From: Escherichia phage F2
Length of the DNA: 64,000 nucleotides
Direction: 5' to 3' (one strand)
Sequence record: NC_054913.1
The notes beneath the pieces are model-generated. The model saw nothing but the letters and a program-made list of their open reading frames with translations. It was not told the DNA's origin and did not search any database. A program made the position numbers and the translations under genes. Below, one piece after another: positions 1 through 64,000 of this stretch. How positions within the stretch are numbered: position 1 is the first letter of the stretch; the number at the start of each line of letters is the position of its first letter.

Positions 1-546
1 ATCGAAAACCAGTTAGTTCGTAATCTTGACGAAGCTAAAGTGGTTTATAAAAAATATGTTGACCAAGGTCTTGAAGGTATTATCCTTAAAAACCGTGATT
101 CATACTGGGAAAACAAACGCTCTAAGAACCTAATTAAATTTAAAGAAGTTATTGATATCGCTTTAGAAGTTGTAGGATACTATGAACACTCTAAAGACCC
201 TAACAAATTAGGTGGTGTCGAACTCGTATCACGTTGTCGTCGTATTACAACCGATTGTGGTTCAGGGTTTAAAGATACAACTCATAAAACAGTTGATGGT
301 GTAAAGGTTCTTATTCCTTTAGATGAGCGTCATGATTTGGACCGTGAACGATTAATGACCGAAGCTCGTGAAGGTAAATTGATTGGACGTATTGCTGATT
401 GTGAATGCAATGGTTGGGTTCATTCTAAAGGACGTGAAGGCACTGTAGGTATTTTCCTTCCAATTATTAAAGGGTTCCGTTTTGATAAAACAGAAGCGGA
501 TTCGTTTGAAGACGTATTTGGACCGTGGTCCCAGACAGGTTTATAA
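1..546 (+). CDS. 30: DNA ligase (gp30), C-terminal part; 5' end lies outside the window
   Basis: Frame open from position 1 to stop at 544-546; translation matches the T4 DNA ligase C-terminus as I recall it; position next to alt as in T4. Confidence 0.85.
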   Translation: MENQLVRNLDEAKVVYKKYVDQGLEGIILKNRDSYWENKRSKNLIKFKEVIDIALEVVGYYEHSKDPNKLGGVELVSRCRRITTDCGSGFKDTTHKTVDGVKVLIPLDERHDLDRERLMTEAREGKLIGRIADCECNGWVHSKGREGTVGIFLPIIKGFRFDKTEADSFEDVFGPWSQTGL

Positions 547-734
547 TGAAAGCTTATTTAGAAACAGTTATTGTAGCTAAGAAGGATGGTGGAGATGTTT
601 CCACCTCTTGCTCTCAGATTATATTAGATTTTCCTAATGAAAATTCGTATCGGGTTTTCGTAGATAACGTTAATGGGTACGAAAAAGGCCCTAATTTTGA
701 AGTTTATCGTACTTTGCTCCCGATTGTGGATTAA
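546..734 (+). CDS. small hypothetical protein (alt.1-like position), 62 aa
   Basis: ATG at 546 overlaps the ligase stop (TAATG); ORF MKAYLETV...; followed by a terminator hairpin. Confidence 0.55.
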   Translation: MKAYLETVIVAKKDGGDVSTSCSQIILDFPNENSYRVFVDNVNGYEKGPNFEVYRTLLPIVD

Positions 735-755
735 GAGCCTTCGGGCTCTTTTTGG
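733..755 (+). terminator. rho-independent terminator hairpin (UUCG loop) with T-tract
   Basis: aagagcc-ttcg-ggctctt followed by tttt. Confidence 0.6.
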
Positions 756-789
756 CATAAATATAAATTATTACTAAAAGGAAAACACT

Positions 790-2877
790 ATGTCTGAACA
801 ATTAAATGAAGTGTTTGAATCTGAAGGCAGTCTTCCTGTCGTCAATTTGAACCCTAAAGCTAAAGTTCCACAAGTCTGGAAAATTGGTGATATCGATACA
901 AACATCGTAGTTCGCTTATTCTCTTACCTTTCTGAAGGCGATGCTGTAAAACAAGTTAAACTTGGCGACAAATACGCTCATGTTGTTATTATGAGTCTGT
1001 CTGAAAAGGGTAATCTCGCTGAATTGAAAAATGGCCTTGGTCCTGCTCCTATTGATGCAATCAACACCATTTTCAATACGGTATATGAACAGGTTAAAGC
1101 TCTTCGTATGGATGCAGTTCTGTTCCGGTTCCCTACCAAGAAATTGAAAGGACGTGGACAACAGCTTCAAACTCTTCTTGCTCGTTTAGTTTCTACTAAA
1201 ACTGGCGGTCGTTTTAAAGTATTGTCAGCAATGTATCAATTCACAGGTAAACACACCTATGTGATGATGGTTCGTAAAAATGCCAACATTGAAGATATTA
1301 AAGGCATCCCTAACATTAACACAGAGTTGTACACGAAAGTAGATTCTGATGTTGGCGAAGTTTATGTGAGTAAAAAGACTGGTGAAATGGTCACCAAAGA
1401 AGCGGCTATCGCTGGTTCTATTGCTGCTGTAGAAGAAAAACGTAAAGATAAGCCTGTTATTGCTCGTACTAAAATTTCTCGTCGTGCTATTGCAGCAAGT
1501 CAATCTTTAGAAGCTGACCGCCAAGAAGGTGAGTTATTCCAGAAATACGAAAATTCTGCTAAAGAAGTTAGTGGCCCAGCTACAGCCGAATTACTTCCTG
1601 AAGCATATGAAATCGTACTAGCCCAAGCATCGTCCACAGCAAAAGGCACTTTAGTTGCTGATATCGAAAATAAGATTTATAATCGTATTGATGAATCCTT
1701 TAGATTTGCTGATGAAGTTTCTTATGGTAGTGTTATTAAGCCAACTTTAGAAAAGTTTGCTAAGAAAATTAAAACTGAAAAAACAACATCTGTTAAAGCA
1801 TTAGCTGCTTTTGTTGAAGCTGCAAATGAAATTGCAGACTCTATTAAAGACGAATGGTTTGAAGATTTTAGACGTGATAATTTCCAACTGGCCGACGACG
1901 TTTTAGCTGAAGTATCTGAAAAAACTTGGAAACAACGTAAATCAGCGTTCTTGTCTAATGTGATGTATACTTATGCACGAGAATCGGCTAGAGGCACCTT
2001 TAATATAACAATGAATCGGGACCCTAAACAATACTCTGTTGCTGAAAAACGAGCTATTCGTGAATATGCCTCTTCTGCGTATACCGATATCAATAATATG
2101 TTGTTAGGTCGTTATAAACCAGATTTTTACGATGTTGCAGATGAAGATGAAGTTAAACGCGCTATTGATGGTCTTGATTCGGCGTTTTTAAATGGAGACC
2201 GTTTACCTGAAGGACTAACGTTATATAGAGCCCAGTCTATCAGAATGCCTATTTACGAAGCAATGGTTAAAAATAAGGTATTCTACTTCAGAAACTATGT
2301 TTCCACTTCACTAGCTCCTATTATTTTCGGTGGGTTTAAAGAGAACGTTGCCCTTGGACTTGCTCCTGAAGAAGTTCGCAAAGAGCTTAACATTGACAAT
2401 AATGACGAAGGTGTTACTATTTCTCCTAGTCAAGTAAGAACAGCTATGCATGCACCAGACCAAATCCGTGTTAACGTTGGATGGGCTATTGATGGCGCCC
2501 ATAAAGTTAACGTGATTTATCCTGGACAGTTGAGTAATCACCCTAATGAGCAAGAAATTATTTTGCCTAGAGGCATTCTCTTGCAGATAAATAAAATTAC
2601 GGATGCGTCATCTGACACTGGTGCAGGTTTAGAATCCAACCTTAAATTTATTCAAGCTGAAGTCATGTCCTCAGACCAGTTGGACGAAGTTGTCATTTAC
2701 GATGGTGATGTTCTCATGGAAACAGGCGAGGTGGTTGCTATGACTGGTGAAATCGAATCAGATGAGCCGATATCGTTCTCCTCATTTGTAGAAAAAACTA
2801 GTGCTCCTAAAGGATTGAAATTGTTAGCATCTTTAATGGATTTAGAATCAGTTCCGTTTAAATTTGTCCAAGGATAG
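790..2877 (+). CDS. alt: Alt ADP-ribosyltransferase (virion-packaged, modifies host RNA polymerase), 695 aa
   Basis: 695-aa ORF with AGGA-type RBS; N-terminus and length match my recollection of T4 Alt; synteny between gene 30 and gene 54. Confidence 0.85.
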   Translation: MSEQLNEVFESEGSLPVVNLNPKAKVPQVWKIGDIDTNIVVRLFSYLSEGDAVKQVKLGDKYAHVVIMSLSEKGNLAELKNGLGPAPIDAINTIFNTVYEQVKALRMDAVLFRFPTKKLKGRGQQLQTLLARLVSTKTGGRFKVLSAMYQFTGKHTYVMMVRKNANIEDIKGIPNINTELYTKVDSDVGEVYVSKKTGEMVTKEAAIAGSIAAVEEKRKDKPVIARTKISRRAIAASQSLEADRQEGELFQKYENSAKEVSGPATAELLPEAYEIVLAQASSTAKGTLVADIENKIYNRIDESFRFADEVSYGSVIKPTLEKFAKKIKTEKTTSVKALAAFVEAANEIADSIKDEWFEDFRRDNFQLADDVLAEVSEKTWKQRKSAFLSNVMYTYARESARGTFNITMNRDPKQYSVAEKRAIREYASSAYTDINNMLLGRYKPDFYDVADEDEVKRAIDGLDSAFLNGDRLPEGLTLYRAQSIRMPIYEAMVKNKVFYFRNYVSTSLAPIIFGGFKENVALGLAPEEVRKELNIDNNDEGVTISPSQVRTAMHAPDQIRVNVGWAIDGAHKVNVIYPGQLSNHPNEQEIILPRGILLQINKITDASSDTGAGLESNLKFIQAEVMSSDQLDEVVIYDGDVLMETGEVVAMTGEIESDEPISFSSFVEKTSAPKGLKLLASLMDLESVPFKFVQG

Positions 2878-2911
2878 TTTACAAACACATGGATGTGTGA
2901 TACTATCATCC
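2877..2911 (+). promoter_or_regulatory. early sigma70-type promoter (GTTTAC, 18 nt, TACTAT) with flanking inverted repeat (PeSL-like)
   Basis: gtttac at 2877-2882 overlapping the alt stop codon, tactat at 2901-2906, arms ggatg/catcc around the -10. Confidence 0.55.
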
Positions 2912-2935
2912 CATCAACAACACGAGGAAAACGTT

Positions 2936-3229
2936 ATGAAATCTATGCTTCGCTTTAATGGTCAAGAACTAGTAGTTGAAGATGTTATCCCAGCGGATGA
3001 TGCTTTTAACGAAGCTGTGATTGACGAATTGAATCGAGTATTCCCAGGTGCATTCCATATTGCTATGGAACCTCTTAAAAACTTTCGTGACCCTGAACAC
3101 ACTGATCAAATTTTTGTCGGTGTAGTGACGGGTCATTTAGAAACAGAGGTACCAATGGTCGTATTAGTTAAATACTCTAAAGATGATACTCCATTCCGAG
3201 CACCAGCATTCCTTTCATTCCGTAAATAA
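2936..3229 (+). CDS. alt.-1-like hypothetical protein, 97 aa
   Basis: ATG at 2936 with GAGGA RBS; downstream of alt as in T4. Confidence 0.6.
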   Translation: MKSMLRFNGQELVVEDVIPADDAFNEAVIDELNRVFPGAFHIAMEPLKNFRDPEHTDQIFVGVVTGHLETEVPMVVLVKYSKDDTPFRAPAFLSFRK

Positions 3230-3236
3230 ACCCCTA

Positions 3237-3262
3237 AAGGGAGACGTTGTCTCCCTTTTTCT
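3237..3262. terminator. hairpin terminator between convergent alt.-1 and gene 54
   Basis: gggagac-loop-gtctccc followed by ttttt on the plus strand. Confidence 0.55.
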
Positions 3263-4225
3263 TTATAGTCCTAAAACTCTTGACGCAGAATTCACCACAC
3301 CTGTCAATGTGTTTATATTAGACACACCTCCAGCAGTCCCACCTAATCTAGAAAGTCTTGATACTGCACTTCCTAGACCAGAATCATTCTGATTATTTCC
3401 AAACATTCCTGAAACACTACTAATAAGTCCTGATTCCAGCCATTCTAAAGCAGCCTGTCTATTTACAGCACCTGATTGCATAACGCGATAAGCAAATGTT
3501 ACATCAAAAACTGTTATCTGATTATCACCGTCATACGTTAACTCAGGAGAAGAGACACTAACAGGAATACATCCAGTGAACATGACAGCGGTATGTGGTA
3601 AACCATTTCGTGCATGTAAATTAACCTGAATATCTGCTTCGACGTCTTGTGGTAAAGCACGAAGACCTGTTACAGGGTCTTGGACTGAGTTTACCCAGTC
3701 TTGCATTGCTCTAAAGTTAGATGCTTCGGAATCCATTCTAAAGCTTATTACTAACGGGTCCATTTCACGGCCGGTAATTCGGATGTTCGGTGAGTTATAG
3801 TTGAAATCTGTTTCATAAGATAATCGGTTCTCAGGCATTTTTACAGAATAAATCATTAAACCTGTATTATTATATGCCATATTGAAGAAGTCTATCAGAT
3901 AAGATCCTACTGTGAACTCGCCTAACAAGCTTTGTACCGTACGTTGACTCATTGCTCCAATCAGATATTTACTTACACCTGATTTTCGAATTAATTTCTG
4001 TGTTCCTGCTGTAATCAGGGTTGTTACGCCCTGATTGATATCACCTTGAGTCAATCCTAGCCAATCAGAATCCAACCCTAAGTTATTATAAGCAAAACTA
4101 CCAATTGACGAAATTAGTGAAGATGATTTAGTCGACGGTGTAGTAGCAAATACACAACTAAACATATTGTTTCGTTGGAAATCTGCATTTATAGCTTGGT
4201 TATTAAATTCTTCTAAAGAGTACAT
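3263..4225 (-). CDS. 54: gp54 baseplate tail-tube initiator, 320 aa
   Basis: Length and synteny with T4 gene 54; overlaps gene 48 stop/start. Confidence 0.85.
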   Translation of the reverse strand: MYSLEEFNNQAINADFQRNNMFSCVFATTPSTKSSSLISSIGSFAYNNLGLDSDWLGLTQGDINQGVTTLITAGTQKLIRKSGVSKYLIGAMSQRTVQSLLGEFTVGSYLIDFFNMAYNNTGLMIYSVKMPENRLSYETDFNYNSPNIRITGREMDPLVISFRMDSEASNFRAMQDWVNSVQDPVTGLRALPQDVEADIQVNLHARNGLPHTAVMFTGCIPVSVSSPELTYDGDNQITVFDVTFAYRVMQSGAVNRQAALEWLESGLISSVSGMFGNNQNDSGLGSAVSRLSRLGGTAGGVSNINTLTGVVNSASRVLGL

Positions 4226-5334
4226 TAGAAAGTCCCCGCATAAAGTGAAGAACGGTTTAATGTAATAATTTCTCGCATTGTTATCTCTAACGTAAATGTT
4301 GACGGTAAGTTAGGAGCAACAGCAAGACCATTAAATTGTCCATTTGGAGTTTTATCAAAACGTACGCTTTGAATTTGGCATGGGCCAAATACGTCAGTTA
4401 ATCCATCAAATTTAGACGTATAACCAAAGTTTTTAACCATCCAAATTGTAGGGTTGCTTACAACTAATACGTTTGTTAATGACGCAGTAATCTTTTCAAA
4501 CAACGTCTTATTTTTTACTGCATCATCCGGCGTCATAGGCTCAATAAACGTTGAACGGTACCATTCGTCTAAATAACTTTTAATCTCTTGGGCGTACTGT
4601 GATTTACCGGTCTCACCATATGAGAAATAGTTAAAATACTGGTAAATGTTTATAATAGCCATAAGGTCTTCAGTTGAACGTGGAGTTAAATCCCATGTAA
4701 AGACTTTAGTACGGTTCTCAGCACCACCATACATACTACGAGAAGTCGTATAAATCTGTTCGTTATTATCAGCCATAAGCCCTTGAGTAATAGAATCTAA
4801 TGCACCAAAAACTGCAGTAGAAGCAATGTTACTTAAAACACCCGTAGCAGTACCTCCACCTTTAGTAATAAGGCTATCACCAACATCATTAAAACGATGT
4901 GAAGTTGTATCAACGTCAGATTTGGAACGCGGCAAAAGTATATTAGCAACAGGAGTTTTATTTATAGTAGGTTTATTAGCTCCGGCAGGAAGCAACCCAT
5001 TAGAGAATTTAGTCACTGCATCTTTCACATTATCAGTTAAATCTGATATGATACCATTAGATGAAGTGCCGGCGTATGCCGGACGTAAATTCCTGAGGGA
5101 TCCTGAATCGCGTGCAGACATATTGTACGCGGTAAATAATAATCCATTCTTATAAAGGTCTGTTACCTGGAAGTCTCCTGTGGAGTCATTTCCGGCTGCT
5201 CTTCCTGTAGGAAATTGAGCAACATAAGTTTTAGTAGTTGTTTCGGTTTTAGTGCTTTGCCCAGCACTTTCTGAGACTGGGATTGCTTTATTTAAATCCT
5301 TTGCATCTACTACTATTTCTTTTACACTAATCAT
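4225..5334 (-). CDS. 48: gp48 baseplate tail-tube junction protein, 369 aa
   Basis: Length and synteny with T4 gene 48. Confidence 0.85.
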   Translation of the reverse strand: MISVKEIVVDAKDLNKAIPVSESAGQSTKTETTTKTYVAQFPTGRAAGNDSTGDFQVTDLYKNGLLFTAYNMSARDSGSLRNLRPAYAGTSSNGIISDLTDNVKDAVTKFSNGLLPAGANKPTINKTPVANILLPRSKSDVDTTSHRFNDVGDSLITKGGGTATGVLSNIASTAVFGALDSITQGLMADNNEQIYTTSRSMYGGAENRTKVFTWDLTPRSTEDLMAIINIYQYFNYFSYGETGKSQYAQEIKSYLDEWYRSTFIEPMTPDDAVKNKTLFEKITASLTNVLVVSNPTIWMVKNFGYTSKFDGLTDVFGPCQIQSVRFDKTPNGQFNGLAVAPNLPSTFTLEITMREIITLNRSSLYAGTF

Positions 5335-5342
5335 GATAATCC

Positions 5343-7115
5343 TTAATTAACACCGGTGGCATGGAAAATTCCAGGAGCCGTTGTACTTGTTACAGGGGTC
5401 ATATTCTGGACTACGGTATTCTTTTTGACGACATTATTTGTGTTACTAATCGCCGCTACCGGTTGCTGTTGTTTAGATTCAGAAGCACGTCCTTTCTCTA
5501 TTGACTGAACTTGTTTTGCTTCAGGAGATTTAGTCGAAGATTCAGGCTTAACTGTTGTCTGGGCTTTTTTGGCTTCAGCCATTTTATTATTTAGCTTTTC
5601 AAATCTAGCATCCAATTCCTTTTTAACAACAGGAGTTTTATTAAGTTCAGGGTCTTTAATAAGTTTACTTAAATCAGCATAAGACTTCTCGACGTTTTTA
5701 GCATTTTCTGGATTAGTCATATCGATTTTATCGATATAATCCTCAAATCTAACTAGTGCCGCACGAGTTTCATTAGCTTTTATATACGCCTCTTTACGCT
5801 CCTCTTCAGGTAACTCTTTTAATTTTGCTGATTCCGCAGCACGCTCATCGCTTGTACTAAACTCTTCTTTATTGTCATTACCACGAACCCAGTTAGTAAC
5901 GAATGTTTTGCCGCGTTGTAACATATCAAGACCTTTAGAAACGGTTCCTAATTCCCCATCGTCACGCTTCATTTGATATTTAGCGACTTTCTCTTGGTCT
6001 TCTTTCTTTAATGTGTTCCCAGTAGTTTCTTGGAATCCTTCCAAAGCACGTCCTTCTATTTCGTCTGCGGTATCACCAAAACCTATAGCACGCAATATAG
6101 ACGCGGAGAGTTTAGCCATTCCTAATTGAATTAGTTCACCTAAGTTCATTAATGCTGTTCCTACACCTTTGACAATAGCAACGGTTAAACCACCCCAGTC
6201 TCCAGCTTCCCACAATTGTTTTATAGAGTCAATAGAAGTGAATATATCACTTAAGAATTTACCCCACTCTTTAGCTTCATCGGAGAATTTAGTAAAGTTT
6301 TCATCAAATAAATCCCAGGCAGAAGTGAACTTGTCTGTCCAATATTTGAAATGGACTATCAATAAATCAATACCGATAACAATACCAAGAATAAGTGCGG
6401 CCATTTTTGCTGCTTCAATAGCAGCCGTTATAGTGTATTTGAAAAGCATTCCAGCAATTCTGTCAGAAATTGATATTGATTTATTAAACCCGGCTTGAAC
6501 TGTTTTGGTGAGCATTGCAATTTTATCGCTCAATTTAAAGCTAATCCCGCCTTTAGAATCAGAAGTAGAATTAGCACTTTCTTGAACCGGGGCTGGGAAG
6601 AAATCTTCGTCTGGCTTATTATCAATCTTTTCAGGTGTAGGTAATGCTTTAAACAGCTCATCATAAGTTTCATTCTCAACCACTTTAACAGGTATTGCGT
6701 TCTCAATTACTTCAAGAGAGGTGCCTCCTGTATTTTGAATAGCGGTAGATGTTTGTAATTTTTGCTCTAATAATGTAGCTAATCGGTCTAACTTGGAGCT
6801 TATTGCACTAGAAACTTCGTTTATACTTTTAGTGACTTCAGTTTGTTTTTCAATAACTTCTGCGATAAGCTCTGTGCCTTCAGCAGTATTATCTGTCGAA
6901 TTCTTTAAGTCTCCAATTGATTCAATAATTCCATTGCCTTTATCTTCTACACTTTGTGATGTGAGTTCAGACGCGGCTTGGACATCGTCTAGTTTTGATG
7001 AAATATCATTCAATGCTTCTAATGAATCAGTAGCTGCTGTTGCAGCTACTTTTTGTGGTTTATTATCGGCAATGACCTTATTTCTACGCATGGATTTCAT
7101 TTCTTCAGGTTTCAT
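5343..7115 (-). CDS. 29: gp29 tail tape-measure / baseplate hub protein, 590 aa
   Basis: 590 aa as in T4 gp29; synteny. Confidence 0.85.
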   Translation of the reverse strand: MKPEEMKSMRRNKVIADNKPQKVAATAATDSLEALNDISSKLDDVQAASELTSQSVEDKGNGIIESIGDLKNSTDNTAEGTELIAEVIEKQTEVTKSINEVSSAISSKLDRLATLLEQKLQTSTAIQNTGGTSLEVIENAIPVKVVENETYDELFKALPTPEKIDNKPDEDFFPAPVQESANSTSDSKGGISFKLSDKIAMLTKTVQAGFNKSISISDRIAGMLFKYTITAAIEAAKMAALILGIVIGIDLLIVHFKYWTDKFTSAWDLFDENFTKFSDEAKEWGKFLSDIFTSIDSIKQLWEAGDWGGLTVAIVKGVGTALMNLGELIQLGMAKLSASILRAIGFGDTADEIEGRALEGFQETTGNTLKKEDQEKVAKYQMKRDDGELGTVSKGLDMLQRGKTFVTNWVRGNDNKEEFSTSDERAAESAKLKELPEEERKEAYIKANETRAALVRFEDYIDKIDMTNPENAKNVEKSYADLSKLIKDPELNKTPVVKKELDARFEKLNNKMAEAKKAQTTVKPESSTKSPEAKQVQSIEKGRASESKQQQPVAAISNTNNVVKKNTVVQNMTPVTSTTAPGIFHATGVN

Positions 7116-7645
7116 TCAAGCAATCCAATAATTTCTGCTATACCCTTAATAGGGCCATTAGGGCCTGGAATAGCAATAGTTGTCGAAAGGTCTTCTGCCC
7201 ATTTGATTACAAAAGCAGGCATCTCAAGGAAAGAAATTTCTTTCTCTTCGTCATTAACTTTTATTAAGCAATTTGATAGCATTTCACTGATTGTAGCGAA
7301 TTGTTCAAATTTGCCTGGGGGTCTAAAATAAAAAGTATTACCTTGAAATTGGAATTCTGTTCGTTGGCATACATAGACGTCATCTAGTTTATAAGTGAAT
7401 CCATCTTTTTCAACTTCAGACTTAAGTTTGTTATTAAATTCCAATATGTGTAGACATGCAAAATCAAAATCTGCTGGACTCATATTTTTACAAATAGAAT
7501 CTGCTAAGATTTTCATGTTTTCATCAGGGCCTTTAACGTCCTTTAAAAGATTATAATGTTTGAGCCCTAATTTGGGAATCATTACCTTTTTATTAGACTG
7601 TGGTAGAATTATTTTCTTTAGAGGTAGAATCAGATTTAAGTTCAT
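7112..7645 (-). CDS. 28: gp28 baseplate hub distal subunit, 177 aa
   Basis: 177 aa as in T4 gp28; start overlaps the 3' end of gene 27 by about 50 nt, an internal Met at 7582 is an alternative start. Confidence 0.8.
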
Positions 7646-8765
7646 TTTTAACCTTAACTGGGTTAACAGGTTCTAACACCATTGAGTTGGTAAACATGTA
7701 CAGATGAGTTTGTGAGTTGTTATTTGATAACTCATGAATAACTTCATCCACGTAAAATTCGGATTTGAATTGGTTCTTTTGGTCGACAAATATAATTTTA
7801 GTAGCAGGCGTTATGTTAAAATTACCTGTAGTAGTGCATTTAGCATATCCGTCGTATTGAGCCATTGTCTGAAGACGACTTGCTTCTTCAAATCCATTAC
7901 GATAGGTCATTTCTGAATATCCACCTGATCTTGACACAAGAATAGCATTATCACCATCACCTGTAACAATAACCGGAATAGATGTATCTAAAAATGAATG
8001 AGCGAATATCGTGGCGTTTTTAATAGGGTCTCTTGTAAATTGGTTAGCTTTAGTCATCCAGGTGAAATCCCATACTAATGGATACTCAAGCTCTTGAATA
8101 TACTGACCTACAGTATTTGGCTCGCCTACAACCATCTTAATGCCTTCCTGACCAATAAGAGTATCATAGTCAATCATGTTTACGCCTAAAATATCTTGCC
8201 ATACGAATACGAACTTATCACTCGCTGTAGCAAGTCCTAATTCTCTGACATATGCCAAATAATCGTCAAATGTGCTTGTCCAAGGGATATCAGGAACATA
8301 AGCATTAATAGTGTTTATTGGCGGAGTAATTAACGTACGGTCTTTATATATGACACCTAACATTTCACGTATAGATTCTCCTGCGTCTGAGAAGAATGGT
8401 CGCCCAAATTTAAGATTCTCTATAGAATGTATTGTTCCAAGCTCAATTGCAATAATATTGTCACCTTTTGAGTCCACAGACACAGAATAATGTCTACATC
8501 CATAAATTCGAGTTCTAACTTGGAGAGGTGTGTTTGAATTTGAAACAGAGATTTGAACTATCTGTCTACCGTCCATTTTAGTGTGGATGTTTTTAGTGTC
8601 ATAAAATTGAAGAATCCCTTCATTTCTTCCATATAGCGAATCTCGCATGGTTAAAGTTGTTATTGTTGCTGCGAGTTCAACGTATCTATTTTCTTGCCAA
8701 GCCGAATAATCTTGGTATAATTTAACGCTTAAGTTAGGATATCCTGGACGTTGGAATACTGTCAT
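7593..8765 (-). CDS. 27: gp27 baseplate hub subunit, 390 aa
   Basis: Length and synteny with T4 gene 27. Confidence 0.85.
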
Positions 8766-9514
8766 TTTTTATGGTCCTTTTCTACTAATGTTAAAGCAAT
8801 ACCACGTTCAACAGGAATCATTTGCATAATAGAATCCAATGTGTATTGACTCTTTACTAGTGAATGGTTTATCTGATAGAATGTAAAAATCTCATCAGGG
8901 TTAACTAACAATTTAAAAACCTCTAAGATATCAGTATATGTTTTAACATGGCGTTCACAACAACCTAATCTAAGGGTCAAATTAATAGGGTTCATAGAAG
9001 CAATAACCTTCTCGAGAGAGTCAATGTCTATTGCTTCTATTACTTGGATTTGGTTCTCTTCAGTCAAATCATTCCATGGGTACCATTCATCATTATAATA
9101 TATTTCTTTTATGTTTTCACTTATCATTAATGCTTTATTGTCATAAAACTTTTCAGGGAAAGAAAAACGTATTTTTATACCAGCAACATCAAGTTCAGGT
9201 TCGACTAGTTCTTTTTGATATATCTCAAATGGTGCAGTTTTTTCTTTAGAGCATTTAGGGCAAGTGAAAATAACGGGAACTTTTGTTTTGCCTATAGAGC
9301 CTGCAAAAACTTGCAGGAATATAAATGGTTGCCATGTTTTAGGGTACTCGCCAAAATAATCATCAATCAGATCGGCAATTATTTCTTTTTGTTCTTGCGG
9401 CGAACGATGTTCGATATCATTTCTAACTAGTAAAAAGTCTCTATAATCCGCCACAGTGAACGGCTTAAAACGATGAACACCATCCGGTAATTTACAACGA
9501 ATTATATTAGCCAT
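8762..9514 (-). CDS. 51: gp51 baseplate hub assembly catalyst, 250 aa
   Basis: Length and synteny; divergent from gene 26. Confidence 0.85.
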
Positions 9515-9531
9515 AATTACTCCTTTTCTAT

Positions 9532-9543
9532 TATTTATAAATA
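9532..9543. promoter_or_regulatory. palindromic divergent late promoters (TATTTATAAATA) for gene 51 (minus) and gene 26 (plus)
   Basis: TATAAATA on the plus strand at 9536-9543 and on the minus strand at 9532-9539, between divergent late genes. Confidence 0.7.
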
Positions 9544-9561
9544 CACAATAAAGGAGTTAAC

Positions 9562-10188
9562 ATGTACAAATATACGTTTACCGTACGTTTAGGCGATAAA
9601 GAAGTGAATTGTAGAGCCTTTACTTTAAAAGAATATTTAGGACTCATAGGTGCGCGGGCTACCGGTACTATTGAATCAGCAGTGAACAATATTATCACTA
9701 ATTGCTCTAACGCTAAAAACTTGACTAAACAAGAAGCCGAGCTATTGTTGGTAAATCTGTGGGCACATTCGTTAGGTGAAGTGAATCAAGAACACACCTG
9801 GAATTGTTCCTGTGGGCATTCATTTCAAGTCTATATGAATTTATTGCACACTCAATTAGATGAACAGGCCGATCCCTGGTATTCGTTCAGCGGTATTAAA
9901 ATTAAATTCCGTCAACCTAAATTATTTGACGATAAAAATATCGCATTAATGATTGCTTCATGTATTGAGGCCGTTTTTGTCAATGGAGAGTCCATCCCTG
10001 TTGAAGATTTAACTGAAGCAGAAATAAACGACCTTTACGGCCTTATAACAGAAGATGACATGATCAATATTAAAAATCTTTTAGTATCGCCATCAATTTA
10101 TCTGGCAACCCCTATTAAATGTCCCAAATGTGGGGCGTCACACGTTCACACAATACGAGGCCTCAAAGAATTCTTTGAGTTACTATAA
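9562..10188 (+). CDS. 26: gp26 baseplate hub subunit, 208 aa
   Basis: 208 aa as in T4; AGGAG RBS; synteny. Confidence 0.85.
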   Translation: MYKYTFTVRLGDKEVNCRAFTLKEYLGLIGARATGTIESAVNNIITNCSNAKNLTKQEAELLLVNLWAHSLGEVNQEHTWNCSCGHSFQVYMNLLHTQLDEQADPWYSFSGIKIKFRQPKLFDDKNIALMIASCIEAVFVNGESIPVEDLTEAEINDLYGLITEDDMINIKNLLVSPSIYLATPIKCPKCGASHVHTIRGLKEFFELL

Positions 10189-10586
10189 TGTCTAATATCA
10201 ATAAACTTTATTCAGATATCGACCCAGAAATGCGTATGGATTGGAACAAGGACGTTGCTCGTTCTGTAGGACTTCGTTCTATTAAAAATAGTCTTCTTGG
10301 CATAGTGACAACTAGAAAAGGCTCACGCCCCTTCGACCCTGAATTTGGATGCGATTTGGTCGACGAACTTTTCGAGAACATGACACCACTTACAGCCGAT
10401 ACGATTGAGCGTAATATCCAGGCAGCTGTTCGTAACTATGAGCCACGCATCGACAAACTTTCTGTGAGTGTAACGCCAGTATATGATGACTATACGGTTA
10501 TAGTAGAGATTAGATTTTCGGTCGTAGACAACCCTGACGATATTGAACAAATTAAACTTCAGTTAGCGTCAAGCAATAGAGTGTAA
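10188..10586 (+). CDS. 25: gp25 baseplate wedge subunit, 132 aa
   Basis: 132 aa as in T4; ATGA overlap with gene 26. Confidence 0.85.
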   Translation: MSNINKLYSDIDPEMRMDWNKDVARSVGLRSIKNSLLGIVTTRKGSRPFDPEFGCDLVDELFENMTPLTADTIERNIQAAVRNYEPRIDKLSVSVTPVYDDYTVIVEIRFSVVDNPDDIEQIKLQLASSNRV

Positions 10587-10611
10587 TGCTTCAAGGCAAC
10601 CTATGTATAAT
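10587..10611 (+). promoter_or_regulatory. MotA-dependent middle promoter upstream of uvsY
   Basis: MotA-box-like tgcttca at 10587-10593, 12 nt spacer, tataat at 10606-10611. Confidence 0.6.
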
Positions 10612-10666
10612 GGTTTTAGGTCCTTCCGATACAGCCGGGAGATTATTAGTTAAAAGAGAGAACATT

Positions 10667-11080
10667 ATGAAGCTGGAAGATTTACAGGAAGAGTTAGACG
10701 CAGACTTAGCTATTGATACGACAAAGTTGCAATATGAGACTGCGAATAATGTTAAGTTATACAGCAAATGGCTACGTAAGCACTCATTTATTCGTAAAGA
10801 AATGTTGCGTATAGAGACTCAGAAGAAAACTGCTCTAAAAGCAAGATTAGACTACTACTCGGGACGAGGTGACGGTGATGAATTCAGTATGGACCGATAC
10901 GAGAAGTCTGAAATGAAAACTGTCCTGGCTGCAGATAAAGATGTGCTTAAAATAGAGACTACTTTACAATACTGGGGAATTTTACTTGAGTTCTGTAGTG
11001 GTGCACTTGACGCAGTTAAGTCTCGTAGTTTTGCACTTAAACATATCCAAGATATGCGAGAATTTGAAGCGGGGCAATAA
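10667..11080 (+). CDS. uvsY: UvsY recombination mediator, 137 aa
   Basis: Translation from the ATG at 10667 (MKLEDLQEEL...) is recognisably T4 UvsY; the ORF-track start at 10586 is an upstream in-frame extension. Confidence 0.9.
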   Translation: MKLEDLQEELDADLAIDTTKLQYETANNVKLYSKWLRKHSFIRKEMLRIETQKKTALKARLDYYSGRGDGDEFSMDRYEKSEMKTVLAADKDVLKIETTLQYWGILLEFCSGALDAVKSRSFALKHIQDMREFEAGQ

Positions 11081-11304
11081 TGCGTTATTCAATTGAAGAT
11101 GCCTTTAATAATGATGAAGAATTTGAAACTGAAATTAAATTCTTAATGGAAAAGTATCATCTACGTCGTCAGGATATTCGTATTCTGGCAGACCACCCTT
11201 GTGGCGAAGACGTCCTTTATATTAAAGGGAAGTTTGCCGGGTACATCGATGAGTATTTTTATACAAAAGATATGGGTATCGATATGTGCATGCGAGTGGT
11301 ATAA
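11080..11304 (+). CDS. uvsY.-1-like hypothetical protein, 74 aa
   Basis: ATGA overlap with uvsY; synteny with T4 uvsY.-1. Confidence 0.65.
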   Translation: MRYSIEDAFNNDEEFETEIKFLMEKYHLRRQDIRILADHPCGEDVLYIKGKFAGYIDEYFYTKDMGIDMCMRVV

Positions 11305-11336
11305 ATAGATATGTAATTTCAACTTAGGAGGCAATC

Positions 11337-11504
11337 ATGTCAGATAAGATTTGTGTTGTCTGTAAAACTCCAATCGATTCTGCATTGGTTGTTGAAACAG
11401 ACAAAGGTCCAGCACATCCTGGTCCTTGTTATAATTATGTCCAACAAATGCCGGTTTCAGAAAGTTCAGAAGAGCAATTGAACGAAACCCAACTTTTACT
11501 ATAG
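11337..11504 (+). CDS. uvsY.-2-like small Cys-rich protein, 55 aa (below the ORF-track cut-off)
   Basis: ATG at 11337 preceded by AGGAGG; MSDKICVVCKTPIDS...; stop at 11502-11504. Confidence 0.6.
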   Translation: MSDKICVVCKTPIDSALVVETDKGPAHPGPCYNYVQQMPVSESSEEQLNETQLLL

Positions 11505-11523
11505 TGTTACCTTTTTTGCCTAT

Positions 11524-11559
11524 GGTTTTTGGCCCTTCCAAAAAGGTCGGGCCTTTTTT
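11524..11559. terminator. terminator between convergent uvsY.-2 and uvsW.1
   Basis: ggccc...gggcc stem followed by tttttt at 11554-11559. Confidence 0.5.
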
Positions 11560-11561
11560 AA

Positions 11562-11795
11562 TTAGAAGTCTTCTTCCTCATCCTCATCATCGTTGCCTTC
11601 AAGTTCGGCACGCTTACCTGCTAAGGCATCCCTGACAGAAATATCATCTGTATCTTTTAATTCCGTTTCTTTTATACGTTTCTTATAATAAGCTTCCAAT
11701 TCTTCAAGCCCTTCTAAGGTATGACAACTAGCAATTTTACCCATGAATTCGTCAATAGATGCTTCGTATAAAAATTGTTTAAATTCAAGTACCAT
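11562..11795 (-). CDS. UvsW.1, small acidic protein, 77 aa
   Basis: 77 aa, acidic C-terminus, directly downstream of uvsW as in T4. Confidence 0.75.
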   Translation of the reverse strand: MVLEFKQFLYEASIDEFMGKIASCHTLEGLEELEAYYKKRIKETELKDTDDISVRDALAGKRAELEGNDDEDEEEDF

Positions 11796-11820
11796 TTTTA
11801 TCTCCTAAGGGCCGAAGCCC

Positions 11821-13335
11821 TTATAAATTAATTGTTTTCATTACATAGTTAAATTTCTCATCAGCGTAACGTTGGATACGATCAATACCGTGTTTTAACA
11901 AGTAATTAAGATGAGTATACTTCTTTTTAGTATTTAATGATTTAGGTTTTACACCTGCGTCATCTATGAGATCCCAAACTGTAGCAACAGCTTTAGAACC
12001 ATGCTTACGAAGCACACGACCTACGGTTTGAAGTACGATAATTTTTGATTTAACACCATGGGCGAAAATAACATGATGAAGATTCTTGACTGAAATACCA
12101 GTAGAGAATACTCCATATGATGCGACAATAATAATGCCTTTACCATTTTCTGCCATGACTTTAAGCGCGTTACGTGTTTCAGTATCAACTTCACCTGATA
12201 CGTAATAAACTTTTTCGTATCCAAGCTCTTTAATAGCTTCAAATATTTCTTTACCGTGTGTAACGTGTTTAAACATTACAAAGGCGTTCTCGTCTTTCTT
12301 AGCCAATTTGACTGAAAGTTGAGCAATCCACTTTGTACGTCGTTTTAGTCCAGTAATAATTTTAACTTCTTCTTGGTATGTTTTACCTTTTAATTTAACG
12401 GCGAATTCGTCCGGATAACGAAGGAAAATACTATTAATCTTAAGCTCAGTTACCTGTCCGTCTTCCATTAATTTAGACGTGCTAACAGGACGGAAGATTT
12501 CGCCGAACATACCTACGTACTGCATTACATTAGCTTTTCCGTCTCTTAATGAGCCAGATAAACCGAATTTAAACATGCAATTATTTAATCCTGAGATGAT
12601 TGAAGAAATACTTTTGCCTGTGGCTAAGTGGCATTCATCGTTCATCATCATACCGAACTGAGAGAACCATTCTTTAGGCTGCTTAACTACTGTTTGCCAT
12701 GTACCAACAATAATTGGAGCGTCGTTTTTAGCTCTGTCCGCTTTATCAGCACCACCGCCAATTTTCTTAATCATCGAATGACTAAACAAACGATAATCAA
12801 CAAAATCATTAGCCATCTGGGTTGTCAATGCTGTTGTAGGGACGATAATGAGAATTTTACCTTCATAGTTCTCTAGATAATATCGAGCTAAAAGTGCTTG
12901 GATTAGTGATTTACCTGCTGATGTCGGAAGGTTTAAAATTCGACGACGATTAACTAGTCCTTCGTATACTGCATCTTTTTGATACCAATGTGGTTCGATT
13001 TTGGCGTTGCCCGAATAAATTTCTTGTTTAGAAAGCCATGCGTCAAAATCTTCCCTGGTAAGGTCTTCAGTCTCAAAGATTTTAGGGTCAATCCATACAG
13101 AATAACTCATATTGTTACAGAACTTTTTTATTTGTCCTACAAGTCCATATGGTAACAAACGGTTATAATCTAAAAGTCGAATTCTACCATCCCATTGCCC
13201 ATAGCGATATTTTGGGTTAAATTTATACCCGTCAGCTTCAAAGCTAAAAAAGTCACGAAGTTCGTAAAACGTACTTTCGTCGCATTCAATGCGCACGTGA
13301 CTAAAATCATAAAAATGTACTTTAATGTCAGTCAT
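11821..13335 (-). CDS. uvsW: UvsW DNA/RNA helicase, 504 aa
   Basis: 504 aa; helicase motifs (PTSAGKS Walker A, DECH box); synteny. Confidence 0.9.
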   Translation of the reverse strand: MTDIKVHFYDFSHVRIECDESTFYELRDFFSFEADGYKFNPKYRYGQWDGRIRLLDYNRLLPYGLVGQIKKFCNNMSYSVWIDPKIFETEDLTREDFDAWLSKQEIYSGNAKIEPHWYQKDAVYEGLVNRRRILNLPTSAGKSLIQALLARYYLENYEGKILIIVPTTALTTQMANDFVDYRLFSHSMIKKIGGGADKADRAKNDAPIIVGTWQTVVKQPKEWFSQFGMMMNDECHLATGKSISSIISGLNNCMFKFGLSGSLRDGKANVMQYVGMFGEIFRPVSTSKLMEDGQVTELKINSIFLRYPDEFAVKLKGKTYQEEVKIITGLKRRTKWIAQLSVKLAKKDENAFVMFKHVTHGKEIFEAIKELGYEKVYYVSGEVDTETRNALKVMAENGKGIIIVASYGVFSTGISVKNLHHVIFAHGVKSKIIVLQTVGRVLRKHGSKAVATVWDLIDDAGVKPKSLNTKKKYTHLNYLLKHGIDRIQRYADEKFNYVMKTINL

Positions 13336-13364
13336 GTCAAATTACCATGTAATAAATATAGTTA

Positions 13365-13372
13365 TATTTATA
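13365..13372 (-). promoter_or_regulatory. late promoter (TATAAATA) for uvsW
   Basis: reverse complement TATAAATA about 30 nt upstream of the uvsW start codon. Confidence 0.65.
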
Positions 13373-13385
13373 ATGAGGAAATATC

Positions 13386-14054
13386 ATGATCGATAAAGAC
13401 TATATTGAAGAGTTACGTGCTCTTTCTGATAAAAAGGAAGCCAAAGCTAAACTGTTTGAATATGCGGAACAATTTGGTATTAGTGTTAAGAAAACAAAAT
13501 CATTCGATAATATTGTTATTGATATCGAAGAAGCTCTTAACGCACTGGCTGATGAACCATTACCTGAAACTGATGGATTATCTATCACCGATTTAATTAC
13601 TGCAGCAGATGATGTGGACGGTGTTAATTTCACCAACGAAGAAGTTAAAGAAGAAGCTATTCTGTTGTTTGATTCTCCAACAGAACAAGTTGAAGTATTA
13701 GAAGTTGTCGAACAAGAAAAAGAATTCGACCATGATAAATTCGAAGAAGCAATTACTCAGGTTGTTGAATCTGAAAAAGAGCCTGAGGCAGAGGTAAATA
13801 AAGAAGTAAAATTTGTTCTGCCTGAAAATTTTAGTCCTACACTCATTAAATTAGGCAAAAGCCCAGGATATGTTACTGTTCCTTGGTGGATTTATCAATG
13901 GATAGCCGAAACCCCAGATTGGAAATCTCGCCCAACTAGTTTTGTGCATGCTTCTGCTCACCAAACATTATTTAGCTTAATTTATTATATTAATCGCGAT
14001 GGATCAGTTCTAATTCGTGAATCTCGTAATTCTTCTTTCGTAACATTAAAATAA
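13386..14054 (+). CDS. inh: Inh, inhibitor of prohead protease, 222 aa
   Basis: Length and position next to hoc as in T4. Confidence 0.75.
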   Translation: MIDKDYIEELRALSDKKEAKAKLFEYAEQFGISVKKTKSFDNIVIDIEEALNALADEPLPETDGLSITDLITAADDVDGVNFTNEEVKEEAILLFDSPTEQVEVLEVVEQEKEFDHDKFEEAITQVVESEKEPEAEVNKEVKFVLPENFSPTLIKLGKSPGYVTVPWWIYQWIAETPDWKSRPTSFVHASAHQTLFSLIYYINRDGSVLIRESRNSSFVTLK

Positions 14055-14063
14055 GGATAACTT

Positions 14064-14906
14064 ATGGCTTTTACAGTTGATATAACTCCTAAAACACCTA
14101 CTGGAGTTATAGATGAGACTAAGCAGTTTACTGCTACTCCCAGTGGTGAAACTGGAGGTGGAACTATTACCTATGCATGGAGTGTAGACGGTGCTCCTCA
14201 AGTAGGATCGGCAGAAACTTTTGATTATATGTTAAAAGGACCTGCTGGAACAAAAACAATTAAAGTTGTTGCAACAAATACTATTCCTGATACTGAAGCT
14301 GAAACAGCAGAAATTACTACGACTATCACGGTTAATAAGAAGACAATGAATCCACAGGTTACATTGACTCCTCCTTCTATTAACGTTCATCAAGATGCTT
14401 CGGCTACATTTACTGCTAATGTAACCGATGCTCCTGAAGAAGCGCAAATCGAATATTCATGGAAGAAAGATTCTTCTCCTGTAGAAGGGTCAACTAATGT
14501 ATATACCGTTGATACTTCATCTGTTGGAAGTCAAACTATTGAAGTTACTGCAACTATTACTGCAACTGATTACGATAGCAAAACTATTACAGCAGAAGGT
14601 CAAGTTCAAGTGACTGATAAAGTTGCTCAAGAACCAGAAGGTGAATTACCTTATGTTCATCCTCTTCCACATCGTACTTCAGCTTATATCTGGTGCGGTT
14701 GGTGGGTTATGGATGAAATCCAAAAAATGACTGAAGAAGGTAAAGATTGGAAAACTGACGACCCAGATAGTAAATATTACCTGCATCGTTACACCCTTCA
14801 GAAGATGATACAAGATTATCCAGAAGTTGATGTTCAAGAATCACGTAATGGATACATCATCCATAAAACTGCTTTAGAAACTGGTATCATCTATACCTAT
14901 CCATAA
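14064..14906 (+). CDS. hoc: Hoc, highly immunogenic outer capsid protein, short form of 280 aa
   Basis: N-terminal Ig-like domains and the C-terminal capsid-binding region match T4 Hoc as I recall it, but the protein is about 96 aa shorter than the 376-aa T4 protein. Confidence 0.85.
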   Translation: MAFTVDITPKTPTGVIDETKQFTATPSGETGGGTITYAWSVDGAPQVGSAETFDYMLKGPAGTKTIKVVATNTIPDTEAETAEITTTITVNKKTMNPQVTLTPPSINVHQDASATFTANVTDAPEEAQIEYSWKKDSSPVEGSTNVYTVDTSSVGSQTIEVTATITATDYDSKTITAEGQVQVTDKVAQEPEGELPYVHPLPHRTSAYIWCGWWVMDEIQKMTEEGKDWKTDDPDSKYYLHRYTLQKMIQDYPEVDVQESRNGYIIHKTALETGIIYTYP

Positions 14907-14910
14907 TCGT

Positions 14911-14939
14911 AAGGGGCTTCGGCCCCTTTCTTCGTTTTT
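14911..14939 (+). terminator. rho-independent terminator after hoc
   Basis: aggggc-ttcg-gcccct followed by a T-rich tract. Confidence 0.65.
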
Positions 14940-14993
14940 AAAGCATACAAAACACATCTTGAGATTGATGTATAATGGCACAAACCAAATGAT

Positions 14994-15200
14994 ATGGGAT
15001 TGATTATGAGAGTTGAAGTTGAAGTTTATACATTACATGAGGCGGGATTTTCATTCGTAGAAATTGCTCAAAAAATCGGTTTACAACCTAAAGAAGTTGG
15101 ATTACTATGGACTAAAGCCGAGACAGCTCGGTCAAAGTTTAAAGCAAAAGAAAAAGTTGTATACCGTAAACGTTTGATTAACAGAAAGGTGAAGAAATGA
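14994..15200 (+). CDS. small helix-turn-helix-like protein (24.3 position), 68 aa
   Basis: ORF with HTH-like segment FSFVEIAQKIGLQPKEVG; TGTATAAT extended -10 upstream. Confidence 0.55.
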   Translation: MGLIMRVEVEVYTLHEAGFSFVEIAQKIGLQPKEVGLLWTKAETARSKFKAKEKVVYRKRLINRKVKK

Positions 15201-15448
15201 GTTTTGCACAGGAATTAAGAGAAAGGGCCCTGGCCACTAAAGCCAATTTGTTGAAAGATTTTATTGCTAACTTCTCTGTGATGGCAGAGAAAGCCGCTGA
15301 CAAAGGCCAGACACAATTTACATACTATCCGTCAAAGAATGATTTAACTATCACCGAGCAAATCGGGGAGTGGTTCCGTGATAACGGCTTTCAGTACAAA
15401 ATTAATCACGACCAGCGTGATGGGCACTGGATAGAAATCAAGTTCTAG
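15197..15448 (+). CDS. hypothetical protein (24.2 position), 83 aa
   Basis: ATGA overlap with the preceding gene; synteny. Confidence 0.6.
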   Translation: MSFAQELRERALATKANLLKDFIANFSVMAEKAADKGQTQFTYYPSKNDLTITEQIGEWFRDNGFQYKINHDQRDGHWIEIKF

Positions 15449-15450
15449 TA

Positions 15451-15476
15451 TGCTTTACATTTTTTGATGGTATAAT
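15451..15476 (+). promoter_or_regulatory. MotA-dependent middle promoter upstream of rnlB
   Basis: MotA box tgcttta at 15451-15457, 13 nt spacer, tataat at 15471-15476. Confidence 0.65.
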
Positions 15477-15567
15477 GAATCTAGGTTCTATCCATTCAAA
15501 TTAAACATTGGGTCAGAGATAGAGTCTCTGCTAATTATTTTGATATTATTATTTATAATGGTGATTT

Positions 15568-16575
15568 ATGTTTAAGAAATACAGCAGTCTTGAAAACCAC
15601 TACAACTCTAAGTTTATTGAAAAACTCTACACTAATGGTTTGACTACTGGTGTTTGGGTAGCACGTGAGAAAATCCATGGGACCAACTTCTCGTTAATAA
15701 TTGAACGTGACAACGTCACATGCGCCAAGCGCACAGGCCCTATTCTTCCAGCAGAAGATTTTTACGGCTATGAAATCGTACTCAAGAAGTATGATAAAGC
15801 TATTAAAGGTGTTCAAGAAGTCATGGAAAGTATTTCAACTTCAGTGCCGGTGTCATATCAAGTCTTTGGTGAATTCGCCGGTGGTGGAATCCAGAAAGGT
15901 GTTGACTACGGTGAAAAAGATTTTTATGTGTTCGATATCATCATAAACACGGAAAGTGATGATACTTATTATATGAGTGATTACGAAATGCAAGATTTCT
16001 GTAATACGTTTGGTTTTAAAATGGCACCAATGCTTGGTCGTGGAACATTTGATTCTCTTATCATGATTCCAAATGACCTTGATTCCGTCTTAGCCGCTTA
16101 TAATGCTACTGCGTCAGAAGACCTTGTAGAAGCAAATAATTGTGTATTTGATGCTAATGTTATTGGCGATAATACGGCAGAAGGTTATGTTCTGAAGCCT
16201 TGTTTCCCTAAATGGCTGCCAAACGGTACTCGTGTAGCTATTAAGTGCAAGAACTCTAAATTCAGTGAAAAGAAAAAGTCAGATAAGCCTATTAAAACTC
16301 AGGTTCCATTATCCGAAATTGACAAAAACTTGCTTGATGTTCTAGCTTGTTATGTTACATTAAATCGTGTTAATAATGTGATTTCTAAGATTGGGACTGT
16401 AACGCCAAAAGATTTTGGCAAAGTGATGGGATTGACTGTTCAAGATATTCTGGAAGAAACTTCTCGTGAAGGTATTGTATTAACATCATCTGATAATCCG
16501 AATCTTGTTAAGAAAGAATTAGTCCGAATGGTGCAAGATGTTCTGCGTCCTGCATGGATTGAATTAGTATCATAA
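15568..16575 (+). CDS. rnlB: RNA ligase 2 (RnlB), 335 aa
   Basis: Near-identical to T4 Rnl2 as I recall it; nucleotidyltransferase lysine motif KIHGTN. Confidence 0.9.
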
Positions 16576-16579
16576 CGAA

Positions 16580-16606
16580 AAAGGGACCGTAAGGTCCCTT
16601 TGTTTT
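16580..16606. terminator. bidirectional terminator between convergent rnlB and gene 24
   Basis: agggacc-gtaa-ggtccct flanked by an A-tract upstream and a T-tract downstream. Confidence 0.7.
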
Positions 16607-17888
16607 ATTCATCAATAATAATTTTTGGTAGCTTAACACCTAATAAAACAGACAAATCTGAACGTCCTGCCATTTTATCCATGTCCCCACCATCAATTAC
16701 TCTCGCTTCTTTTTCATCTTTTGCTACTGTGTAAGGATTCGCAGATAAAGCATATCTAACCAATAATCCGATAGATGGTTGCAAGCTTTCTGGATCAACT
16801 ACGACTTTAAATGCACCGACATGTTCCGGGTCATCTAAATCTACTCCTTCAGTGTATGGAGCATAAAAGATGGACCCCACAATTTCTTTTTCGCCGATAT
16901 TTTCTACAACACCCACAATAACATAATCTAACGGACTGTTGGTATCGCAGTAAAGAGGTAATCCATTTGCCAAGAATCCATAAGCATTTTGTGAAAGATA
17001 CTTGTCATCTTCTGGCTTATGTTTTAACCAACCAGAAGCAGCAAGAATAGCAGCTGCACGAGCTGAGGCTACACAAAACGTTGCAGTATAAGTTGTCTCT
17101 TTTTGAATGTGTGATACCATTTCACACACCATTCGATATAATGAACGACCTGCTTCTGGAGCGGATGCATAGCTCAAGTCAATAAATCCGGTGTCAGTAA
17201 TTCCAGTAACTTTATAACGTTTCGATACAGTAATTAAAGACTGAAGAATATCTTTATTAATTTCATCAGCCATTTCAGTAGCAAGCAAATCTTCTAAGAA
17301 GTTAGGGGCATCAAATCCATTCGCTTCCAAATCTTGCGCTAATTCAACCGTGAGGCCAGTTTTAAGTTTACGAGATTTGACTGAAGTTTGCCATTTATTA
17401 ATCTGGAATCTTGCATCAGAAATTTCGCTATCAGAGCTTTCAAATTTGCTTGTTACCGCTGCATCTGAAAATAACCGTACCTTTAAATGAACGACTGCAA
17501 TCTGAAGAGCTAATTCTAGATCACTTTCTTGAATATCTGCAAATGGTGTATCTTCTAACACTTTATAGACGATATTATTATATTTGAAAAAATCGCCTTT
17601 ATTTAGTGTGACTTTTGATTCTTCTGTGAGCTCAGTAATTTTTTCTCGGTCTACATATCCAACTTCACCAGCATAAGTAGCACCAGTTTTAAATGTGAAT
17701 TCGTTATCTGGGTTAAGATATTTGATACCATAAAAAGCAGCAACAGGTTGATTAGTTCTTTGTGTTGCTACAATGTCAGAATATATTAATTTAGTCGTAG
17801 CGCGAGTCAAAGCAACGAGATTTGGGCGACCGATTGAGTTGCTAGTAGACGTTGTAGATTCACGCAATAATTTTTGGATTTTACTCAT
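16605..17888 (-). CDS. 24: gp24 head vertex protein, 427 aa
   Basis: 427 aa as in T4; paralog of gp23; synteny. Confidence 0.9.
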   Translation of the reverse strand: MSKIQKLLRESTTSTSNSIGRPNLVALTRATTKLIYSDIVATQRTNQPVAAFYGIKYLNPDNEFTFKTGATYAGEVGYVDREKITELTEESKVTLNKGDFFKYNNIVYKVLEDTPFADIQESDLELALQIAVVHLKVRLFSDAAVTSKFESSDSEISDARFQINKWQTSVKSRKLKTGLTVELAQDLEANGFDAPNFLEDLLATEMADEINKDILQSLITVSKRYKVTGITDTGFIDLSYASAPEAGRSLYRMVCEMVSHIQKETTYTATFCVASARAAAILAASGWLKHKPEDDKYLSQNAYGFLANGLPLYCDTNSPLDYVIVGVVENIGEKEIVGSIFYAPYTEGVDLDDPEHVGAFKVVVDPESLQPSIGLLVRYALSANPYTVAKDEKEARVIDGGDMDKMAGRSDLSVLLGVKLPKIIIDE

Positions 17889-17918
17889 TGCATTTTTTCC
17901 TTATTGAGAATATAATTT

Positions 17919-17926
17919 TATTTATA
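17919..17926 (-). promoter_or_regulatory. late promoter (TATAAATA) for gene 24
   Basis: reverse complement TATAAATA about 30 nt upstream of the gene 24 start. Confidence 0.7.
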
Positions 17927-17932
17927 AAAGTG

Positions 17933-17962
17933 GTTTACACACAAAAAGTGTTGTGTTACTAT
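17933..17962 (+). promoter_or_regulatory. early sigma70-type promoter (GTTTAC, 18 nt, TACTAT)
   Basis: gtttac at 17933-17938 and tactat at 17957-17962; same -10 core gtgttactatagacc as the regB promoter. Confidence 0.55.
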
Positions 17963-17991
17963 AGACCTATCAAAACATGAGGAGATTAAAA

Positions 17992-18258
17992 ATGAACAAA
18001 TTAAACTTTATCCGTACCACACTTTCTAACCTTGACAAAGACATCAAAGCTCTGGTAGAAAAATTTGGTACCAATCCTAATGGTAATGCAGTTAATGCAT
18101 TGGTTAAGAAATACGAAGCCCTGGCTTATGAAACTGACTTCTGGTGGAACGGTGAATATTCTACCCATACCAAAGACAAATCTGGTAACTGGCTGAAAAT
18201 CCAAGAAAATCGTATTGACTTCCGTGATATCATCAACCGTCGTGTCAAAGCAGCGTAA
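17992..18258 (+). CDS. hypothetical early protein, 88 aa
   Basis: ATG at 17992 with GAGGAG RBS, downstream of the early promoter; no family recognised. Confidence 0.5.
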   Translation: MNKLNFIRTTLSNLDKDIKALVEKFGTNPNGNAVNALVKKYEALAYETDFWWNGEYSTHTKDKSGNWLKIQENRIDFRDIINRRVKAA

Positions 18259-18261
18259 ATT

Positions 18262-18921
18262 ATGAATTATTTAATTTACAAAATAACCAATCTCATTAAT
18301 AACAAGATTTATATTGGAGCCCATGCCACTACAGATGTTAACGATTCTTATATGGGTTCCGGGGTTAACATAGTAAAATCCATAAAGAAATACGGCTTAG
18401 AGAATTTTAAAAAGGAAATCCTTTTCAATTTCGAAACATCTGAAGAGATGTATGCTAAGGAAGCCGAACTAGTTGACGAGGCTTTTGTCATGAGAACAGA
18501 TACTTATAATGCCGCCTTAGGCGGCAAGGGTAATCCTGTTATAGTAGCTTTACAGGAACCTGGGTATCGTGAGATGTTATCCGAAAAGACAAAAGCTGGT
18601 ATGACTGAAGAAGTTCGGGCCAAAATATCTAAAAAGAAATTAGGTTCTAAAGAATCTAAAGAACATCGAGAAAACAAATCTATATCAAATAAAAAGTTTT
18701 ATAAAAATAGAGATTCTCATCTTAAAGGTAGAAAACTATCAGAAGAGCATAAAGCAAAAATTAGAAAGAATTCTAATAAAGGTAAGAAATTTGTATTTGT
18801 GGATATTTCTATTAAAGGTCATGAATTTAACCACTACGATTACGCTGCCGAATTCTTTAACGTATCCGCAAAAACTATAAGAAATTGGATTAATGAACGC
18901 GATGATTGTTTTAAGCTATAG
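18262..18921 (+). CDS. GIY-YIG homing endonuclease (SegD-like), 219 aa
   Basis: N-terminal motif YLIYKITN...NKIYIG; located between genes 24 and 23 where T4 carries segD. Confidence 0.8.
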   Translation: MNYLIYKITNLINNKIYIGAHATTDVNDSYMGSGVNIVKSIKKYGLENFKKEILFNFETSEEMYAKEAELVDEAFVMRTDTYNAALGGKGNPVIVALQEPGYREMLSEKTKAGMTEEVRAKISKKKLGSKESKEHRENKSISNKKFYKNRDSHLKGRKLSEEHKAKIRKNSNKGKKFVFVDISIKGHEFNHYDYAAEFFNVSAKTIRNWINERDDCFKL

Positions 18922-18924
18922 AAA

Positions 18925-18951
18925 CAAGAATGGGAGACCGGAGTCTCCCAT
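18925..18951. terminator. hairpin terminator between the segD-like gene and gene 23
   Basis: tgggagac-loop-gtctccca, 8-bp stem. Confidence 0.55.
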
Positions 18952-18978
18952 AAGGTTATGTATTTTAACGTTAAAGCA

Positions 18979-20547
18979 TTAAATTCCTTTAACGTAGACG
19001 CGTCTAAAGTAAGCGTTCTTACCAAGGCTGTTCAGGATAGACGGCATACCGGACTGGATGCGAGCACCTGGAGCCTGCAGGGAACTTTCAGCAAACGGGT
19101 TAACACCGATACCGTAACGAGTTTTAAAGCCCATTACTGGCTGGAAGTTCTTAGGATCGGAACCACGTAGTGGGGTAAGTGCAACGTAAGGAGCATAGTA
19201 AATACCTGCATCCATTTCGTTAGCGCCTTTGTAACCAACGGTGAAGTAATCCTGTTTAGCATACTGGTCGATGTATACTCGGTATTTACCACCAAGTACA
19301 CCGGCAAATACAGATTTAGTAGTGTCGGTATTAAAACCAGAAGCCAGACCCTGTGCAGCATAAGAAATACCAGTATCAACTGAAGCCAGTACGTTAACTA
19401 CGTTACGGGAAGCGATAATGAAGTTACCTTCACCACGACCGGTTTGACGAGCAATTTCAACTGCTTCTTTATCAATCTGGAACAACAGAGCTTTAAAGCT
19501 TTCACCGGCCCAACGAGCACCACGGATATCAATCGGGTCCTGGAAGTCAAATACACCAGCTTTAGAACCAACGATATTAGTCATACCAGATTTACCAACC
19601 TGAGCGGAGTAGTTAATCCAGTCAACAACTTCACGGTTGATTTCCAGCATAATTTCAGTGGCAAGAATACCGCTCAGTTCAGCATCAGCATCCATACCGT
19701 GTACTGCACGGAGGTCTTGTGCCAATTCGATGGAGTAAGCTGCTTTCAGCTGACGAGATTTAGCTTCAATAACTTGTTTGTCGATACGGAAGCCCATTTC
19801 GTTCCACGGGTTGTCGGTAGAACCATTGAAGCCTTCCTGAAGTTCAGCGATAGAAGTAGCCATACCTTCAGCGATTTCTACCAGTACACCAGCTTCCATT
19901 TGTTTCTTAATTTCAGCATCCAGTTTAGTTGCATCGGTAGCGCCAGCATCGATTGTTACTACAGCGGAAGCTTGTAGATACACAGTACCAGTTTCCTGGA
20001 AGAAGTGAGTATAGATATCACCTACAACGGTTTGTGTGCTAGCAGCCAGAGCTGGGAATTTCTTAGCAGCACCCTGACCAGAGAACATCGCGTCTGGAGC
20101 ATACATCGGATGGAAAGCTTCTTTAGCGTCAGCAGCGATAGGGTCTTTACCATATACTGCACGGAGAGCAAATACCTGACCGGTAGGGCTGTTCATAGGC
20201 TGAACACCACAAATATCGAAAGCGATCAGATTAGGAATAGCACGACGAACCATACCCATAACTGCCGGCCCAATCTGGGTTACTGCACCAGAGGTTTGAC
20301 CTGCTGCGATGTTCTGAGCATTATAACCATGGTCGCCACCAATTTCAGCTTCGGTCAAGAAAGAACCAAATGCCTGAGCGATTTTCTCGTCTTTATATTC
20401 AGGGGATACTTCGAAATCTTTTTCCTGGTTTTCGAAGATTTTAGCGATAATAGCCTGCTTGCTATTAGCGATTTCCGGCAGGCCTTCACCTTCCAGCAGT
20501 TCTTTCCATTTGTCTACGAGCTGAGCTTTAGTTTTGATAGTAGTCAT
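18979..20547 (-). CDS. 23: gp23 major capsid protein, 522 aa
   Basis: Recognisably T4 gp23 (521 aa in T4); synteny. Confidence 0.95.
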   Translation of the reverse strand: MTTIKTKAQLVDKWKELLEGEGLPEIANSKQAIIAKIFENQEKDFEVSPEYKDEKIAQAFGSFLTEAEIGGDHGYNAQNIAAGQTSGAVTQIGPAVMGMVRRAIPNLIAFDICGVQPMNSPTGQVFALRAVYGKDPIAADAKEAFHPMYAPDAMFSGQGAAKKFPALAASTQTVVGDIYTHFFQETGTVYLQASAVVTIDAGATDATKLDAEIKKQMEAGVLVEIAEGMATSIAELQEGFNGSTDNPWNEMGFRIDKQVIEAKSRQLKAAYSIELAQDLRAVHGMDADAELSGILATEIMLEINREVVDWINYSAQVGKSGMTNIVGSKAGVFDFQDPIDIRGARWAGESFKALLFQIDKEAVEIARQTGRGEGNFIIASRNVVNVLASVDTGISYAAQGLASGFNTDTTKSVFAGVLGGKYRVYIDQYAKQDYFTVGYKGANEMDAGIYYAPYVALTPLRGSDPKNFQPVMGFKTRYGIGVNPFAESSLQAPGARIQSGMPSILNSLGKNAYFRRVYVKGI

Positions 20548-20564
20548 TTGTGTTAACCTTTAAA

Positions 20565-21377
20565 TTAGAAACGAGATGCGACTTTCGCATATAAACTTAC
20601 ATTAGAATTCTGTTCTACCTGAGTTGTGGTAGTGTCAACTGCTTCGGCAACAAAATTAAGACCGGCAGCGTCATTGTCAACTGTATTTATACCTTCGGTA
20701 ATAGCGGCTTCTTCTTTAGTAGAACCTTTAACCATTTCTACAATAGCAGTTAACTTAGTACCAAATGCGTCAGAATAATCCATACCTTCAACCAGGCCAA
20801 TAACTTTTTCTTTCTGAGATTCAGTCAGGTCTTTTACGCTTTCATTAATAGCGGTTTCACGCTGAACGTAATTGATATATGCATCACGTTTGGTAACTTC
20901 TTCGAACAAACGAGCGGTTTCTTCTTTATGTTCGGCCAGCTCTTCTTCCATTTCTGCTACAACATCTACAGATTCTTCTGGAACAACAACGTTATGTTCA
21001 ACAAACAGTTCTTTCAGACCACCAAGCATGGATTCGAACAAATCAGCTTTAATGCCTTTATCAACTGCGATTTGGTTTTCTGCGAGCCATTCTTTTGCAA
21101 GATGGTCTAGGAATTTAGAAGCTTGTTCAGCCAATTTTTTATCAGCTTTCTCTTCAGCATCTTCTTTAGCCTTTTCAACTTCTTCTTCGGCTTTTTCGGC
21201 GATGGCTTTGATATGAGATTCAGCCAGTTTGACTGCTTCCTGCTTAACGGTGGCTTCGAATACAGTGCTGAAATTAGCTTTAACGTCCGGAGACAGTTCT
21301 ACTGATTCGAAAACACTATTAAGAGCAACTGAAGTCTCGATGTTTTGAGCTTCTTTCAAAAGTTGTTCTTTGATCAT
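20565..21377 (-). CDS. 22: gp22 prohead core scaffold protein, 270 aa
   Basis: Acidic coiled-coil scaffold; length and synteny. Confidence 0.9.
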   Translation of the reverse strand: MIKEQLLKEAQNIETSVALNSVFESVELSPDVKANFSTVFEATVKQEAVKLAESHIKAIAEKAEEEVEKAKEDAEEKADKKLAEQASKFLDHLAKEWLAENQIAVDKGIKADLFESMLGGLKELFVEHNVVVPEESVDVVAEMEEELAEHKEETARLFEEVTKRDAYINYVQRETAINESVKDLTESQKEKVIGLVEGMDYSDAFGTKLTAIVEMVKGSTKEEAAITEGINTVDNDAAGLNFVAEAVDTTTTQVEQNSNVSLYAKVASRF

Positions 21378-21407
21378 TTTAGTGTCCTGTGGTTTAGATT
21401 ACATTAT

Positions 21408-21415
21408 TATTTATA
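21408..21415 (-). promoter_or_regulatory. late promoter (TATAAATA) for gene 22
   Basis: reverse complement TATAAATA about 30 nt upstream of the gene 22 start, overlapping the gene 21 stop. Confidence 0.65.
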
Positions 21416-22052
21416 ATGCTTTTAAACTCTCTGTGAGAGCTTTAAATGCTTCATCAGCACTGTTTTTGGTGATTTCCACCGAATTTTCTGATTCTGATAT
21501 TTGTTTAGGAGTAACCCAAGCATCTGGAGCAGAAGGTCCCCATACGGCATCTACGCCGACGGTTAATTTAAATCCTTCGTTCACGATACGGTACCCTTTA
21601 TTGGTGTCGGTTAAAGAACCAAGACCACGAGAGGAAACACCTGGAATCCAACCGGCGCGTATATTAGCAGCTAATTTATCGCCGGGACCATGGTCGCCTT
21701 CAATAATTCTAGCACGTCCATATACATCGTTTCCTTTCCACCACATATCTTCAATAATGATAGCGGCTTGCATAGGGTCAACATTTGCACGAGGTGGATG
21801 GTTTAATTCTCCAAGGGCTTGTTTGGTTTCGACTTGTTCTTTAATATAGTCACTTACTGCTTTTTCCAAAACACGTTTAGGATATAAACGTTTATTTCGG
21901 TTAACAACCTCTGCCTGAAGAAAAATACCTTCTATATAAAGCCCTGGTTTTAAGCCAGAATCTTTTCCATCATGAGATTCCAACATTGGAACGCCATCAA
22001 TAATCTCACCGGGTTGACCCCAAGTTTCAATAAGTAACTCGGGTTTATTCAT
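21411..22052 (-). CDS. 21: gp21 prohead core protease, 213 aa
   Basis: Length and synteny. Confidence 0.9.
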   Translation of the reverse strand: MNKPELLIETWGQPGEIIDGVPMLESHDGKDSGLKPGLYIEGIFLQAEVVNRNKRLYPKRVLEKAVSDYIKEQVETKQALGELNHPPRANVDPMQAAIIIEDMWWKGNDVYGRARIIEGDHGPGDKLAANIRAGWIPGVSSRGLGSLTDTNKGYRIVNEGFKLTVGVDAVWGPSAPDAWVTPKQISESENSVEITKNSADEAFKALTESLKAL

Positions 22053-22477
22053 TAGCTTAATCCTAATGCTTTACGACGTTTAAGAGCTTTTTTACGCTTA
22101 CGCAAGCCTTTAACTTGGCCTGAAGGGTTAGCTTTTTTAGCTTTAACGACCTTACGAGCGATTTGTCTACGTTTTGCTTTAGAAAGACCAGTTGTTTGGA
22201 ACGCGTTACGTTCACGAGTTTTACGGTCTTTAGTGCGAGTGACTTCACCACGAGAAGAAACATGTTTAACGATAAACTCATTTAACTGTTCTTCATTAAT
22301 AATGGAAGCCATTGCAACAGCTAAATCCGTTTCAGTTTCAAGCATGTTCTCGATAATAGTATTTATATCGTCAATATCGAGAGCAGAAGACAATGCATCG
22401 ATTCGGCCCTGTGCTTCAGGAATAAGTGCTTCGACATTTTCGAGTACCAATTCATAAGATTCAGGGATAAGATACAT
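22052..22477 (-). CDS. 68: gp68 prohead core protein, 141 aa
   Basis: Length and synteny. Confidence 0.85.
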
Positions 22478-22713
22478 TATTCATCGTCCTCATCATCTTC
22501 GTCTTCGTCGTCATCGCCTTCATCAGCGTCGTCTTCCGAAGCTTTAGCTTTCTTTTCTTCTTCAGGTTCTTCGCCTTCAATCAAAAATTGAGAAGCGATT
22601 TCTGCTTTGCGTGCTTCAATCAAACGAACCGTTTTTTCTGCCATTGCACTTTCAAAAAACTTTCGAGTAGCAACGAGGTCGTTTGATTTAATAGCTTGAA
22701 TTAAATCGTCCAT
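22477..22713 (-). CDS. 67: gp67 prohead core protein, 78 aa
   Basis: Short acidic protein; synteny. Confidence 0.85.
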
Positions 22714-24284
22714 TAAAAATCCTCTTGTTCTTGGTCGGGGTCTTGGAAACGAGCCTCTTTCGACTCTTCTTCAATTTGCTTAGCCTCTTGTTCAATTTCC
22801 TCGTCAGACATCTGAAGAATATCTTTCATAGCTGTTCTGTGAGAAATATATTTACCAATAAATGGTTCGGCCATCTGAAGCATATTAATGCGACGCTCCA
22901 GAATCTCAGCATCCTTTAATTCCGAGAAATAACTATCCCGATGAAATTTTATCTTAATATTATTTATTTCATCATTCCACTCATCTTCTGTAATAATTCC
23001 TTTAAGAATTAAATTAGTTTTAAGCGGGTCTAGGAATATCTCTTCAAATTTATGTTGCAGCTCACGAATAAATTTACCAAACGACAATTCATCTCGTGTA
23101 ATAGAAGTACCAGCATCAAACTGTATACCACCTTGGTCACTTGGAATACGGGTAATAGGAATACGTAAAGCCATATAAAGCGCATTACGGAACCAACGTA
23201 CATCTTCCATATTTCCAGTATTATCTGCACCTGGTAATGTGTCAACTTCTGTTACTGCTTTACCATCACGTCGTTGTAACCAATAATCTTCGGTCATCGA
23301 CATAATATGCTGCTGGTTTTTAATCTTGCCTGTAGTAGCATCATATGCAATACGGTTTTTCATAGTATTCATAACATGTTGCATATGTTCTGCTGCTTTT
23401 CTTGAAGGCATATTACCTGTATCAACGTACCATACACGACGATCAGGAGCACGAGTAATACGATAAATTACTACGGCATCCTCAAGAAGTTTTAATTGGT
23501 TCGCTGGCTTAATAGCCCGATGCAAATAACCGATGATATTTTTACCACAACAATCAACTAAACCAGAATGGGCATAAACAATCGCGGCTTTAGGGATTTT
23601 TATTTTTGTGCCAGCTTCATATATGCGACCATCACAAGCATAAGATTCGTGTGATGTGTCATAAATGAAATATTCTTTATAACCCTTGACTATTTTAACA
23701 CCGGCTTCAGTGGTTGTAATAACTTCACGGACATATTGAACTTGACGTGGGTCTAAACGACGAAGCTCTTTAATACCTTCTTTAGGGCGTTTAGGGTCAA
23801 TAATTTTATGGAAGAAAATTCGAGAATCCACATACCAACGTCTAAAATGATCTGAACCTTTACGTTGGAAAGATAAATGATTTAACACTTCGTTAAATTC
23901 ATCCAACATCATTGATTTGATGTTTGGACTAAATTTTGTGTTGTCTAAATTTATAGAAACGACTTCTGTATCATCTTCATACACGATAGCATCGGAAACT
24001 ATTTCAGAGACCGCGTTATCCACTTCATAGTTCGTCATCAAATTTCGATACGTATCGATTAATTCACGGGTTGATTTGAGCCCTGGTTCTTGACTACCGA
24101 ACATTCTCTGAAACATAGCATTATATGTTTGCTGTGCTTCATTTTCAGATACTTCGTATTCTTTAGCGCCGTCGTCTAATTTTGGTGTGGTGATAGATTC
24201 TAAATTTTCTTTTTCTTGGTCTTTGTAATCACGTTCGTCCATTTTTGCCCATGGAGCAAACAAACTTAAGATATTAAATTTCAT
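22713..24284 (-). CDS. 20: gp20 portal vertex protein, 523 aa
   Basis: Length and synteny. Confidence 0.9.
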
Positions 24285-24312
24285 TGTATTCTCCGAATGG
24301 GAATTATAGTTA

Positions 24313-24320
24313 TATTTATA
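24313..24320 (-). promoter_or_regulatory. late promoter (TATAAATA) for gene 20
   Basis: reverse complement TATAAATA 29 nt upstream of the gene 20 start; preceded by a tgggga-tttc-tcccca hairpin at 24347-24362. Confidence 0.65.
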
Positions 24321-24368
24321 TGGACTTCTCCGTCATCACGGGAAGCTGGGGATTTCTCCCCAACCAGA

Positions 24369-24860
24369 TTATTCCCACCAATCAAGAGCAAGAGTTACTT
24401 CGAACGTTTCAATCTCGTTATTGCTGTCCCAGTCAAGAGATACTTCACCAACGTTAGTAGGCCACAAGCCAACAATTTCAACTTCTTTAGTGACCGTTTT
24501 AGCATCACGAGCAAATTGACGAACGATAGCAGTCTTTTTATATTCAGCAGGTTTACCACCGGTAATTTCATTACCTTGTCCTGCTGCAATACCTTGCCAA
24601 TCAACAAATTTCTGACGAATGCTATGAGCATCATCGTTCATTACTGTAATAGTCCAATCATCGAATGTACGATCACCAGCCACGTTAATTTTACGGTTCA
24701 TATAAGAAACAGGAACCTTTTCAACGATCGCAGCAGGAAGAGCCGTAGCACGACACTGGAAGCTAAAGTTTTGCCCAAGATAAGAGATTTCTACTTCAAA
24801 CAGGTTAGGGCGAGCGAAATCACCTGATTCGAAGGCACGAGTTACGTCATCTACAAACAT
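24369..24860 (-). CDS. 19: gp19 tail tube protein, 163 aa
   Basis: 163 aa as in T4; synteny. Confidence 0.9.
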   Translation of the reverse strand: MFVDDVTRAFESGDFARPNLFEVEISYLGQNFSFQCRATALPAAIVEKVPVSYMNRKINVAGDRTFDDWTITVMNDDAHSIRQKFVDWQGIAAGQGNEITGGKPAEYKKTAIVRQFARDAKTVTKEVEIVGLWPTNVGEVSLDWDSNNEIETFEVTLALDWWE

Positions 24861-24933
24861 ATTAGCCTCTGTAGTAATATGGGCTTAGGATTAACCAGAT
24901 GCCCATAGAATTAATTTTTAAACGATATAGTTA

Positions 24934-24962
24934 TATTTATATGGGCTACCGAAATAGCCCAT
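24934..24962 (-). promoter_or_regulatory. 8-bp stem hairpin after gene 18 followed by the late promoter for gene 19
   Basis: atgggcta-loop-tagcccat at 24941-24962; reverse complement TATAAATA at 24934-24941. Confidence 0.6.
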
Positions 24963-24973
24963 CAGGCGTCTTA

Positions 24974-26956
24974 TTAGCCACTTACAGTACCAATTAGTTC
25001 GTCGAAATCGGCACCAGTTGCTGTTGCTACAAAGTTCAACGTAATATAATTTATCGAGCGGGCAGGTTGTAAGTAGAAAGTAGCTACAAATTCATTACGG
25101 TCGATAACTGCTGGGGTGTTATTGGTAGTATCACAAACAACTTTAAAGTTATATACACCACCAAGAGCTTTAATACCCTGTAGATATTGAGAAGTCTCTG
25201 TACGGAAAGAAGAACGGGTAAATGCGTTGTTCAATTCAAACAGGCGATATTTAGATGCTGAACCAATGTTCGTTTTAACCATATTGAACAAACGACGAAC
25301 GTTAATACGGTCAAATGGTGAAGGAACAGAAGTGGCAGTTTTATCACCATACAGAACATACCCATCACCACCGGTACCAGTAACAGGGTTAATAGCTTCC
25401 TGATACAAACGATCACGCTGTGGTTGGCGAGTTTCAATTGCAAGCTTAATAACGTTAAGAATTTGTCCACGGTTATAACCGGCAGGAGACATCCAAGGCT
25501 GAGAAATATTGTCTGTGCGAGCACAAAGACCAGCAATATCAGCAGCTAATGGAACCCAACGATTCACGTCATTATATTTGTCATATTGATATTTATAGTT
25601 ACCGTCAATAGCAGCATAAGTAGAACTTATATTAAAGTTATTATCAGTGTAAGTTCCTGACGCAGTACGCCAATCGACCAGATTATCAACTGCACGATTA
25701 ACAGGAATACCGACTACAGTTGCACGTGGCGGTGAGCAAAGAACCAAACAATCTTGGCGAGAATCACCAATTGCTACAACATGTTTCTGAACTGTAGAAG
25801 CAACTTCTAAAGATTCACCTGCACAAGAACCGGCAATAAACAACTGCGCATTAACAGATTCACGGTCAGCAAACAAATCCCAAGCTTCCATTAAATCACC
25901 AGCGTCAACCGTTTCATTAGATGATAAGCCACCACTCAGTTTGATTACGCCAGAGAAACCTTTTGGCCAACCTTGTGCAGTAGCGAAAATATAATTGCTT
26001 GCGCCTTTAGCAAAGAAATCATCAATAAAGATATTACTACCATAAATATCGCGTTCACCACGCTTAGTAGAAAGAATTACGCTCTGAACTACAGCATCGT
26101 TACGACGAACGATAATTGCATATTGGTCATCAGTTTGTGGGCCATATCCAAAGATTGCTTTAGCAGTAGATGCACGAGTACCACCATCAGGATAAATTTT
26201 TAACTGGGCTGAAGCACCTTTGTCATAGTCTGCTTTAGATACGATTTCAATTTCGAGCTGGTCGCCAAGTTCACCAGGATAAAGAGCAACTACGCCTGGG
26301 ACACCGTATTTTTTAATAGATTCTTGGAAAGTTAGAGAAGTAATAGCTTCTTCAGAAGTTTCAACTTCAGTTAACAGAATACCTGAATCGGTTACGATAG
26401 AACCAATTGTAATAACGCCAGAAAGTCCAGAAGAAGAACTGGCAACTTCGGCGGTCCAATTAGAACCCAATGCCGGATATTCATTAATTTCTTTTGCACG
26501 AGCAATAATTTTACCGGTTGGGATATAAATGTTAAGAATTTTACCATCGACATCAACTGAAGTGACATAACCATCTGCTTCAACAGTTTCGGTCAAATAC
26601 TTAACGATAATTTTATCACCAACTGCATAGTTACTACCAGCAGCAGAGATTGTGAATTCAATATTGCCTGCTACAGGAGATGAGTTCTTAGCAGCATCAC
26701 GATCAACTGCGCGTACAACACGAAGGTCATTACCATATTGAAGGAAGTTCATAGCAGACATGAAATAATCTGCTGTATCCGTATTAGGAGTACCAAACAT
26801 ATCAACCAATGCAACTTCATCAGTGATTTGTTTAATCTGGAATGCAGGTCCCCATTGGAATTTTCCAGCCAGGGCAGCGGTACCAGTGGAGTTATTAACT
26901 ACAGTACTCTGTACGGTAGTTTCTTTGAGCTCAACGCCCGGAGAGAGAAGTGCCAT
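24974..26956 (-). CDS. 18: gp18 contractile tail sheath protein, 660 aa
   Basis: Length and synteny. Confidence 0.9.
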   Translation of the reverse strand: MALLSPGVELKETTVQSTVVNNSTGTAALAGKFQWGPAFQIKQITDEVALVDMFGTPNTDTADYFMSAMNFLQYGNDLRVVRAVDRDAAKNSSPVAGNIEFTISAAGSNYAVGDKIIVKYLTETVEADGYVTSVDVDGKILNIYIPTGKIIARAKEINEYPALGSNWTAEVASSSSGLSGVITIGSIVTDSGILLTEVETSEEAITSLTFQESIKKYGVPGVVALYPGELGDQLEIEIVSKADYDKGASAQLKIYPDGGTRASTAKAIFGYGPQTDDQYAIIVRRNDAVVQSVILSTKRGERDIYGSNIFIDDFFAKGASNYIFATAQGWPKGFSGVIKLSGGLSSNETVDAGDLMEAWDLFADRESVNAQLFIAGSCAGESLEVASTVQKHVVAIGDSRQDCLVLCSPPRATVVGIPVNRAVDNLVDWRTASGTYTDNNFNISSTYAAIDGNYKYQYDKYNDVNRWVPLAADIAGLCARTDNISQPWMSPAGYNRGQILNVIKLAIETRQPQRDRLYQEAINPVTGTGGDGYVLYGDKTATSVPSPFDRINVRRLFNMVKTNIGSASKYRLFELNNAFTRSSFRTETSQYLQGIKALGGVYNFKVVCDTTNNTPAVIDRNEFVATFYLQPARSINYITLNFVATATGADFDELIGTVSG

Positions 26957-26983
26957 TTTAATTCCTCTTAATTTGCTTTATTT

Positions 26984-29309
<2,326 letters not shown>

Positions 29310-30134
29310 TTATTGTTTTCTAGGACCAGGAGGGGTTGGTGGAGTCGGGATTGGAATATCATGAGTATAAGTTTGTTCAACTTCGCCATTCCAATCTTGT
29401 GCTTCAACGTCTCTCGGTTTAATTTCTGTATCAACTGATTCAAAAACGCTGGCGGCTGATTGAAGGTCTCGTTCATTAGCATGAAAATCAAGATAAGTCG
29501 TTTTAATAAGGCCTTCTGCTGCGCCTACCGGAGGATACATCCATCCATTTACTTCAAATGTTAATGACCACTCTAAACGTCGACGGGATAAATTATCACC
29601 GTCTATTTGTTCATCCATTGCTGCTGCCATCCATACGACTTTAATATCCCTTTCAAATGGAATATCCTGCCCATATTGCTCAATCATAGTCGTATTAAAA
29701 TGCGGCTGAAAATATGGAATAATTTGCTCAACGATTTGGAACATATCATCTTCATAACGAGTAAAGATGCTCAGTTCAAAAATCATTTTAATTGGTGATG
29801 GGTTGTATTGGTCTACAATATCCTTAGTCGATTTACTCAAAAGAGAGTTATTCAATATATTCGTTTTAAACGTTGGGTTATAAACGAAATCTACCATTTG
29901 GAGATTTATACGTGGTAGAATAGTTTCGACTTTAGCCACATCTTCTTGTGAGTTTATAGAGGTCCATTTATTAAGTTTCATCATAAAGTGCTCTTTAGAT
30001 GCATACGTAATAGGAACTCTAATTAATTTATTGCCTGTAGACAATTGACGGTTAACTTGGATATTTGAAAACAAATCGCCCATCATTGTGATATATCGCC
30101 TGAACGACGAGTTGTAAAAATAACCAAACATCAT
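29310..30134 (-). CDS. 15: gp15 tail sheath stabiliser / tail terminator, 274 aa
   Basis: Length and synteny. Confidence 0.85.
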   Translation of the reverse strand: MMFGYFYNSSFRRYITMMGDLFSNIQVNRQLSTGNKLIRVPITYASKEHFMMKLNKWTSINSQEDVAKVETILPRINLQMVDFVYNPTFKTNILNNSLLSKSTKDIVDQYNPSPIKMIFELSIFTRYEDDMFQIVEQIIPYFQPHFNTTMIEQYGQDIPFERDIKVVWMAAAMDEQIDGDNLSRRRLEWSLTFEVNGWMYPPVGAAEGLIKTTYLDFHANERDLQSAASVFESVDTEIKPRDVEAQDWNGEVEQTYTHDIPIPTPPTPPGPRKQ

Positions 30135-30183
30135 TTCTCCTAACCGGCCTTTCGACCGGTGTTTGCTTTATCTTATCTATTTA

Positions 30184-30948
30184 TTAATTCATAAACCCAT
30201 CGTCAAATGGTGAATTTTGTCTACCACGGTTGTTAACTACTACATACGGCTCAACGTATTCACTTGCCTCTGAATTGATTTGCTCAACTTCAGAATATTC
30301 ATCGATATTAATGTCATGGATACCGTCAAGATTTCTAACAGGGTTAAGTTCCAAGTCACTAAATTCAGGTATATTGATACCTTCATTTTTCTGAAGCACC
30401 GGATTGATTTCTTCGCCAGAGTAAATAAACTTGCCTGCAGTAATTTTACGAATCGCATTTTTACCTACTTGATAGAATGGGTCATATGGTTCAACCCAGT
30501 TAATCTCAAACAAACTGTTATCCATTGGGAAGTATATTAAATCACCTTCCTTGGGCTCCTGATTGTTGACCTGGTGTTTGAAAAGACCTGGGTTAATAGA
30601 TAATGTAACTTCGTCTTGAACTTGCATTCCGAAGTTGCTGAAGAACGATTTCGCTCCTTCATAACCTTCAAAAGAGTTCAGATATGCAGCAAATTTCCAT
30701 GCTTTAGTAAATTTATTTTTAAGGTCCTCACCAAAGATAAGGTCCACGGCAACATATTCACGTGGAACATAAAAACATTCAATACCGCGCATCTGTATGC
30801 TTTCTGCTACTAACACATCAGCTAGGGTTTGACTATTTTCGTATTTGTTGAAGTTCACGTATTTGTTTAAAATCTCGGTTTCATTAGTTTTAGAATAGCC
30901 TTCTCGGTTTTCTAACTTTGCAAATAAATTTGAATTATACGTCGACAT
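30184..30948 (-). CDS. 14: gp14 neck protein, 254 aa
   Basis: Length and synteny. Confidence 0.85.
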
Positions 30949-31570
30949 AATTCCATCCTGCCCATTTAGGTTTGTTGTTTTTGCATCGGCCTATAACCGC
31001 GCTTGATGTGATATTAAATTCTTCACCACATTCTTTGCAGGTGTTAAATATTTTACCATTTACACTAACTTTTCGAGCTGCTGGATTTTTTGAACCAGAA
31101 AAATCAGGATGTCTATGTTTGAAATCTTTCCACATTCTTGCTGTAGATTCTTTACGTTTTCTTAACCCTTCTTCAGTCCATTTTCTTGATTTTGCGGCGT
31201 CAGACATTTTCTTTTTAGATTGGGCTGAACGTTTTTGTCCTATAGATGGATTATCTTCTGGGTTAATATACGACCTTCCGCCTGCACCACCTTTAACAAG
31301 ATTTGCGCAATTTTCTAAAATGGATAATTCATCTACCAGTAACTCTTCAGCTTCATCCATTAGAGCTTTAGATTCAAATGGCTTAGACCATATAATTTCT
31401 TTTATACAAGACGGACCGTATTTTCTTTTGGCCCTTCGTATAAAGGTACCAGACCCAGTATAAGGGTCTTTTGAAGGGTCTTCGTAAACTGATTTGTGTT
31501 TACCACCATAAATCTTTATACCGGTGGATGTTTCAAATGTTGTAATATACAATCTGTAGTATGTTGCCAT
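30935..31570 (-). CDS. free-standing GIY-YIG-like homing endonuclease inserted between genes 13 and 14, 211 aa
   Basis: N-terminal YRLYITTFE...IKIYGG with downstream conserved Glu/Asn ([15 protein letters not shown]), basic linker and a C-terminal Cys pair (CKECG...GRCK); starts 1 nt after the gene 13 stop and overlaps the gene 14 start by 14 nt. Confidence 0.65.
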
Positions 31571-31571
31571 A

Positions 31572-32498
31572 TTAACCTACCAAAATACCTGCAGGAGGGT
31601 CCAGTAAATATAACTCTTCTCGTAAAGCTTCTTTCTCTAAACGAGCTTCTTCAATTAATCGAACACCATCAACAGTGACGCCACCAGGTAACATCATACC
31701 TTGATGTCTAGCAAGAATTTGTCCGTTAAGCTCTTTAGCTAATGCAGTTGCATAATCTTTAACCCAGCGGTTGTTATATGCGCCTTGTTTAGTTGCAGGA
31801 TCTTCACCAACTCGACGTCCGACCAAATTATGGTCTGGATTATCATAACGTTCAGAAATAGACCATGAATCACGAGGACCGACCTGTCCGTACCCTACTG
31901 TATTTCCTACCATCTTATGGGTCTCGATATAAGAGCGAACATACGATTCAACGATAATGACATCTTTCTGTCTAAAGTTACCCATTACTTTTAATTGCTC
32001 GTTTGCAGAGTTAAACCAAAAATCTGGAAGAGGAGCAATCATATCTTGAAGCATACCCATATAAGATACTAATTGAGAATAATACCCGAGGTCAGCGCCA
32101 AAAGCGTTCGGACCGTAGAATTTACCACAATTACTACCCATACCACCTGAAACACCTGCCATTCCTAAAAGGAAATCAGTGAACCATGGATAAGTTGCAT
32201 TACCATCCATTGAAGTAATAGAGCCAACATTTGTTCTTATAATTCTTGTTACAGCAAATACGTTAGAACCGCGCATATCAAATACGCCGTGACGGTATTT
32301 TTCTTCGTCATCAACAAAAAATACATGGAAACCTTTATTCAACCCGTCAAAATGGTATTCGCCATAAAGTTCTAACGCTCGTGAAATACAATCATAAATT
32401 TGGTCTGTAGTTAATTCAACATTTACAATAGGAGCGCCTAAACGACGTAATATTACGTCCTTTAATTCTTTAGGGTTTTGTGCATTATAACCTGACAT
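31572..32498 (-). CDS. 13: gp13 neck protein, 308 aa
   Basis: Length and synteny. Confidence 0.85.
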
Positions 32499-32530
32499 AT
32501 AAATCCTTTAGGGCCCGAAGGCCCTTTTCA

Positions 32531-33979
32531 TTAAGCTGTAGGAAGTTCAACCCATGCACCATCTTTGCGAACATAGAATTTACCGTCTGAAGGAGCATCT
32601 TCAATATATCCAGCTTCCTTAAGAGTTTGGATTTCAGCTTCTGCAGCGGCCAAATCAGTTTCAAGAGTAGCAATTCTAGAAGTTAAACCATTAATTGTCG
32701 TATCATGACTTTTAACTGTAGGCAATATACCACGTTCTTCAACAGTCGAACCATTTGGGTTGGTGCCATTTATAAGAGTATTTAATGTGTTTACAGAACC
32801 CTTAATCCCTGTGGTATTAGTCCCAACATCAGTTTGAATGTTCTGAACGTCATTACTCATCTCACCGATAGATCCTTCAAGCGCTCGAGTACGATAAAGC
32901 AAAGAGCCGTCTGGTTCAGGTTTCCCACCTGAAGCGTCAACACCGACTACGTTATTTAACCATGACACATTAAAACGCAATCCTGACGAAGAATCAGAGC
33001 CGACAACAGTGTTCAATGCTCCGATAGCATCAGTATTGAGTTTAATACGTCCTTGGATTGTAGTAGGCAAATCATCGGTGCCGATGGCAGTTTCTACTGT
33101 AGTCAAACGAGGTTTAATACCACCTGATTGATTGAGCTCAAGATTAATGTCGTTTATTGCTGAACTATTCGCATTAGTTGTAGTAATAATGGAAGTCGTA
33201 TTAGGATACCCAATAGACTGTTTAATGCCATCTAAGTCAGCATTTTGTCGCGACAAAGTTAAATCAATACCGGAAAGACGACTAAATACTGGAGTAGTGA
33301 AAGAAGTGCGAGGTCCCATTTCTTCGCGTAAGTGTTCGACTTCACTAGTTAAAGAGCCGACGTCAGAATCAGCAAATTTAGTTTCTAAATCAGTTAATCG
33401 AACACCGTGGTCAACAATCACGGAGCTATTAGTCATAATACGGCGTTTCATACCAGTGCTATCATTTCCTGGAGTAGGAACCCCATTAATATCTTGACCG
33501 GTATATTGTCCTAATTCATTTTTAATCCAAAGCAGGTCGTTACGAACAGTTCTATAAACTGAATCTGTTTCCTGATTATAAACACCAATATCATCAGTAT
33601 TCGCATCAATATGTTCATTCAAATCATTCAATTCACTAGCATGGGTTTGAACTGTGACTTTAATGACATCGATATCTTGGGTGTTCTGACCTATCTGCGC
33701 AAGAGCATCAACATCCCCAGAAACATCTAAAATACCTTGAATAACTTTGATATCTTTATTGGCTGTATTCAGAGAAGATGCTATAGTTTTAATATTAACA
33801 TCTAACGCTTCTACGTTACGTTGAACTTCAACAATAGGACGGTTCATTACACCTTCAGAACCGTATTTTGTGTCAGCACCTGTTATTTCTTCATCGTTTT
33901 TAATCCATTCAATACGACTCTGACCCGCGTCTGGTGGGCCGTCAACATATGGTAAATCTACCAGAGTTATATCAGTCAT
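32531..33979 (-). CDS. wac: fibritin (whisker), 482 aa
   Basis: Coiled-coil repeats and a C-terminal foldon-like GYIEDAPSDGKFYVRKDGAWVEL. Confidence 0.9.
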   Translation of the reverse strand: MTDITLVDLPYVDGPPDAGQSRIEWIKNDEEITGADTKYGSEGVMNRPIVEVQRNVEALDVNIKTIASSLNTANKDIKVIQGILDVSGDVDALAQIGQNTQDIDVIKVTVQTHASELNDLNEHIDANTDDIGVYNQETDSVYRTVRNDLLWIKNELGQYTGQDINGVPTPGNDSTGMKRRIMTNSSVIVDHGVRLTDLETKFADSDVGSLTSEVEHLREEMGPRTSFTTPVFSRLSGIDLTLSRQNADLDGIKQSIGYPNTTSIITTTNANSSAINDINLELNQSGGIKPRLTTVETAIGTDDLPTTIQGRIKLNTDAIGALNTVVGSDSSSGLRFNVSWLNNVVGVDASGGKPEPDGSLLYRTRALEGSIGEMSNDVQNIQTDVGTNTTGIKGSVNTLNTLINGTNPNGSTVEERGILPTVKSHDTTINGLTSRIATLETDLAAAEAEIQTLKEAGYIEDAPSDGKFYVRKDGAWVELPTA

Positions 33980-35562
33980 TATTTTACCTTAATGATATAG
34001 TTTAAAGAAATATTCCATGGGCGAGTTTCATTTCCAATTAATTCCGGACGATTCATGGTATATTTAGAGTTACGCTGAGACGCTGGATCAATTTCATATC
34101 CCTCGTTAGTAAAATACGAACGGTTATCCCAGTCAAGTCCTTTACGAGTACCAACAAAGTTTGAACGACGAGTATTACCAAATGCACCGGAATCGTCATG
34201 TTCACCAAAACCACCAGCATGCTTATGATATGACATCTGTTGTTTTTGCACTTCACCAACATATCCACCAGTACAACCTACCGCCAGACGAGGCTTACCG
34301 AATTGGTCATTACCATTAACATTAGGGTTAGTTAAATGGTTACCACGACCTGAGCCGCGAACAAATAATCCACGCATATCAGGCAAGCCTGGGTTAGAAG
34401 AACTACCACCATATCGTGTCCCAATTCTGGAAGCATATACCGGACATTCTGAAGCAGAAACAGTCCCACCGTGACAGAAACGCCAGTCAGAACTCGGTAA
34501 ACTATCTGCAGCCCACATTGTAATAGCGCCAACTGGAAGAATTCGGTCTAATTCATTTTGAGTCACAATACGATTGCCTTGAATATAACCACCAGTCATA
34601 TTGACATTACCCGTTATATTAGCGCCACCAGAACCAACCGTCAACGTATTATTAATGCGAAGCGTGCCATTAATAGTTTGTCCACCTCGTTGGTGGATAA
34701 CATCAGCATTCCAAGCAAGGGCAGAAGAACCATCACCACCTGATTGGCTACCCGCTTGTGTAGTTAAACGAACAACTCCACGTAAAGAAGTTGTAGCCCC
34801 ACGCCCGTTTAATGTTGCGCCGGTCACTACAACTGAAGAGTTGTTACTATTTACTTCAGTCTGTGTCCCTAGTTTAACGACACCTTTATTAGTTTCTGAT
34901 GCTACTGAATTCATAAAGGTATAAGGTGAAATTGCATAGCCTTCACGCAGGGTGCCTTGTTGTGCTTGAGCAACTGTAGCCAAACGAACAACACCTGTAA
35001 TAGATTCGGTGGCGTCACTATTATTTGGAGCAATTTGCGAAATAAGTTTAATTGCTAATTGTTGCGTTTTTAACGGAGTCATTGCCGTTGTATCGTCAGA
35101 ACCAGCTAATGCCGCGGCAGAAGTTGAAATTTTAATTACACCATTTGTTGCTTCTGTTGACACTTTTGTCTGAAATACATTGTCTATTTTTTGATTCAAT
35201 TTAAGCGGAGTAATTGATGCATCGTCAATAGCTCCGGTTACTGCTTCATCTTCAGTAGCATAACGAGTTAAGCCATATTGTGTTTCGGTTGCATTAGGAT
35301 ATTGTAGACGAGCATTCAGTGTTGCCGGAGTAACAGCTTTACTATTATCTAATCCATCAATAACTTCTTGTGGAGTAGCTATTTGAATAATTCCTGGTGT
35401 AGTAGTTGTTGCTTCCGGTACGCCATTAACACCTGAAGGAGAAATAGCAGCTAATGCGGCTTGGACATTAGTGACTGTATCTGGAAAATTCGACCCCGTA
35501 GGGTCGAATTCAACGTAAATGGATTCGTTTGAAACGTGTTGGTATGTATTGTTATTACTCAT
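33979..35562 (-). CDS. 12: gp12 short tail fibre, 527 aa
   Basis: 527 aa as in T4; synteny. Confidence 0.9.
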
Positions 35563-36236
35563 GAGGCTCTCACAAAGTGGTAGAAAACGGTAGGAGTGTT
35601 ATGGTTATCAAGAGTAACCGTTTGGGCACCCAATAAATTCCATGTTCCGTATCCGGATTTTGCTTCAGACAAAATTTCTTGTGAAATTGTTACACCAAAC
35701 GAAGCATATGTTGGCAACACATGACGTTGGTTATCTAAATATGTCACCTGAAGTTTATTACCTTCGGTCGGATGGTCTTTATAAGAAGAAATAGCGATTT
35801 GATTAGCAATGGCTTCTTGTAAAGCTATACGAACTTGTGCCGTTAATTCGTTATCAGTCATACCGATTGTTGCTTTAACAGCAAGTCCAAATACGTTAAT
35901 AACGACCGGCGTTCCAGGGGCCAAAGTATCGTCGAGAACATCACCAGAAAAAGTCCAATAATCAACTTGTGCTGTACCTTCAGGCGATACGCCTGAAGTG
36001 TTTGTGACAACAGTACCAATATCAGCTCGTGCCATATTATGGACATCATTTATTGCAGATTCTACGTTAGCATCATAAAAACCGCGAGCTAACTGAGAAA
36101 TAGTCACTGAACCTACAGCTTGGTTGTTTAAAACATCAATTTGAGCTGGATTTTTTCTGTAATTCAAAAAATCAGCATGACGGGAAATAACTCCCGCCTT
36201 TGTATTAAGTACAGTCATTATGCAATCCTTACCCAA
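35559..36236 (-). CDS. 11: gp11 baseplate wedge / short-fibre attachment protein, 225 aa
   Basis: Length and synteny. Confidence 0.85.
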
Positions 36237-38023
36237 CGGTATACAGTTATAGATGGCTGAATATTAGTTATAGAACGCGCTGGAACATGAGATCCGTTAG
36301 TCTTTGCATGGTCTTCACGATATTTAGTGTAAATAGGACCTTCTTCATCTGGGTCATATTGGCAACCGCCTATAATTACTGTACCATTATCATCAGAAAT
36401 AAGAACCTTTTCATCGGTTTGCGTAGCTGGTAAATCAGCATTTTCTAATGTGATGGTTGTTACACCAACGGTACCACCTGCGGTATGAGTAGGGTTACCA
36501 TTGATGTCAAGGTCATTATTATTTAATGCAAAATTAGGATCCGACGCGTCGTCATTCCAACCTGCTAATACTTTGCCTTGTCCCCAAATTTTCCACGAAC
36601 CAAAACCTAAATAAGTTGCCGGATTATTAGGGTTAACCGCATTTTCGTAAATAGTCCCGACAGGATAAATTGTATCAAATATTGCTGAGATAGTCGAGAA
36701 TTCACGTTCATACTTAGGAACAGGTTCTACATTAGGCCATCCAATTTTATCGAAATCGGTTAATGCAACGTCACCAGTAATTTCAATGTTAGACCCTTGA
36801 GAAACATATTTCTCATCAGCGACATCAAGGATTTCGTCCATTTCAAGAAGAGTTCCTAAATCGTTATTAAACCATGTGATGGTAATAATGTCTTGGTCTT
36901 CAAATTGACGATCAAACAAAATTGCGCTAGGGATATTATCAGTATACTCAATCGCATAATCTGTATACGATTGAGTCCATGTCCCGCCGAGGTTTGTGCA
37001 TGACTCTTCAGAATCAGCATCCACACCTTCACAACGGAAAATAGGAGTACCAACAGTGCCAGCTAATTCTTGGAGAATACCATTGAAGCGAACTTCTAAC
37101 GAATTCGGGTTAGGTGGTTCCGTAGGATTAATACCAAATGCTGTAAATGGAATAGACCGGAACGTACTCAAATCAGTGACGTAAATACTTCCGTCAATAG
37201 ACTTTTTAGCAGTCAATTTACTATCTAAAATGCGAACTTGGCGACGAGTATATGAACTACGCCACTGAGAAACACCATCTAGGAATGTCTCAATTTGTAC
37301 GGTGTCCCCAACATTACATGGTTGGCGTAATCTGATATTAAATCCATCAAGTGCAACCAGTTCACCGGGATTAGCGCCTGGAGAACCAAAATCACTATTA
37401 TCACTGAATACATCACCATAATACAATTCGTTGCCACGATGTTTTACGCGAATGTTGTTAACGTTATAAGAGGTCCCGTTAAAAACATCCATGAAATCGG
37501 TCTGTCCTTGGGTTTCAACCAGATATTCTCTACGAGCAACATTACTAATGTCAGAGCTAACTATTTTATCAATTTGTTTGTTCTTGATATATTCCCAACG
37601 TCCAGGAGCACAATAAACTAATTCTAAATCAGAGAACTGAACGTTAATTTCTACCGGAGATGAAGAACCTTTAATCGTGTCTCCGTTTGCCGGAATTAAA
37701 GTAACAGGGTTAATGTTCCAAGTTGCAAATACGTCACGAGCACGAATAACTTTATTATAGTCTGCAATTGTCCCTTTAGGAAGATTTACCGAAACCCGGC
37801 CAGAAGTAGTATTAATTGCATAAGATTTACCCCAAGCCGCCTTAAGATTAAGACCATCAGCCGCATCATAAGTCTTCCATGCGCCAGCGGAATAAGGAAC
37901 TTCACCATCACCTAATTCATAATAGATTTCGTCAAAGTTCTCATTTATTTTTTCACCACCTCGACGAAGGTAATCGCCTTGTCCGTCATCAACGACGTTA
38001 CCAATTTTAATATTTTGTTTCAT
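36218..38023 (-). CDS. 10: gp10 baseplate wedge protein, 601 aa
   Basis: Length and synteny. Confidence 0.85.
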
Positions 38024-38895
38024 TATTGAGCGACCCCAATTTTCTGAGTTGAGATAATTTTAACTGCCGAACGTAATCCAATAATATCAGATGTAATCGT
38101 CATAGTAACAAAGTTGTTAATAATACTAAAGCTAATATTAGCAATCTCGTCGGTTTCATCTACATTACCAACTCGCATTACTGCAAATTCGGTAGAAAGA
38201 ACTTCTGAGTTAATTGTATCTATTAGAATATTTATTTCGCATGTTTTTATTTTTCTACCGTCAGCGGATTGGCATGTAACAAGCAATTTAGCCATGTTAT
38301 AATCTGTACGATAAAAGAGAGGAATAGAAACTGTGTTTCCTGTAAGACTCCAAGTCCCATCGACAGGAGATTCTTTCTGCCCAAACATGCTATCAGTAGA
38401 ATAATTCCATACTGAAGTTGGCCCATTAATTTCAATACAACGAAGAACAACATGGGTATAAGGGGTGGAAATAACAAGATTATTAAGAACGCCTTTAATT
38501 GAACCATCGGTTACTTGGATACTTAAAGGATTGTTAACAGAAATAGACCCATTAGAGTTTATGAATTCTACAGAGTCACCTAATTCAGGACGGTCAATAA
38601 TAACAATCACACCGCCATCAGAAGCATCAATATCATGCATGGTGCCAGGTTTAATAGGAGTTTGATAATCGACAGCCTTTCCTTTTTGATAATAGCCTGT
38701 GGCATGAATAGTTTGACCTGTTGGTCCGGTTCCATCTGCTACGGCCATTTTACGTTGATCGCCAAATGCATTGTAAATAGCGTTGATATCGTCATTTATT
38801 TTATTACCACCGTCGAATAAGATATCACCTGTTGAGGCATTACCAATTTCGCCGGTATCGATTAATTGTTTAGGAGTTTGCTTAAAAAATGCCAT
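38023..38895 (-). CDS. 9: gp9 baseplate wedge / long-fibre socket protein, 290 aa
   Basis: Length and synteny. Confidence 0.85.
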   Translation of the reverse strand: MAFFKQTPKQLIDTGEIGNASTGDILFDGGNKINDDINAIYNAFGDQRKMAVADGTGPTGQTIHATGYYQKGKAVDYQTPIKPGTMHDIDASDGGVIVIIDRPELGDSVEFINSNGSISVNNPLSIQVTDGSIKGVLNNLVISTPYTHVVLRCIEINGPTSVWNYSTDSMFGQKESPVDGTWSLTGNTVSIPLFYRTDYNMAKLLVTCQSADGRKIKTCEINILIDTINSEVLSTEFAVMRVGNVDETDEIANISFSIINNFVTMTITSDIIGLRSAVKIISTQKIGVAQ

Positions 38896-38928
38896 AATTC
38901 TGCCTTTTGTTGTCCGATATTATATTCT

Positions 38929-38964
38929 ATTTATAGATACAAAAATGGGAGCCCGAAGGCTCCC
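38929..38964 (-). promoter_or_regulatory. terminator hairpin after gene 8 followed by the late promoter for gene 9
   Basis: gggagcc-cgaa-ggctccc at 38947-38964 with a U-tract on the minus strand; reverse complement TATAAATA at 38929-38936. Confidence 0.65.
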
Positions 38965-38967
38965 TAA

Positions 38968-39972
38968 TTAAAACATAAACAAAATGTTAATTTCTTCTGT
39001 TTGGTCCATTGCCATAATAACAGGTGGTCGGTTTTCCATATAAATCATTTCACCGGAATGACGCTGCAGGTCTCTAGGGTCGTAATAATCCTTTTCTGCT
39101 TTAACATTAGGGTCATTTGGATTTTTCTTAGCTTCTAACGGGTTTGTGATAATTGATATCTGTCTAAAACCCTTGTTACCAGGCAAAGCTGCCTCAGGGA
39201 AATAAACAGAATCAAAATATGCTTTAAACCGCATCGTATTGGCTTTAACACGGTAAATCAAGCCGTAGTCATCTTGTTGCCAAGTTAAGTTATTTTCATA
39301 TCCCCAACGGGCGGGGTCTTCTTTAATTTCTTCCGGCCATGGAACTACAAGATATTCATTAGTGCAACGGTTAATTGACACATCGGCAGGAATCTCATAA
39401 AGGTATTCCCAAATATATCCATCACCGGTTTCGATAACCCCATTAGCATCGCCTCTGCCTTCAGGAGGAGACATAGAACGAACAGACGGAGTCCATTTAC
39501 CACCTAATTTAAGACATTCATCTTTATTATCTAAAGATTCTATTGAACAGAGCCCTACGTCAGGGACATCTAAACAACGGTAAATTAACCAACCAGCTCC
39601 AACTTCTGTCGCGTTGTACGGAGCAGTATTACATGCGACTATATCGTTAATTCTAAACGTGTAAGGGTCTGGATATCGCACATCTCCCCAATCACGTCTA
39701 GGAATAACAGAATCTAACATTGAAGGTAAAACTTTAACGGTACCCATCATATGGGACCACATATCAGTAACACCAAGAACAGAATCTGTAGGATAAGGTG
39801 GGGCGAAGCCCACCTCATTTTCATTTGACGCCCAAGGCTCTGAACGTCCAAACGTAATATAAATGGAGTTCTTATCATCTCCATCCCCAACTGAATTATA
39901 AAAATTCAGCATTTTCTCTGTTCTAAATTTTGATGTAACTATTGCACGATAGATAACACTTGAATCATTCAT
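38968..39972 (-). CDS. 8: gp8 baseplate wedge protein, 334 aa
   Basis: 334 aa as in T4; synteny. Confidence 0.85.
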   Translation of the reverse strand: MNDSSVIYRAIVTSKFRTEKMLNFYNSVGDGDDKNSIYITFGRSEPWASNENEVGFAPPYPTDSVLGVTDMWSHMMGTVKVLPSMLDSVIPRRDWGDVRYPDPYTFRINDIVACNTAPYNATEVGAGWLIYRCLDVPDVGLCSIESLDNKDECLKLGGKWTPSVRSMSPPEGRGDANGVIETGDGYIWEYLYEIPADVSINRCTNEYLVVPWPEEIKEDPARWGYENNLTWQQDDYGLIYRVKANTMRFKAYFDSVYFPEAALPGNKGFRQISIITNPLEAKKNPNDPNVKAEKDYYDPRDLQRHSGEMIYMENRPPVIMAMDQTEEINILFMF

Positions 39973-42900
39973 CTAATTTAACCTGTGGTGGATTCACGGG
40001 GTCTCTTGGATTTCCTACATTATCGATTAACCGTTGTTCAACCAAATCTCTAAATCTAGAGAATGTTGTTCCGGACGCATCAAATAATGGGCTCATCAGT
40101 TTACGTCGTTCCGATGGAAGTTGACCTTGAAATATAGAGTTATTGTTTTCAGCGTTATAATCTTCAGGCAATGGATAATCTTGACCAGCCATAGGGCCTA
40201 TTTCATATATCGCTTTACCTGTAATAGGGTCAAACTCAACATTTCCTTGTGGGTCTAATTTAGCCACTCGGTCTGCATATTTAGTCGGTAATCCAGAATC
40301 CCACTTATAGTTTTTGTATTTATTAATAATGGTTTCAACATGTTTAAGTGTTAATCCAGTGTTAATAAACATTGTGAGAAGGGTAATTGCGATAAATCCA
40401 AATCCAACCGGATGAACAAAACGTAATACGTCTGATTTCCAACGAGATGATGGAAGTTTAGATTTAATCTTCATTACGTAGTATGCTCTACCACGATTTA
40501 TGTAATCGATGTTGTTCTGAGAAAGCTCTTTACCTTTAATACCACGAACAATTTCACCTTCAAAACCAGGGAGTCTTTCAGCTTTAACTTCCTGTCCTTG
40601 GATTAAACGACCTAAGAGGTTGTGAATTGTTACAGCCCATTGTAATTTACCTTTAGAGTAACTTCTCTCGATATACGTCACATTACAACGTCCTGTAGCG
40701 GTGTATATGGTTTGTCCGACCAAATCTTCTGTCAACGAATCAGATTCAATGATGATATCATATTCGGTCCCGGAACTAGATTCAATTTCAATTTCAACAT
40801 CTTCATTATAAAGCACTTTAAACAAGAATTTATATGATGCTTCAGTTCCTTTAGTTGAATAGAAGTCATAACTTCTTGATTCAAAGAAACGAGACACTAA
40901 ATCGCGTTTTTCGGCGTTTAAGTAAATGTTTCGTTTATAAATCTCAGACCATAAATATTCCCACGCATGTTCTTCTCGTGGATATTGATTTTTAATAAGA
41001 TTTAAAAGGTTGTTATAATGGGTCCCATAACCGTCAGAAAGATACTGAATATAAGCCTCGCAGAATGCTTCGAAGTTTGTATTATCTAAAAGATAAGACT
41101 CCGGCATCATTGTAGTGAGCAATGGTCGTAAATCTGGGTCCGCAATACCATTCTCTTCCACAGGAGCCCATGTGGTATCTTTTTCTTGGTTTTGTAACGA
41201 TGCTGTTAAGAATACATTAGTAGGCTTCCAAATTATAGAAACATTATCTCTAACACGGTAACTAAAATCATAATAAGAAATAATCTCACCTGATGCTTTA
41301 TAGAAAATCATGCCGGATGCATATTTTTTAAATCCGGCGAAATCTACGTTAGGCATCACTATTGTACAGTCTCCATCATTCCAATATTCATGAACTTCAC
41401 GGTCTGAAGAACTAAGTGGGTGACTCTCAATAACCTTAGTGTAAAGTAAATCAGAATAAATTACAACGGCCTTGTCTGAGTTATTAATCCAACAACGAGT
41501 ACCAGACTTTCTAGAATAACTAAAGAATGGCTCAGCATAGTATTCCATCGGTTGAGGAGTGAACGATTCCCATTGAGAGTCTTCAGTTGAAATAAATGAC
41601 ATCATATGATAATGTTTATCAGCCAACCATTCGCGAGGATACTCGTATTTAACAGCACCGATTAAACCGTACTTGGTTTGTGTTTTTTGGTCATCAACAA
41701 TATCTGATTCTAAAAATTTAAAATTACTAGATGAAATAGATAACTCAACACCATCAGTAGACATACTGGTGTACCCAGGTTCAATACGACGGCGTTCTTC
41801 TTCAGTATTACCAAACACACGTTTAAATGTGCCAGCATCATGGTCTAGAACGTAAACACCTTTATCAGCAGAATCAACAATAGGAGTGGTCCTCGGGTCG
41901 TCATTAAGATTAACAACTTCACCGATAATCAGTGCAAATATTTTACCACCGACAGAATCCATTTTATAGCAAACTGCCTTAGGGTTACCTGTGATGTTAA
42001 ATGTTTCTTGTTCAAACAAACGTTCGGAATATGTCGGAGATAATGGGTCTGAATCAATAGGGGCATTACTAGTTTTAATAAAACGGACTTTATCTCGAGC
42101 AGCAACATATACATAATCGTCATTGCAAACGATAGCTTCTGCAATACGTGATACGTTAGCAGGTAATGATGCGTAGTTACCAAATATTTCTACATCAAAT
42201 CCTAAATTTAACTGGTCACCAATTTTAGCAAATGTTATATCTTGAGAACTAAATCTCACATCATCAGCAGACCAACGAACGTCAGTTGATTTACGGCCGT
42301 AAAATAATTTATCATACCCAAGAACATACGTGGTGTAATCTGTCTGGTAATACACTGTTCTTGATACAGGGTACCCTACACGGTCATTAAACAATTTAAC
42401 CGATTTCCAGGTTTGTCCCTTATCATTAGAGACTTTAACCACAGGCTGATACCGTTCAAACAAATAAAGAATTCCTTCGGATTCCATCAAATAAACACGG
42501 TTTATATCATGACACACCTGTTGAATCGAACCTTGAATTTCATGATACTCATTTTCACCAATAATGAAATTTTTAATAGATGAAATATCCGCATAAGCAG
42601 GGCTAAATTGGAACGATTCATTCATTAGAGCTGCCATTATAGTGTCGTTATTAAAATCGACATAAGCCGTGTTGTTATTTGTAAATTTTTCTCTAATAAA
42701 AGTATTAGCCAATTGCATTTCAATCATATGTTGAAATGTATACGCGTTAGTCTGAAATGATTCAAATATTTCGGTATATACCCAATCAGATCTCTCGAAG
42801 CCTTCAGCGGCAGTTGATACACGAATAATATAAGAAGTTAATGGGTCTAAGCTACTTTCGAACCAGTTGCTATTAGGAGTATATCCTAAATTTGTCCATC

Positions 42901-43063
42901 TGTAGCTGGCAGGGGGAATTATTTCCCCGTCTGCCGTTTTAGTCTCAGCGATTTCTACGAAATAGTAGAAATTAGCACCAACGTCATCCCAGCGTATTTG
43001 AACTTGGTTAGCGGACAACTTGGATATTCTGAGACTTGTGACTGCTGGCGCTTTTACTGTCAT
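39965..43063 (-). CDS. 7: gp7 baseplate wedge initiator, 1032 aa
   Basis: 1032 aa as in T4; synteny. Confidence 0.9.
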   Translation of the reverse strand: MTVKAPAVTSLRISKLSANQVQIRWDDVGANFYYFVEIAETKTADGEIIPPASYRWTNLGYTPNSNWFESSLDPLTSYIIRVSTAAEGFERSDWVYTEIFESFQTNAYTFQHMIEMQLANTFIREKFTNNNTAYVDFNNDTIMAALMNESFQFSPAYADISSIKNFIIGENEYHEIQGSIQQVCHDINRVYLMESEGILYLFERYQPVVKVSNDKGQTWKSVKLFNDRVGYPVSRTVYYQTDYTTYVLGYDKLFYGRKSTDVRWSADDVRFSSQDITFAKIGDQLNLGFDVEIFGNYASLPANVSRIAEAIVCNDDYVYVAARDKVRFIKTSNAPIDSDPLSPTYSERLFEQETFNITGNPKAVCYKMDSVGGKIFALIIGEVVNLNDDPRTTPIVDSADKGVYVLDHDAGTFKRVFGNTEEERRRIEPGYTSMSTDGVELSISSSNFKFLESDIVDDQKTQTKYGLIGAVKYEYPREWLADKHYHMMSFISTEDSQWESFTPQPMEYYAEPFFSYSRKSGTRCWINNSDKAVVIYSDLLYTKVIESHPLSSSDREVHEYWNDGDCTIVMPNVDFAGFKKYASGMIFYKASGEIISYYDFSYRVRDNVSIIWKPTNVFLTASLQNQEKDTTWAPVEENGIADPDLRPLLTTMMPESYLLDNTNFEAFCEAYIQYLSDGYGTHYNNLLNLIKNQYPREEHAWEYLWSEIYKRNIYLNAEKRDLVSRFFESRSYDFYSTKGTEASYKFLFKVLYNEDVEIEIESSSGTEYDIIIESDSLTEDLVGQTIYTATGRCNVTYIERSYSKGKLQWAVTIHNLLGRLIQGQEVKAERLPGFEGEIVRGIKGKELSQNNIDYINRGRAYYVMKIKSKLPSSRWKSDVLRFVHPVGFGFIAITLLTMFINTGLTLKHVETIINKYKNYKWDSGLPTKYADRVAKLDPQGNVEFDPITGKAIYEIGPMAGQDYPLPEDYNAENNNSIFQGQLPSERRKLMSPLFDASGTTFSRFRDLVEQRLIDNVGNPRDPVNPPQVKLDE

Positions 43064-45033
43064 TGTGAAATAGGCTCCAAATCTATAGTTAAGTACTGAG
43101 GACGTAAGTCATTTTCGAATACGATTAAAGAACCATCCTTTGTAAAAATAATATCATCTGCAGGGTCGGAATAAAGTTCAATTGTTTGAACTTCAAAACG
43201 GTCTGAAGTGAGGTCAATTTTAGCAATGTTCCAATAAATCGAATCGGCAGGATAATTCACTTCACCAATTGAATAGTATTTGTTTCGTCCGTCAGTAACA
43301 GTAAGTTTATTAAAATCATTACCTGTATAAGGTTGTATATTTTCGTTTTCAACAACATCACCGTCTGCAAATGGACCAATAATAACTTGACCTATGCCAC
43401 GGTCATTACGGTCAGAAGATACTATGCGAACACCGTATTTAATAGTTTCGTTTGCATTTTCTGGATTAGGTCTGTGCGAATCAAACGAGAATATATTAGA
43501 TTCCATCGATCTATCTTTAATCTGATTATTGTATTTAATACCGGCCTCAGGCGTTTTATAGAAGTTTTGTACTTCGCGAACCATTTGAATAGTAGCTGAA
43601 GAACCAATAATAGAAATATCTGCATCATCGACATAAGTTAGCATTTTAGATTTTGCAAATGATGAGTTAAAAATTTCTACATCTTCAATATAATAACGGT
43701 CTATTTTATTAATAATCTGCCCTTCAAGATATTGTTCTGATTCCTGGAGTTTATTCAACGCGTACGTAACTTTGATATTCATTTTGATAAACAAATAATC
43801 AGGCGAAATAACAACAGGTGTAATAGTCCCTAAGTTATAATCATTCAAATAGTTTTTGATATCATCACGTTGAACAGAAGTCAAATACAATCCAGATTTA
43901 GGCTTAGCAGCAATATATGCGTACCCTGGTTTAGATGAATCCGTGAATGTTTGAACAGCTTGAATAATAGAACCAAACCGCTCAGAGACGAATGTGTCAT
44001 AGTCGGAAGCGGTTACACAACGTTGTTGAGTTTCGCGTTTAATTGTGCCTAATTCGCGGATACGTTCAATATCTTCAGGGTCGCCGCCACCATCGGCCCC
44101 AACAAAGTCTGGGTTATTGCTAGGGTTCTCGTTAATACCGATTACCGTGATATTAGCTAATGTATCAGCATAAGAAAATCCTACAGCACCGTTAGCATCT
44201 GCGCCGTTAGTAGAAATATACTCAATTACGATTTTAGAACCCTGAACAGGTTTAAGGCCACCAATATAGTTAGATGTTAACGCACCTTCTGATGTGTTAA
44301 TAGAGATTTCGCCTTCACCAAAATAAAATTCAGTGTTCCCATCAACTGTTTCACGCATATAATAGATTGTTGACGTAGAACCAGCGTGAACCATCGACTT
44401 ACGAGTCCAGTTAATCCATTCTGCTCCGTCAACATACAACTTAACCAAATTACGGTCAATATTCTTATCACGAATAATGATAGGTTTTAATCTATCAAAT
44501 GTTAATTCAGTGCGAACAATACGTCCTTGAGCTAATCGAAGACGTGGAAAATATTGGTTATTTTTGTCTTTAACTACAATGACATCTTCAGTAGAAACAA
44601 AGTTATACGGGTTAACAGAAGTATCTTTAGCGTATGCTAAGAAACGAGTGCCACGTGGAATGGTGATATAGTTTCTATTTAATGCATCAGTACATGTGAG
44701 CATAATTTCTGTTTGTGCTGCTGATTTAGATGAAGGCAGATATCCGTTATCTTGAGCCGCTTGTACAACAGAACTACGCAAGTTTGCAGTACGCATAAAA
44801 CTTTCATACACTGCACTATTACTGAACTGTTGGATGTAAAGAGTGTTATATGCTAAAAGGTCACACAATACGTTTAAACGCGAACCTTCAAAATCATAAT
44901 CAAGAAATTCATTCTGTCCATTGAGCCATTCGATAATGTTCTGTTTGATTTCGGCAAATGTGCCCCCGATAAAAATCTCGGGAATAGCATTCGCTGTTCG
45001 GGTTAATTGATAATTTACAGGAGTGTTTGCCAT
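43060..45033 (-). CDS. 6: gp6 baseplate wedge protein, 657 aa from the MANTPVNYQ start
   Basis: The internal Met (start codon at 45031-45033) gives the T4-like N-terminus; the ORF track extends 19 codons further upstream. Confidence 0.85.
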   Translation of the reverse strand: MANTPVNYQLTRTANAIPEIFIGGTFAEIKQNIIEWLNGQNEFLDYDFEGSRLNVLCDLLAYNTLYIQQFSNSAVYESFMRTANLRSSVVQAAQDNGYLPSSKSAAQTEIMLTCTDALNRNYITIPRGTRFLAYAKDTSVNPYNFVSTEDVIVVKDKNNQYFPRLRLAQGRIVRTELTFDRLKPIIIRDKNIDRNLVKLYVDGAEWINWTRKSMVHAGSTSTIYYMRETVDGNTEFYFGEGEISINTSEGALTSNYIGGLKPVQGSKIVIEYISTNGADANGAVGFSYADTLANITVIGINENPSNNPDFVGADGGGDPEDIERIRELGTIKRETQQRCVTASDYDTFVSERFGSIIQAVQTFTDSSKPGYAYIAAKPKSGLYLTSVQRDDIKNYLNDYNLGTITPVVISPDYLFIKMNIKVTYALNKLQESEQYLEGQIINKIDRYYIEDVEIFNSSFAKSKMLTYVDDADISIIGSSATIQMVREVQNFYKTPEAGIKYNNQIKDRSMESNIFSFDSHRPNPENANETIKYGVRIVSSDRNDRGIGQVIIGPFADGDVVENENIQPYTGNDFNKLTVTDGRNKYYSIGEVNYPADSIYWNIAKIDLTSDRFEVQTIELYSDPADDIIFTKDGSLIVFENDLRPQYLTIDLEPISQ

Positions 45034-45041
45034 TTTAATTC

Positions 45042-45335
45042 CTATTTTATAAAGACTTTTGACGAGGCCTGAGAAACAGTATCCCCGCATGAAATTGGGT
45101 CAGCCATTTGAACAGCCTTTTTACCGGTGACATATACTTTAGATGTACGAGGTTCAGTAACACCTCCATGAGTCTCGTATGGTTTTTTAATTTCTGTATG
45201 AGGTGTTATTTGGTCTCCTGCCACAAGAACAGGAATACCGCCGGTGAATACTTTAGATTGGGAAGCATTTATTACAGTAGGAGGCCATGCTTCATGACCT
45301 GTTGTAACGCACTTGTCGTAACTTAAGCCAGACAT
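45042..45335 (-). CDS. 5.4: gp5.4 PAAR-repeat spike tip protein, 97 aa from the MSGLSYDKC start
   Basis: Recognisably T4 gp5.4; the ORF track has an 18-codon N-terminal extension. Confidence 0.85.
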
Positions 45336-45337
45336 TT

Positions 45338-45853
45338 TCACGGCCTCACATAAACATAGTTTCGTAATTGTTGAGCCCATTTGCTCCAATTTCCTACTAT
45401 AGTTTTTGTATAAACCTTAGTAAGAGTTTTTTGTACTGGAGCCGGTGGAGGTTCTGTACCAGAGTCACTTCTAGAACCGCCTGATGAACTTTCTTCTTGG
45501 TAGTTATAAATCATTTCAACCGTATAACTAAACACTTTACGAAGATTCTGAGGAGCTCTCCACAAATATAACTGTGTGGATTCATCTTTTGGTAAATCAT
45601 CCCATGAAGATGCGGTTTCAAAATCATCATTTAATCGGTATTTCAATGCATCCGAAGAAAAGCTAAACACACTTTCATATGTTCCATATAAACGATTACC
45701 ATCTACCGTAATGCCTTGTGTCGGTTCATAATCTGTTATATTTATTGACACTAAAGTTTCGGTTGTTTCTAACTGTGGAGTAAAAAGGACGTCAATAGAC
45801 GCCCCTTCCATGTCTTCTCCTAAGTCGGTATTTAAAGGAAGTATATTAGCCAA
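45338..45853 (-). CDS. hypothetical protein in the gene 5 to gene 6 interval (5.1/5.3-like), 171 aa
   Basis: ORF in a syntenic position; no motif recognised. Confidence 0.6.
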
Positions 45854-46709
45854 TTACTGAATTCTCCAATGGTGTAAATTTATAATCACATTTTTTCAAT
45901 GCTTTTAAAATTGCGTTATAACTTACATCCGGTAGATTATGTTCAATTGCTTTTTCTCTAAACCATTTATATTTCTGCGGATGAGGTTTTCCCAAATCCT
46001 CCCAAAGTTTTTTGACTTTTTCAATACTAATCCAAGGTTCAACTGATCTTAGTTTTTTATTTCTAGTATCTAATCTTGATTTTCTTATTAAAGGATTATT
46101 CCAGGATTTTTTCGTTCCTTCTATTTTTCCTGGATGATTAATTAATTTGTTTCTATATTCATCGGATTTCCATAAAGATTTGACAGTATTAGAAATACGA
46201 ATTTTTAATGTGGGATCATTTTCAAAAGCAGTTTTCATCGCATTACTCATTTTCTTTCGATATTCCGATTCCGAACATCTAAGTTTATTAATTTTTGAAA
46301 TTTTTTCTGAAAATTCTTTTGTAGATTTTCCTTTTGCCAAAGCTTTAAGTTGAGTTTCTCGATACTCAGGATTAGACCACATTCGTTTTAAATCGTTTGA
46401 AGAAAATCCATCTCCACCGTCTTTTATATTAACACACTGGCCTGTTTTTCTATATTCAGATATCCAAAATTTTTCTCTTTCATTTAAAACATCGAGTGTT
46501 GAAACGAATTCGATAATTTCGAAATCTATAGCATAGCCTGGTTTGTTTTTAATCTTTTGTATATAATCCCCGCTTCCTACGTAATTATCATCCTCTAGAT
46601 TAAAATATCTGGATTCATGCTTTCCTATATATATTCGAACCAACCCCTTTGGGTTGGTTACTGTTGATTTATAAATGTAACGGAATTGTATGGTTTTGGA
46701 TTTCTTCAT
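45846..46709 (-). CDS. GIY-YIG homing endonuclease with NUMOD-like repeats (SegC-like position), 287 aa
   Basis: N-terminal FRYIYKSTVTN...VRIYIGKH; repeated motifs ending in W.NPEYR / WKSDEYR; late promoter TATAAATA (reverse complement) at 46725-46732. Confidence 0.8.
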   Translation of the reverse strand: MKKSKTIQFRYIYKSTVTNPKGLVRIYIGKHESRYFNLEDDNYVGSGDYIQKIKNKPGYAIDFEIIEFVSTLDVLNEREKFWISEYRKTGQCVNIKDGGDGFSSNDLKRMWSNPEYRETQLKALAKGKSTKEFSEKISKINKLRCSESEYRKKMSNAMKTAFENDPTLKIRISNTVKSLWKSDEYRNKLINHPGKIEGTKKSWNNPLIRKSRLDTRNKKLRSVEPWISIEKVKKLWEDLGKPHPQKYKWFREKAIEHNLPDVSYNAILKALKKCDYKFTPLENSVIG

Positions 46710-46727
46710 AATTTACCTCTGAATTAT

Positions 46728-48464
46728 TTATAACCCGACATCCACACGGCTACCATCAATTGTGTATTGACCAGATGAAATAGAACTCATAGATGCCATT
46801 GTTTCTGCCCAATCCCCGGCAACAGTCATATCAACATTACCATTAACAGTCCATTTAACGTTTCCGTTGACGGTGTAATCATGATTCCCTTCGACCTGAG
46901 TTTTAGCATCACCTTTAACAAGAATATCTGCATTTCCGTCAACAACTATTTTGATATTACCCTTAACGTAAAGAGTTCCATCGCCTTCAACAGTTTTAGA
47001 TTGGTTACCGCGAATAAAGATTGTGTCATTGCCATCTATTTGATGGAGGCGGTCTGCCATGTTATAATATATTTCATTAGCACCAACGTTAACAAGCTTA
47101 TCGCCAGAAATCAAGAAGTTCCCATCACCATTAGTGATGTCAAAAAGGTCTTCTACAGTTTTACGAGTACGACGCCCAGACGGAGAAACTTCCTCATATG
47201 ACCCTGTTGGATGAACTAAGCGATAACGTTCATTACCTGGAGTATCGTCAAATTCTTGGATATGGCCGCTTTCTGTTTCCATAGCATGAACGTATGGATA
47301 CTCACCACGATAACTTGATTCCGGTTCTTTAAAAAGGATACGTGAATCTAATGGAACAGGAGGACCAGCCGGGTCTTCTGGATCGGTATTTCTAGTAACT
47401 AAATCGGCACCAACTCCTGGTGAAGGCGGTGTTTTAACAGGAACGCCATATGATTCCATGTTACCAGTTAAAATAATTGTTGTTACACGTGAAGCACGCC
47501 CTTTAGTCTGTTGGAACCATAACGAATCGCGTCCAGATTTGTATGCAGTTTTCCAATCACCTGTGGCCATTGCTTTAAGCATAGTATTGAATTTTGCTAC
47601 ACCACCAACGCCCATCTGGAAGCACATGTTTTCTAATGCCATTTGGCGAGATCTGTTCATTTTAGCATAAACAGGACCTACTTTAGAATTAGAACGAATG
47701 TCTTTTTGCATCTTAGCAAGGTCCTTCTCAAATAACGCTGTTGCTTCTTCTAATGTAATAGTTCCCGGATTTCCTGTTACTTCACGCCCTACTTGATCAG
47801 ATAACAATTTATTAATTCGAGACATATCTCGGGTTTTTTCCATTACTATAAGGTGTCCAATACCTACTGTAGGATATCCGAGATGGTCCCAATACACTTT
47901 ATCACGAAGACCTTCGTCACGACGTAACATTTCTGTTATTGTAAAATTAGGGTCATCATCTTCTGGAATATTTGCTAAATCTGTATCGTCTGGGTTTATA
48001 CCATAATCCAAGTTGTTATCTTGAATTACGTTAGAGTTTGAATAATAACCAGCTTCGCCGCCTTGGTTTAATACGTTCGTATCATTACCTAAACGTCGCG
48101 GATACTGGCCTGTCGGGTCTGAAAAACCTTCAAGTCTATTAGGCTTTTCACGTACTATTCCGCCATATGTACCAAGTACAATCCCGTTTGTTTTCCATTT
48201 GTCTAAAAAATGACCATATACTCGAGTTCCTTCAACAGGACCTGTAACAGAACCACCAATACCTGACATTGATGCAGACGTAATAGGTTGAATAACAGTC
48301 ATCCATGGAAGTTTTTCTGTAGGAATACCTTGTACATCACCTTGTGTTCTCTGCGCCGGATGAAGACCAACGACTCGAACTCGAACTCGCCCTTGTTTTA
48401 ATGGGTCCATTCTATCCTCGACAACACCCACGAACCAATTAAGGCTACTGCTAATCATTTCCAT
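46728..48464 (-). CDS. 5: gp5 baseplate hub subunit with tail lysozyme domain, 578 aa
   Basis: N-terminal OB domain, central T4-lysozyme-like domain, C-terminal beta-helix repeats. Confidence 0.95.
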   Translation of the reverse strand: MEMISSSLNWFVGVVEDRMDPLKQGRVRVRVVGLHPAQRTQGDVQGIPTEKLPWMTVIQPITSASMSGIGGSVTGPVEGTRVYGHFLDKWKTNGIVLGTYGGIVREKPNRLEGFSDPTGQYPRRLGNDTNVLNQGGEAGYYSNSNVIQDNNLDYGINPDDTDLANIPEDDDPNFTITEMLRRDEGLRDKVYWDHLGYPTVGIGHLIVMEKTRDMSRINKLLSDQVGREVTGNPGTITLEEATALFEKDLAKMQKDIRSNSKVGPVYAKMNRSRQMALENMCFQMGVGGVAKFNTMLKAMATGDWKTAYKSGRDSLWFQQTKGRASRVTTIILTGNMESYGVPVKTPPSPGVGADLVTRNTDPEDPAGPPVPLDSRILFKEPESSYRGEYPYVHAMETESGHIQEFDDTPGNERYRLVHPTGSYEEVSPSGRRTRKTVEDLFDITNGDGNFLISGDKLVNVGANEIYYNMADRLHQIDGNDTIFIRGNQSKTVEGDGTLYVKGNIKIVVDGNADILVKGDAKTQVEGNHDYTVNGNVKWTVNGNVDMTVAGDWAETMASMSSISSGQYTIDGSRVDVGL

Positions 48465-49039
48465 TATGCAATCTCCATCTCACGAATCAAATCAGTAATA
48501 AACGAGTTTATATCTTCTTTTGCAACAATTTTTATTTTACGAAGTTTTTCATTATTTAATATTGCCGCTTCATAAGTATCTACTGCAGCTAAAGGTCCTT
48601 TATATTGCGGGTACTTACGAGCTTCATCACCTTTATCATACCACACTAAAGGCTCATCAGGATATGAAACTAAATTGTAAAATTTCTCACGGTTCTCGTT
48701 AATATGGTAAAGAATTTGGTCTCCACCAGCATTTGCATATTTCTGAATAGACGCTTGATACGCTGCTTCCTGAGATGTAATCCAACCATAATACGGATCA
48801 TAGTTATCATTACACATCAAAAGGACCCAGTATAATTGAGGGTTGCCATAAATTATGTTTGCTAGTTCTTCAGGACGTGGAGAGCCTTTAATGTAATAAG
48901 AACGTAATCTATAATTGGCAGCAACACGTTTAAAGTACTCTTTATAGTTACGAAATATGTCTGTCATAGGAATAGTAGGTGCATTCTTATCAACTGTTTT
49001 AGCACTATATCCTATTGGGTCGAAGAATGTAAATAACAA
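48464..49039 (-). CDS. 53: gp53 baseplate wedge protein, 191 aa
   Basis: Length and synteny. Confidence 0.85.
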   Translation of the reverse strand: MLFTFFDPIGYSAKTVDKNAPTIPMTDIFRNYKEYFKRVAANYRLRSYYIKGSPRPEELANIIYGNPQLYWVLLMCNDNYDPYYGWITSQEAAYQASIQKYANAGGDQILYHINENREKFYNLVSYPDEPLVWYDKGDEARKYPQYKGPLAAVDTYEAAILNNEKLRKIKIVAKEDINSFITDLIREMEIA

Positions 49040-49066
49040 AATAGTCTCCTTCCAATATGAAATTGG

Positions 49067-49089
49067 TATAAATAATAATACTATTTATA
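49067..49089. promoter_or_regulatory. divergent late promoters for gene 4 (plus) and gene 53 (minus)
   Basis: TATAAATA on the plus strand at 49067-49074 and reverse complement at 49082-49089. Confidence 0.65.
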
Positions 49090-49100
49090 AGGAGGACAAC

Positions 49101-49550
49101 ATGGCCTACTCTGGTAAATGGGTCCCGAAAAATTTAAAAAAATACCGTGGAGACCATACCAAAATAACGTATCGTTCAAACTGGGAAAAATTCTTTTTCG
49201 AATGGTTGGATAAAAATCCAGAAATTATTGCATGGGGCAGCGAAACGGCAGTAATTCCATATTTTTGTAATGCTGAAGGTAAGAAACGTCGATACTATAT
49301 GGACATATGGATGAAAGATGCATCAGGTCAAGAGTTCTTTGTAGAAATAAAACCAAAGAAAGAAACTCAGCCACCTATTAAGCCTGCAAATCTTACTACC
49401 GCAGCAAAGAAACGTTATATGAATGAAATATACACCTGGTCTGTGAACTGCGACAAATGGAAAGCTGCTTCTGCTGTCGCAGAAAAGAGAAATATAAAAT
49501 TTCGAGTTCTAACCGAAGACGGACTTAGGAAACTCGGATACAAGGGGTAA
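49101..49550 (+). CDS. 4: gp4 head completion protein, 149 aa
   Basis: ATG at 49101 with AGGAGG RBS; recognisably T4 gp4; the ORF track extends upstream. Confidence 0.9.
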
Positions 49551-49552
49551 TT

Positions 49553-50374
49553 ATGAGCATATTCCAAATTATATCTGAAGGCGTACAAGCCCCTAAGATT
49601 GCTCAGTCTATGAATGAAAGAAAATGGATTGAGATAGGATTAGAATACAAGAAAGCTAAAGAGAAAGGAATCACTGCAAAAGCATTTGCAGAATCAAAAG
49701 GAATAAAATACTCGTCGTTTACATCTGCAATGTCTAGATATGCATCATCTATTAAGACTGCACAGAAAATTGAAACACTTGAATCTAAACCTAAAAATAA
49801 ACTCAATAAGCAAGAACGTCAACTTCTGATGATAAACTCGTTTCGCAGTTCAATACGAGAAAAGATTAGAAATGAAGGCGCAGCAGTAAACAACAAATCA
49901 TCGAAGTGGTTTGTTGAAACAATTAAGAAAAGTGTAAAAGGTCATAAAGTAGTCAAGCCTACGCCAGGCAAAATTTATACTTACGTGTATGATGCTAAAC
50001 ATAAAGATACTCTGCCATACTGGGACCGATATCCTTTGATTATTTATTTAGGATTAGGTAAACATAATTTGATGTATGGGTTAAACTTGCACTATATCCC
50101 ACCTAAAGCACGACAACAGTTTCTTGAAGAATTGCTGAAGCAATATGCTAGCACAACTACTATTACTAATAACACAAAGTTGAAGATAGACTGGAGCAAG
50201 GTGAAAGGATTTCAAGGTGCTGACAAAATGATTAAAGCATACCTGCCAGGCCACATTAGAGGAACAATAACAGAAATCGCTCCTAAAGACTGGGCTAACA
50301 TAATCATGTTACCTACTCAGCAATTTATGTCAAAAGGAAAACGTTTCTCTGCGAATACTGTTTGGAAATCTTAA
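49553..50374 (+). CDS. 2: gp2 DNA end-protector protein, 273 aa
   Basis: Length and synteny. Confidence 0.85.
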
Positions 50375-50476
50375 TTCTATTCTCTTCCGTTCTTCTGATA
50401 TTCTGTTGAACCAGATTAATGGAAGAGACCTAAAACCATTATACTGCATTTTTATTAAAGCGTTTTTGAGGTGCTT

Positions 50477-51061
50477 ATGACTCGTCCAACGAGACAGATT
50501 TTTAACCAAACAAATATAACAAACTTTGTTGTGGATATCCCGGATAGTACACGAACTTCAGGTTTTGTGCTCAATGCCCAAACGGCACCGTTGCCAGGTG
50601 TGAGAATTCCTGTTGTTGAAACCGTGACAGGCACAATGGGGTTAGGACGTGCAATGCGCGCAGGCACCACATTTGAATATGACCCTTTTGTTGTACGATT
50701 TATAGTTGATGAAGACATGACGTCCTGGATGAACATGTATAAATGGATGCTCAGCACTAATAACTATATAACCGGACATAATACGGCCCACTCCGATGGT
50801 CCTGAGTTTGTTACTTTGCACATTTTAAACAACAATAAGACCGAAGTAGTTTTGACGGCAAATTTCTATAAACCATGGATTTCTGATTTGAGTGAAATTG
50901 AATTTAGTTACACCGAAGACTCTGACCCTGCCGTTACGTGCGTAGCAACTATTCACTACGCGTATATGACGATAGAAAAGGATGGCGAAGTCATTGTATC
51001 TCAACAACCACGTCAAGCAGTCGAATCTAAATCCATTTCTAGACACCCTTCCTTGCGTTAA
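50477..51061 (+). CDS. 3: gp3 tail completion / tube terminator protein, 194 aa
   Basis: ATG at 50477 with GAGGTG RBS (the ORF track starts at GTG 50471); recognisably gp3. Confidence 0.85.
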   Translation: MTRPTRQIFNQTNITNFVVDIPDSTRTSGFVLNAQTAPLPGVRIPVVETVTGTMGLGRAMRAGTTFEYDPFVVRFIVDEDMTSWMNMYKWMLSTNNYITGHNTAHSDGPEFVTLHILNNNKTEVVLTANFYKPWISDLSEIEFSYTEDSDPAVTCVATIHYAYMTIEKDGEVIVSQQPRQAVESKSISRHPSLR

Positions 51062-51114
51062 TCGCTTCTAGCTCCGTATGTTATAATCACTCATAAATTA
51101 TATGAGGAAAACCT

Positions 51115-51849
51115 ATGGAGCTAATCTTTTTAAGCGGCATCAAACGTAGTGGTAAAGACACCACTGCCGATTACATCAATTCAAACTTTAAATCCGTAAA
51201 ATACCAATTGGCCTATCCGATTAAAGACGCCCTAGCAATAGCCTGGGGACGTAGACATGCCGAAAACCCTGATGTATTCACTGAGTTGAAATATGAATAC
51301 TTTGAAGGCATTGGATACGACCGTGAAACACCATTAAATCTCAATAAGTTGGATGTTATTGAATTATTGGAAGAAGCGCTAATTTATTTACAAAGTCAAT
51401 ATTTACCAATTAATAATGTTAAAGTATTATCATCATTAGAAGGTGGGTATTCATATCTAGATATTAAACCATATGAAGCCCTGCGTGAAGCTATAAATAA
51501 TATCAACGACACATGGTCAATCCGCCGTCTTATGCAAGCCCTCGGTACGGATGTTGTCGTTAATTTATTTGACCGTATGTATTGGGTTAAACTTTTTGCA
51601 TTAAACTATATGGATTATATTGGAAGTGATTTCGATTACTATGTTGTAACCGATACACGCCAAGTCCATGAAATGGAAACCGCTAGAGCGATGGGTGCTA
51701 CAGTTATTCATGTGGTTCGCTCTGGTACGGAATCCACTGATAAACATATTACAGAAGCTGGGTTGCCTATTGAAGAAGGCGATTTAGTTATTACAAACGA
51801 CGGCTCTTTAGAAGAGCTTTATTCTAAAATTGAAACAATCTTAAGGTAA
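51115..51849 (+). CDS. 1: gp1 deoxynucleoside monophosphate kinase, 244 aa
   Basis: P-loop GIKRSGKDT; recognisably T4 gp1; TGTTATAAT extended -10 upstream at 51079-51087. Confidence 0.9.
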   Translation: MELIFLSGIKRSGKDTTADYINSNFKSVKYQLAYPIKDALAIAWGRRHAENPDVFTELKYEYFEGIGYDRETPLNLNKLDVIELLEEALIYLQSQYLPINNVKVLSSLEGGYSYLDIKPYEALREAINNINDTWSIRRLMQALGTDVVVNLFDRMYWVKLFALNYMDYIGSDFDYYVVTDTRQVHEMETARAMGATVIHVVRSGTESTDKHITEAGLPIEEGDLVITNDGSLEELYSKIETILR

Positions 51850-51853
51850 TAAA

Positions 51854-52539
<686 letters not shown>

Positions 52540-52552
52540 TTTTCACAAAACA

Positions 52553-52588
52553 GTTTACATAAGGATGATGGTGTGTTACTATCATCCT
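52553..52588 (+). promoter_or_regulatory. early promoter with inverted repeat (PeSL-like)
   Basis: gtttac at 52553-52558, 18 nt, tactat at 52577-52582; arms aggatgat at 52562-52569 and atcatcct at 52581-52588. Confidence 0.6.
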
Positions 52589-52616
52589 ATCAAATAAACG
52601 ACCTCAAGGAAATAAA

Positions 52617-52904
52617 ATGAAAACCTATAAAGAATTTATATCACCTGTTGCTAACGTTTCTACTCTGACCGAAGCAACCCTTACTTCCGAAGTTATTAAA
52701 GCAAATAAAGGACGTGAGGGTAAACCAATGATTAGTCTGGTTGACGGCGAAGAAGTAAAAGGTACTGTTTACTTAGGGGATGGATGGTCTGCTAAGAAAG
52801 ATGGCGCTACTATTGTTATCTCTCCGGCTGAAGAGACTGCACTGTTTAAAGCTAAGCATATTTCTGTAGCTCAGCTTAAAATTATTGCAAAAACTCTTCT
52901 GTAA
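52617..52904 (+). CDS. internal protein with capsid-targeting leader (IpI-like), 95 aa
   Basis: N-terminus MKTYKEFIS resembles the T4 internal-protein capsid-targeting sequence MKTYQEFIAE; position after 57B as for T4 ipI. Confidence 0.7.
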   Translation: MKTYKEFISPVANVSTLTEATLTSEVIKANKGREGKPMISLVDGEEVKGTVYLGDGWSAKKDGATIVISPAEETALFKAKHISVAQLKIIAKTLL

Positions 52905-52908
52905 AGTA

Positions 52909-52946
52909 GTTTACATGCTGATAGGACTATGTTATAGTAGTCCTAT
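52909..52946 (+). promoter_or_regulatory. early promoter with inverted repeat (PeSL-like)
   Basis: gtttac at 52909-52914, 18 nt, tatagt at 52933-52938; arms ataggacta at 52921-52929 and tagtcctat at 52938-52946. Confidence 0.6.
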
Positions 52947-52975
52947 CAAATCAAATGAGTAAATGGAGAAATAAA

Positions 52976-53161
52976 ATGAAACGCGCTGAACTGATTCGTA
53001 ATGTTGCTGTAGTAATTGCTTCAATGGCTTTTAGTTTTTCGATGTTTGTAGGATTCATTTGTGGACTACTGACAACAACAGAAAATTCTATCTCATTGGT
53101 AGTAGCATTTCTAATCGGTTTAATCGCTATCGTTATGGATAAAATTTCTAAAGGTGAATAG
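52976..53161 (+). CDS. small membrane protein with two predicted transmembrane segments, 61 aa
   Basis: ATG at 52976 with GGAG RBS; two hydrophobic stretches. Confidence 0.55.
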   Translation: MKRAELIRNVAVVIASMAFSFSMFVGFICGLLTTTENSISLVVAFLIGLIAIVMDKISKGE

Positions 53162-53162
53162 A

Positions 53163-53537
53163 ATGTATAAAGTGTACGCGGATTATCAGGCTAATCCATC
53201 TGAAAAGCCAGATTGCCAAATTGGATGGGCTCATGATACCCTGCTTGAAGCAGTAGATGCTGCTCAAAAATTAGGATATAGTTATGTGGATATTGTTCAA
53301 CCTGGTGGAACAGTTATTACTCTTGAAGAGTTTAATAATATTAAACCAAACTTTTTACTTTTTGCAGGTGATAATTATTATCCTCGTGGTGGATATGCTG
53401 ATTTAATCGCGAAAGCCGCTACTGAAGATGAATTACGCCAAATTATTGAAGACAATAAATCAAAACGATTTGGCGATAGTTTTGACTGGTGGCAAATCGT
53501 AAATGCCCATACACATACTATTGTTGATAAAGGTTAA
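53163..53537 (+). CDS. hypothetical protein, about 125 aa
   Basis: ORF with AGGTGA RBS; no motif recognised. Confidence 0.55.
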   Translation: MYKVYADYQANPSEKPDCQIGWAHDTLLEAVDAAQKLGYSYVDIVQPGGTVITLEEFNNIKPNFLLFAGDNYYPRGGYADLIAKAATEDELRQIIEDNKSKRFGDSFDWWQIVNAHTHTIVDKG

Positions 53538-53539
53538 TA

Positions 53540-53830
53540 ATGATTCTTTATGCGAAAGTATCATCCATTGAAAATGGATATAAATATGATCAAGAAGCAG
53601 CTAAAGCCTTGATTGATGATTATGGCATTTTAACATGTTTTGAAGTTGAAAAGGTTTACATCGACCGTTCGTCTTCACAGGTTAAATTACTCTGTGAAGA
53701 TGATAAATTTAACACAGTTAACTTTGATTTCTTTATTGAAACAGAAAAAGGTCCTCTTGAATATGATATTTTCAAGAATCCTTTGAAATTACGTTGCATT
53801 GAATATAATTACATTAATACGGTACGGTGA
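53540..53830 (+). CDS. hypothetical protein, 96 aa
   Basis: Tightly packed ORF; no motif recognised. Confidence 0.5.
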   Translation: MILYAKVSSIENGYKYDQEAAKALIDDYGILTCFEVEKVYIDRSSSQVKLLCEDDKFNTVNFDFFIETEKGPLEYDIFKNPLKLRCIEYNYINTVR

Positions 53831-53834
53831 TTAA

Positions 53835-54350
53835 ATGAATATTTGTTTAGGCAGTACAATTCCTAAAGGTTATGTAATTGATGTCACTACTTGGGAAAAT
53901 GACGGTGACAACTATAAAACCAAAACATTATTTGGTGTAGAAGAGCATGAGCTCCAACAGTTTAAATATCTCTTGAAGAAATTTAAGAGTCGTCATTCTA
54001 GTACTAAAGCTGAACGTTACTGTGGTAATACACTATTCAGTGATTGCTCGCTTTTAATCTATGAATACTTGGTTGAAGGACTGTTCTCAGACCAGCTTTA
54101 TCCAGAATTCATTAAAAAGGTCTTTGATATTGAAGTCGACCTCGGTAATAAATCTGAAGAAGACGAATCACGTGTATTTGACCTGTTCCGTGAGAATGGA
54201 TATTTGGTATCAGAAGGTCTCACTGATATTCTTGGCCATGCTTCCGAATATTATGATTATGATTTCTTGCGTGTAGTTGAACGTGTCGAATTTGCTTATA
54301 TTGAAGAAGAAATCGTTTTGCCAACCGTTAAAATGATTGATTTGCTTTAA
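53835..54350 (+). CDS. hypothetical protein, 171 aa
   Basis: ORF with GGTGA RBS; no motif recognised. Confidence 0.55.
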   Translation: MNICLGSTIPKGYVIDVTTWENDGDNYKTKTLFGVEEHELQQFKYLLKKFKSRHSSTKAERYCGNTLFSDCSLLIYEYLVEGLFSDQLYPEFIKKVFDIEVDLGNKSEEDESRVFDLFRENGYLVSEGLTDILGHASEYYDYDFLRVVERVEFAYIEEEIVLPTVKMIDLL

Positions 54351-54429
54351 GAATTATGTGTTATTATTAATTCATACCCTCTATTACCAAAGGTGCTCTA
54401 AAGTGCCTTTCATAATAGAAAGTTATTTA

Positions 54430-54504
54430 GGCCCTGTAGCTCAATGGGAGAGCTGTCAGCTCATAACTGATAGGTAGCTGGATCGAAACCAGCCAGGGCC
54501 ACCA
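54430..54504 (+). tRNA. tRNA with CAU anticodon (Met, or Ile if lysidine-modified), CCA encoded
   Basis: Manual cloverleaf: 7-bp acceptor GGCCCTG/CAGGGCC, D stem GCTC/GAGC, anticodon loop CTCATAA, T arm GCTGG-ATCGAAA-CCAGC, ACCA 3' end. Confidence 0.8.
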
Positions 54505-54510
54505 AACAAA

Positions 54511-54582
54511 TGGTGCATCGTATAAAGGTTATTACGGGGAGCTGTTAACTCCTTTATCTTGGTTCGAGTCCAAGTGCGCCAG
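54511..54582 (+). tRNA. tRNA-Asn (GUU)
   Basis: Manual cloverleaf: acceptor TGGTGCA/TGCGCCA with one G-U pair, anticodon stem GGGAG/CTCCT, loop CTGTTAA, T arm CTTGG-TTCGAGT-CCAAG; no CCA encoded. Confidence 0.7.
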
Positions 54583-54627
54583 TAATTTAAACGAAGTAAA
54601 TTAAGTGCTCTATCCAAATAATAAATA

Positions 54628-54646
54628 CTCCTATATTTTATAGGAG
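54628..54646 (+). promoter_or_regulatory. hairpin that sequesters the Shine-Dalgarno sequence of the downstream endonuclease gene
   Basis: ctcctat-atttt-ataggag; the 3' arm contains AGGAG 10 nt upstream of the ATG at 54657. Confidence 0.5.
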
Positions 54647-54656
54647 ATAATTGGTA

Positions 54657-55322
54657 ATGAGCATTTGTAAACATTGTAATATGGAATTTGATATTTCTAA
54701 TAAACCTAAAGGATGGATGGCTAACCACACTAGATGGTGTAAATCCAACCCTAAATTGGAATTGTATAAAGAAAGTTCTAAATCAGCCATTGCAGCAATG
54801 AATAAAGCACGTATAGCTTCAGGTAATTTAAACCAGTATGTTGTATCTAAAAAGACTGGTGTCCCTGTAGTAATTTCGGAAGAGACTAGACAAAAATTGT
54901 CAGCCGCTTCATTAGGTAGAGAACACTCTGAGGAATCTAGAATAAAAATATCTAATGCTCGGAAAAAATGGTTGAATGAAAACCCTGATAAACATCCTTG
55001 GAAGAAAAATACAAAATTTAAATCTGTGCCTTGTGAATTTTTGAAATCTAAATTAATAGAAAACGGAATTTCATTTATTGAAGAATACCAACCGGTTAAA
55101 AACCGAGCGTATTGCACGGATATTGCTTTAATAGATAAAAAGATTATTATTGAAGTTAATGGAAACCAACATTACTCCAATCCTAAGAAAAAGATTTTGG
55201 CCCCTTATTATAAAGAACGCCATGATATTATAAAATCATTAGGATGGGAAATATATGAACTTCATTATGCTGAAGTTTATAAAGAAGATATTGTAAATAA
55301 TTTAATTGCCTCTATAGTGTAA
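54657..55322 (+). CDS. free-standing endonuclease, non-GIY-YIG: N-terminal Cys/His cluster, NUMOD3-like repeats, C-terminal PD-(D/E)xK-like (Vsr/DUF559-type) domain; 221 aa
   Basis: CKHC...HTRWC; repeats SEETRQKLSAASLG and SEESRIKISNARKKW; C-terminal IIIEVNGNQH...KERHDIIKSLGWEIYEL; lies between tRNA-Asn and tRNA-Arg, last 5 codons overlap tRNA-Arg. Confidence 0.6.
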   Translation: MSICKHCNMEFDISNKPKGWMANHTRWCKSNPKLELYKESSKSAIAAMNKARIASGNLNQYVVSKKTGVPVVISEETRQKLSAASLGREHSEESRIKISNARKKWLNENPDKHPWKKNTKFKSVPCEFLKSKLIENGISFIEEYQPVKNRAYCTDIALIDKKIIIEVNGNQHYSNPKKKILAPYYKERHDIIKSLGWEIYELHYAEVYKEDIVNNLIASIV

Positions 55323-55383
55323 TGGATAGCATATAATCGTTCTAAGGTTAATGGTGAGAGTTCAAATCTTTCTAGAGGCACCA
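55308..55383 (+). tRNA. tRNA-Arg (UCU), CCA encoded
   Basis: Manual cloverleaf: acceptor GCCTCTA/TAGAGGC, anticodon loop GTTCTAA, T arm GAGAG-TTCAAAT-CTTTC, ACCA 3' end; T4 also encodes tRNA-Arg(UCU). Confidence 0.75.
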
Positions 55384-55401
55384 ACTTTAAGTGAGGAAAA
55401 T

Positions 55402-55746
55402 ATGAAAGGCAATATTTATCTGGTAGTTCATGATTTAACGTTTTATTTTAACGAACATGATACAGTTATTTCAGACCGATTGATTAATTTGTTATACCAA
55501 CATGCAGATTACATCTATGTTCAAAATGAATTCGGACATTGGAAGTTCATTAAAAATCGTTCTGGGTTAACTAGTTTTGAATACTTTGACCGTAAAGACC
55601 TTTTAAACGAAATCCCATTGCAACATCGGTTCCAGAAACGCGAATCATTATATTATTGCCGCCATATACCAAACGCAGAATGCGTTAATGAAGCGATTAA
55701 TCTATGGCGTCAGCGTCGAGAGCAAATTGATGATATGTCAAAATAA
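55402..55746 (+). CDS. hypothetical protein, 114 aa
   Basis: ATG at 55402 with GAGGA RBS; the ORF track extends into the tRNA. Confidence 0.5.
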   Translation: MKGNIYLVVHDLTFYFNEHDTVISDRLINLLYQHADYIYVQNEFGHWKFIKNRSGLTSFEYFDRKDLLNEIPLQHRFQKRESLYYCRHIPNAECVNEAINLWRQRREQIDDMSK

Positions 55747-56057
55747 GAAGCCGGGTCGCTACCGGCAAGTCGTCGGACTGATGTTCCCTGCGTAAGGACT
55801 GGTCTTAATAAATCTTTACGATTTGTTAATATCCCCTTACATCACAGCAGAAACGGCGCACCGAATTATCGATTCGAGGAAATATCTTTGCCGTAAGCCG
55901 AGTAGCGTTTTTGACGGAACGTTCGGATATGGTCGAGATATGGCCTTTTAAAAATATTGAGTAGCGTCAACTACTTAATAACCGGGTTCGAATCCCGGCG
56001 TTTCGTACAAACACTTGCCTTAGCAGGTGGAACCCCTACAAGGTTGCCGCAAGGCTT
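55747..56057 (+). ncRNA. putative small stable RNA locus (T4 rnaC/rnaD-like), boundaries not resolved
   Basis: About 310 nt with no credible ORF, downstream of tRNA-Arg; T-arm-like CCGGG-TTCGAAT-CCCGG at 55982-55998; several short hairpins; ends at a strong terminator. Confidence 0.4.
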
Positions 56058-56059
56058 AG

Positions 56060-56085
56060 CCCCGACCGAAAGGTCGGGGTTTTTT
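56060..56085 (+). terminator. rho-independent terminator (GNRA loop) ending the tRNA/stable-RNA transcription unit
   Basis: ccccgacc-gaaa-ggtcgggg followed by tttttt. Confidence 0.8.
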
Positions 56086-56219
56086 GATATCTAGGCCTTT
56101 CTGGACCTCTCTAGGCATCATTTAGTTTATACCCTTTATAATATATTATCCTATCTTTTAATTGCCCCTCCCCGCCCTAGAATTCCCTAAAAACTTTTTA
56201 AAAATTTTTTCACAAAACT

Positions 56220-56249
56220 GTTTACATCCTTGTTCTTCCATGGTACTAT
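56220..56249 (+). promoter_or_regulatory. early sigma70-type promoter
   Basis: gtttac at 56220-56225, 18 nt, tactat at 56244-56249. Confidence 0.55.
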
Positions 56250-56292
56250 ACAACTATCAACTACTGATACAGAAAACAACTTGGAGAATGAA

Positions 56293-56556
56293 ATGGATAA
56301 TTACGGTGAGCTGTTCAACTTCTTTATGAAATGCGTTTCAGAAGATTTCGGTCGTACAGTGAATGATATTAAAGTTATCGGTCCTGACCATCCGATGTTT
56401 GAAACTTACGCAGTAATGGGTAATGAAGATGGTCAGTGGTATACTGTAAAGGTTGTGATTAACATGTTCACAGCAGAAGGTTATGTTAAACTGTCTTCTA
56501 AAGTTTACCACGATAACGACGAAATCGCAGAAGAATATTTCAATAATATGAAATAA
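56293..56556 (+). CDS. hypothetical early protein, 87 aa
   Basis: ATG at 56293 with GGAGAA RBS. Confidence 0.5.
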   Translation: MDNYGELFNFFMKCVSEDFGRTVNDIKVIGPDHPMFETYAVMGNEDGQWYTVKVVINMFTAEGYVKLSSKVYHDNDEIAEEYFNNMK

Positions 56557-56592
56557 GTTTACACAGGCTCATGATTGAGATATTATGAGCCT
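56557..56592 (+). promoter_or_regulatory. early promoter with inverted repeat (PeSL-like)
   Basis: gtttac at 56557-56562, 18 nt, tattat at 56581-56586; arms aggctcat at 56565-56572 and atgagcct at 56585-56592. Confidence 0.6.
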
Positions 56593-56611
56593 ATAACTTG
56601 AGGAAACTGTT

Positions 56612-57142
56612 ATGTCTCTTTATACTGAACTGAATGAAACTTCCGAAAAATCTTTTGATGGTATTTTATCAATAATGCAAAAGCAGGTATTAGAACAGCT
56701 TAGTGAAGCCGCAAGCAACGGACATAAGGCTTGTCGAATCCCAAGCCCACATCGTCGCCTGTATGAACGCCCTCTTATTAATTGGCTAGAAAGCGAAGGT
56801 CTTACGGTTAAGATTTGTCCTGCCAAATTTGATGTTCCACGTATTCTTAATATTTACTGGGATAAACCGATTGAGAAACCGATTGAGAAAAGTGACCCTT
56901 GGGTTGTTAATGTAAAAACATGTGATAATGGATGCTCACTTGAGGTGTCTGCTGTAATTAAAGGCACTCACGGTGAAAAATCGTGGGGTTGGCCTGGTAA
57001 AGATAAAGAAATCGTGTTAAGTGTAAAAGCTACTAGTATTAGTACTCCTATAGCTAAAAGCATTATTAATGCTGCTATCGATGAAGCTGAACGAATTTGT
57101 AAAATTAAAAATAGTTTACATCTCTCAAATAATGGGATATAA
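56612..57142 (+). CDS. hypothetical protein with a PIEKPIEK tandem repeat, 176 aa
   Basis: ORF with GAGGAAA RBS; 12-bp unit ccgattgagaaa repeated twice at 56867-56890. Confidence 0.55.
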   Translation: MSLYTELNETSEKSFDGILSIMQKQVLEQLSEAASNGHKACRIPSPHRRLYERPLINWLESEGLTVKICPAKFDVPRILNIYWDKPIEKPIEKSDPWVVNVKTCDNGCSLEVSAVIKGTHGEKSWGWPGKDKEIVLSVKATSISTPIAKSIINAAIDEAERICKIKNSLHLSNNGI

Positions 57143-57143
57143 T
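57114..57143 (+). promoter_or_regulatory. early sigma70 promoter with consensus -10
   Basis: gtttac at 57114-57119, 18 nt, tataat at 57138-57143; lies within the 3' end of the preceding ORF. Confidence 0.6.
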
Positions 57144-57185
57144 TCTTCCGCAGATTTTAAATCTCAATTAACCTAAGGAAATACT

Positions 57186-57779
57186 ATGAACACACTGAAG
57201 AAAATTGTTGAGTTTATTCGCACTAAACTTGGTTCTGCTATGGCTAAAAATCTATCTGTCGAAGAACAGTATACTGCTGCAGCAGCAAAACTTCTTGATA
57301 AAATTAAAGACCTAAAAACTGCTTCTGTTAAATCTATTAATGAAGAAAAACGTATTCGTGAACTTGTTATCGAAAAGAATCGACAAGCCGAATCAAAAGA
57401 GCGTGAAATTCGCAAACTTCTTTCCGAAGGTCAAGATGTAACAATGCATGCTAAGCTCGGTTTACTATATCGTCGAACAGCTGAGCAGTTGACTACTAAA
57501 GCTGATGGTTATGCTGAAATGCGAATTGAAATCGCCAAGAAAGTAGTTGAGTTAGATGATGCTCGCCAAGAACTTGCAGTTAAATTGGAATATATCCGTG
57601 AAACTCGTGCGGCAAATGCCCTTGGAATTAGTACTGCTGATGATGTAGTTGAAATCGCAGCACTGACTAAGGTTGATATTGAAGATACTCTTGCTCGAGT
57701 TGAAACCTTTAACGGTAATATTTCCGGGGTTGAAACTACCTCTGCCGATGTTCAGGAATACATTAATTCTCTGAAATAA
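57186..57779 (+). CDS. coiled-coil protein, possibly PspA/IM30-like, 197 aa
   Basis: Long charged heptad-rich helices resembling PspA architecture; assignment by pattern only. Confidence 0.45.
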
Positions 57780-57783
57780 TGAT

Positions 57784-57801
57784 AAGGGGCTTCGGCCCCT
57801 T
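57784..57801 (+). terminator. UUCG-loop hairpin (terminator or RNA-stabilising element)
   Basis: aaggggc-ttcg-gcccctt; no clear U-tract. Confidence 0.4.
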
Positions 57802-57820
57802 ATACTTGGAGTAAATAGGA

Positions 57821-58435
57821 ATGAAAATGAAAATGCAAAGTGATTTCAATTCAATGTTTGAAGAGTTCCAAAGACAGGTTGATGTTCCAGACCAATTACT
57901 AAATGCTCTTAAACGTATGGCAGAAGGACGTAATTACTATTGGGGGTCTTCATATGAAACTGATGAAAGTCTTTCTGGAAGATTTTCTAGAGGTAAAAAG
58001 TCTTTAATACGTCCTGGAATACTCATTAACAGTATTGAATCAATTCATTCATTGACGTGTGATTTTGATGTTGAATTTACTGATTTCATTTCTCCTGAAT
58101 GGACGGTTTGTTATTTAAACGACGATTATGATTATCTTGGCGTTTATAGTTTAAGTGATGCATGGTTTAAACGTAATTTACAAAAGTCAAATTTGTTCTA
58201 TATTGATACTACGGTAAAATTTCAGGGAAAGAAATATTTCTTTACTCTTATAGTTGATTCTGAAACAAAATATGAAAATAAGCGTATTCTTAGTAAAAAG
58301 AATATCTTGACTATTGTTGATGATCTTTTTGATAAATTCGTGGAAAATCCTAATTTTGAAAGCGATTTATTACTAGAAAAATTTGTTAAGGAATGTAGAG
58401 AATATGTCAAAGCCATCACTATACCTTCCAAGTAA
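57821..58435 (+). CDS. hypothetical protein sharing a C-terminal FVKECRE tail with the downstream paralogs, 204 aa
   Basis: ORF; C-terminal codons contain the RBS of the next gene. Confidence 0.55.
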   Translation: MKMKMQSDFNSMFEEFQRQVDVPDQLLNALKRMAEGRNYYWGSSYETDESLSGRFSRGKKSLIRPGILINSIESIHSLTCDFDVEFTDFISPEWTVCYLNDDYDYLGVYSLSDAWFKRNLQKSNLFYIDTTVKFQGKKYFFTLIVDSETKYENKRILSKKNILTIVDDLFDKFVENPNFESDLLLEKFVKECREYVKAITIPSK

Positions 58436-58796
58436 ACCCGTGAAGTATGAACTAAAGCGTCAGCTAATTCCTACTGATGTATTAATAGGTCCTGTGGTAG
58501 CTGTATCATTTGTGATTCTGCTGATTGCTGGAATGGTTATAGACGTTATGACTGATATTGAATCTGGTGCAATATTTGGAGCAACACTAATTCTTCCATT
58601 AATAATTCCGCTTTTATTAGTACCTGTAAATTGGGTAGGATACTGGTATCAAGGAAGACATTATCGTAAACGCGTACGTGAGTGGAAAGCCCAGTGCAAA
58701 AAGATTAAAAAAGAACATCAGCTTAAACTTGCTGCGTATGAATTTGATGAAATTATGAAATTTGTTAAGGAATCACGATGCAAAAGCCAAAACTAA
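58404..58796 (+). CDS. small two-transmembrane protein, paralog 1 of 3, 130 aa
   Basis: ATG at 58404 with AAGGAA RBS inside the upstream gene; two hydrophobic helices, basic region, tail FVKESRCK. Confidence 0.6.
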   Translation: MSKPSLYLPSKPVKYELKRQLIPTDVLIGPVVAVSFVILLIAGMVIDVMTDIESGAIFGATLILPLIIPLLLVPVNWVGYWYQGRHYRKRVREWKAQCKKIKKEHQLKLAAYEFDEIMKFVKESRCKSQN

Positions 58797-59140
58797 ATAA
58801 AGTCAAATATTCGTTTCCTGAGGCACTATTAATTCTTGCTGTATCAGTATTTACAGCTCTTGCGGGTAGTCTTATTGGATTAATGATTGACTGTATTATT
58901 TTAAACATCGATGGTTCAGCAATTATAACAGAGGTTTGGAGTGAACTTCGTTTTACTATAGCGATTTCATTATTTTCATTCTTTGGTACCATGTTATATT
59001 TTCATTATGATAATTTTAAAATAAATTGGCAAAGAAAAAAGGATTACAAAATACAATTAAAAGAATATAATAACTACATGTCTTATATTGAAAATGAATC
59101 AATGAAAGAGTTTGTAAGTGATTGTAGGAAAATCAGATGA
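58778..59140 (+). CDS. small two-transmembrane protein, paralog 2 of 3, 120 aa
   Basis: N-terminus MQKPKL similar to paralog 1 (MSKPSL); two hydrophobic helices; tail FVSDCRKIR. Confidence 0.6.
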   Translation: MQKPKLNKVKYSFPEALLILAVSVFTALAGSLIGLMIDCIILNIDGSAIITEVWSELRFTIAISLFSFFGTMLYFHYDNFKINWQRKKDYKIQLKEYNNYMSYIENESMKEFVSDCRKIR

Positions 59141-59625
59141 TTTTAAAAACTCGCTGGTATGATTTAGATGATGGGGATGATGGCATTCCAGTTGATAGAG
59201 TTGACTGGAATGGCTGTTCCGAAGATATGAAAAATTTGCTGATTAGGGAGTTTAGAATGGGATATCAACCAGTTAAGCCATCTACTGCAACAGATGATAA
59301 ATTCGTGTGTATTCATAATGGTCGCGCTAAATTAACGAACGCTGATTGGTTCACAGATAAGATTATGATTCTGTGGTATATTATTAGTCTTCCTGTGACA
59401 TCATTCGTATTTTACTTTTTTATAAAAAATCCAATGGACAGAATAGGAGATTGGATTCTTTTAACCATACTTGTTAATATTTTTACAGCAGCAATATTAT
59501 CTGGGATATGGTACACGTTCATTGAAATGCCATGGCGGCTACGCAGACAACAAAAGATTTTTGATGAAAAGAAATATACTCAAAATTTAAATAACTTTAT
59601 CACTGAATGCAGGAAATTAAAATGA
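59137..59625 (+). CDS. small two-transmembrane protein, paralog 3 of 3, 162 aa
   Basis: ATGA overlap; two hydrophobic helices; tail FITECRKLK whose codons tgc agg aaa supply the nudE RBS. Confidence 0.6.
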   Translation: MILKTRWYDLDDGDDGIPVDRVDWNGCSEDMKNLLIREFRMGYQPVKPSTATDDKFVCIHNGRAKLTNADWFTDKIMILWYIISLPVTSFVFYFFIKNPMDRIGDWILLTILVNIFTAAILSGIWYTFIEMPWRLRRQQKIFDEKKYTQNLNNFITECRKLK

Positions 59626-60062
59626 AAACACTATCAGCTGGTATTATCTTTATGACCGAAGATAAAGATTTATTCATGGGACGGGTTACTGGTTCTCGTA
59701 AGCCTGGAATGATGGCACATCGCTGGGATATCCCAAAGGGCCGCGTAGAAAATTCTGATTTAAGCGCACTAGATGCAGCACGAAGAGAATGTTTAGAAGA
59801 GACTGGTTTTAGCAATTATAATCCAGACCTTCTAGAAGACCTAGGTGTATTTAAATATTCTAGTAATAAAGACTTACAGTTATTTTATTATACGATTCCA
59901 GTAGAGCATGAGATGTTTAGAAATTGCCATTGCGAGTCTTATTTTGAAAATAAAGATGGCGTTATGATTCCAGAGATGGACGCTTTTGCTCTTATTCCTC
60001 GTACTCAGTGGCAATATGTGATGGGTCCTTCACTTTACCGAATAATGAACAACCTCTTTTAA
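59622..60062 (+). CDS. nudE: NudE Nudix hydrolase (e.1), 146 aa
   Basis: Nudix box GRVENSDLSALDAARRECLEETGF; directly upstream of lysozyme as in T4. Confidence 0.85.
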   Translation: MKTLSAGIIFMTEDKDLFMGRVTGSRKPGMMAHRWDIPKGRVENSDLSALDAARRECLEETGFSNYNPDLLEDLGVFKYSSNKDLQLFYYTIPVEHEMFRNCHCESYFENKDGVMIPEMDAFALIPRTQWQYVMGPSLYRIMNNLF

Positions 60063-60593
<531 letters not shown>

Positions 60594-60597
60594 AGTT

Positions 60598-60637
60598 GTT
60601 TACTTTCTCCTAGAACTGTGATAGTATATTCACAGTT
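60598..60637 (+). promoter_or_regulatory. early promoter with inverted repeat (PeSL-like)
   Basis: gtttac at 60598-60603, 18 nt, tagtat at 60622-60627; arms aactgtga at 60614-60621 and tcacagtt at 60630-60637. Confidence 0.6.
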
Positions 60638-60670
60638 ACTAATTAAAATATTTACATTTAAAGGAAACAT

Positions 60671-61144
60671 ATGAAAACATATCAAGAATTTATTACTGAA
60701 GCAGCTATTAATTCTCAAATTATTGCTGAATCTTTTACTGATCTTTTGAAATTTAAAAAAGGACAGAAAATTACTGCTGTATTAGATGATGGTACAGAAG
60801 TTGAGATGGATGTACAGGGATATAATTATGCAGTAGATGGAAAACTGTATAATAAATCTCATGCTAAATTTGATTCATTTGATGATTTTGTTAATACAGT
60901 TGAAGATGAAAAAACTCGTCGATCCATTGCAACTGGTGATGCTAAGGTTCTTATGGCGCATGGGCATGAACGTATTCGCGCTAAACAGAATAAAATGGGT
61001 GAAGATAATTTCGCATTAGTTGGTTATCAATCTGGTAAACAAACTTATGGTTATCAGCGTACTGCTACCATGTATAATAAAAATGGTAAAATCGCTTTCG
61101 TGAATAGTAAAGGTTCTATTCAGTACGTTAAATCGTTCAAATAA
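60671..61144 (+). CDS. internal protein with capsid-targeting leader (IpII/IpIII-class variant), 157 aa
   Basis: N-terminus MKTYQEFITEA matches the T4 capsid-targeting sequence; position next to e as for T4 ipIII/ipII; length differs from T4 IpII (100 aa) and IpIII (194 aa). Confidence 0.7.
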   Translation: MKTYQEFITEAAINSQIIAESFTDLLKFKKGQKITAVLDDGTEVEMDVQGYNYAVDGKLYNKSHAKFDSFDDFVNTVEDEKTRRSIATGDAKVLMAHGHERIRAKQNKMGEDNFALVGYQSGKQTYGYQRTATMYNKNGKIAFVNSKGSIQYVKSFK

Positions 61145-61201
61145 CATGGGAACAACCTGGACCTCATGATTCTGTGAGGGATTCCCGCCAACCTGTAATA
61201 A

Positions 61202-61223
61202 GGTCGAGCCCAAGTGCGGTAAT
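61202..61223 (+). pseudogene. tRNA 3'-end remnant (T arm plus acceptor) related to tRNA-Asn
   Basis: ggtcgagcccaagtgcggtaat versus ggttcgagtccaagtgcgccagtaat at 54561-54586; no matching 5' half upstream. Confidence 0.45.
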
Positions 61224-61285
61224 GGGTAAATACAGAAATGGACAATTCATGCGCCATGGAATGGCCCAAATTTAGAGAGAATAAA

Positions 61286-61828
61286 ATGAGAACATTTTTA
61301 ACTGGTCCTTATCTATCCCTGATGAATGCTTTTACACACCATTCTGATGCTAGAGTAGAAGAAATTTGTAATAGTGGATTTTATGTACCTGATTCGTCGC
61401 ATTTATTTAAAGAATATTGTACACTTCGTTTAGATGGTGGCAGACAATCTGGTAAATCAACTGCAGTAACTAATTTTGCCGCTAATTGGTTGTATGATGG
61501 TGGAACAGTTATTGTTCTTTCTAATACTTCAGCTTACGCTAAAATTTCTGCGGGCCGCATTAAAAAAGAATTTTCTCGTTATTCTAGCGATGATATTCGA
61601 TTCCGTTTATTTACTGATTCTGTCCGTAGTTTTGTTGGTAATAGAGGTAGCAAGTTCAGAGGTTTATCGCTTTCTCGAATTTTGTATATAATCGATGAGC
61701 CTGTTAAATCTCCTGATATGGATAAAATTTACGATATTCATATTGAAACTGTGCACCACTGTTGCAATAGTAAATGCTGCATTGGTGGTATTACTCGTCC
61801 TCAATTTTTTGTGATTGGAATGCAATGA
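61286..61828 (+). CDS. P-loop NTPase-like hypothetical protein with C-terminal Cys cluster, 180 aa
   Basis: Walker A GGRQSGKST, Walker B-like ILYIIDEP, HHCCNSKCC; start set at the ATG at 61286. Confidence 0.5.
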   Translation: MRTFLTGPYLSLMNAFTHHSDARVEEICNSGFYVPDSSHLFKEYCTLRLDGGRQSGKSTAVTNFAANWLYDGGTVIVLSNTSAYAKISAGRIKKEFSRYSSDDIRFRLFTDSVRSFVGNRGSKFRGLSLSRILYIIDEPVKSPDMDKIYDIHIETVHHCCNSKCCIGGITRPQFFVIGMQ

Positions 61829-62133
61829 TGACCACTATTGAAGTTTTTGAGTATTGTTATAACAGTCCAGTATGCAATAAAAGGGCTCTTGTAGAAAATT
61901 ACGAGATTTACCATTTTAAACCTAAACGATATCGTTTGACTAAAGGTCCATTCGCAGGTCAGCAGGTTCTTTGTACTGCTCCTAATGCACGGCTAATGAA
62001 TAAAATTCCATATTTTACCATGGAATTTATTGATGGACCTTTTAAAGGATTAATTACGCAAAGTTTAATGGCATATGATTCTGAGCCATTTTTAATTAAA
62101 GAACAATCTTGGATAAATTTATTTTCTAATTGA
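61825..62133 (+). CDS. hypothetical protein, 102 aa
   Basis: ATGATG start overlapping the upstream gene; no motif recognised. Confidence 0.5.
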
Positions 62134-62140
62134 GGTTTAT

Positions 62141-62503
62141 ATGAAAGCATATCAAATTCTTGAAGGTGCACATAAAGGCACTATTTATTTTGAAGACGGT
62201 ATTCAAGCCCGGATTATTGTCTCTAAGACTTTTAAAGAAGACGATATTGTAGACCCGGAAATTTTCTACGGTTTGAATGCTCGTGAAATTGAAATTGAAC
62301 ATCAACCTAAAGTTAAAATTGAAGGTGGTCAACACCTGAACGTTAACGTTCTGCGTCGTGAAACTCTGGAAGATGCAGTTAAGCATCCTGAAAAATATCC
62401 GCAGCTGACCATCCGTGTATCTGGTTATGCAGTTCGCTTTAACTCTCTGACTCCGGAACAGCAGCGCGACGTTATCGCTCGCACCTTTACTGAGAGTCTA
62501 TAA
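62141..62503 (+). CDS. autonomous glycyl-radical cofactor (GrcA/YfiD-like), 120 aa
   Basis: C-terminal 60 aa carry the glycyl-radical motif RVSGYAV and end in TFTESL, matching E. coli GrcA as I recall it; T4 is reported to encode such a homolog (Y06I). Confidence 0.8.
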
Positions 62504-62727
62504 TGGCTAAATTGATTATAGAAGGGTCCGAAGATGTTTTAAAATGTTTTGCCGCCTGGTTTAGTTGCTCAGGCGAGCAATCATTCATTGAAGCATTTAG
62601 AACGGGTGATATTACTGGAAAATATCCGACAACTGATATCACTGTACGCGGATATGGTATTAATGAGCCTATCCAATTGGTTGAATATGACCTTGCCACC
62701 GATGAGGAAATTCCTTATGTCGATTGA
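62503..62727 (+). CDS. hypothetical protein, 74 aa
   Basis: TAATG overlap with the upstream gene. Confidence 0.5.
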   Translation: MAKLIIEGSEDVLKCFAAWFSCSGEQSFIEAFRTGDITGKYPTTDITVRGYGINEPIQLVEYDLATDEEIPYVD

Positions 62728-62983
62728 AGACATCAAAGGCTACAAGCCACATACCGATGATAAAATCAGTAAAGTGAACGCTATTAAAGACGCAGAAGTC
62801 CGTCTTGGATTGATGTTTGATGCTCTGATTGAAGAAGCATATATCTTGAAAGAAAATGAATCAGAGCAACAAACCAAAGAAGATATGGATGCAGTGCAGG
62901 CTCTTAAGTATGCTAAGCAACATCTAAAAGAAGCCAGCATGTGGGCATGCCGTGCGGTATTTCGACCAGAGGAAAAATACTAA
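62717..62983 (+). CDS. hypothetical protein, 88 aa
   Basis: ATG at 62717 with GAGGAA RBS; the ORF track extends upstream in frame. Confidence 0.5.
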
Positions 62984-63282
62984 TGGCTCAAATCCTATCA
63001 GGCTTTGGAACTCATTATGAAGCATCTCGACGCATAACTGAAAGCAATCCTTTTGGCCTTGTTCCGAAGCACAAGAAAATTCAAAGCCTTGATGACTTTG
63101 AGAATCGCCTATGGGCCCTCTTTAATGAGTACAAGGCATATCTGAAAGAAGACGCTGACGATTGTCTTGAAGAAGATGAGATTGCGTATTACGAACAACG
63201 CCTTGAACAGCTCAAGAACTTCCACCAGGTTCGTGACGAAGTATCTAAAGCAGTTAAAAAGTTAATTCCTTTCAAAGAGTAG
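62983..63282 (+). CDS. hypothetical protein, 99 aa
   Basis: TAATG overlap; acidic helical protein. Confidence 0.5.
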
Positions 63283-63330
63283 TTTACTTCTCCTCTAGTT
63301 GTGTTACTATAGACCTGTCAACTAGAGGAG
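63282..63330 (+). promoter_or_regulatory. early promoter embedded in a 12-bp-arm inverted repeat (PeSL-like); the 3' arm carries the regB Shine-Dalgarno
   Basis: gtttac at 63282-63287, 17 nt, tactat at 63305-63310; arms ctcctctagttg at 63290-63301 and caactagaggag at 63319-63330. Confidence 0.65.
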
Positions 63331-63339
63331 AAATCAAAA

Positions 63340-63786
63340 ATGACTATCAATTCTGACGTTTTTATCCGCCGTAATAAACTCCGTCGAATCTTTGAAACGG
63401 AGTTCCGCAAAATAAATGCCGGTATAAAAGATGCTGCAAAGTCTCTTGGACTACCAGGCTTTCATATCAAGTATTCTCAACATCTCTTAGATCGTGCTAT
63501 CCAGAGAGAAATAGATGAGAACTACGTTTTTGAATTATTTCGTAAAGTAAAAAATCATGTTAAAGAAGTTGCAGAATTTTTATCAATGCCGGCACGTCCA
63601 GATGTTGATGAAGATTTTGTCGAAGGTGTCGAATATCGTCCAGGCCGTTTAGAAATAACTGATGGAAATCTTTGGCTAGGACTTACAGTTTGTCGCGAAA
63701 ATCCAGCATTCATTCAATGCAGAATGGCTATTATTAACAGTAAACGACTACCAGGAAAAGCTTCTAAAGCAGTGATTAAAATCTAG
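63340..63786 (+). CDS. regB: RegB sequence-specific endoribonuclease, 148 aa
   Basis: Recognisably T4 RegB (MTINSDVFIRRNKLRR...CRMAIINSKRLPGKASKAVIKI). Confidence 0.85.
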   Translation: MTINSDVFIRRNKLRRIFETEFRKINAGIKDAAKSLGLPGFHIKYSQHLLDRAIQREIDENYVFELFRKVKNHVKEVAEFLSMPARPDVDEDFVEGVEYRPGRLEITDGNLWLGLTVCRENPAFIQCRMAIINSKRLPGKASKAVIKI

Positions 63787-63794
63787 AGGTAAAC

Positions 63795-64000
63795 ATGAGA
63801 AAAGCACTACTCGCTGGTCTATTTGCTCTTTCGTTATCAGCACATAGCTCCGAGCATACTTTTAGTAATGTCCAACTCGATAACTTGAATTATGCTTATC
63901 AGTTTGGGGAACAGTTTTCTAAGGATGGAAAATTTAAAACGCATGAAAATATGCATAAGAAAGGACTTGGATACATAATGGCCGCAATACTATGGCAGGA
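63795..64000 (+). CDS. secreted or periplasmic protein with signal peptide, N-terminal part only; runs off the window
   Basis: ATG at 63795 with GAGGT RBS; MRKALLAGLFALSLSAHS signal-peptide-like N-terminus. Confidence 0.5.
   Translation, partial: MRKALLAGLFALSLSAHSSEHTFSNVQLDNLNYAYQFGEQFSKDGKFKTHENMHKKGLGYIMAAILWQ

Follow-up and report, generated by a model that had tools for sequence, protein, structure and literature searches.

A mobile SegD-type endonuclease gene has probably invaded the 3′ end of a resident moron-like early unit between genes 24 and 23 of a T-even phage

In the lambdoid phages, a moron is an extra gene that carries its own promoter and terminator inside a conserved late operon. 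In phage T4, the slot between genes 24 and 23 is occupied by segD, which lies antisense to both genes, with its 3′ end abutting the gene 23 terminator. For T4 SegD, the cleavage site reportedly shows no difference between segD+ and segD- phages, and the enzyme reportedly does not drive homing. The free-standing endonuclease ORFs mobE and seg of T4 abut or overlap the upstream ORF and have a poor translation initiation region (PMC2988022). The same 2010 review lists only middle or late promoters for the T4 endonucleases, and none for segD; elsewhere the T4 segD RNA is classed as early and the SegD protein has been detected (PMC9697503 supplement). Other T-even phages encode small hypothetical proteins, JS98 orf173, VR7ORF190c and RB69ORF188c, of which the 88-aa protein described below is a full-length family member.

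We analysed the gene 24-23 interval in a 64,000-nt stretch of Escherichia phage F2 (NC_054913.1), hereafter the window, which is 100% identical to Escherichia phage vB_EcoM_JQD51 and belongs to a Mosigvirus-type T-even phage. Between the two late genes lies a small + strand unit, and all elements named in a preliminary description of this DNA were found again at their positions (Table 1). That description was upheld in part. A self-contained unit with an early-type promoter and a strong ribosome binding site, running against the direction of the late genes, is indeed present, and so is a SegD-like second gene; the proposals that the 88-aa gene is cargo and that the unit owns a private terminator were not supported, and the gap between the two ORFs, given as 4 nt, is 3 nt (ATT). 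Taken together, the data make it quite probable that a resident, moron-like early unit in this interval was invaded at its 3′ end by a mobile SegD-type endonuclease.

Table 1. Positions of the elements of the gene 24-23 interval in the window
Feature	Position	Strand	Remarks
Putative late promoter TATAAATA of gene 24	17919..17926	-	Exact motif at 17926; back-to-back with the early-type promoter
Predicted T-even early-type sigma-70 promoter	17933..17962	+	-35 GTTTACA (17933-17939), 17-nt spacer, extended -10 TGtTACTAT (17954-17962)
Shine-Dalgarno GAGGAG	17979..17984	+	7 nt 5′ of the ATG at 17992; read directly
88-aa basic protein gene, phrog_6003 (JS98 orf173 / VR7ORF190c / RB69ORF188c family)	17992..18258	+	
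Left junction of the endonuclease insertion	18246..18261	+	Last codons of the small ORF, stop and 3-nt spacer
SegD-type GIY-YIG homing endonuclease gene, 219 aa	18262..18921	+	
Right junction, TATAG AAACAAGA	18917..18929	+	Homology to endonuclease-free genomes restarts
Hairpin ATGGGAGAC-CGGA-GTCTCCCAT	18930..18951		Gene 23 terminator by consensus (- strand)

The layout agrees with that of T4 in that the endonuclease gene occupies the same slot in the same antisense orientation, ends against the gene 23 terminator and is preceded by an early-type promoter-like site. However, in T4/RB59, Gaprivervirus TH15 and Klebsiella phage EK29, segD has the slot to itself and is preceded by a Shine-Dalgarno sequence of its own, whereas in the window it is the second cistron and has no recognisable one.

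We then considered the signals that would drive the unit. A generic sigma-70 scan of the region found four sites against 6.2 expected, which alone is not above chance. The more specific T-even motif GTTTAC-N17-19-TAYNAT occurs eight times on the + strand of the window and not at all on the - strand, while in 300 runs of a dinucleotide-preserving simulation the expectation was 0.18 per strand and no run exceeded 2. This enriched, strand-specific motif supports the early promoter of the preliminary description at the sequence level. Both hexamers are kept, with a variable spacer, in JS98, IME08, JS09, VR7, TH15 and W143, and Tequatrovirus EC121, whose slot is empty, lacks the promoter. The GAGGAG Shine-Dalgarno sequence of the small gene is likewise kept in the JS98, IME08, UP19, JS09 and W143 modules, so that the 88-aa module appears to carry a promoter and ribosome binding site of its own. 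On the - strand, TATAAATA precedes the gene 24 start (17888) by 31 nt, is kept in every slot variant read and, by the known T4 consensus, probably serves as the late promoter of gene 24. The early promoter would thus stand back-to-back with a late one, and the resident unit would end at a hairpin that terminates gene 23 from the opposite direction.

The hairpin itself is stable (-20.6 kcal/mol for a 71-nt stretch, z = -4.0). Its T-run is on the - strand, which by consensus makes it the gene 23 terminator; the + orientation lacks a U-run, and a terminator was called on the - strand only. The structure is also found in endonuclease-free phages and many other T4-like genera, being kept downstream of gene 23 in T4-like phages of Serratia, Erwinia, Kosakonia, Klebsiella and Edwardsiella. 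It is therefore best read as a conserved gene 23 element and not as private to the unit, although it may also stop transcription on the + strand.

The protein encoded by the second gene aligns with T4 SegD over its full length (130 of 221 positions identical, 59%, E = 2e-88), and 72 of its first 100 residues are identical (72%). Full-length identity, the common slot and the opposite-strand orientation together mark it as an orthologue of T4 SegD. A GIY-YIG catalytic domain was identified at the N-terminus, where the motifs LIYKIT...KIYIGAH are visible. The protein passes the cut-off of TIGR01453 for group I intron endonucleases (56.5 bits against 56.05), matches phrog_314 (5e-54) and the PADLOC HEase model (9e-23), and reaches PF19835 (E = 9e-5) and PF01541 (E = 0.016) below the Pfam cut-offs. 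Sub-threshold matches to C-terminal modules were obtained for NUMOD3 (E = 0.063) and HTH_17 (E = 0.008), and the C-terminal HTH-like stretch AAEFFNVSxKTIRNWI is common to this protein and T4 SegD. The linker and DNA-binding half is far more diverged from T4 SegD than the catalytic half, so the target may differ from that of T4 SegD. Both domains are under purifying selection (dN/dS 0.03-0.16).

Comparison of the junctions indicated how this gene came to follow the small ORF. The window and the endonuclease-free phage SQ17 are 93-100% identical per 60-nt segment on both sides (most segments 97-100%), and their sole difference is a 31-nt junction plus the endonuclease gene, apart from flank variants such as a G/A marker in the hairpin loop at 18941. 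At the left junction, endonuclease-free genomes read GTTAAGATTGCATAG, while carriers read GTCAAAGCAGCGTAAATT (window and IME08) or GTCAAAGTAGAGGCCTAAAAT (UP19); in TH15, which has segD only, TAGAGGAGACTAAATT lies 5′ of the corresponding endonuclease ATG. At the right junction, the match of carriers to the endonuclease-free junction starts at query position 45, exactly the base that follows the stop codon of the SQ17 small ORF. The small ORF of the window ends in KAA, not KIA, and its stop codon is supplied by the endonuclease insertion. The final codons and the stop thus appear to derive from the 5′ leader of the endonuclease gene, and the insertion, placed at the extreme 3′ end of the resident module, would have swapped the small-ORF stop codon and the two or three codons before it for this leader. 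The leader of UP19 keeps a GAGG Shine-Dalgarno sequence; at this place the window has GCAGCG, which may be its eroded form. The endonuclease gene therefore has neither a promoter nor a recognisable ribosome binding site of its own.

Another way to read the final 13 nt of the small ORF, which are diverged in carriers, is as a selected synonymous recoding or a donor-allele remnant that protects against self-cleavage. Four of the changes are indeed silent or conservative (GTT>GTC, AAG>AAA, GCA>GCG, TAG>TAA), the length of the ORF is kept at 88 or 89 aa, and target-site polymorphism beside free-standing endonucleases is well known in T4 (PMC2988022). However, TAAAWT-ATG, and TAGAGG in UP19, match the leader of TH15, a phage that has segD and no small ORF, and we regard this reading as rather unlikely. 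A pure immunity recoding of a diverged small-ORF 3′ end was in fact our first reading, which was dropped for the leader derivation after TH15 and UP19 had been compared. The matches behind the leader derivation are short (TAAAWTATG, and TAGAGG in UP19), and a diverged small-ORF allele of the donor is a possible source instead. The two readings are compatible, and the target is disrupted under both.

The endonuclease gene would most likely be expressed early from the resident promoter, behind the small gene on one transcript, and be translated weakly, by termination-reinitiation over the 3-nt spacer. This arrangement resembles that of T4 mobE and the seg genes, as the endonuclease gene follows directly on the preceding ORF and its expression is presumably low. 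It differs from that of the T4 endonucleases with middle or late promoters (PMC2988022), since the only promoter-like element upstream in the window is early-type and is that of the resident gene. No stable RNA structure was found around the endonuclease start (z = -0.5), so a T4-style sequestration by a hairpin is not indicated, and an Rfam scan over 17700-19100 gave no match.

To follow the movement of the endonuclease gene, we compared carriers with different backbones. IME08 equals JS98 at 60 of 60 positions per 60-nt segment up to window coordinate 18227, and its flanks are 95-100% identical to JS98 per 60-nt segment (most 100%) when the junction segments are excluded. Compared with the window, the IME08 flanks are only 47-93% identical outside the final 60 nt of the small ORF, a stretch that is the same in IME08, JS98 and the window. 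The 5′ half of the IME08 endonuclease gene (18285-18584), in contrast, is 93-100% identical to the window per 60-nt segment (97% overall). In UP19, the endonuclease gene and the right flank are window-type up to 18991 and JS98-type thereafter. The small ORF is therefore backbone-like, that is, of the recipient type, in both phages, while the endonuclease gene is of the donor type, which limits the left co-conversion tract to under about 20 nt. These patterns, in which presence or absence between conserved flanks is combined with lateral transfer, indicate that the endonuclease gene moved between genera with a flank of only tens of bases.

The enzyme probably homes to the JS98-type allele, at the intact junction between the 3′ end of the small ORF and the terminator (..GTTAAGATTGCATAGTATAGAAAC..), a site that would be lost on insertion. 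All 36 copies of this endonuclease gene adjoin a JS98-type small-gene allele, a restriction that would be explained if that allele is the homing target. The enzyme could also be a domesticated or non-homing SegD as in T4, with its distribution produced by ordinary homologous recombination between co-infecting T-even phages. T4 SegD reportedly does not promote homing of its own gene, so its orthologue here may not home by cutting the junction, and the module is mobile between genera even where it carries no endonuclease. But the backbones that share near-identical endonuclease genes differ by 15-50% in their capsid genes, the flank tracts span only tens of bases, which is the usual footprint of homing, and both domains of the enzyme are under purifying selection. 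We therefore consider a non-homing enzyme doubtful. As an orthologue with a clear footprint of transfer between genera, the enzyme offers a comparison partner for the reportedly non-homing T4 SegD.

We further examined the distribution of the two genes, as the preliminary description had suggested comparing the 24-23 interval across T4-like phages. This comparison recovered the empty slot, the small gene alone, segD alone and both genes in tandem, a natural series for studying how an endonuclease invades a transcription unit and affects its neighbour. Most genomes of Tequatrovirus have nothing in the slot, as seen in EC121 and about 450 records of this genus. The small-gene allele of the window was matched by 131 records, and the family by about 238 phage records with the RB69-type allele as the query. 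The whole cassette or this endonuclease gene (at least 80% identity) was present in 36 records only, and the uninterrupted endonuclease-free junction in 48 records with JS98-type alleles. Members of the family were also identified in gene arrays of rV5-like/Acinetobacter phage contigs, with no endonuclease nearby.

These figures bear on the claim that the homing endonuclease carries the 88-aa gene along as cargo, such as a factor for anti-defence or exclusion. In favour of it, the two genes adjoin each other on one strand with 3 nt between them, the 36 endonuclease copies all stand beside the JS98-type allele, and the small-gene module is itself mobile between genera, so that past co-conversion driven by an endonuclease could have aided its spread. 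However, about 200 of the approximately 238 family carriers have no endonuclease, SegD orthologues occupy the slot without the small gene, the small ORF of IME08 and UP19 is of the recipient type with a left tract under about 20 nt, and the contig arrays carry the family without an endonuclease. Co-inheritance of the two genes was thus not observed; the distribution has largely refuted the cargo claim, which we now hold to be very unlikely. Of the two, the endonuclease gene is the hitch-hiker and the small gene its resident host, an ordinary though neatly resolved case, and a small gene beside a homing endonuclease is here better read as a resident and probable homing target than as cargo.

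The resident module has its own history of movement. Gene 24 and 23 sequences of SQ17 and the window are 88-100% identical per 50-nt segment (most 96-100%) to the RB69-type Mosigvirus JS09, whereas the module between them, about 400 bp long, is closest to Dhakavirus C6 (96-100%). The JS98-type module also sits in Tequatrovirus W143. In its behaviour, the 88-aa gene with its promoter and hairpin is thus a moron-like module of Dhakavirus, Mosigvirus and Tequatrovirus backbones, being present or absent between collinear genomes and occurring in unrelated backbones. Like a moron, it has a predicted promoter and a ribosome binding site of its own, ends in a hairpin and lies on the opposite strand between two late structural genes. 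Unlike a moron, it shares its terminator with gene 23, and a role in lysogenic conversion is impossible, since the phage is virulent.

The 88-aa protein matches phrog_6003 over its full length (E = 1.2e-48, with residues 1-88 aligned to positions 1-88 of the 90-position profile). The protein of the window is 94% identical to JS98-type, 65-68% to VR7-type and 31-35% to RB69-type members, all of which occupy the same slot. The family falls into four allele classes, is conserved over its full length down to about 30% identity, with K3, F6, N30-G31-N32, A45 and Q71 invariant, and evolves with a dN/dS of 0.09-0.12 at a dS of about 0.45. Its members are basic (pI 8.0-9.8). AlphaFold2 gave a confident model (pLDDT 93, pTM 0.78) with the order helix, helix, beta-hairpin, helix. 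The homology and structure prediction proposed in the preliminary description thus yielded a family and a model, but no match to a known fold. That the ORF is a chance or non-functional frame, leaving the endonuclease gene as the sole real gene of the interval, is extremely improbable in view of this selection, conservation, model and strong, conserved ribosome binding site, even though the family has no annotation and no structural or functional homologue, shortened copies (41, 51 and 64 aa) are known and phages with an empty slot are viable. We conclude that the 88-aa protein is a real, selected and dispensable accessory protein.

Searches with the protein gave no match in Pfam, NCBIfam or PADLOC, nor in the PDB by single sequence or profile, and fold searches with the model found no structural relative. 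No likeness in sequence or fold to a characterised anti-defence, exclusion or defence protein was found. An all-against-all HMMER search of 1.8 billion representatives returned 13 hits, about five of them real family members, the others being low-complexity or repetitive long proteins and one chimeric contig; single-protein patterns run on viral contigs gave no relatives. Profile comparison revealed no relationship between the 88-aa protein and the endonuclease, which rules out that the former is a detached endonuclease domain. In a literature search, none of the names ORF188c, ORF173c and VR7ORF190c was found in functional studies, and a screen of early proteins of Mosigvirus AV110 chose its genes by T4 homology, which left the 88-aa gene out.

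With low confidence, we infer that the protein may be an early accessory factor that interacts with the host or its defences. A stronger version, in which the family is a new-fold, early-expressed counter-defence or host-takeover effector and its 3′ end is the homing site of a SegD-type enzyme that homes actively, unlike T4 SegD, is a speculative proposal that we would not expect to hold as a whole. Being small, selected, mobile, early by promoter type and unmatched in fold, the family is a cheap candidate for accessory-gene screens. Several features agree with an effector: the protein is basic, with a helix-helix-hairpin-helix order and an invariant NGN loop and without a structural relative, and the promoter-equipped module is mobile among at least three T-even genera and also occurs in rV5-like Acinetobacter phages.

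The window comes from a Mosigvirus-type T-even phage, and over the queried stretch it matches Escherichia phage vB_EcoM_JQD51 at 100% identity. A cassette between genes 24 and 23, as put forward in the preliminary description, was supported, and its layout was correct apart from two small corrections. The gap between the 88-aa ORF and the endonuclease ORF is 3 nt rather than 4 nt, and the hairpin said to close the unit, although very stable, has its T-run on the - strand and is therefore by consensus the terminator of gene 23. The sequence is already in GenBank, where the two ORFs are labelled "hypothetical protein" and "homing endonuclease".

Features of the gene 24-23 interval and its neighbourhood in the window
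Feature	Position	Strand	Basis or remark
RnlB	15568-16575	+	gene map; intact 335-aa ORF
Gene 24	16605-17888	-	gene map
Gene 24 late promoter TATAAATA	17926-17919	-	seven bases from early-promoter -35 element
Early-type promoter	GTTTACA 17933-17939, 17-nt spacer, TGtTACTAT 17954-17962	+	sequence reading
GAGGAG ribosome-binding site	17979-17984	+	sequence reading
88-aa ORF	17992-18258	+	sequence reading
GIY-YIG ORF, 219 aa	18262-18921	+	3-nt gap after 88-aa ORF
Hairpin, 9-bp stem	18930-18951	T-run on -	very stable, z = -4.0
Gene 23	18979-20547	-	gene map

A generic sigma-70 scan gave no enrichment of sites in the 24-23 region. Within the 64 kb of the window, the strict T-even early motif GTTTAC-N17-19-TAYNAT had eight + strand matches (2877, 15079, 17933, 52553, 56220, 56557, 57114 and 63282) and no - strand match, where simulation predicts 0.18 for each strand. 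Most of these sites share a -10 TACTAT with an upstream TG. The late-promoter motif TATAAATA showed the reverse strand bias, with 15 sites on the - strand and 7 on the + strand of the window. Both early-promoter hexamers were kept, with a variable spacer, in the modules of JS98, IME08, JS09, VR7, TH15 and W143, and T4 segD lies in the same slot downstream of a similar TTTACA-17-TATTAT site. T4 segD RNA is of the early class and SegD protein has been detected (supplement of PMC9697503); a segD promoter was not found in a 2010 review (PMC2988022). The enrichment, strand restriction and hexamer conservation support the early promoter proposed upstream of the cassette, and we infer from its sequence that the site at 17933-17962 would be active in the window phage.

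The Tevenvirinae gene 24-23 interval (window 17889-18978) was found in four states. In most Tequatrovirus genomes the slot is empty, an 83-nt stretch without an early promoter in which the gene 24 late promoter and a gene 23 hairpin are the sole elements. About 200 records, among them Tequatrovirus W143, have just the small ORF; T4/RB59, Gaprivervirus TH15 and Klebsiella EK29 have just segD; and 36 records have the small ORF and endonuclease in tandem. Both genes are therefore dispensable accessories, and the behaviour of the slot is moron-like. The small-gene module is also mobile in its own right, without help of the endonuclease. In genes 24 and 23, SQ17 and the window are 88-100% identical per 50-nt window (most 96-100%) to the RB69-type Mosigvirus JS09; over about 400 bp, beginning a little upstream of the gene 24 start and ending at the hairpin, they bear no relation to JS09 and match Dhakavirus C6 at 96-100%. 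The JS98-type module, promoter included, is present in W143.

The 88-aa protein aligned with phrog_6003 from end to end (E = 1.2e-48) and matched nothing in Pfam, NCBIfam, PADLOC or PDB. By tblastn, the window protein retrieved its own allele or relatives from 131 phage records, and the RB69-type allele as query extended the family to 238 phage records. The alleles are RB69-type (about 121 records), JS98-type as in the window (85 records at >=90% identity) and VR7/SP18-type (32 records), with one Acinetobacter phage member. Across three T-even genera the small ORF always lies in the 24-23 slot; in rV5-like/Acinetobacter contigs the family member is one of many small ORFs strung together in long arrays on one strand, without an endonuclease in the vicinity. 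The gene is real and is the resident of the slot. In endonuclease-free genomes the tblastn match of the 88-aa query ends at residue 72, with the proteins identical through residue 86, and a larger C-terminal replacement in carriers was rejected as a masking or trimming artefact. Shortened members of 41 aa (BFVD Q7Y4W1, RB69ORF188c), 51 aa (phage mogra, P0028/P0029) and 64 aa (phage 310Ecol104PP, P0007), against the usual 87-93, fit either sporadic decay of a gene that the phage can do without or mistakes in sequencing or annotation. A domain fusion in P0010 (160 aa; 701-bp ENA contig), which joins an unrelated N-terminus to 34 family residues, was discarded as almost certainly a chimeric metagenome contig.

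The second gene is SegD-like, as had been proposed: it is 59% identical to T4-type SegD over its full length, passes the TIGR01453 cut-off and, with omega at 0.03-0.16, evolves under purifying selection. It is new to the SegD group, in a known SegD slot. At >=80% identity it occurs in only 36 records, as does the whole cassette, so that every copy adjoins a JS98-type small ORF. Carriers make up 36 of the 85 JS98-type alleles and none of the 121 RB69-type and 32 VR7-type alleles, and 48 records have the uninterrupted endonuclease-free junction. Of the two genes, the endonuclease is the newcomer.

Leaving aside the junction windows, Dhakavirus IME08 and JS98 share 95-100% identity per 60-nt window, mostly 100%, across gene 24, the promoter, the small ORF as far as 18227 and gene 23. 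Apart from the final 60 nt of the small ORF, the same IME08 flanks are only 47-93% identical to the window. Within the IME08 endonuclease, however, the 5' half (18285-18584) reaches 93-100% per 60-nt window (97% overall) against the window. The UP19 endonuclease reaches 87-100% (96% overall), and its right flank is window-type through the hairpin to 18991 (59/59) and JS98-type thereafter. The endonuclease gene has thus moved between Mosigvirus and Dhakavirus, accompanied by flanking sequence of tens of bases. Such tracts are the usual homing footprint. T4 SegD reportedly failed to home (Sokolov et al. 2018), and the window endonuclease differs from it by its homing-like footprint. The IME08 endonuclease (967-1638 of the IME08 locus) is itself a mosaic relative to window 18262-18921, with a nearly identical catalytic half (dS 0.12) and a far more diverged linker and DNA-binding half (dS 0.78). 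At the C-terminus, its HTH stretch NVTGATIRNWIK agrees with SegD of Klebsiella phage EK29, which suggests recombination between SegD genes at the domain level.

Two Mosigvirus sequences, the window and SQ17, agree at 93-100% per 60-nt window (most 97-100%) on either side and differ solely in the insert and a 31-nt junction. Endonuclease-free genomes read CGT CGT GTT AAG ATT GCA TAG, then TATAGAAACAAGAATGGGAGACC; carriers read CGT CGT GTC AAA GCA GCG TAA ATT, then the endonuclease from ATG to AAGC, then TATAGAAACAAG, with endonuclease-free homology restarting exactly at TATAG. Immediately before the endonuclease ATG stands TAGAGGAGACTAAATT in TH15, where segD is the sole gene in the slot, GTAGAGGCCTAAAAT in Dhakavirus UP19, which has both genes, and AAGCAGCGTAAATT in the window and IME08. 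The shared TAAAWT-ATG and the TAGAGG Shine-Dalgarno in UP19, short matches as they are, suggest that the leader came along with the endonuclease. It would now provide the last codons and stop of the small ORF (KIA* to KAA* or KVEA*), its Shine-Dalgarno having apparently eroded in the window. Because of this erosion, and because no masking RNA structure was found at the endonuclease start in the window, translation by termination-reinitiation would be the most economical inference. Alternatively, the carrier-type end of the small ORF may be a donor-allele remnant or immunity recoding. Whether the leader was imported or the end has one of these origins, the putative target would be destroyed in carriers.

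The suggestion that the homing endonuclease carries the 88-aa gene as cargo was not supported, and the dependence runs the opposite way. The endonuclease would use the promoter of the resident gene and probably relies on its translation, and the 3' end of that gene probably serves as the target. Such a target would explain the restriction to the JS98-type allele; the 3' ends of RB69-type and VR7-type small ORFs differ from it. An endonuclease nested behind a resident gene and driven by a promoter of early type departs only modestly from the known arrangements of free-standing endonucleases (PMC2988022).

The 88-aa gene has an early-type promoter, is dispensable and has moved into several backbones; the protein is small and basic; the family is under strong purifying selection within allele classes, with about 30% identity between them, and also occurs in unrelated phages, within gene arrays of early type. 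Because these six properties match the profile of an early host-takeover or counter-defence accessory protein of a virulent phage, we tentatively name this class, while regarding the assignment as rather unlikely to be right.

In the JS09 record, rnlB (RNA ligase 2; 586-1585 of the JS09 locus) is annotated as two CDS of 720 and 150 nt, where the window has an intact ORF; the JS09 entry may contain a frameshift or a sequencing mistake. The hairpin loop at window 18941 reads CGGA in the window and UP19, both endonuclease carriers, and CGAA in endonuclease-free SQ17, C6 and JS98 and also in the carrier IME08. This base is only partially linked to the endonuclease and would be useful as a marker for scoring co-conversion.

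Follow-up and report, generated by a model that had tools for sequence, protein, structure and literature searches.

The systems closest to the gene described here are the T4 nucleases SegC, SegF and SegG, the endonuclease I-TevI of the T4 td intron and the 'segC' gene of the Krischvirus phage Phi1. SegF and SegG are encoded by free-standing genes that, like the gene below, lie beside an essential gene, and they cleave 200-330 bp from their own genes; for I-TevI, the distance between cut and insertion site is 23-25 bp. Among the seg and mob genes of T4, several are promoter-less cassettes read from neighbouring transcripts. The segC cassette, too, has no promoter and overlaps the genes on either side, in a late structural region (PMC2988022), between 5.1 and 5.3/5.4 (T4 record; PMC2988022). 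The seg gene of Phi1 was reported as phi1-specific and absent from RB49 (PMC2839356). Beyond this one-line mention of phi1 segC, our literature search found no description of an endonuclease between genes 13 and 14, while most carrier genomes in GenBank already label the gene as a (putative) homing endonuclease.

The stretch analysed here, 64,000 nt of Escherichia phage F2 (NC_054913.1; hereafter the window), is from a Mosigvirus (RB69-like) and is 99-99.6% identical at the DNA level to other phages of this group, such as JQD51, 308Ecol101PP and moskry. On the minus strand, the gene order was wac, 13, the nuclease ORF, 14, 15 and 16 (Table 1). A single base separates the TAA of gene 13 from the ATG of the nuclease ORF, whose end overlaps the start of gene 14 by 14 nt; genes 13 and 14 flank it as complete ORFs. 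These coordinates agree with those of the first-pass annotation, which had described a 211-aa ORF starting 1 nt past the gene 13 stop and overlapping gene 14 by 14 nt, leaving the strand, here found to be minus, unstated. Its statement that genes 13 and 14 are adjacent in T4 was also correct, as in the T4 (T4T) record and in RB69 the two genes are 1 nt apart with nothing in between.

Table 1 Position of the nuclease ORF, its parts and the neighbouring genes in the window
Feature	Position	Strand	Basis or remark
Nuclease ORF, ATG start, 211 aa	30935..31570	minus	ORF listing; PHROG 314; hhalign to T4 SegC; present/absent among close relatives
Gene 13 (neck protein)	31572..32498	minus	Upstream neighbour of nuclease ORF
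Gene 14 (neck protein)	30184..30948	minus	Downstream neighbour of nuclease ORF
wac	32531..33979	minus	Neighbour
Gene 15	29310..30134	minus	Neighbour
Gene 16	28806..29300	minus	Neighbour
Captured gene 14 start, first 11 nt of nuclease ORF	31560..31570	minus	Junction alignments
GIY-YIG catalytic domain, aa 4-98	31277..31561	minus	Y8, Y21, E75, N90 invariant in family
Basic linker with NUMOD3-like motif, aa 100-158	31097..31273	minus	Charge count; NUMOD3 match
I-TevI-type helix-turn-helix DNA-binding domain, aa 159-204	30959..31096	minus	Pfam, PDB 1I3J profile, Foldseek
Replacement gene 14 start in last codons of nuclease	30935..30959	minus	Sequence; arrangement recurs in three other genera
Recoded gene 14 5' tract, nt 1-111, linked to nuclease gene	30838..30948	minus	Comparison with RB69, profiles, linkage
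Distal part of recoded tract	about 30838-30878	minus	Putative immune version of cleavage/recognition site

Identity and domain architecture of the inserted ORF

The ORF is a real gene and no chance reading frame, judging from its match to PHROG 314 ('homing endonuclease', E 2.6e-37) and from the 100%-identical proteins found in databases. Its close family comprised 12-14 clusters in a 5.8-billion-protein collection, with 53-63% identity to the window protein. Comparison of the family profile with T4 SegC using hhalign gave 98.1% probability (E 1.1e-13) over 183 columns, end to end, and T4 SegC itself passes Pfam SegE_GIY-YIG (PF19835). Remoter matches of the family profile carried Pfam GIY-YIG (PF01541), SegE_GIY-YIG (PF19835), NUMOD3 and I-TevI_DNA-bd.

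The N-terminal domain displayed the GIY-YIG fold, a three-stranded sheet flanked by helices. Y8, Y21, E75 and N90 were invariant in 12 family members and, in a bridging alignment for which the I-TevI sequence had been confirmed from the T4 record, fell on Y6, Y17, E75 and N90 of I-TevI, so that the window protein has equivalents of the 'GIY' Tyr, the 'YIG' Tyr, the catalytic Glu and the metal-site Asn. Neither PF01541 nor PF19835 matched the window protein or any of the 12 close family members at E <= 1, and direct profile comparison with the I-TevI catalytic domain was not significant (E 0.2). The GIY-YIG-like N-terminus proposed in the first-pass annotation is therefore borne out by the fold and the SegC profile match without a direct Pfam GIY-YIG match; the profile search that it had suggested succeeded with SegC and PHROG 314, while the Pfam GIY-YIG profiles stayed silent. 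The same bridging alignment gave no counterpart in Seg-type proteins for the I-TevI helix bearing the catalytic R27, and the window nuclease domain has one helix fewer than I-TevI between strands 2 and 3. Candidates for the role of this Arg (K24, R25/H25, R45/R46) were not all conserved in the family. At positions 25-26, the family consensus R25-H26 gives way to H25-K26 in the window protein, and T4 SegC has H-K there as well.

The linker was basic, as first proposed, with 17 K/R versus 8 D/E in residues 100-165. A NUMOD3 motif (aa 105-123) was sub-threshold in the window protein (E 0.0063) and was matched in 11/12 family members; unlike that of I-TevI, the linker has no zinc finger. Over the C-terminal domain, Pfam I-TevI_DNA-bd scored 22.6 bits in the window protein (cut-off 27), with a best E value in the family of 1.6e-10. 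The family profile also matched PDB 1I3J, the I-TevI DNA-binding domain (E 2.7e-5), and 1I3J was the top Foldseek match of the C-terminal half. The C-terminal Cys pair noted earlier is present (C178 and C181) and sits in the first helix of the helix-turn-helix, and we rejected a zinc finger or other metal site there because, of these cysteines, C181 is invariant but C178, like C196, varies, and because the segment aligns to the I-TevI helix-turn-helix.

No intron or other RNA family was detected by Rfam between 29500 and 33000 (E <= 1), so the gene is free-standing and, unlike that of I-TevI, lies outside any intron. The intron-encoded endonuclease annotated in some records was rejected on the same ground and because the ORFs on either side are contiguous.

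The nuclease belongs with the T4 Seg family in its fold, its motifs, its architecture and its behaviour in populations (see below). Homology to T4 SegC was collinear over the full length, at 33% identity and with the same order of domains (GIY-YIG, NUMOD3, I-TevI-like helix-turn-helix). GenBank names the SP18, Phi1 and VR26 copies 'segC'. Orthology to T4 segC was nonetheless rejected, given the different site, the 33% identity and the empty 13|14 junction of T4. On this comparative evidence the window nuclease is a lineage paralogous to SegC and, since segC occupies another site, presumably has another target. The Phi1 'segC' occupies the 13|14 junction as well, again overlapping the beginning of gene 14, and is ~30% identical to the window protein. 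It differs in that a 66-nt spacer of its own lies upstream, containing a promoter-like sequence, a hairpin and a ribosome-binding site, and it makes no use of the gene 14 start.

Very probably, then, the ORF encodes a GIY-YIG homing endonuclease of the free-standing Seg type, for which we infer activity, target and homing; this degree of confidence applies to the whole best explanation, gene identity and proposed homing mechanism together. The first-pass annotation had reached the same class of gene, which the SegC match, the presence/absence pattern and the absence of an intron support. For annotation, this settles the gene as an optional, selfish nuclease rather than a component of the neck, and the GenBank labels 'segC', 'intron-associated endonuclease' and 'hypothetical protein' are loose. 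It adds to the Seg proteins a lineage that, in four genera, is bound to a single site within an essential late structural operon. Engineered nucleases of the I-TevI style might also profit from a new GIY-YIG specificity.

Capture of the gene 14 start and restart of gene 14

Junction alignments showed that the nuclease ORF starts at the original ATG of gene 14, together with roughly its first four codons in Mosigvirus. The ORF opens with ATGGCAACaTA, matching the ATGGCAACtTA of non-carrier gene 14 at 10/11 positions, and thus begins 'MATY' as does non-carrier gp14 (MATYDKN...). One nucleotide separates this captured start from the end of gene 13, just as it separates gene 14 from gene 13 in non-carriers. 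Carrier and empty site agree across the stop of gene 13 and the spacer base and on to the end of ATGGCAAC.TA. Mosigvirus carriers and non-carriers were also identical at the 3' end of gene 13. Comparable junctions were found in other genera. In Gaprivervirus, the nuclease starts MATY|YRLY and non-carrier gp14 MATYDS; in Slopekvirus, the nuclease starts MQ|FRLY after the same GGAGGAAAA spacer as gp14 MQNWD; and in Dhakavirus the same ATG position is reused (ATG only). Being fused to the initiation site of gene 14, the nuclease inherits its coupling to the gene 13 stop. The original description of an insertion between genes 13 and 14 therefore holds for the location and needs refinement at the boundary: the cassette lies within the opening codons of gene 14, which it provides with a new 5' end.

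At the other junction, gene 14 has a new start ATG, which lies within the last codons of the nuclease. An AGGA (30959-30956) and a 7-nt spacer precede this ATG (30948-30946), which is embedded in the codons for the conserved C-terminal Trp-Asn-Tyr of the nuclease (tggAATTATG); the nuclease stop codon (TAA, 30935-30937) overlaps gene 14 codons 2-5. The tggAATTATG arrangement also occurred in Gaprivervirus, Slopekvirus and Dhakavirus. Because of the restart ATG and the stop overlap at codons 2-5, the gp14 N-terminus is altered in carriers, reading MSTYNSN in Mosigvirus (non-carriers MATYDKN), MRNSYDAS in Gaprivervirus (non-carriers MATYDSR) and MRDWD in Slopekvirus (non-carriers MQNWD). T4 segC, unlike the window gene, does not reuse the start codon of its downstream gene. 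Start-codon capture with a built-in gene 14 restart would be an unusually clear way of sparing the host and, with the recoded tract found across genera (below), is the part of this locus that deserves specialist attention.

The late-promoter consensus TATAAATA was absent from the gene's strand between 26991 and 38928. A promoter of its own was considered and rejected, as no perfect late box lies nearby and one-mismatch and sigma-70-like matches occurred at chance level. RNA folds around the nuclease and gene 14 starts were no better than those of shuffled sequences; some genera share a small, weak hairpin that covers the AUG of gene 14. With neither a late promoter nor significant RNA structure, the nuclease gene looks like a promoter-less cassette expressed from transcripts of the late operon, in keeping with its being co-transcribed with the late neck genes.

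Distribution of the insert and the linked 5' tract of gene 14

The nuclease ORF was found in 11 of ~102 Mosigvirus records, with >=99% protein identity, and was intact in every carrier; at the gene level, identity among Mosigviruses was 99.5-99.8%. In the ~91 other records, a 3.7-kb query matched in two pieces that skip the ORF. Non-carriers, including RB69, have 622 bp less and genes 13 and 14 one nt apart, and the multiple alignment (four carriers and five non-carriers) resolved this as a single clean 622-bp indel. Comparison of the 13-14 junction with T4 and relatives, proposed in the first-pass annotation, thus confirmed presence/absence polymorphism: rather than being a gene conserved in T4 and all its relatives, the ORF is absent from T4, RB69 and most Mosigviruses.

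Homologues with 53-63% identity occupied the 13|14 junction in three further genera, in each as a minority presence/absence polymorphism: Gaprivervirus (RZ, VR26, SP18 and others; 9/~33), Slopekvirus (phT4A and many Klebsiella phages; 16/~114) and Dhakavirus (MX01, EcoM005 and KIT01; 4 phages carrying the gene). Acinetobacter phage matches described as 'next to head closure' were set aside, as they occupy another site, between genes 4 and 2. Between genera, nuclease divergence was about equal to that of gp13 and gp14. Identity between Mosigvirus and Gaprivervirus was 60% for the nuclease versus 63% for gp13 and 61% for gp14, and between Mosigvirus and Slopekvirus 56% versus 50% and 52%. Within Slopekvirus, phT4A and ALF_ER54 have gp13 and gp14 that are 99% identical and nucleases that are 74% identical, hence the nuclease does not simply track the host genome.

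Carriers also differed from non-carriers at the start of gene 14. Detailed haplotypes were compared for four carriers and five non-carriers in Mosigvirus and for one to two of each in the other genera. Between the window and RB69, gene 14 codons 1-37 (111 nt) held 36 nt differences and 8 aa changes, versus 19 nt differences and 0 aa changes in the other 218 codons (654 nt). Outside the insert and the gene 14 start, carriers and non-carriers differed at 0-3 positions per 60 nt. The same footprint was seen in the other genera, with differences in nt 1-30, 31-60, 61-90 and 91-120 of gene 14 numbering 9, 3, 9 and 0 in Gaprivervirus, 8, 12, 13 and 0 in Slopekvirus and 8, 6, 7 and 0 in Dhakavirus. 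Across the four genera, the recoded tract therefore covers the first 90-111 nt of gene 14 and then drops sharply to background. The 3' end of gene 13 was identical in the Gaprivervirus, Slopekvirus and Dhakavirus comparisons, except for RZ. No 5' hot spot in gene 14 was seen between two non-carriers (DK13 vs VR20). Between phT4A and ALF, carriers of different nuclease variants, the tract differed too; thus it diverges together with the nuclease gene.

These patterns showed that the recoded tract is linked to the insert. In Mosigvirus, alignment from gene 14 nt 1 was limited to the 11 carriers, and the first ~50 nt of the tract occurred in 11/11 carriers and in no non-carrier. A further 20 non-carriers matched the carrier haplotype only from nt 18-35 onward, in a search with a short query from which the remaining non-carriers were too diverged to be detected; individual non-carriers rejoined the carrier haplotype at graded points. 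Similarly, Klebsiella phage Tauntaun (no insert) has only the distal part of the carrier tract, and the carrier ALF_ER54 differs from it in gene 14 at just 3 nt, in codons 2-3. Near the distal end, the conserved Pro29 codon (nt 85-87) was changed to Lys/Gln in carriers of Mosigvirus, Gaprivervirus and Slopekvirus. This change is not universal in carriers, as Dhakavirus and Phi1 keep Pro.

SQ17 has an RB69-type wac, yet is of window type at 50/50 informative sites from 31683 to 30787, spanning the insert. Mosaics of this type, and non-carriers with the distal carrier tract only, are compatible with preferential inheritance of the insert. The mosaics seen could also come from general recombination.

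Proposed homing mechanism and its alternatives

From the footprint, we infer that the cleavage site lies inside the recoded gene 14 tract. The nuclease would be made late, through read-through of the late operon, and in mixed infection would cut the insert-less gene 14 allele, most likely at nt ~60-111. Repair of the break by recombination with a carrier genome would then copy the nuclease gene and the stretch from the cut to the insertion, while the carrier allele would escape cutting through its recoding, including Pro29 to Lys/Gln in three of the four genera. As repair would copy everything from the cut to the nuclease gene, the tract would behave as part of the mobile unit. This would also account for its sharp end and for the non-carriers with the distal tract only, in which conversion would have halted early; a cut in the distal tract followed by partial gene conversion would yield the pattern of the 20 Mosigviruses and Tauntaun.

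This cut-and-repair scheme mirrors the one established for T4 SegF and SegG (papers cited in PMC2993671). For SegF and SegG, too, the carrier flank differs from the recipient flank, and the mosaic, graded flanks seen here resemble the co-conversion described for them (papers cited in PMC2993671). Two differences stand out. The cleavage site predicted here is nearer (~60-111 nt) than those of SegF and SegG (~200-330 bp), and the stretch that would be obligatorily co-converted takes in the beginning of an essential structural gene, altering the N-terminus of its protein, unlike at SegF and SegG.

With slightly less than even confidence, we propose that the mobile unit is a composite cassette. 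It would take the ATG and ribosome site of gene 14, supply the restart and carry the recoded ~90-111-nt 5' end, whose sharp distal boundary would mark the cleavage site. Such a cassette would have persisted at one junction in at least four T4-like genera, repeatedly forcing changes in the gp14 N-terminus, including Pro29 to Lys/Gln. The comparative footprint would thereby predict the cut position and, if the proposal is correct, the ~90-nt boundary is a purely comparative readout, from genomes, of the cleavage site of a free-standing endonuclease.

The position of the site is where a homing endonuclease could be read otherwise. Its recognition site might instead span the insertion point (13 stop/14 start), as that of intron-encoded I-TevI does, with immunity arising because the insertion splits the site and with the recoded tract a hitch-hiking relic of the donor. 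An I-TevI-like architecture would suit such a target, as would the complete linkage with the insert in Mosigvirus of just the proximal ~50 nt of the tract and the confinement of the ALF_ER54-Tauntaun differences to codons 2-3. However, in four genera the divergence of the tract stops abruptly at nt 87-111, well past a junction site of ~40 bp, Pro29 is changed in three carrier lineages, and SegF and SegG cut at a distance from their genes; we regard a target at the insertion point as possible and rather unlikely. That the protein cuts at all could be questioned, given the missing direct Pfam GIY-YIG match, the replacement of the R25-H26 consensus by H25-K26 and the low carriage in Mosigvirus (~11% of records). 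The gene would then be a remnant, inactive or in decay, or encode a DNA-binding protein that has been domesticated, and would be kept only by linkage and ordinary recombination. We consider this improbable, since the active T4 SegC has H-K at the same position, no carrier has a broken ORF, and the invariance of Y8, Y21, E75 and N90 in a family diverged to 53-63% identity implies selection on the nuclease; the footprint of the recoded tract would also be hard to explain without cleavage. Placement in the late structural operon, with translational coupling to 13 and 14, is what a conserved, non-mobile accessory gene of neck assembly would display as well. This last reading has practically no probability left and is refuted by the absence of the gene from ~90% of Mosigviruses, RB69 and T4, where 13 and 14 abut; the nuclease fold and the DNA-binding domain also speak against it.

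Homing by cut and repair, the explanation preferred here, has a practical side: phage cocktails make use of Mosigviruses, and genes of this kind skew which markers survive co-infection. RB69 has been reported to lack homing endonuclease genes (PMC2993671). The window holds at least three Seg-like genes, so the RB69 group is being invaded.

Additional Seg-like genes in the window

Besides the 211-aa Seg-type GIY-YIG homing endonuclease gene between genes 13 and 14 (hereafter the nuclease ORF), the window contains two further Seg-like ORFs, such that this Mosigvirus carries at least three Seg-like genes, compared to RB69, for which homing endonuclease genes were reported absent (PMC2993671). The 287-aa ORF between gene 5 and 5.1 had no match in a Pfam search. 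It was absent from JQD51, the closest relative, a near-identical copy occurred only in vB_EcoM-ZQ3, and T6-like Tequatroviruses possessed a counterpart with ~79% identity. This distribution suggests a recent cross-genus import. The 219-aa ORF, which scored slightly under the cut-off for Pfam SegE_GIY-YIG, is oriented oppositely to the genes on either side, and its location next to the major capsid gene matches that of T4 segD.

Coordinates of Seg-like ORFs, flanking genes and predicted hairpins in the window
Feature	Position	Strand	Remarks
Seg-like ORF, 219 aa	18262..18921	+	HMM of Seg N-terminal domains, E 2.6e-31
Major capsid gene	18979..20547	-	adjoins 219-aa ORF
Hairpin at new gene 14 AUG	30926..30954	-
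Nuclease ORF, 211 aa	30935..31570	-	between genes 13 and 14
GC-rich hairpin GGGCCTTCGGGCCC	32510..32525		in 32-nt wac-13 spacer
5.1	45338..45853		flanks 287-aa ORF
Seg-like ORF, 287 aa	45846..46709	-	HMM of Seg N-terminal domains, E 5e-20
Gene 5	46728..48464		flanks 287-aa ORF

RNA elements around the nuclease ORF

In phages carrying the nuclease ORF, the replacement gene 14 AUG lies within its last codons, and a small hairpin was found around this AUG in their mRNAs (equivalents in comparison loci L002 and L021). The hairpin reads GAAUUAUG-UCGAC-GUAUAAUUC (-4.8 kcal/mol) in Mosigvirus and GAAUUA-UGCG-UAAUUC in Gaprivervirus, was also seen in Dhakavirus carriers, and was weak or missing in Slopekvirus. 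When folded in longer context, it was not better than shuffles. Such a structure might make gene 14 translation dependent on ribosomes completing the nuclease ORF.

Unlike other lineages at this junction, the seg gene of Phi1 (Krischvirus) has its own 66-nt leader (L003 1935..2000), in which a sigma-70-like TTGACT...TATGAT occurs together with a hairpin (GTTCTCGT...ACGAGAAC) and the ribosome site AAGGAG. Similar promoter-stem-loop cassettes have been described in phi1/RB49 (PMC2839356). The hairpin in the wac-13 spacer of the window has no T-run downstream and is annotated as a terminator in one related record; a role in RNA stabilisation or attenuation inside the late operon is more likely than termination.

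Related records and wac haplotypes

Product names in the JQD51 record (PV204681.1, locus 20011..24680) are seemingly displaced by one gene, with 'head closure protein' given to the nuclease ORF, 'endonuclease' to gp13 and 'head-tail adaptor' to wac. In the VR26 (Gaprivervirus) record, the annotated start of the nuclease (L011 1501..2136) is an internal ATG (1555); the full ORF starts at the ATG overlapping the gene 13 stop (TAATG), giving MATYYRLY....

Comparison of window 32700..34350 with loci L005 and L010 revealed two haplotypes, ~35% diverged, that cover the fibritin gene wac and the gene 12 end in Mosigviruses otherwise ~98% identical. One is common to SQ17 and RB69 and the window has the other, with the breakpoint at the wac 3' end (~32700-32740).

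Follow-up and report, generated by a model that had tools for sequence, protein, structure and literature searches.

Promoter-early stem-loop (PeSL) cassettes of T4-like phages have been described by Arbiol et al. 2010 (PMC2839356) and Comeau et al. 2014 (PMC4122927). The cassettes run in the intergenic order stop codon, A/T-rich stretch, strong early promoter, stem-loop, Shine-Dalgarno (SD) sequence and ATG, and are concentrated in hyperplastic regions beside variable genes; placement of the stem-loop between or over the promoter boxes is the commonest in RB49 and phi1. PeSL-like elements with AT-rich stems, based on T4 early promoters, are also reported from both IP loci in T-even phages (PMC2839356) and are credited to Repoila et al. 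1994 (PMC2839356, PMC4122927). The cassettes in the window, that is, the whole stretch of 64,000 nucleotides analyzed here, match these descriptions; the observation holds, but most of it is already known. As the first-pass annotation proposed in calling them PeSL-like, each joins a promoter to a stem-loop between a stop codon and the next SD sequence, in a hyperplastic region, at homology breakpoints; both IP loci fall in the span 52553 to 63330. They also share with PST and T4 the consensus TTTACW-N17-TAYWAT and, at the IP loci, variable AT-rich stems. Unlike those of RB49, the window stems are not of the GGGG...CCCC type, and whereas a figure legend for PST places the stem-loops just 5′ of the promoter, the window repeats enclose the -10 element. 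Neither a class of SD-masking hairpins nor a link to abutting co-directional genes appears in the accessible text of the two papers.

T4 early promoters consist of an UP element, a -35 element, TGn and a -10 element (Hinton 2010, PMC2988021). The sites described here have the same layout, with an UP-like A/T-rich region, lie at the same gene junctions and share additional conserved bases around the start (CCTATCAA). The review text, unlike the present description, does not contain the term "inverted repeat."

Translational masking by a hairpin that contains a promoter is known for T4 e, soc, 49 and I-TevI (PMC3014915). In these genes, long transcripts sequester the SD sequence, while the transcript from the internal promoter, which has no 5′ arm, can be translated, as predicted below for regB. 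The internal promoters of these four genes are late, so that translation is delayed, whereas those of regB and T4 denV are early and would confine translation to the first minutes; neither gene is among the inhibitory structures listed in PMC3014915. The masking hairpin of e is itself retained in the window (60062 to 60100). RegB is also autoregulated, cleaving its own SD sequence (PMC3014915). The same GGAG, the same early promoter and tight control of RegB are involved here, but the hairpin would act on read-through transcripts and would shield GGAG from RegB instead of exposing it.

Predicted early promoters of the window

The window derives from a Tequatrovirus, and the flagged sites are strong early promoters of a T4-like phage (Table 1). 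The strict pattern GTTTAC-N16-19-TANTAT occurs 8 times, always on the + strand, compared with 0.24 expected matches, and none of 100 shuffles reached 8. The sites at 52909 (TATAGT) and 57114 (TATAAT) lie beyond this pattern, and a match at 3689, opposite a - strand gene, is probably a chance occurrence. No GTTTAC promoter site was found in the late-gene block between 17933 and 52553. TGn directly precedes the -10 element in 7 of the 10 promoters, and the 40 nt 5′ of them have an A+T content of 60 to 85%. Among 24 T4-like sources, 167 sites were located on the + strand versus 8 on the - strand. From sequence we infer promoter activity and start sites; these sigma-70 early promoters, with their A/T-rich upstream region, GTTTAC, TGn and TAnnnT, would drive transcription of short + strand early genes.

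All nine GTTTAC modules (spacers of 17 to 18 nt, -10 elements TAnnnT) listed by the first-pass annotation were recovered at exactly their positions, and their reading as early promoters fits both the T4 design (PMC2988021) and the PST/T4 consensus (PMC4122927). The list was incomplete, with a tenth good site at 15079. Overlap of the -35 element with the upstream stop codon, claimed for several sites, is genuine at just two, 63282 and 2877, where the two elements have one base in common (TAG|TTTAC). The TAG that precedes TTTAC at 52909 and at 57114 is not in frame, the actual stops being TAA at 52902 to 52904 and, within the -10 element, at 57140 to 57142; at 56557 the TAA adjoins the -35 element and shares no base with it. 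Small errors of detail aside, each element of the earlier overall reading was supported.

Table 1. Predicted early promoters, inverted repeats and associated features (all on the + strand)
Feature	Coordinates	Details
Early promoter, ipI-type internal virion protein gene	52553-52588	-35 52553-52558; -10 TACTAT 52577-52582
Class A repeat at 52553	52562-52569 / 52581-52588	AGGATGAT / ATCATCCT; perfect, 8 bp
Early promoter, trna.4-like gene (52976-53161)	52909-52948	-10 TATAGT 52933-52938
Class A repeat at 52909	52919-52929 / 52938-52948	TGATAGGACTA / TAGTCCTATCA; perfect, 11 bp, loop 8 nt
Canonical intrinsic terminator	56058-56081	10-bp GC-rich stem and T run
Early promoter, e.8 homolog (56293-56556)	56220-56249	TGG-TACTAT; no inverted repeat
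Early promoter adjoining e.8 TAA	56557-56594	-10 TATTAT 56581-56586
Class A repeat at 56557	56565-56572 / 56585-56592	AGGCTCAT / ATGAGCCT; perfect, 8 bp
Early promoter, e.6 homolog (57186-57779)	57114-57143	-10 TATAAT; no repeat
Early promoter between lysozyme gene e and internal virion protein gene (60671-61144)	60598-60637	-10 TAGTAT 60622-60627, in loop
Class A repeat at 60598	60614-60621 / 60630-60637	AACTGTGA / TCACAGTT; perfect, 8 bp
regB early promoter, class B cassette	63282-63342	-35 63282-63287, G shared with TAG stop of upstream gene
Class B repeat at 63282	63288-63301 / 63319-63332	TTCTCCTCTAGTTG / CAACTAGAGGAGAA; perfect, 14 bp
regB landmarks		-10 TACTAT 63305-63310; predicted start ~63317; ATG 63340
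Early promoter	2877-2911	-35 G shared with TAG stop of Alt-like ADP-ribosyltransferase gene (790-2877)
Promoter-like GTTTAC-N18-TACTAT site	15079-15108	~90 nt 5′ of ORF 15197-15448
Early promoter, ORF 17977-18258	17933-17962	6-bp repeat in spacer only

From 52553 to 63282, the sites correspond in position to GTTTAC modules located 5′ of T4 ipI, trna.4, e.8, e.7, e.6, ipIII and regB. The genes following 52553 (52617 to 52904) and 60598 correspond to the internal virion protein family phrog_4363 and to phrog_3155, respectively, and regB was identified as the endoribonuclease phrog_1323 (E = 6e-73).

Inverted repeats around the -10 element

Perfect repeats are present at all five sites for which arms of 8 to 12 bp had been claimed; only the upper limit is exceeded, at regB. 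Since a random 75-mer of the window contains an arm of 8 bp or more with a probability of 0.05, such arms at 5 of the 10 promoters greatly exceed chance expectation. At 2877, the noted 5-bp arms (GGATG/CATCC) exist but are at chance level (null P for 5 bp or more, 0.79), and no repeat surrounds the -10 element at 56220, 57114, 15079 or 17933. The arm sequence differs at every site, as originally stated. In a survey of 147 unique cassettes from the 24 T4-like sources, 77 (52%) had a helix of 7 or more Watson-Crick pairs around the -10 element, versus 136 of 1,499 random segments (9%). With their own halves, 44% of cassettes had perfect arms of 7 bp or longer, compared with 4.6% of chimeras joining halves of unrelated cassettes; the pairing is thus cassette specific.

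Read-through RNAs were predicted to fold, as the annotation had expected, with z scores of -3.2 (52553; -17.8 kcal/mol), -3.7 (52909), -3.2 (56557), -1.35 (60598) and -4.2 (regB). Values near 0 were obtained for the repeat-less promoters at 56220 (-0.4), 57114 (-0.25) and 17933 (0.19), and for 2877 (0.07). With one C·A mismatch allowed, the 56557 repeat extends to 10 pairs.

The repeats were kept as units across related genomes despite changed arms. T4 has the same arrangement with other arm sequences at the orthologous promoters, such as TGATGAGGTA/TACCTCATCA at ipI; at the counterparts of 60598 the arms are AATTGTGA/TCACAATT in T4 and, as an intermediate, AATTGTGA/TCACAGTT in L070. One pair of the ipIII cassette appears as T-A, then T·G, then C-G, and across 8 orthologs of the e.7 cassette (56557) pairing holds in 96% of cells, with 2 pairs altered on both sides. 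Within close clusters, arms gather mismatches of all kinds and no compensated pairs were found, so that part of the "compensatory" differences seen among distant phages may reflect swaps of whole cassettes.

Two hairpin classes and the regB leader

The cassettes fall into two classes, which the first-pass annotation had not separated. In class A (52553, 52909, 56557 and 60598), the -10 element lies in a short loop of 6 to 12 nt, the stems are AT-rich and 8 to 11 bp long, and the start site falls within the 3′ arm. Among promoters adjoining a co-directional open reading frame (ORF), 65% had arms of 7 bp or more, versus 6% of all remaining promoters (Fisher P = 2e-12), counts that are not phylogenetically independent; per sequence cluster the same contrast was 59% versus 7% (P = 4e-6). 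Promoter 56220 follows the true terminator that closes the upstream tRNA/small-RNA unit and hence receives no co-directional read-through, with which its missing repeat is consistent. Promoter 17933, also without a repeat, directly follows the oppositely oriented ORF 16605-17888 (- strand), which we take to be gene 24. Against the link stands 57114, a repeat-less promoter within the 3′ end of the co-directional, replaced gene 56612-57142.

A promoter squeezed against the end of a co-directional gene would thus be built into a cassette-specific inverted repeat, whose arms would use positions not read by the polymerase: the spacer and the discriminator/start-site region or leader. With this placement the 5′ arm lies upstream of the start site, and the hairpin could form only in read-through RNA, never in RNA from the cassette's own promoter. 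Class A hairpins would mark where the upstream cistron ends in read-through RNA, perhaps as a barrier, stabilizer or weak attenuator rather than a canonical terminator.

In class B, an anti-SD 5′ arm follows the -35 element and the SD sequence lies within the 3′ arm. At regB the 3′ arm does hold GAGGAG, as reported earlier, at 63325 to 63330, 9 nt 5′ of the ATG. The read-through leader folds with a predicted -21.6 kcal/mol and an unpaired probability of GGAG of 0.001, compared with about -2 to -3 kcal/mol and 0.36 for the leader from the putative start, in line with the proposal that only read-through regB RNA is masked. Over six cassettes the corresponding unpaired probabilities were at most 0.001 and 0.3 to 0.57. 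Class B is present at regB in 7 of 10 lineages (it is absent from L097/L098, L086/L088 and L017) and also at denV; in the regB leaders of five lineages, the loop-proximal arms differ and all are complementary. Secondary structure has been shown to inhibit RegB (PMC1702504). Read-through RNA would therefore be predicted to be closed to ribosomes and probably also to RegB, while RNA from the regB promoter would be open.

Module exchange and alternative explanations

The suggestion that cassettes mark module breakpoints was borne out: cassette zones make up 6.9% of the length and contain 65 of the 209 homology endpoints, giving 9.3 endpoints per cassette zone versus 3.15 per other gene junction. 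Eighteen lie in the 60598 zone. Similarity to relatives resumes at 52938/52965, immediately 3′ of the 52909 cassette, stops for T4 and relatives at 56563 to 56614, at the 56557 cassette, and returns at 57153 to 57179. Some breakpoints lie at junctions that lack a cassette, e.g., 57821 and 59622. The window regB cassette is 84% identical to the T4 denV cassette and 70% identical to the T4 regB cassette.

We consider it probable that these are early promoters set in hairpin cassettes of read-through RNA, of classes A and B, that double as exchange junctions. It is unlikely that the repeats act only in DNA, as palindromic linkers for recombination (through hairpin, cruciform or shared homology) in a PeSL shuffling with mini-circles. 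The breakpoint clustering and the apparent movement of cassettes between regB and denV would suit such linkers, as would the mini-circles from PeSL recombination, which, like terminator activity, have been demonstrated only for RB49 and phi1 (PMC2839356). Likewise, sense and antisense strands fold equally (-13.4 versus -13.0 kcal/mol; P = 0.56), and helix interruptions show no excess of G·T over A·C (23 versus 20; by cluster, 10 versus 12), which speaks against RNA selection because G·U should then dominate; RNA-level and DNA-level constraint on the arms could not be separated by these tests. However, an SD sequence paired with an anti-SD 5′ of the start, in several lineages and two genes, is meaningful only in RNA. 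Recombination requires shared sequence, yet the arms are the cassette-specific part, and the conserved -35, -10 and start regions would suffice as homology.

It is highly improbable that the hairpins are genuine terminators ending each upstream unit, with each gene expressed only from its own promoter. The repeats do lie directly 3′ of stop codons, and one GC-rich RB49 PeSL stem-loop cut lacZ expression about as strongly as the rrnB T1 terminator (PMC2839356). However, no T run follows any of the five AT-rich window hairpins, and a terminator scan that finds 56058-56081 detects none of them; lacking a U tract, class A cannot be credited with the RB49 function. Efficient termination would also make class B masking of read-through RNA pointless.

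Equally hard to sustain is a tuning of the promoter in DNA, with the repeat as melting aid, substitute for a weak UP element over coding DNA, or target of early shut-off. The -10 element does lie in the loop or between the arms, abutting promoters have coding DNA at the optimal UP position (a possible confounder of the 65% versus 6% contrast), and the shut-off mechanism is described as not understood (PMC3014915, PMC2988021). However, near-consensus promoters without repeats exist at 17933 and 56220, the latter nearly identical in T4 (70696), and arms that differ at every site offer no common protein site. We know of no precedent for the tuning of sigma-70 promoters by such repeats. A neutral by-product of template switching in replication, by which quasi-palindromes are reportedly corrected in T4 (Ripley), can be dismissed with similar confidence: it would yield many perfect arms, coordinated two-arm changes without selection and mismatches without G·U preference, but fails to account for the association with co-directional abutment, the constant enclosure of the -10 element and the recurrence of the SD sequence as 3′ arm.

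[quoted passage not shown] With read-through RNA masked, as we infer from predicted folding, RegB synthesis would be limited to the few minutes of early-promoter firing.

Early-type promoters and their inverted repeats

In a sequence search, over 1000 genomes of Tequatrovirus and related phages matched the stretch from 52.4 to 63.4 kb; matches along its full length were at best about 90% identical and the pattern was mosaic. As this stretch is collinear with the T4 reverse strand from gene 57B to vs, the + strand of the window is the early transcription strand. Its tRNA cluster (54430-55383) contains only three tRNAs (Met-CAT, Asn-GTT, and Arg-TCT) versus eight at the same place in T4. An open reading frame amid the tRNAs (54657-55322) has weak DUF559/RAP (Vsr-like nuclease) matches, with DUF559 slightly over and RAP slightly under the Pfam cutoff; it gave no GIY-YIG match, whereas T4 segB is GIY-YIG.

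Early promoters of the T4 type are textbook elements. All nine GTTTAC modules reported by the first-pass annotation were recovered at the positions given there, and the strict pattern GTTTAC-N16-19-TANTAT matched 8 times, on the + strand only, against 0.24 matches expected. Promoters 52909 (TATAGT) and 57114 (TATAAT), named like the others for the window position where the -35 GTTTAC begins, complete the list of nine beyond the strict matches. Under the pattern GTTTAC-N17/18-TAnnnT, the window holds ten sites in total, including a promoter-like site at 15079 that had not been listed. The ipI-tRNA-e-regB region contains seven of them within 10.8 kb, whereas the late-gene block has none. TGn precedes the -10 in 7 of the 10, and the preceding 40 nt are 60 to 85% A+T. 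The sites fit the PST/T4 consensus TTTACW-N17-TAYWAT (PMC4122927), and GTTTAC modules also stand at the corresponding junctions in the T4 record (ipI, trna.4, e.8, e.7, e.6, ipIII, and regB). Consensus and position favor their interpretation as putative sigma-70-type early promoters of intergenic spaces. Promoter features are absent from both the GenBank and RefSeq records of T4, and a literature search found no genome-wide start-site study of that phage.

The proposed overlap of -35 boxes with upstream stop codons was only partly correct. One base is shared only at 63282 and at 2877, where the G of the TAG stop of an Alt-like ADP-ribosyltransferase gene (790-2877; Pfam ADPrib_exo_Tox, E = 6e-28) is the first base of the -35. 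At 56557, TAA adjoins the -35 without a shared base, and at 52909 and 57114 the TAG before TTTAC is out of frame. The real stop at 57114 (57140-57142) lies inside the -10 and belongs to a gene of unknown function (56612-57142; phrog_6869, 176 aa) that replaces T4 e.7, is flanked by two early promoters, and extends into the second of them.

Perfect inverted-repeat arms were found around the -10 at five promoters, as had been described, except that the arms at 63282 exceed the 8 to 12 bp range originally given (see the table). A random 75-mer has an arm of at least 8 bp with a probability of 0.05; the 5-bp arms noted at 2877 are not above chance. No stem-loop was scored at 2877, 15079, 17933, 56220, or 57114, which make up half of the window promoters. 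Read-through RNA, i.e., transcripts arriving from an upstream promoter, folded with z scores of -3.2 (52553), -3.7 (52909), -3.2 (56557), -1.35 (60598), and -4.2 (63282), and with z scores near 0 at the four repeat-less promoters tested.

Repeats at early-type promoters and genes downstream of flagged promoters
Feature	Position	Strand	Perfect arms	Description
Inverted repeat	52553	+	8 bp	Encloses/overlaps -10; inverted-repeat scan
Inverted repeat	52909	+	11 bp	Encloses/overlaps -10; inverted-repeat scan
Inverted repeat	56557	+	8 bp	Encloses/overlaps -10; inverted-repeat scan
Inverted repeat	60598	+	8 bp	Encloses/overlaps -10; inverted-repeat scan
Inverted repeat	63282	+	14 bp	Encloses/overlaps -10; inverted-repeat scan
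Internal virion protein gene	52617-52904	+		Downstream of flagged promoter
Internal virion protein gene	60671-61144	+		Downstream of flagged promoter
RegB endoribonuclease gene	63340-63786	+		Downstream of flagged promoter

Where a repeat is present (five sites), 0 to 14 nt separate the stop of the preceding gene from the -35, the 40 nt upstream are 62 to 75% A+T, and a Shine-Dalgarno sequence and ATG follow 20 to 45 nt past the -10. This order of stop codon, A/T-rich stretch, promoter, stem-loop, and Shine-Dalgarno sequence in a hyperplastic region bears out the earlier comparison with promoter-early stem-loop (PeSL) cassettes, in which a strong early promoter is combined with a stem-loop between or over its boxes at indel sites in hyperplastic regions (PMC2839356). 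The cassettes likewise resemble the extension of PeSL to the PST/T4 pair, with the consensus TTTACW-N17-TAYWAT (PMC4122927). PeSL-like elements with AT-rich, variable stems were seen on T4 early promoters in 1994 at two T-even internal protein (IP) loci (PMC2839356), both of which fall within the span analyzed here. None of the five hairpins is followed by a T/U tract; canonical termination by them is therefore unlikely, and canonical intrinsic terminators were rejected as an explanation.

Hairpin geometry and the regB leader

The repeats show two geometries. In class A (52553, 52909, 56557, and 60598), a 6- to 12-nt loop contains the -10, and the 3' arm, which begins at or just past the -10, spans the conserved sequence around the start site (nnnCCTATCA). 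By this geometry, RNA initiated at the promoter would have essentially neither arm. In class B (63282, regB), the 5' arm, (A/T)TCTCCTnnn, directly follows the -35, the Shine-Dalgarno sequence forms the 3' arm, nnnAGGAGA(A/T), and the loop of 17 to 32 nt contains the -10 and the start site. As the 5' arm always lies upstream of the start site, the hairpin should be specific to read-through RNA.

At regB, the 5' arm extends to 63301 and the -10 occupies 63305-63310; with a start site predicted at about 63317, promoter-initiated RNA would begin downstream of the 5' arm. The predicted helix in read-through RNA has a free energy of -21.6 kcal/mol (z = -4.2), compared to -2.1 kcal/mol for the short leader alone, and the predicted probability that its GGAG is unpaired is 0.001. 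Across six class B cassettes, this predicted probability was at most 0.001 in RNA starting 120 nt upstream and 0.3 to 0.57 in RNA from the inferred start. The predicted folds thus agree with the suggestion that the regB Shine-Dalgarno sequence would be masked in read-through RNA and open in promoter-initiated RNA.

A stem-loop before regB was reportedly noted by Valerie in 1986. The class B design occurs at regB in 7 of 10 lineages, down to 56% protein identity, and T4 and several relatives also have it at denV. Some regB genes lack this masking cassette: at L097 and L098, the -35 is a GTGTAC variant without any repeat, and at L086 (~14191) and L088 (~13764), the hairpin is of class A and the Shine-Dalgarno sequence stays free. 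[quoted passage not shown] Secondary structure inhibits RegB (PMC1702504).

The same review lists e, soc, 49, and I-TevI as the only genes with inhibitory structures at translation starts, and in all four a late promoter lies within the hairpin (PMC3014915). As in that switch, the window regB Shine-Dalgarno sequence is predicted to be paired in upstream-started RNA. However, the internal promoter of those genes is of the late TATAAATA type, whereas that of the regB cassette is early-type, so that regB would be the same kind of device with opposite timing. No description of an early promoter in a Shine-Dalgarno-masking hairpin, as at regB and denV, was found in the papers and reviews consulted, although older sequence papers may mention it. 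The classic T4 hairpin, a known translational block of the early transcript, is conserved in the leader of lysozyme gene e in the window (60062-60100; -16.2 kcal/mol, z = -4.1). Its 3' arm includes the Shine-Dalgarno sequence, and its 5' arm and loop hold two late-promoter motifs (TATAAATA).

Pairing, gene context, and possible exchange among relatives

The comparison set comprised about 20 kb around gene e from 22 T4-like IMG/VR contigs and 16 regB loci; gene e served as the anchor because nudE gave only four T4-like loci. In the window, T4, and these loci together, GTTTAC-N17/18-TAnnnT occurred 167 times on the early strand versus 8 times on the other, and the early-strand sites collapsed to 147 unique cassettes. 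Of the unique cassettes, 52% had seven or more Watson-Crick pairs around the -10, versus 9% of random segments. A chance origin of the sites and repeats was rejected on the random-segment comparisons of arms and pairing and the excess of strict promoter matches. Perfect arms of at least 7 bp were found in 44% of native cassettes but in only 4.6% of chimeras joining a 5' half to an unrelated 3' half. The complementarity is therefore cassette-specific and not a by-product of the shared promoter consensus. A shared protein operator was likewise rejected, as the arms differ at every site.

The same design is found in T4 at ipI, trna.4, e.7, e.6, ipIII, ipII (14 bp), denV (10 bp), and regB, with arm sequences that differ from those of the window at matching junctions. 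The repeats are conserved as units among relatives, as the PeSL-like reading implied, in that the design is kept at T4 junctions while the arm sequences have changed. One pair of the ipIII cassette is T-A in T4, T.G in a relative (L070), and C-G in the window. In the e.7 cassette, two pairs have changes on both sides and 96% of cells are paired, but 54 of 500 shuffles equaled or exceeded the observed percent paired and covariation score, which is too weak alone. Among regB leaders of five lineages, the loop-proximal arms differ and are complementary in each; as MAFFT placed the arms of the 14 class B leaders out of register, their pairs were compared manually with CTCC/GGAG as the anchor. In the T4 record (NC_000866, ~70345; L001 position 11346), the e.7 repeat has an ambiguous base N in its 5' arm (ATAGGCTNAT); a C is expected there both from the 3' arm (ATGAGCCTAT) and from all eight relatives. 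In many relatives (L020-L023 and L025-L032), the internal-protein gene start overlaps the stop of gene e (…TATGA…) and the promoter cassette is absent; the cassette after e is thus confined to the T4 subgroup.

Repeat presence depended on gene context, being nearly restricted to promoters that abut a co-directional gene. Arms of at least 7 bp were found in 65% of the 96 cassettes that directly follow a co-directional gene versus 6% of the 49 others (Fisher P = 2e-12), and in 59% of 54 versus 7% of 27 when counted by sequence cluster (P = 4e-6). Window promoter 56220, after a canonical terminator (56058-56081), and 17933, after an opposite-strand open reading frame, have no repeat; 57114 is an exception, as it lies within the end of the replaced gene, yet has no repeat. 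A stop codon touching the -35 would leave only the spacer and the region between the -10 and the Shine-Dalgarno sequence freely variable in the intergenic space, which may explain why the hairpin encloses the -10; with the 5' arm placed in the spacer, RNA started at the promoter itself would automatically lack the hairpin.

When the window was compared with T4 and 22 other relatives, homology repeatedly stopped or resumed at cassettes. Cassette zones, which make up 6.9% of the region, contained 65 of 209 homology endpoints (31%), in line with the proposal that cassettes mark module breakpoints; endpoint density was 9.3 per cassette zone versus 3.15 per other gene junction. Gene bodies replaced relative to T4 lie next to cassettes at 52640-52965 (ipI), 56612-57142, and 60702-61148 (an internal-protein gene). 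The window regB cassette is 84% identical to the T4 denV cassette versus 70% to that of T4 regB, which suggests that cassettes may move between loci. Many endpoints without a promoter cassette also occur at 57795-57811, near a GC-rich hairpin (AAGGGGCTTCGGCCCCTT, 57782-57803) directly 3' of the e.6 homolog, which the terminator scan called on the - strand. About 140 nt of noncoding sequence 3' of the internal-protein gene (61145-61285) aligns to the 5' coding part of T4 vs.8, and the vs.8 homolog of the window (61286-61828) is correspondingly shorter than T4 vs.8; in this segment the fold was not significant (z = 0.6) and no tRNA was found.

RNA- or DNA-level constraint and significance

Two tests did not distinguish RNA from DNA: sense and antisense strands folded equally well, and G.T and A.C interruptions were equally common. 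Within close clusters, 6.3% of arm positions were variable, compared to 10% of the other loop and spacer positions and 20% of those downstream. Compensated pairs were not found in these clusters, where arms decay instead. Given the neutral tests and this decay in close relatives, some differences between distant phages may be cassette swaps and not stepwise compensation.

We consider it very improbable that the repeats arose mutationally via quasi-palindrome correction. Less probable still is that they are structure-forming DNA elements through which extrusion, or a phage structure-specific protein, switches the promoters off: the neutral strand-symmetry tests and the constant position of the -10 in the loop or between the arms are compatible with this, but repeats are missing from half of the promoters, their presence goes with an abutting upstream gene, and class B makes sense only in RNA. 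If true, such elements could be the missing cis-element behind the abrupt shut-off of early promoters in T4, which is still unexplained. An RNA role is supported most strongly by the class B design and by the association with co-directional upstream genes.

Overall, the observation is confirmed and its interpretation is supported with minor corrections. Promoter and stem-loop cassettes of T4-like hyperplastic regions were already published in 2010 and 2014, so this is a feature of a known kind that matters little as a discovery and is of modest interest. The refinements are the two classes and their geometry, which uses only sequence-free parts of the promoter, the dependence on co-directional context, and the recurrent regB/denV masking subclass. 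That subclass may be a simple candidate reason for RegB synthesis only in the first minutes, and the cassettes are practical landmarks when early transcription units and module boundaries are annotated in the many new T4-like genomes.

Follow-up and report, generated by a model that had tools for sequence, protein, structure and literature searches.

A putative Vsr-like homing endonuclease gene resident between tRNA genes in Escherichia phage F2

What kind of gene lies between the tRNA genes for asparagine and arginine in Escherichia phage F2, and how might it have come to be there? The window analysed (64,000 nucleotides of record NC_054913.1) comes from an RB69-like Mosigvirus, and an intact open reading frame (ORF) of 221 amino acids plus stop occupies positions 54657–55322 of its plus strand, starting at ATG, between tRNA-Asn and tRNA-Arg(UCU), as a preliminary description of the region had proposed. 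An in-frame TTG at 54651 was ruled out as the start, given that all homologues begin at the MSICKHC of the ATG start. The gene has 131 homologues, its product was modelled with a mean AlphaFold2 pLDDT of 89, and its plus frame appears to be under strong purifying selection (dN/dS 0.06–0.24 between diverged copies; rough ratios, with dS above 1 and saturated). Two minus-strand ORFs (54638–55117 and 54456–54728) were set aside on account of this selection and of the overlap of one of them with tRNA genes. Around the gene, ARAGORN and Rfam (gathering score for tRNA, 29) recovered three intact plus-strand tRNA genes: tRNA-Met(CAT) at 54430–54504 (62.4 bits), tRNA-Asn'(GTT) at 54511–54582 (53.6 bits), an allele that differs from the tRNA-Asn of PhAPEC2, and tRNA-Arg'(TCT) at 55308–55383 (56.3 bits). 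With all three tRNAs intact, an intron-encoded endonuclease was ruled out for the window. A split tRNA does occur in Citrobacter phage CkP1, where the insert is nearly all ORF and where Rfam found no group I intron.

The domain make-up of the predicted protein points to a nuclease with a DNA-binding front end. At the N-terminus, where a Cys/His motif had been noticed, the closer homologues retain C4, C7, H24 and C28 (CxxC...HxxxC), which were modelled as a beta-beta-alpha C2HC zinc finger (54666–54740, plus strand; pLDDT ~96), presumed to be a DNA-binding module; zf-C2H2 matches in Pfam occur in 2 of 40 family members. Two NUMOD3-like repeats had also been suggested, and two such stretches, SEETRQKLSAASLG and SEESRIKISNARKK, were found at amino acids 74–104 (54876–54968, plus strand), where Pfam NUMOD3 scores 18.9 bits, under its cutoff of 20.4; matches to NUMOD3 were obtained for 7 of the 40 members. 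In other tRNA clusters, the zinc-finger/NUMOD3 front end also occurs joined to a nuclease of the T7-endonuclease-I type. The C-terminal domain (amino acids 124–216; 55026–55304, plus strand), which carries E127, D155, E166, N168 and H172, is of the anticipated Vsr/DUF559 type: Pfam DUF559 (PF04480) scores 21.4 bits over amino acids 151–210, above the gathering score of 20.6, and matches 14 of the 40 members at E ≤ 0.01, and the closest structural match of the domain is I-Bth0305I, a proven homing endonuclease (PDB 3R3P). D155, E166, N168 and H172 are invariant across the family alignment. The initial designation as a non-GIY-YIG enzyme was also sound, in that the window protein had no GIY-YIG match in Pfam even at E ≤ 10. 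Sequence and model together suggest that the protein is quite probably a Vsr-like endonuclease, with a predicted metal-dependent nuclease domain behind a zinc finger and two NUMOD3-like repeats, an assessment that applies to the whole explanation developed below.

Many homologues carry the JGI automatic name 'very-short-patch-repair endonuclease', as would suit a Vsr-type nuclease for mismatch repair, or one that serves the phage in DNA repair or recombination more generally. Such a role is extremely unlikely: the window protein has no match to Pfam Vsr and none in NCBIfam, the enzyme has predicted sequence-specific binding modules, the gene is sporadic and dispensable, and a hairpin would mask its expression, as is seen in selfish endonucleases.

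Comparison with I-Bth0305I is informative for both the fold and the catalytic residues. This enzyme of Bacillus phage 0305phi8-36 is the prototype of the EDxHD (Vsr-like) homing endonucleases, and its residue roles are taken from its published description (PMC3239194). Its residues D196, E206, N208 and H213 align with D155, E166, N168 and H172, respectively (the last pair with a one-residue shift), and its E170 probably aligns with E127. For the last Asp of the EDxHD motif (D222 of I-Bth0305I), no conserved residue here is a clear equivalent; the position opposite holds a Tyr throughout the family, and D190 varies among members. A reading of the EVNG Asn as a decayed Asp (EVDG) was ruled out, as this Asn is family-invariant and its counterpart in the alignment is N208 of I-Bth0305I, an active enzyme. 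The two proteins share the core motif KK(I/L)xIEVNG, with Asn replacing His64 of Vsr, and a domain order in which a DNA-binding front end precedes a C-terminal Vsr-like nuclease; I-Bth0305I is DUF559-positive too (29.7 bits), and some family members have a 'GVSDxAIxxW' helix–turn–helix (HTH) module in common with it. They differ in setting, with I-Bth0305I encoded in a group I intron of a recombinase gene whereas the ORF is free-standing between tRNA genes, and in the front end, which consists of NUMOD2-like HTH repeats in I-Bth0305I and of a zinc finger and NUMOD3-like repeats here.

At the sequence level, the similarity to I-Bth0305I is too weak for database-wide detection, and PDB-wide searches by phmmer (single protein) and hmmsearch (full-alignment profile) returned chance matches only. 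An alignment with I-Bth0305I, whose protein sequence was taken from the phage genome record, required a profile trimmed to the nuclease core, and this family core HMM scored 15.5 bits (E = 1e-6, for a single comparison) over residues 168–255; BLASTP aligned only the 11-residue IEVNG block, hhalign with the whole family alignment aligned only the HTH module of some members, and an approximate Vsr sequence gave no significant score against the trimmed core profile. The link to I-Bth0305I and Vsr emerged through fold comparison only, and the weak sequence similarity to the proven enzyme counts against the homing reading. Two further enzymes invite comparison. I-Ssp6803I, a PD-(D/E)xK homing endonuclease of a cyanobacterial tRNA-fMet intron, is a homing enzyme of the restriction-endonuclease superfamily associated with a tRNA gene, as the ORF product would be, but it is intron-encoded and its catalytic Lys belongs to a canonical PD-(D/E)xK motif. 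It was absent among the top structural matches, and, unlike its split host gene, the tRNA genes that flank the ORF are intact and intron-free. The other enzyme, Hef, is encoded by a gene that in its original description reportedly takes the place of mobC or mobE amid the nrd genes, outside the tRNA cluster. Compared by description only, Hef is a free-standing, Vsr-like endonuclease of T4-related phages, so that both genes are free-standing Vsr-like genes in T-even-type phages (PMC3239194); tblastn at E ≤ 1e-3 reached no Hef-like sequence.

The strongest family-wide Pfam signal is RAP (PF08373), matched at E ≤ 0.01 by 35 of the 40 members; the resemblance appears to be real, with the window protein narrowly below the cutoff (23.9 bits, against a gathering score of 24.2). 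RAP is a domain known from RNA-binding proteins. The gene product might, on this account, be an RNA-acting, RAP/FASTK-like protein of Vsr fold that binds or cuts the polycistronic precursor of the tRNAs or a host tRNA, and such an activity would explain why the family, which nearly always adjoins tRNA genes, is located in tRNA clusters. We consider this highly unlikely, in that the NUMOD3-like repeats and the zinc finger, and the HTH in relatives, are modules typical of DNA-binding homing endonucleases, a DNA endonuclease is the best structural match, and the sporadic distribution, empty sites, pseudogenes and deletions would be unexpected for a tRNA-maturation factor; moreover, a like tRNA association is seen for SegB, an unrelated DNA homing endonuclease (PMC13096335).

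In T4, segB lies directly 5' of tRNA-Arg, which agrees with the suggestion that another endonuclease family fills the equivalent slot; like the ORF, it is part of the tRNA cluster and follows tRNA.2 and tRNA.3. To our knowledge, SegB is the sole endonuclease family previously known to inhabit and remodel phage tRNA clusters. In the Mosigvirus vB_VIPECOMC06, a SegB orthologue (75% identical to T4 SegB; Pfam GIY-YIG, 29.0 bits) fills the gap between tRNA-Met and the RB69ORF150c homologue. T4 SegB and the protein of the window both have 221 amino acids, and the 5' untranslated regions (UTRs) of their genes are alike, each with a hairpin that masks the Shine–Dalgarno (SD) sequence and AUG and with a near-consensus late box. 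Both genes also abut a tRNA at their 3' end, where tRNA maturation would sever the message (as proposed for segB), although segB stops 5 nt before its tRNA whereas the ORF overlaps its own by 15 nt. The catalytic folds, GIY-YIG for SegB and Vsr-like here, are unrelated. SegB has been proven to cleave many tRNA genes at their T-psi-C motif and also has a family-wide association with tRNA genes, with no favoured tRNA isotype reported (PMC13096335), whereas the ORF family is biased to tRNA-Arg.

Alignment of the tRNA cluster with those of relatives lacking the gene (RB69, MM02, PhAPEC2 and VIPECOMC06) defined a mobile cassette at 54505–55379 (plus strand), composed of tRNA-Asn', a spacer, the endonuclease gene and tRNA-Arg', which replaces the 77-nt RB69-type tRNA-Arg of empty-site phages. 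The idea that one endonuclease family took the place of another at this locus stands as far as SegB and the Vsr-like enzyme share the slot, but the event was not a simple insertion: a whole cassette exchanges the resident tRNA-Arg for a highly divergent allele. Insertion between two resident tRNAs was ruled out, since the two flanking tRNAs are not those seen in empty-site relatives. The match to MM02 and PhAPEC2 breaks off at the 3' end of tRNA-Met, the left edge of the region common to endonuclease-free relatives; tRNA-Arg' aligns poorly with the RB69/MM02-type tRNA-Arg and was found by blastn only alongside the endonuclease gene, in exactly the 10 carrier phage records, and Salmonella phages STP4-a and SEA1 carry the tRNA-Asn' stretch at 100% identity. 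The distribution of the gene is sporadic (37 of 50,697 phage records, and 10 E. coli phage records). Rather than a conserved non-nuclease gene in all relatives, most have an empty Met–Arg–ORF150c site (~110–120 related records, a figure drawn from 121 records in which joined split matches may include some carriers). The cassette is 99.2–100% identical to those of ELT1 and Mizar, against identities in the flanks of 82.6% and 89.0%, respectively, for ORF151c and of 77.7% and 91.7% for ORF150c; cassettes 99–100% identical on backbones that differ by 8–22% imply recent spread. In DCP548, tRNA-Arg is chimeric, with a cassette-type 5' end and RB69-type sequence from the T-arm on, which marks a crossover inside the tRNA-Arg gene. 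With a frameshifted copy in PTE-Eco05 and a deletion in G2285, both described below, this chimera is among the decay and loss products that a cycle of invasion, degeneration and loss would leave.

The endonuclease gene and tRNA-Arg' share 15 nt (55308–55322, plus strand), base 55308 serving at once as base 1 of the tRNA and as the opening position of the A218 codon. The last five codons had been said to overlap the tRNA, which holds if the stop is counted; otherwise there are four sense codons (A-S-I-V, from A218), which with TAA make up positions 1–15 of tRNA-Arg. The TAA falls within the D-loop motif GTGTAATGG. An identical 15-nt overlap is present in a Klebsiella phage (L006), in PSD2001 (L009) and in a locus from IMG/VR (L056), and across the family the ORF end repeatedly overlaps a downstream tRNA.

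Upstream of the gene, an SD sequence (AGGAG, 54642–54646) was described in the 3' arm of a 7-bp hairpin, and these arms (CTCCTAT, 54628–54634; ATAGGAG, 54640–54646) are indeed present; RNAfold lengthens the hairpin (54628–54646, plus strand) to 8 bp with a 3-nt loop (5' arm 54628–54635, loop 54636–54638, 3' arm 54639–54646). It is predicted to be nested in a larger fold (54602–54667, plus strand), with a 4-bp stem (54614–54617/54651–54654) and an outer 9-bp stem (54602–54610/54659–54667) in which the G of the AUG and codons 2–4 are base-paired. The minimum free energy of the nested fold is −19.9 kcal/mol, compared with −9.8 ± 2.5 for shuffled sequences (z = −4.0; 0 of 200 shuffles as stable). 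The conserved upstream element GTGCTCTATCC resembles the reverse complement of the D-arm of the RB69-type tRNA-Arg, a likeness set aside because the element is explained by its outer-stem pairing with codons 2–4. The proposed translational masking is supported by this predicted fold and by equivalents of different sequence in homologous loci, where SD and/or AUG pair in a stable hairpin (L006–L010, L016, L017, L024 and L030). Directly 5' of the hairpin's 5' arm is a candidate late-promoter box, AATAAATA (54620–54627, plus strand), a 7/8 match to TATAAATA whose mismatch, at the first position, is present in the window and in all copies at least 98% identical to it. No perfect box was found near the gene within the window, whereas TATAAATA itself is at the equivalent place in seven more diverged copies (L006, L007, L008, L009, L010, L016 and L017; the count comprises copies that were checked and carry the box), each time directly 5' of a hairpin that hides SD or AUG, with differing stem sequences. 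A sigma-70 promoter scan was uninformative (6 sites, against 9.5 expected).

This anatomy resembles that of known T4 endonuclease genes, and a design of masked ribosome-binding site (RBS) and late promoter has been described for I-TevI, I-TevII, I-TevIII and segB (PMC2988022; PMC2330249). In the three I-Tev genes the RBS is buried in a hairpin on early transcripts and the late promoter is so sited that late transcripts drop the 5' arm (PMC2988022); the hairpin anatomy is similar here and in the seven loci, and the candidate box would be likewise placed. The I-Tev genes lie in introns, unlike the free-standing gene here, and the box in the window phage carries one mismatch. By analogy, we infer late, masked, T4-type expression of the endonuclease gene.

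The imperfect box bears on whether the gene is still active. It is conceivable, if unlikely, that it is a decaying relic, a former homing endonuclease gene that is now unexpressed or inactive here and is kept because its deletion would damage the overlapping tRNA-Arg'. Such a history would fit the occurrence of the mismatched box in all close copies against the perfect one in diverged copies, a 1-nt frameshift in the copy of PTE-Eco05, a clean 1074-bp deletion in G2285 that retained the 5' UTR and removed tRNA-Arg' and ORF150c along with the gene, and dN/dS values of 0.36–0.73 inside the young clade, which reflect only a handful of changes. The ORF, however, is intact with all family-invariant residues, and the near-identity of the cassette across diverged backbones implies recent spread, as noted above. 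Moreover, the late box of T4 segB is similarly imperfect (CATAAATA), yet segB homes efficiently (PMC2330249) and a late promoter is still predicted for it (PMC2988022). The clade with the mismatched box and one frameshifted copy could be sliding towards inactivity.

We therefore favour the reading of the ORF as a free-standing, Vsr-like homing endonuclease gene, which is probable on the basis of its sequence, the structural model, the catalytic pattern, the sporadic distribution, the cassette transfer, the decay products, the hairpin–promoter design and the tRNA association. In a mixed infection, the enzyme would cut the endonuclease-free allele of the tRNA region of a related phage, most likely in or beside the resident tRNA-Arg(UCU) gene, and recombinational repair would copy the gene with its own tRNA-Arg', and often tRNA-Asn', into the broken genome. 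The tRNA-Arg' allele is presumed to be resistant to cutting, and, with the stop of the ORF fused to it, the two would therefore travel as one unit. Following the T4 paradigm, the RBS and start codon would be buried in the nested hairpin on early and middle read-through transcripts of the tRNA precursors, and translation would require a late transcript from the (T/A)ATAAATA box whose start lies within the 5' arm. Processing of tRNA-Arg by RNase P would sever the mRNA four codons ahead of the stop, and one transcript would therefore give either the tRNA or a complete message, never both.

The association with tRNA genes extends across the family, which, clustered at 50% identity, amounts to about 550 strong clusters and about 2,000 in total, and is found in phages of Enterobacteria, Acinetobacter and Rhizobium and in many uncultured viruses. 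Among 66 IMG/VR (viral metagenome) loci, some of them near-duplicates and with ORF boundaries inferred automatically, 63 show a tRNA no more than 1.5 kb away, and in 44 of them its distance from the ORF is at most 100 nt. The nearest tRNA, often tRNA-Arg(UCU), is a tRNA-Arg of any anticodon in 32 of the 66, compared with 19% of the tRNAs there (p = 6e-8). This residence in tRNA clusters appears not to have been reported before. Certain habits seem to be kept across phages, namely a reading frame extending into the tRNA that follows and, by inference, late and masked expression.

A broader interpretation, which we offer tentatively and regard as possible rather than probable, is that the family constitutes a second and independent line of homing endonucleases directed at tRNA genes, with tRNA-Arg(UCU) as the main homing site and with each member carrying a fused, cut-resistant tRNA allele; the zinc-finger/NUMOD3 front end would then be the part that reads the tRNA gene. 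A tRNA gene as the target would explain the alternative tRNA-Arg and tRNA-Asn alleles, the chimeric tRNAs and the T-loop deletions at the site, and would bring into the small EDxHD class, in which I-Bth0305I has activity and structure data, members whose DNA-binding module is of another kind. With such a target, annotators would also gain a name for a gene that is at present unannotated, termed 'hypothetical' or given the wrong label 'HNH endonuclease'. Phage tRNA clusters vary greatly, and phage tRNAs were recently implicated in the evasion of bacterial defences that cleave tRNAs, in which SegB was recently shown to reshuffle them (PMC13096335). In the same slot, a structurally unrelated Vsr-like family apparently parallels SegB, and, should the broader interpretation be true, its elements would reshuffle tRNA genes among phages, replace them and perhaps also amplify them.

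The phage belongs to the genus Mosigvirus (RB69-like) among the T-even-type coliphages, and the 2.4 kb around the locus are 95–98% identical to Escherichia phages AV111, WFL6982, HY126 and Mizar. The plus strand carries tRNA-Met (54430–54504; Rfam, 62.4 bits), tRNA-Asn (54511–54582; 53.6 bits) and tRNA-Arg(UCU) (55308–55383; 56.3 bits), each called by ARAGORN and exceeding the Rfam threshold of 29 bits. As the preliminary description had stated, a 221-amino-acid open reading frame (ORF; ATG at 54657, TAA at 55320–55322, plus strand) is wedged between the latter two and runs into tRNA-Arg. The first base of the tRNA is the first base of codon A218, so the ORF's final four sense codons plus its stop (15 nt) double as tRNA positions 1–15, with the TAA inside the D-loop.

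The product is best read as a free-standing Vsr-like homing endonuclease, an assignment that we consider probable. Its Pfam matches were to DUF559 (21.4 bits; cutoff 20.6), RAP (23.9 bits; cutoff 24.2), NUMOD3 (18.9 bits across two stretches; cutoff 20.4) and, weakly, MTES_1575; PHROGs returned one unnamed family and weak 'homing endonuclease' families, and NCBIfam gave no match. A search of 5.8 billion proteins recovered 131 relatives, nearly all metagenomic, and in an exhaustive profile search 1,971 clusters (50% identity) passed E ≤ 1e-3 and 547 passed E ≤ 1e-30. In the family alignment, residues ~88 to 210 form a strongly conserved core, comprising a NUMOD3-like H(S/T)xExK segment, NPDKHPWK, KFKSVPCE and finally D155 ... 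E166-V-N168-G-N-Q-H172-Y ... Y184-Y185-x-x-R188. An N-terminal CxxC...HxxxC finger is common to the closer half of the family, and the remaining members have helix–turn–helix (HTH) modules in its place, at either end. An AlphaFold2 model from the family alignment had a mean pLDDT of 89, and structural matches of its predicted nuclease domain include RAP domains. An RNA-directed, RAP-like function appears very improbable.

Vsr-like (EDxHD) homing endonucleases are a known class (PMC2677866, PMC3239194), and we compared the ORF protein with one of them, I-Bth0305I, its sequence taken from the Bacillus phage 0305phi8-36 record. BLASTP gave a sole match, IDKKIIIEVNG against LGKKLAIEVNG, and a family HMM restricted to the nuclease core aligned to I-Bth0305I residues 168–255 (15.5 bits), placing D155 on D196, E166 on E206 and N168 on N208, with H172 one residue off H213. 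These four I-Bth0305I residues are given as active-site residues in PMC3239194, which also places the enzyme's Asn where Vsr has His64; Asn168 is thus the normal state, and its origin as a decayed Asp was rejected, as N168 aligns with N208. Both proteins match the same two Pfam families (I-Bth0305I: DUF559, 29.7 bits; MTES_1575, 24.1). The final EDxHD Asp is without a clear counterpart in the ORF protein. That the product is instead a repair nuclease seems scarcely credible. Separately, a 'GVSDNAIRKWI' HTH module in the C-terminal extensions of five members of the family alignment A1 (P0029, P0032, P0036, P0058 and P0063) was matched by hhalign, at a probability of only 18%, to the 'GVSDVAIQRWRK' region of I-Bth0305I (residues 117–158), which, if real, hints at DNA-binding modules common to both groups. 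With dN/dS of 0.06–0.24 between diverged copies, at saturated dS, the endonuclease gene is, by this measure, under purifying selection. That the ORF is a recently inactivated relic is unlikely.

In T4, the gene order is tRNA-Ile, segB (the GIY-YIG endonuclease gene), a 5-nt gap, tRNA-Arg, rnaD and rnaC; in the window, it is tRNA-Asn', the ORF, the overlapping tRNA-Arg', a homologue of RB69ORF150c (ORF150c) and then the rnaD and rnaC homologues (primes denote alleles differing from those of empty-site phages). SegB and the ORF product are both 221 amino acids long and encoded directly 5' of tRNA-Arg, but segB stops 5 nt short of the tRNA whereas the ORF overlaps it; tRNA-Arg' has its D-arm and anticodon arm in common with T4 tRNA-Arg. 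The same slot in another Mosigvirus, VIPECOMC06, holds a SegB orthologue that is 75% identical to its T4 counterpart and matches GIY-YIG in Pfam; no tRNA-Arg was detectable at that locus. These gene orders support the earlier proposal that one homing-endonuclease family replaced another in the same slot. The 5' untranslated regions of segB (CATAAATACTCTTAGAAATAGGAGATATTTATG) and the ORF (AATAAATACTCCTATATTTTATAGGAGATAATTGGTAATG) are also alike (locus L012 in T4 and 54619–54659 in the window: …ATAAATACTC(T/C)TA…ATAGGAGATA…ATG), which could reflect shared descent of an expression module or convergence on promoter, anti-Shine–Dalgarno (SD) and SD elements. Downstream, a non-coding stretch (window 55747–56036) is closely homologous to rnaD and rnaC (stable RNA species 2 and 1 of T4) and matched no Rfam family; the stretch continues to a terminator-like hairpin (56058–56081) and is 94–98% conserved among relatives, above the neighbouring ORFs.

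Among relatives, the interval from tRNA-Met to the RB69ORF150c homologue takes at least six states: Met-Arg only (about 110–120 records, for example RB69 and MM02); Met-Asn-Arg (PhAPEC2, ST2); Met-Asn'-ORF-Arg' (the window together with seven or eight phages nearly identical to it); Met-ORF-Arg' (the Gaprivervirus PSD2001, at 83% amino acid identity, and DCP548, at 79%); Met followed by the SegB orthologue (VIPECOMC06, L005, 1244–1912); and deletion derivatives (G2285, AV115). The tRNA-Asn' and tRNA-Arg' beside the ORF are alleles other than those of PhAPEC2, RB69 and MM02, and by blastn tRNA-Arg' occurs solely in the ten ORF-carrying records. Therefore, simple insertion between resident tRNAs was rejected in favour of replacement of a whole cassette, which spans about 54505–55379 by alignment with RB69, MM02, PhAPEC2 and VIPECOMC06. 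This cassette is 99.2–100% identical among the window, ELT1 and Mizar, in flanks where window identity to ELT1 and Mizar is 82.6% and 89.0% for the RB69ORF151c homologue and 77.7% and 91.7% for ORF150c; ELT1 carries a T4-like Gln-Leu-Gly-Pro-Ser-Thr tRNA array upstream. A near-identical cassette in diverged flanks is, in sequence terms, a signature of recent lateral spread with flank co-conversion.

Frameshifted, deleted and chimeric copies are products of the subsequent stages in the life cycle of a homing gene. In PTE-Eco05 (L014, 1201–1867), a 1-nt insertion at nt 192 breaks the endonuclease frame (the record annotates just the C-terminal 161 amino acids). G2285 (L099, 1307–1460) has a clean 1,074-bp deletion equivalent to window 54646–55719, which removes the coding part of the endonuclease gene together with tRNA-Arg' and the bulk of ORF150c, and leaves tRNA-Asn' and the gene's 5' untranslated region (the box, and the hairpin up to ...TATAGGA) joined to the end of ORF150c. 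In AV115 (L100, 1307–1458), the 5' part of tRNA-Asn' (to window 54571) is fused at its T-loop to the rnaC homologue's tRNA-like 3' end (from window 55985), a deletion bounded by two T-loop-like motifs; the record labels the fused product tRNA-Asn. DCP548 (L010, about 2152–2230) has a chimeric tRNA-Arg, cassette-type in its 5' two-thirds and RB69-type in its T-arm and 3' acceptor strand. Pairing of its acceptor stem is lost, and ARAGORN did not call it; this looks like a recombination junction within the tRNA gene.

An unexpected result was that the family lives in tRNA clusters: nearly all copies, in GenBank phages and ten metagenomic contexts from exact-protein look-up, are flanked by tRNA genes. 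Several are immediate neighbours of tRNA-Arg(UCU), on its upstream side (E. coli and Klebsiella phages, L025) or at a distance of 18–70 nt on its downstream side (Providencia, Rhizobium, L017, L019). In a blind survey of 66 IMG/VR loci, some of them near-duplicates and with ORF limits assigned automatically, a tRNA lay within 1.5 kb of the ORF in 63, within 300 nt in 50 and within 100 nt in 44. In 17 of 36 cases, tRNA-Arg(UCU) on the same strand was the closest tRNA upstream, and tRNA-Arg of any anticodon filled 32 of the 66 nearest-neighbour slots, versus 19% of the tRNAs there (binomial P = 6e-8). Fusion of frame and tRNA also recurs, with overlaps of 15 nt in PSD2001, L018, the IMG/VR locus L056 and the Klebsiella phage, and of 10–38 nt in L064, L077, L086, L091 and L097; in L025, the ORF exactly abuts the tRNA. 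Several metagenomic clusters holding family members contain CTA-anticodon tRNAs (amber-suppressor-like; labelled 'Pyl' by ARAGORN; L018 3113–3187, L073 2776–2851, L090 1563–1638, L024 561–635 and L097), two of which are overlapped by an endonuclease ORF 3' end (by 23 nt in L097). A weak tRNA-like element in L023 (3144–3218; Rfam, 35.7 bits; no ARAGORN call), its D-arm region rearranged in appearance, is overlapped by 26 nt, the stop codon lying inside a CTTCTAA (Arg-UCU-type) anticodon loop.

Two remoter relatives have the zinc-finger/NUMOD3 front end alone in common with the family, their nuclease being T7-endonuclease-I-type, and these architectures suggest that it is the front end that seeks out tRNAs. 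In Citrobacter phage CkP1 (L030), the ORF (1498–2133; Phage_endo_I, 27.1 bits; cutoff 29.1) lies inside a tRNA-Met-like gene (1419–1452 and about 2121–2170) interrupted in its anticodon loop; almost the entire insert is ORF, Rfam found no group I intron and the ORF has an SD-masking hairpin. In Vibrio phage Kuja (L031), the ORF (1369–2166) overlaps tRNA-Met (2157–2233) by 10 nt; it is a front-end relative with an endonuclease-I-like domain and has a tRNA-Arg some 500 nt upstream.

The SD-sequestering hairpin previously noted before the window ORF was recovered by folding: CTCCTAT (54628–54634) pairs with ATAGGAG (54640–54646) on the plus strand, extended to 8 bp by RNAfold, which nests it in two more stems, the outer (54602–54610 with 54659–54667) pairing the G of AUG and codons 2–4. 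The whole fold has −19.9 kcal/mol versus −9.8 ± 2.5 for shuffles (z = −4.0). Seven homologous loci (the Klebsiella phage, L006; the Providencia phage, L007; the Acinetobacter phage, L008, with the near-identical L024; PSD2001, L009; DCP548, L010; and two metagenomic contigs, L016 and L017) have a perfect T4 late-promoter box, TATAAATA, directly 5' of or overlapping the hairpin's 5' arm, and their hairpins bury the SD or AUG with stem sequences that vary by locus. The whole 64-kb window has 22 copies of TATAAATA versus 8.3 ± 3 expected, an enrichment consistent with T4-type late promoters; most are minus-strand copies in the 4.9–47 kb interval. Under such hairpin and late-promoter control, known from earlier work (PMC2988022), early read-through transcripts fold and are silent, and late transcripts begin within the 5' arm and are translatable (PMC2988022, PMC2330249). 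The box is AATAAATA in the window and every copy at least 98% identical to it, and its function as a late promoter is uncertain; the T4 segB box is CATAAATA, yet is drawn with a predicted late promoter (PMC2988022). Given the 15-nt overlap, RNase P cutting at the tRNA-Arg 5' end would, from established tRNA processing, strip the stop codon from the message; a similar effect of tRNA maturation has been proposed for segB.

As a homing endonuclease, the enzyme would cleave the allele that lacks the endonuclease gene, within or close to the resident tRNA-Arg gene, the ORF would be copied in along with its own tRNA-Arg' allele, and expression would be late only and sparing. We propose this cleavage target tentatively, at somewhat less than even confidence, because the ORF is strictly linked to tRNA-Arg', the DCP548 crossover lies inside tRNA-Arg, heterology ends sharply on the right at the tRNA's 3' end and the tRNA-Arg bias is family-wide.

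In GenBank the protein is a 'hypothetical protein', with NUMOD3 and DUF559 matches listed in the Mizar record; annotation is inconsistent across PP889504.1, PQ885451.1, OR352941.1, PP658200.1 and OK254198.1, two records name it 'HNH endonuclease', and it is unannotated in AV111, HY126 and PSD2001, a probable consequence of its overlap with a tRNA. That T4 tRNA clusters hold free-standing endonuclease genes is known (PMC2330249, PMC13096335). In full-text searches of literature other than subscription-only papers, we found no description of the clade and its architecture, of systematic tRNA-cluster residence with tRNA-Arg bias or of recurrent frame fusion to a downstream tRNA. The ORF family is a convergent second family in SegB's niche, with no new principle, and it offers an explanation, both concrete and testable, of why phage tRNA clusters are plastic.
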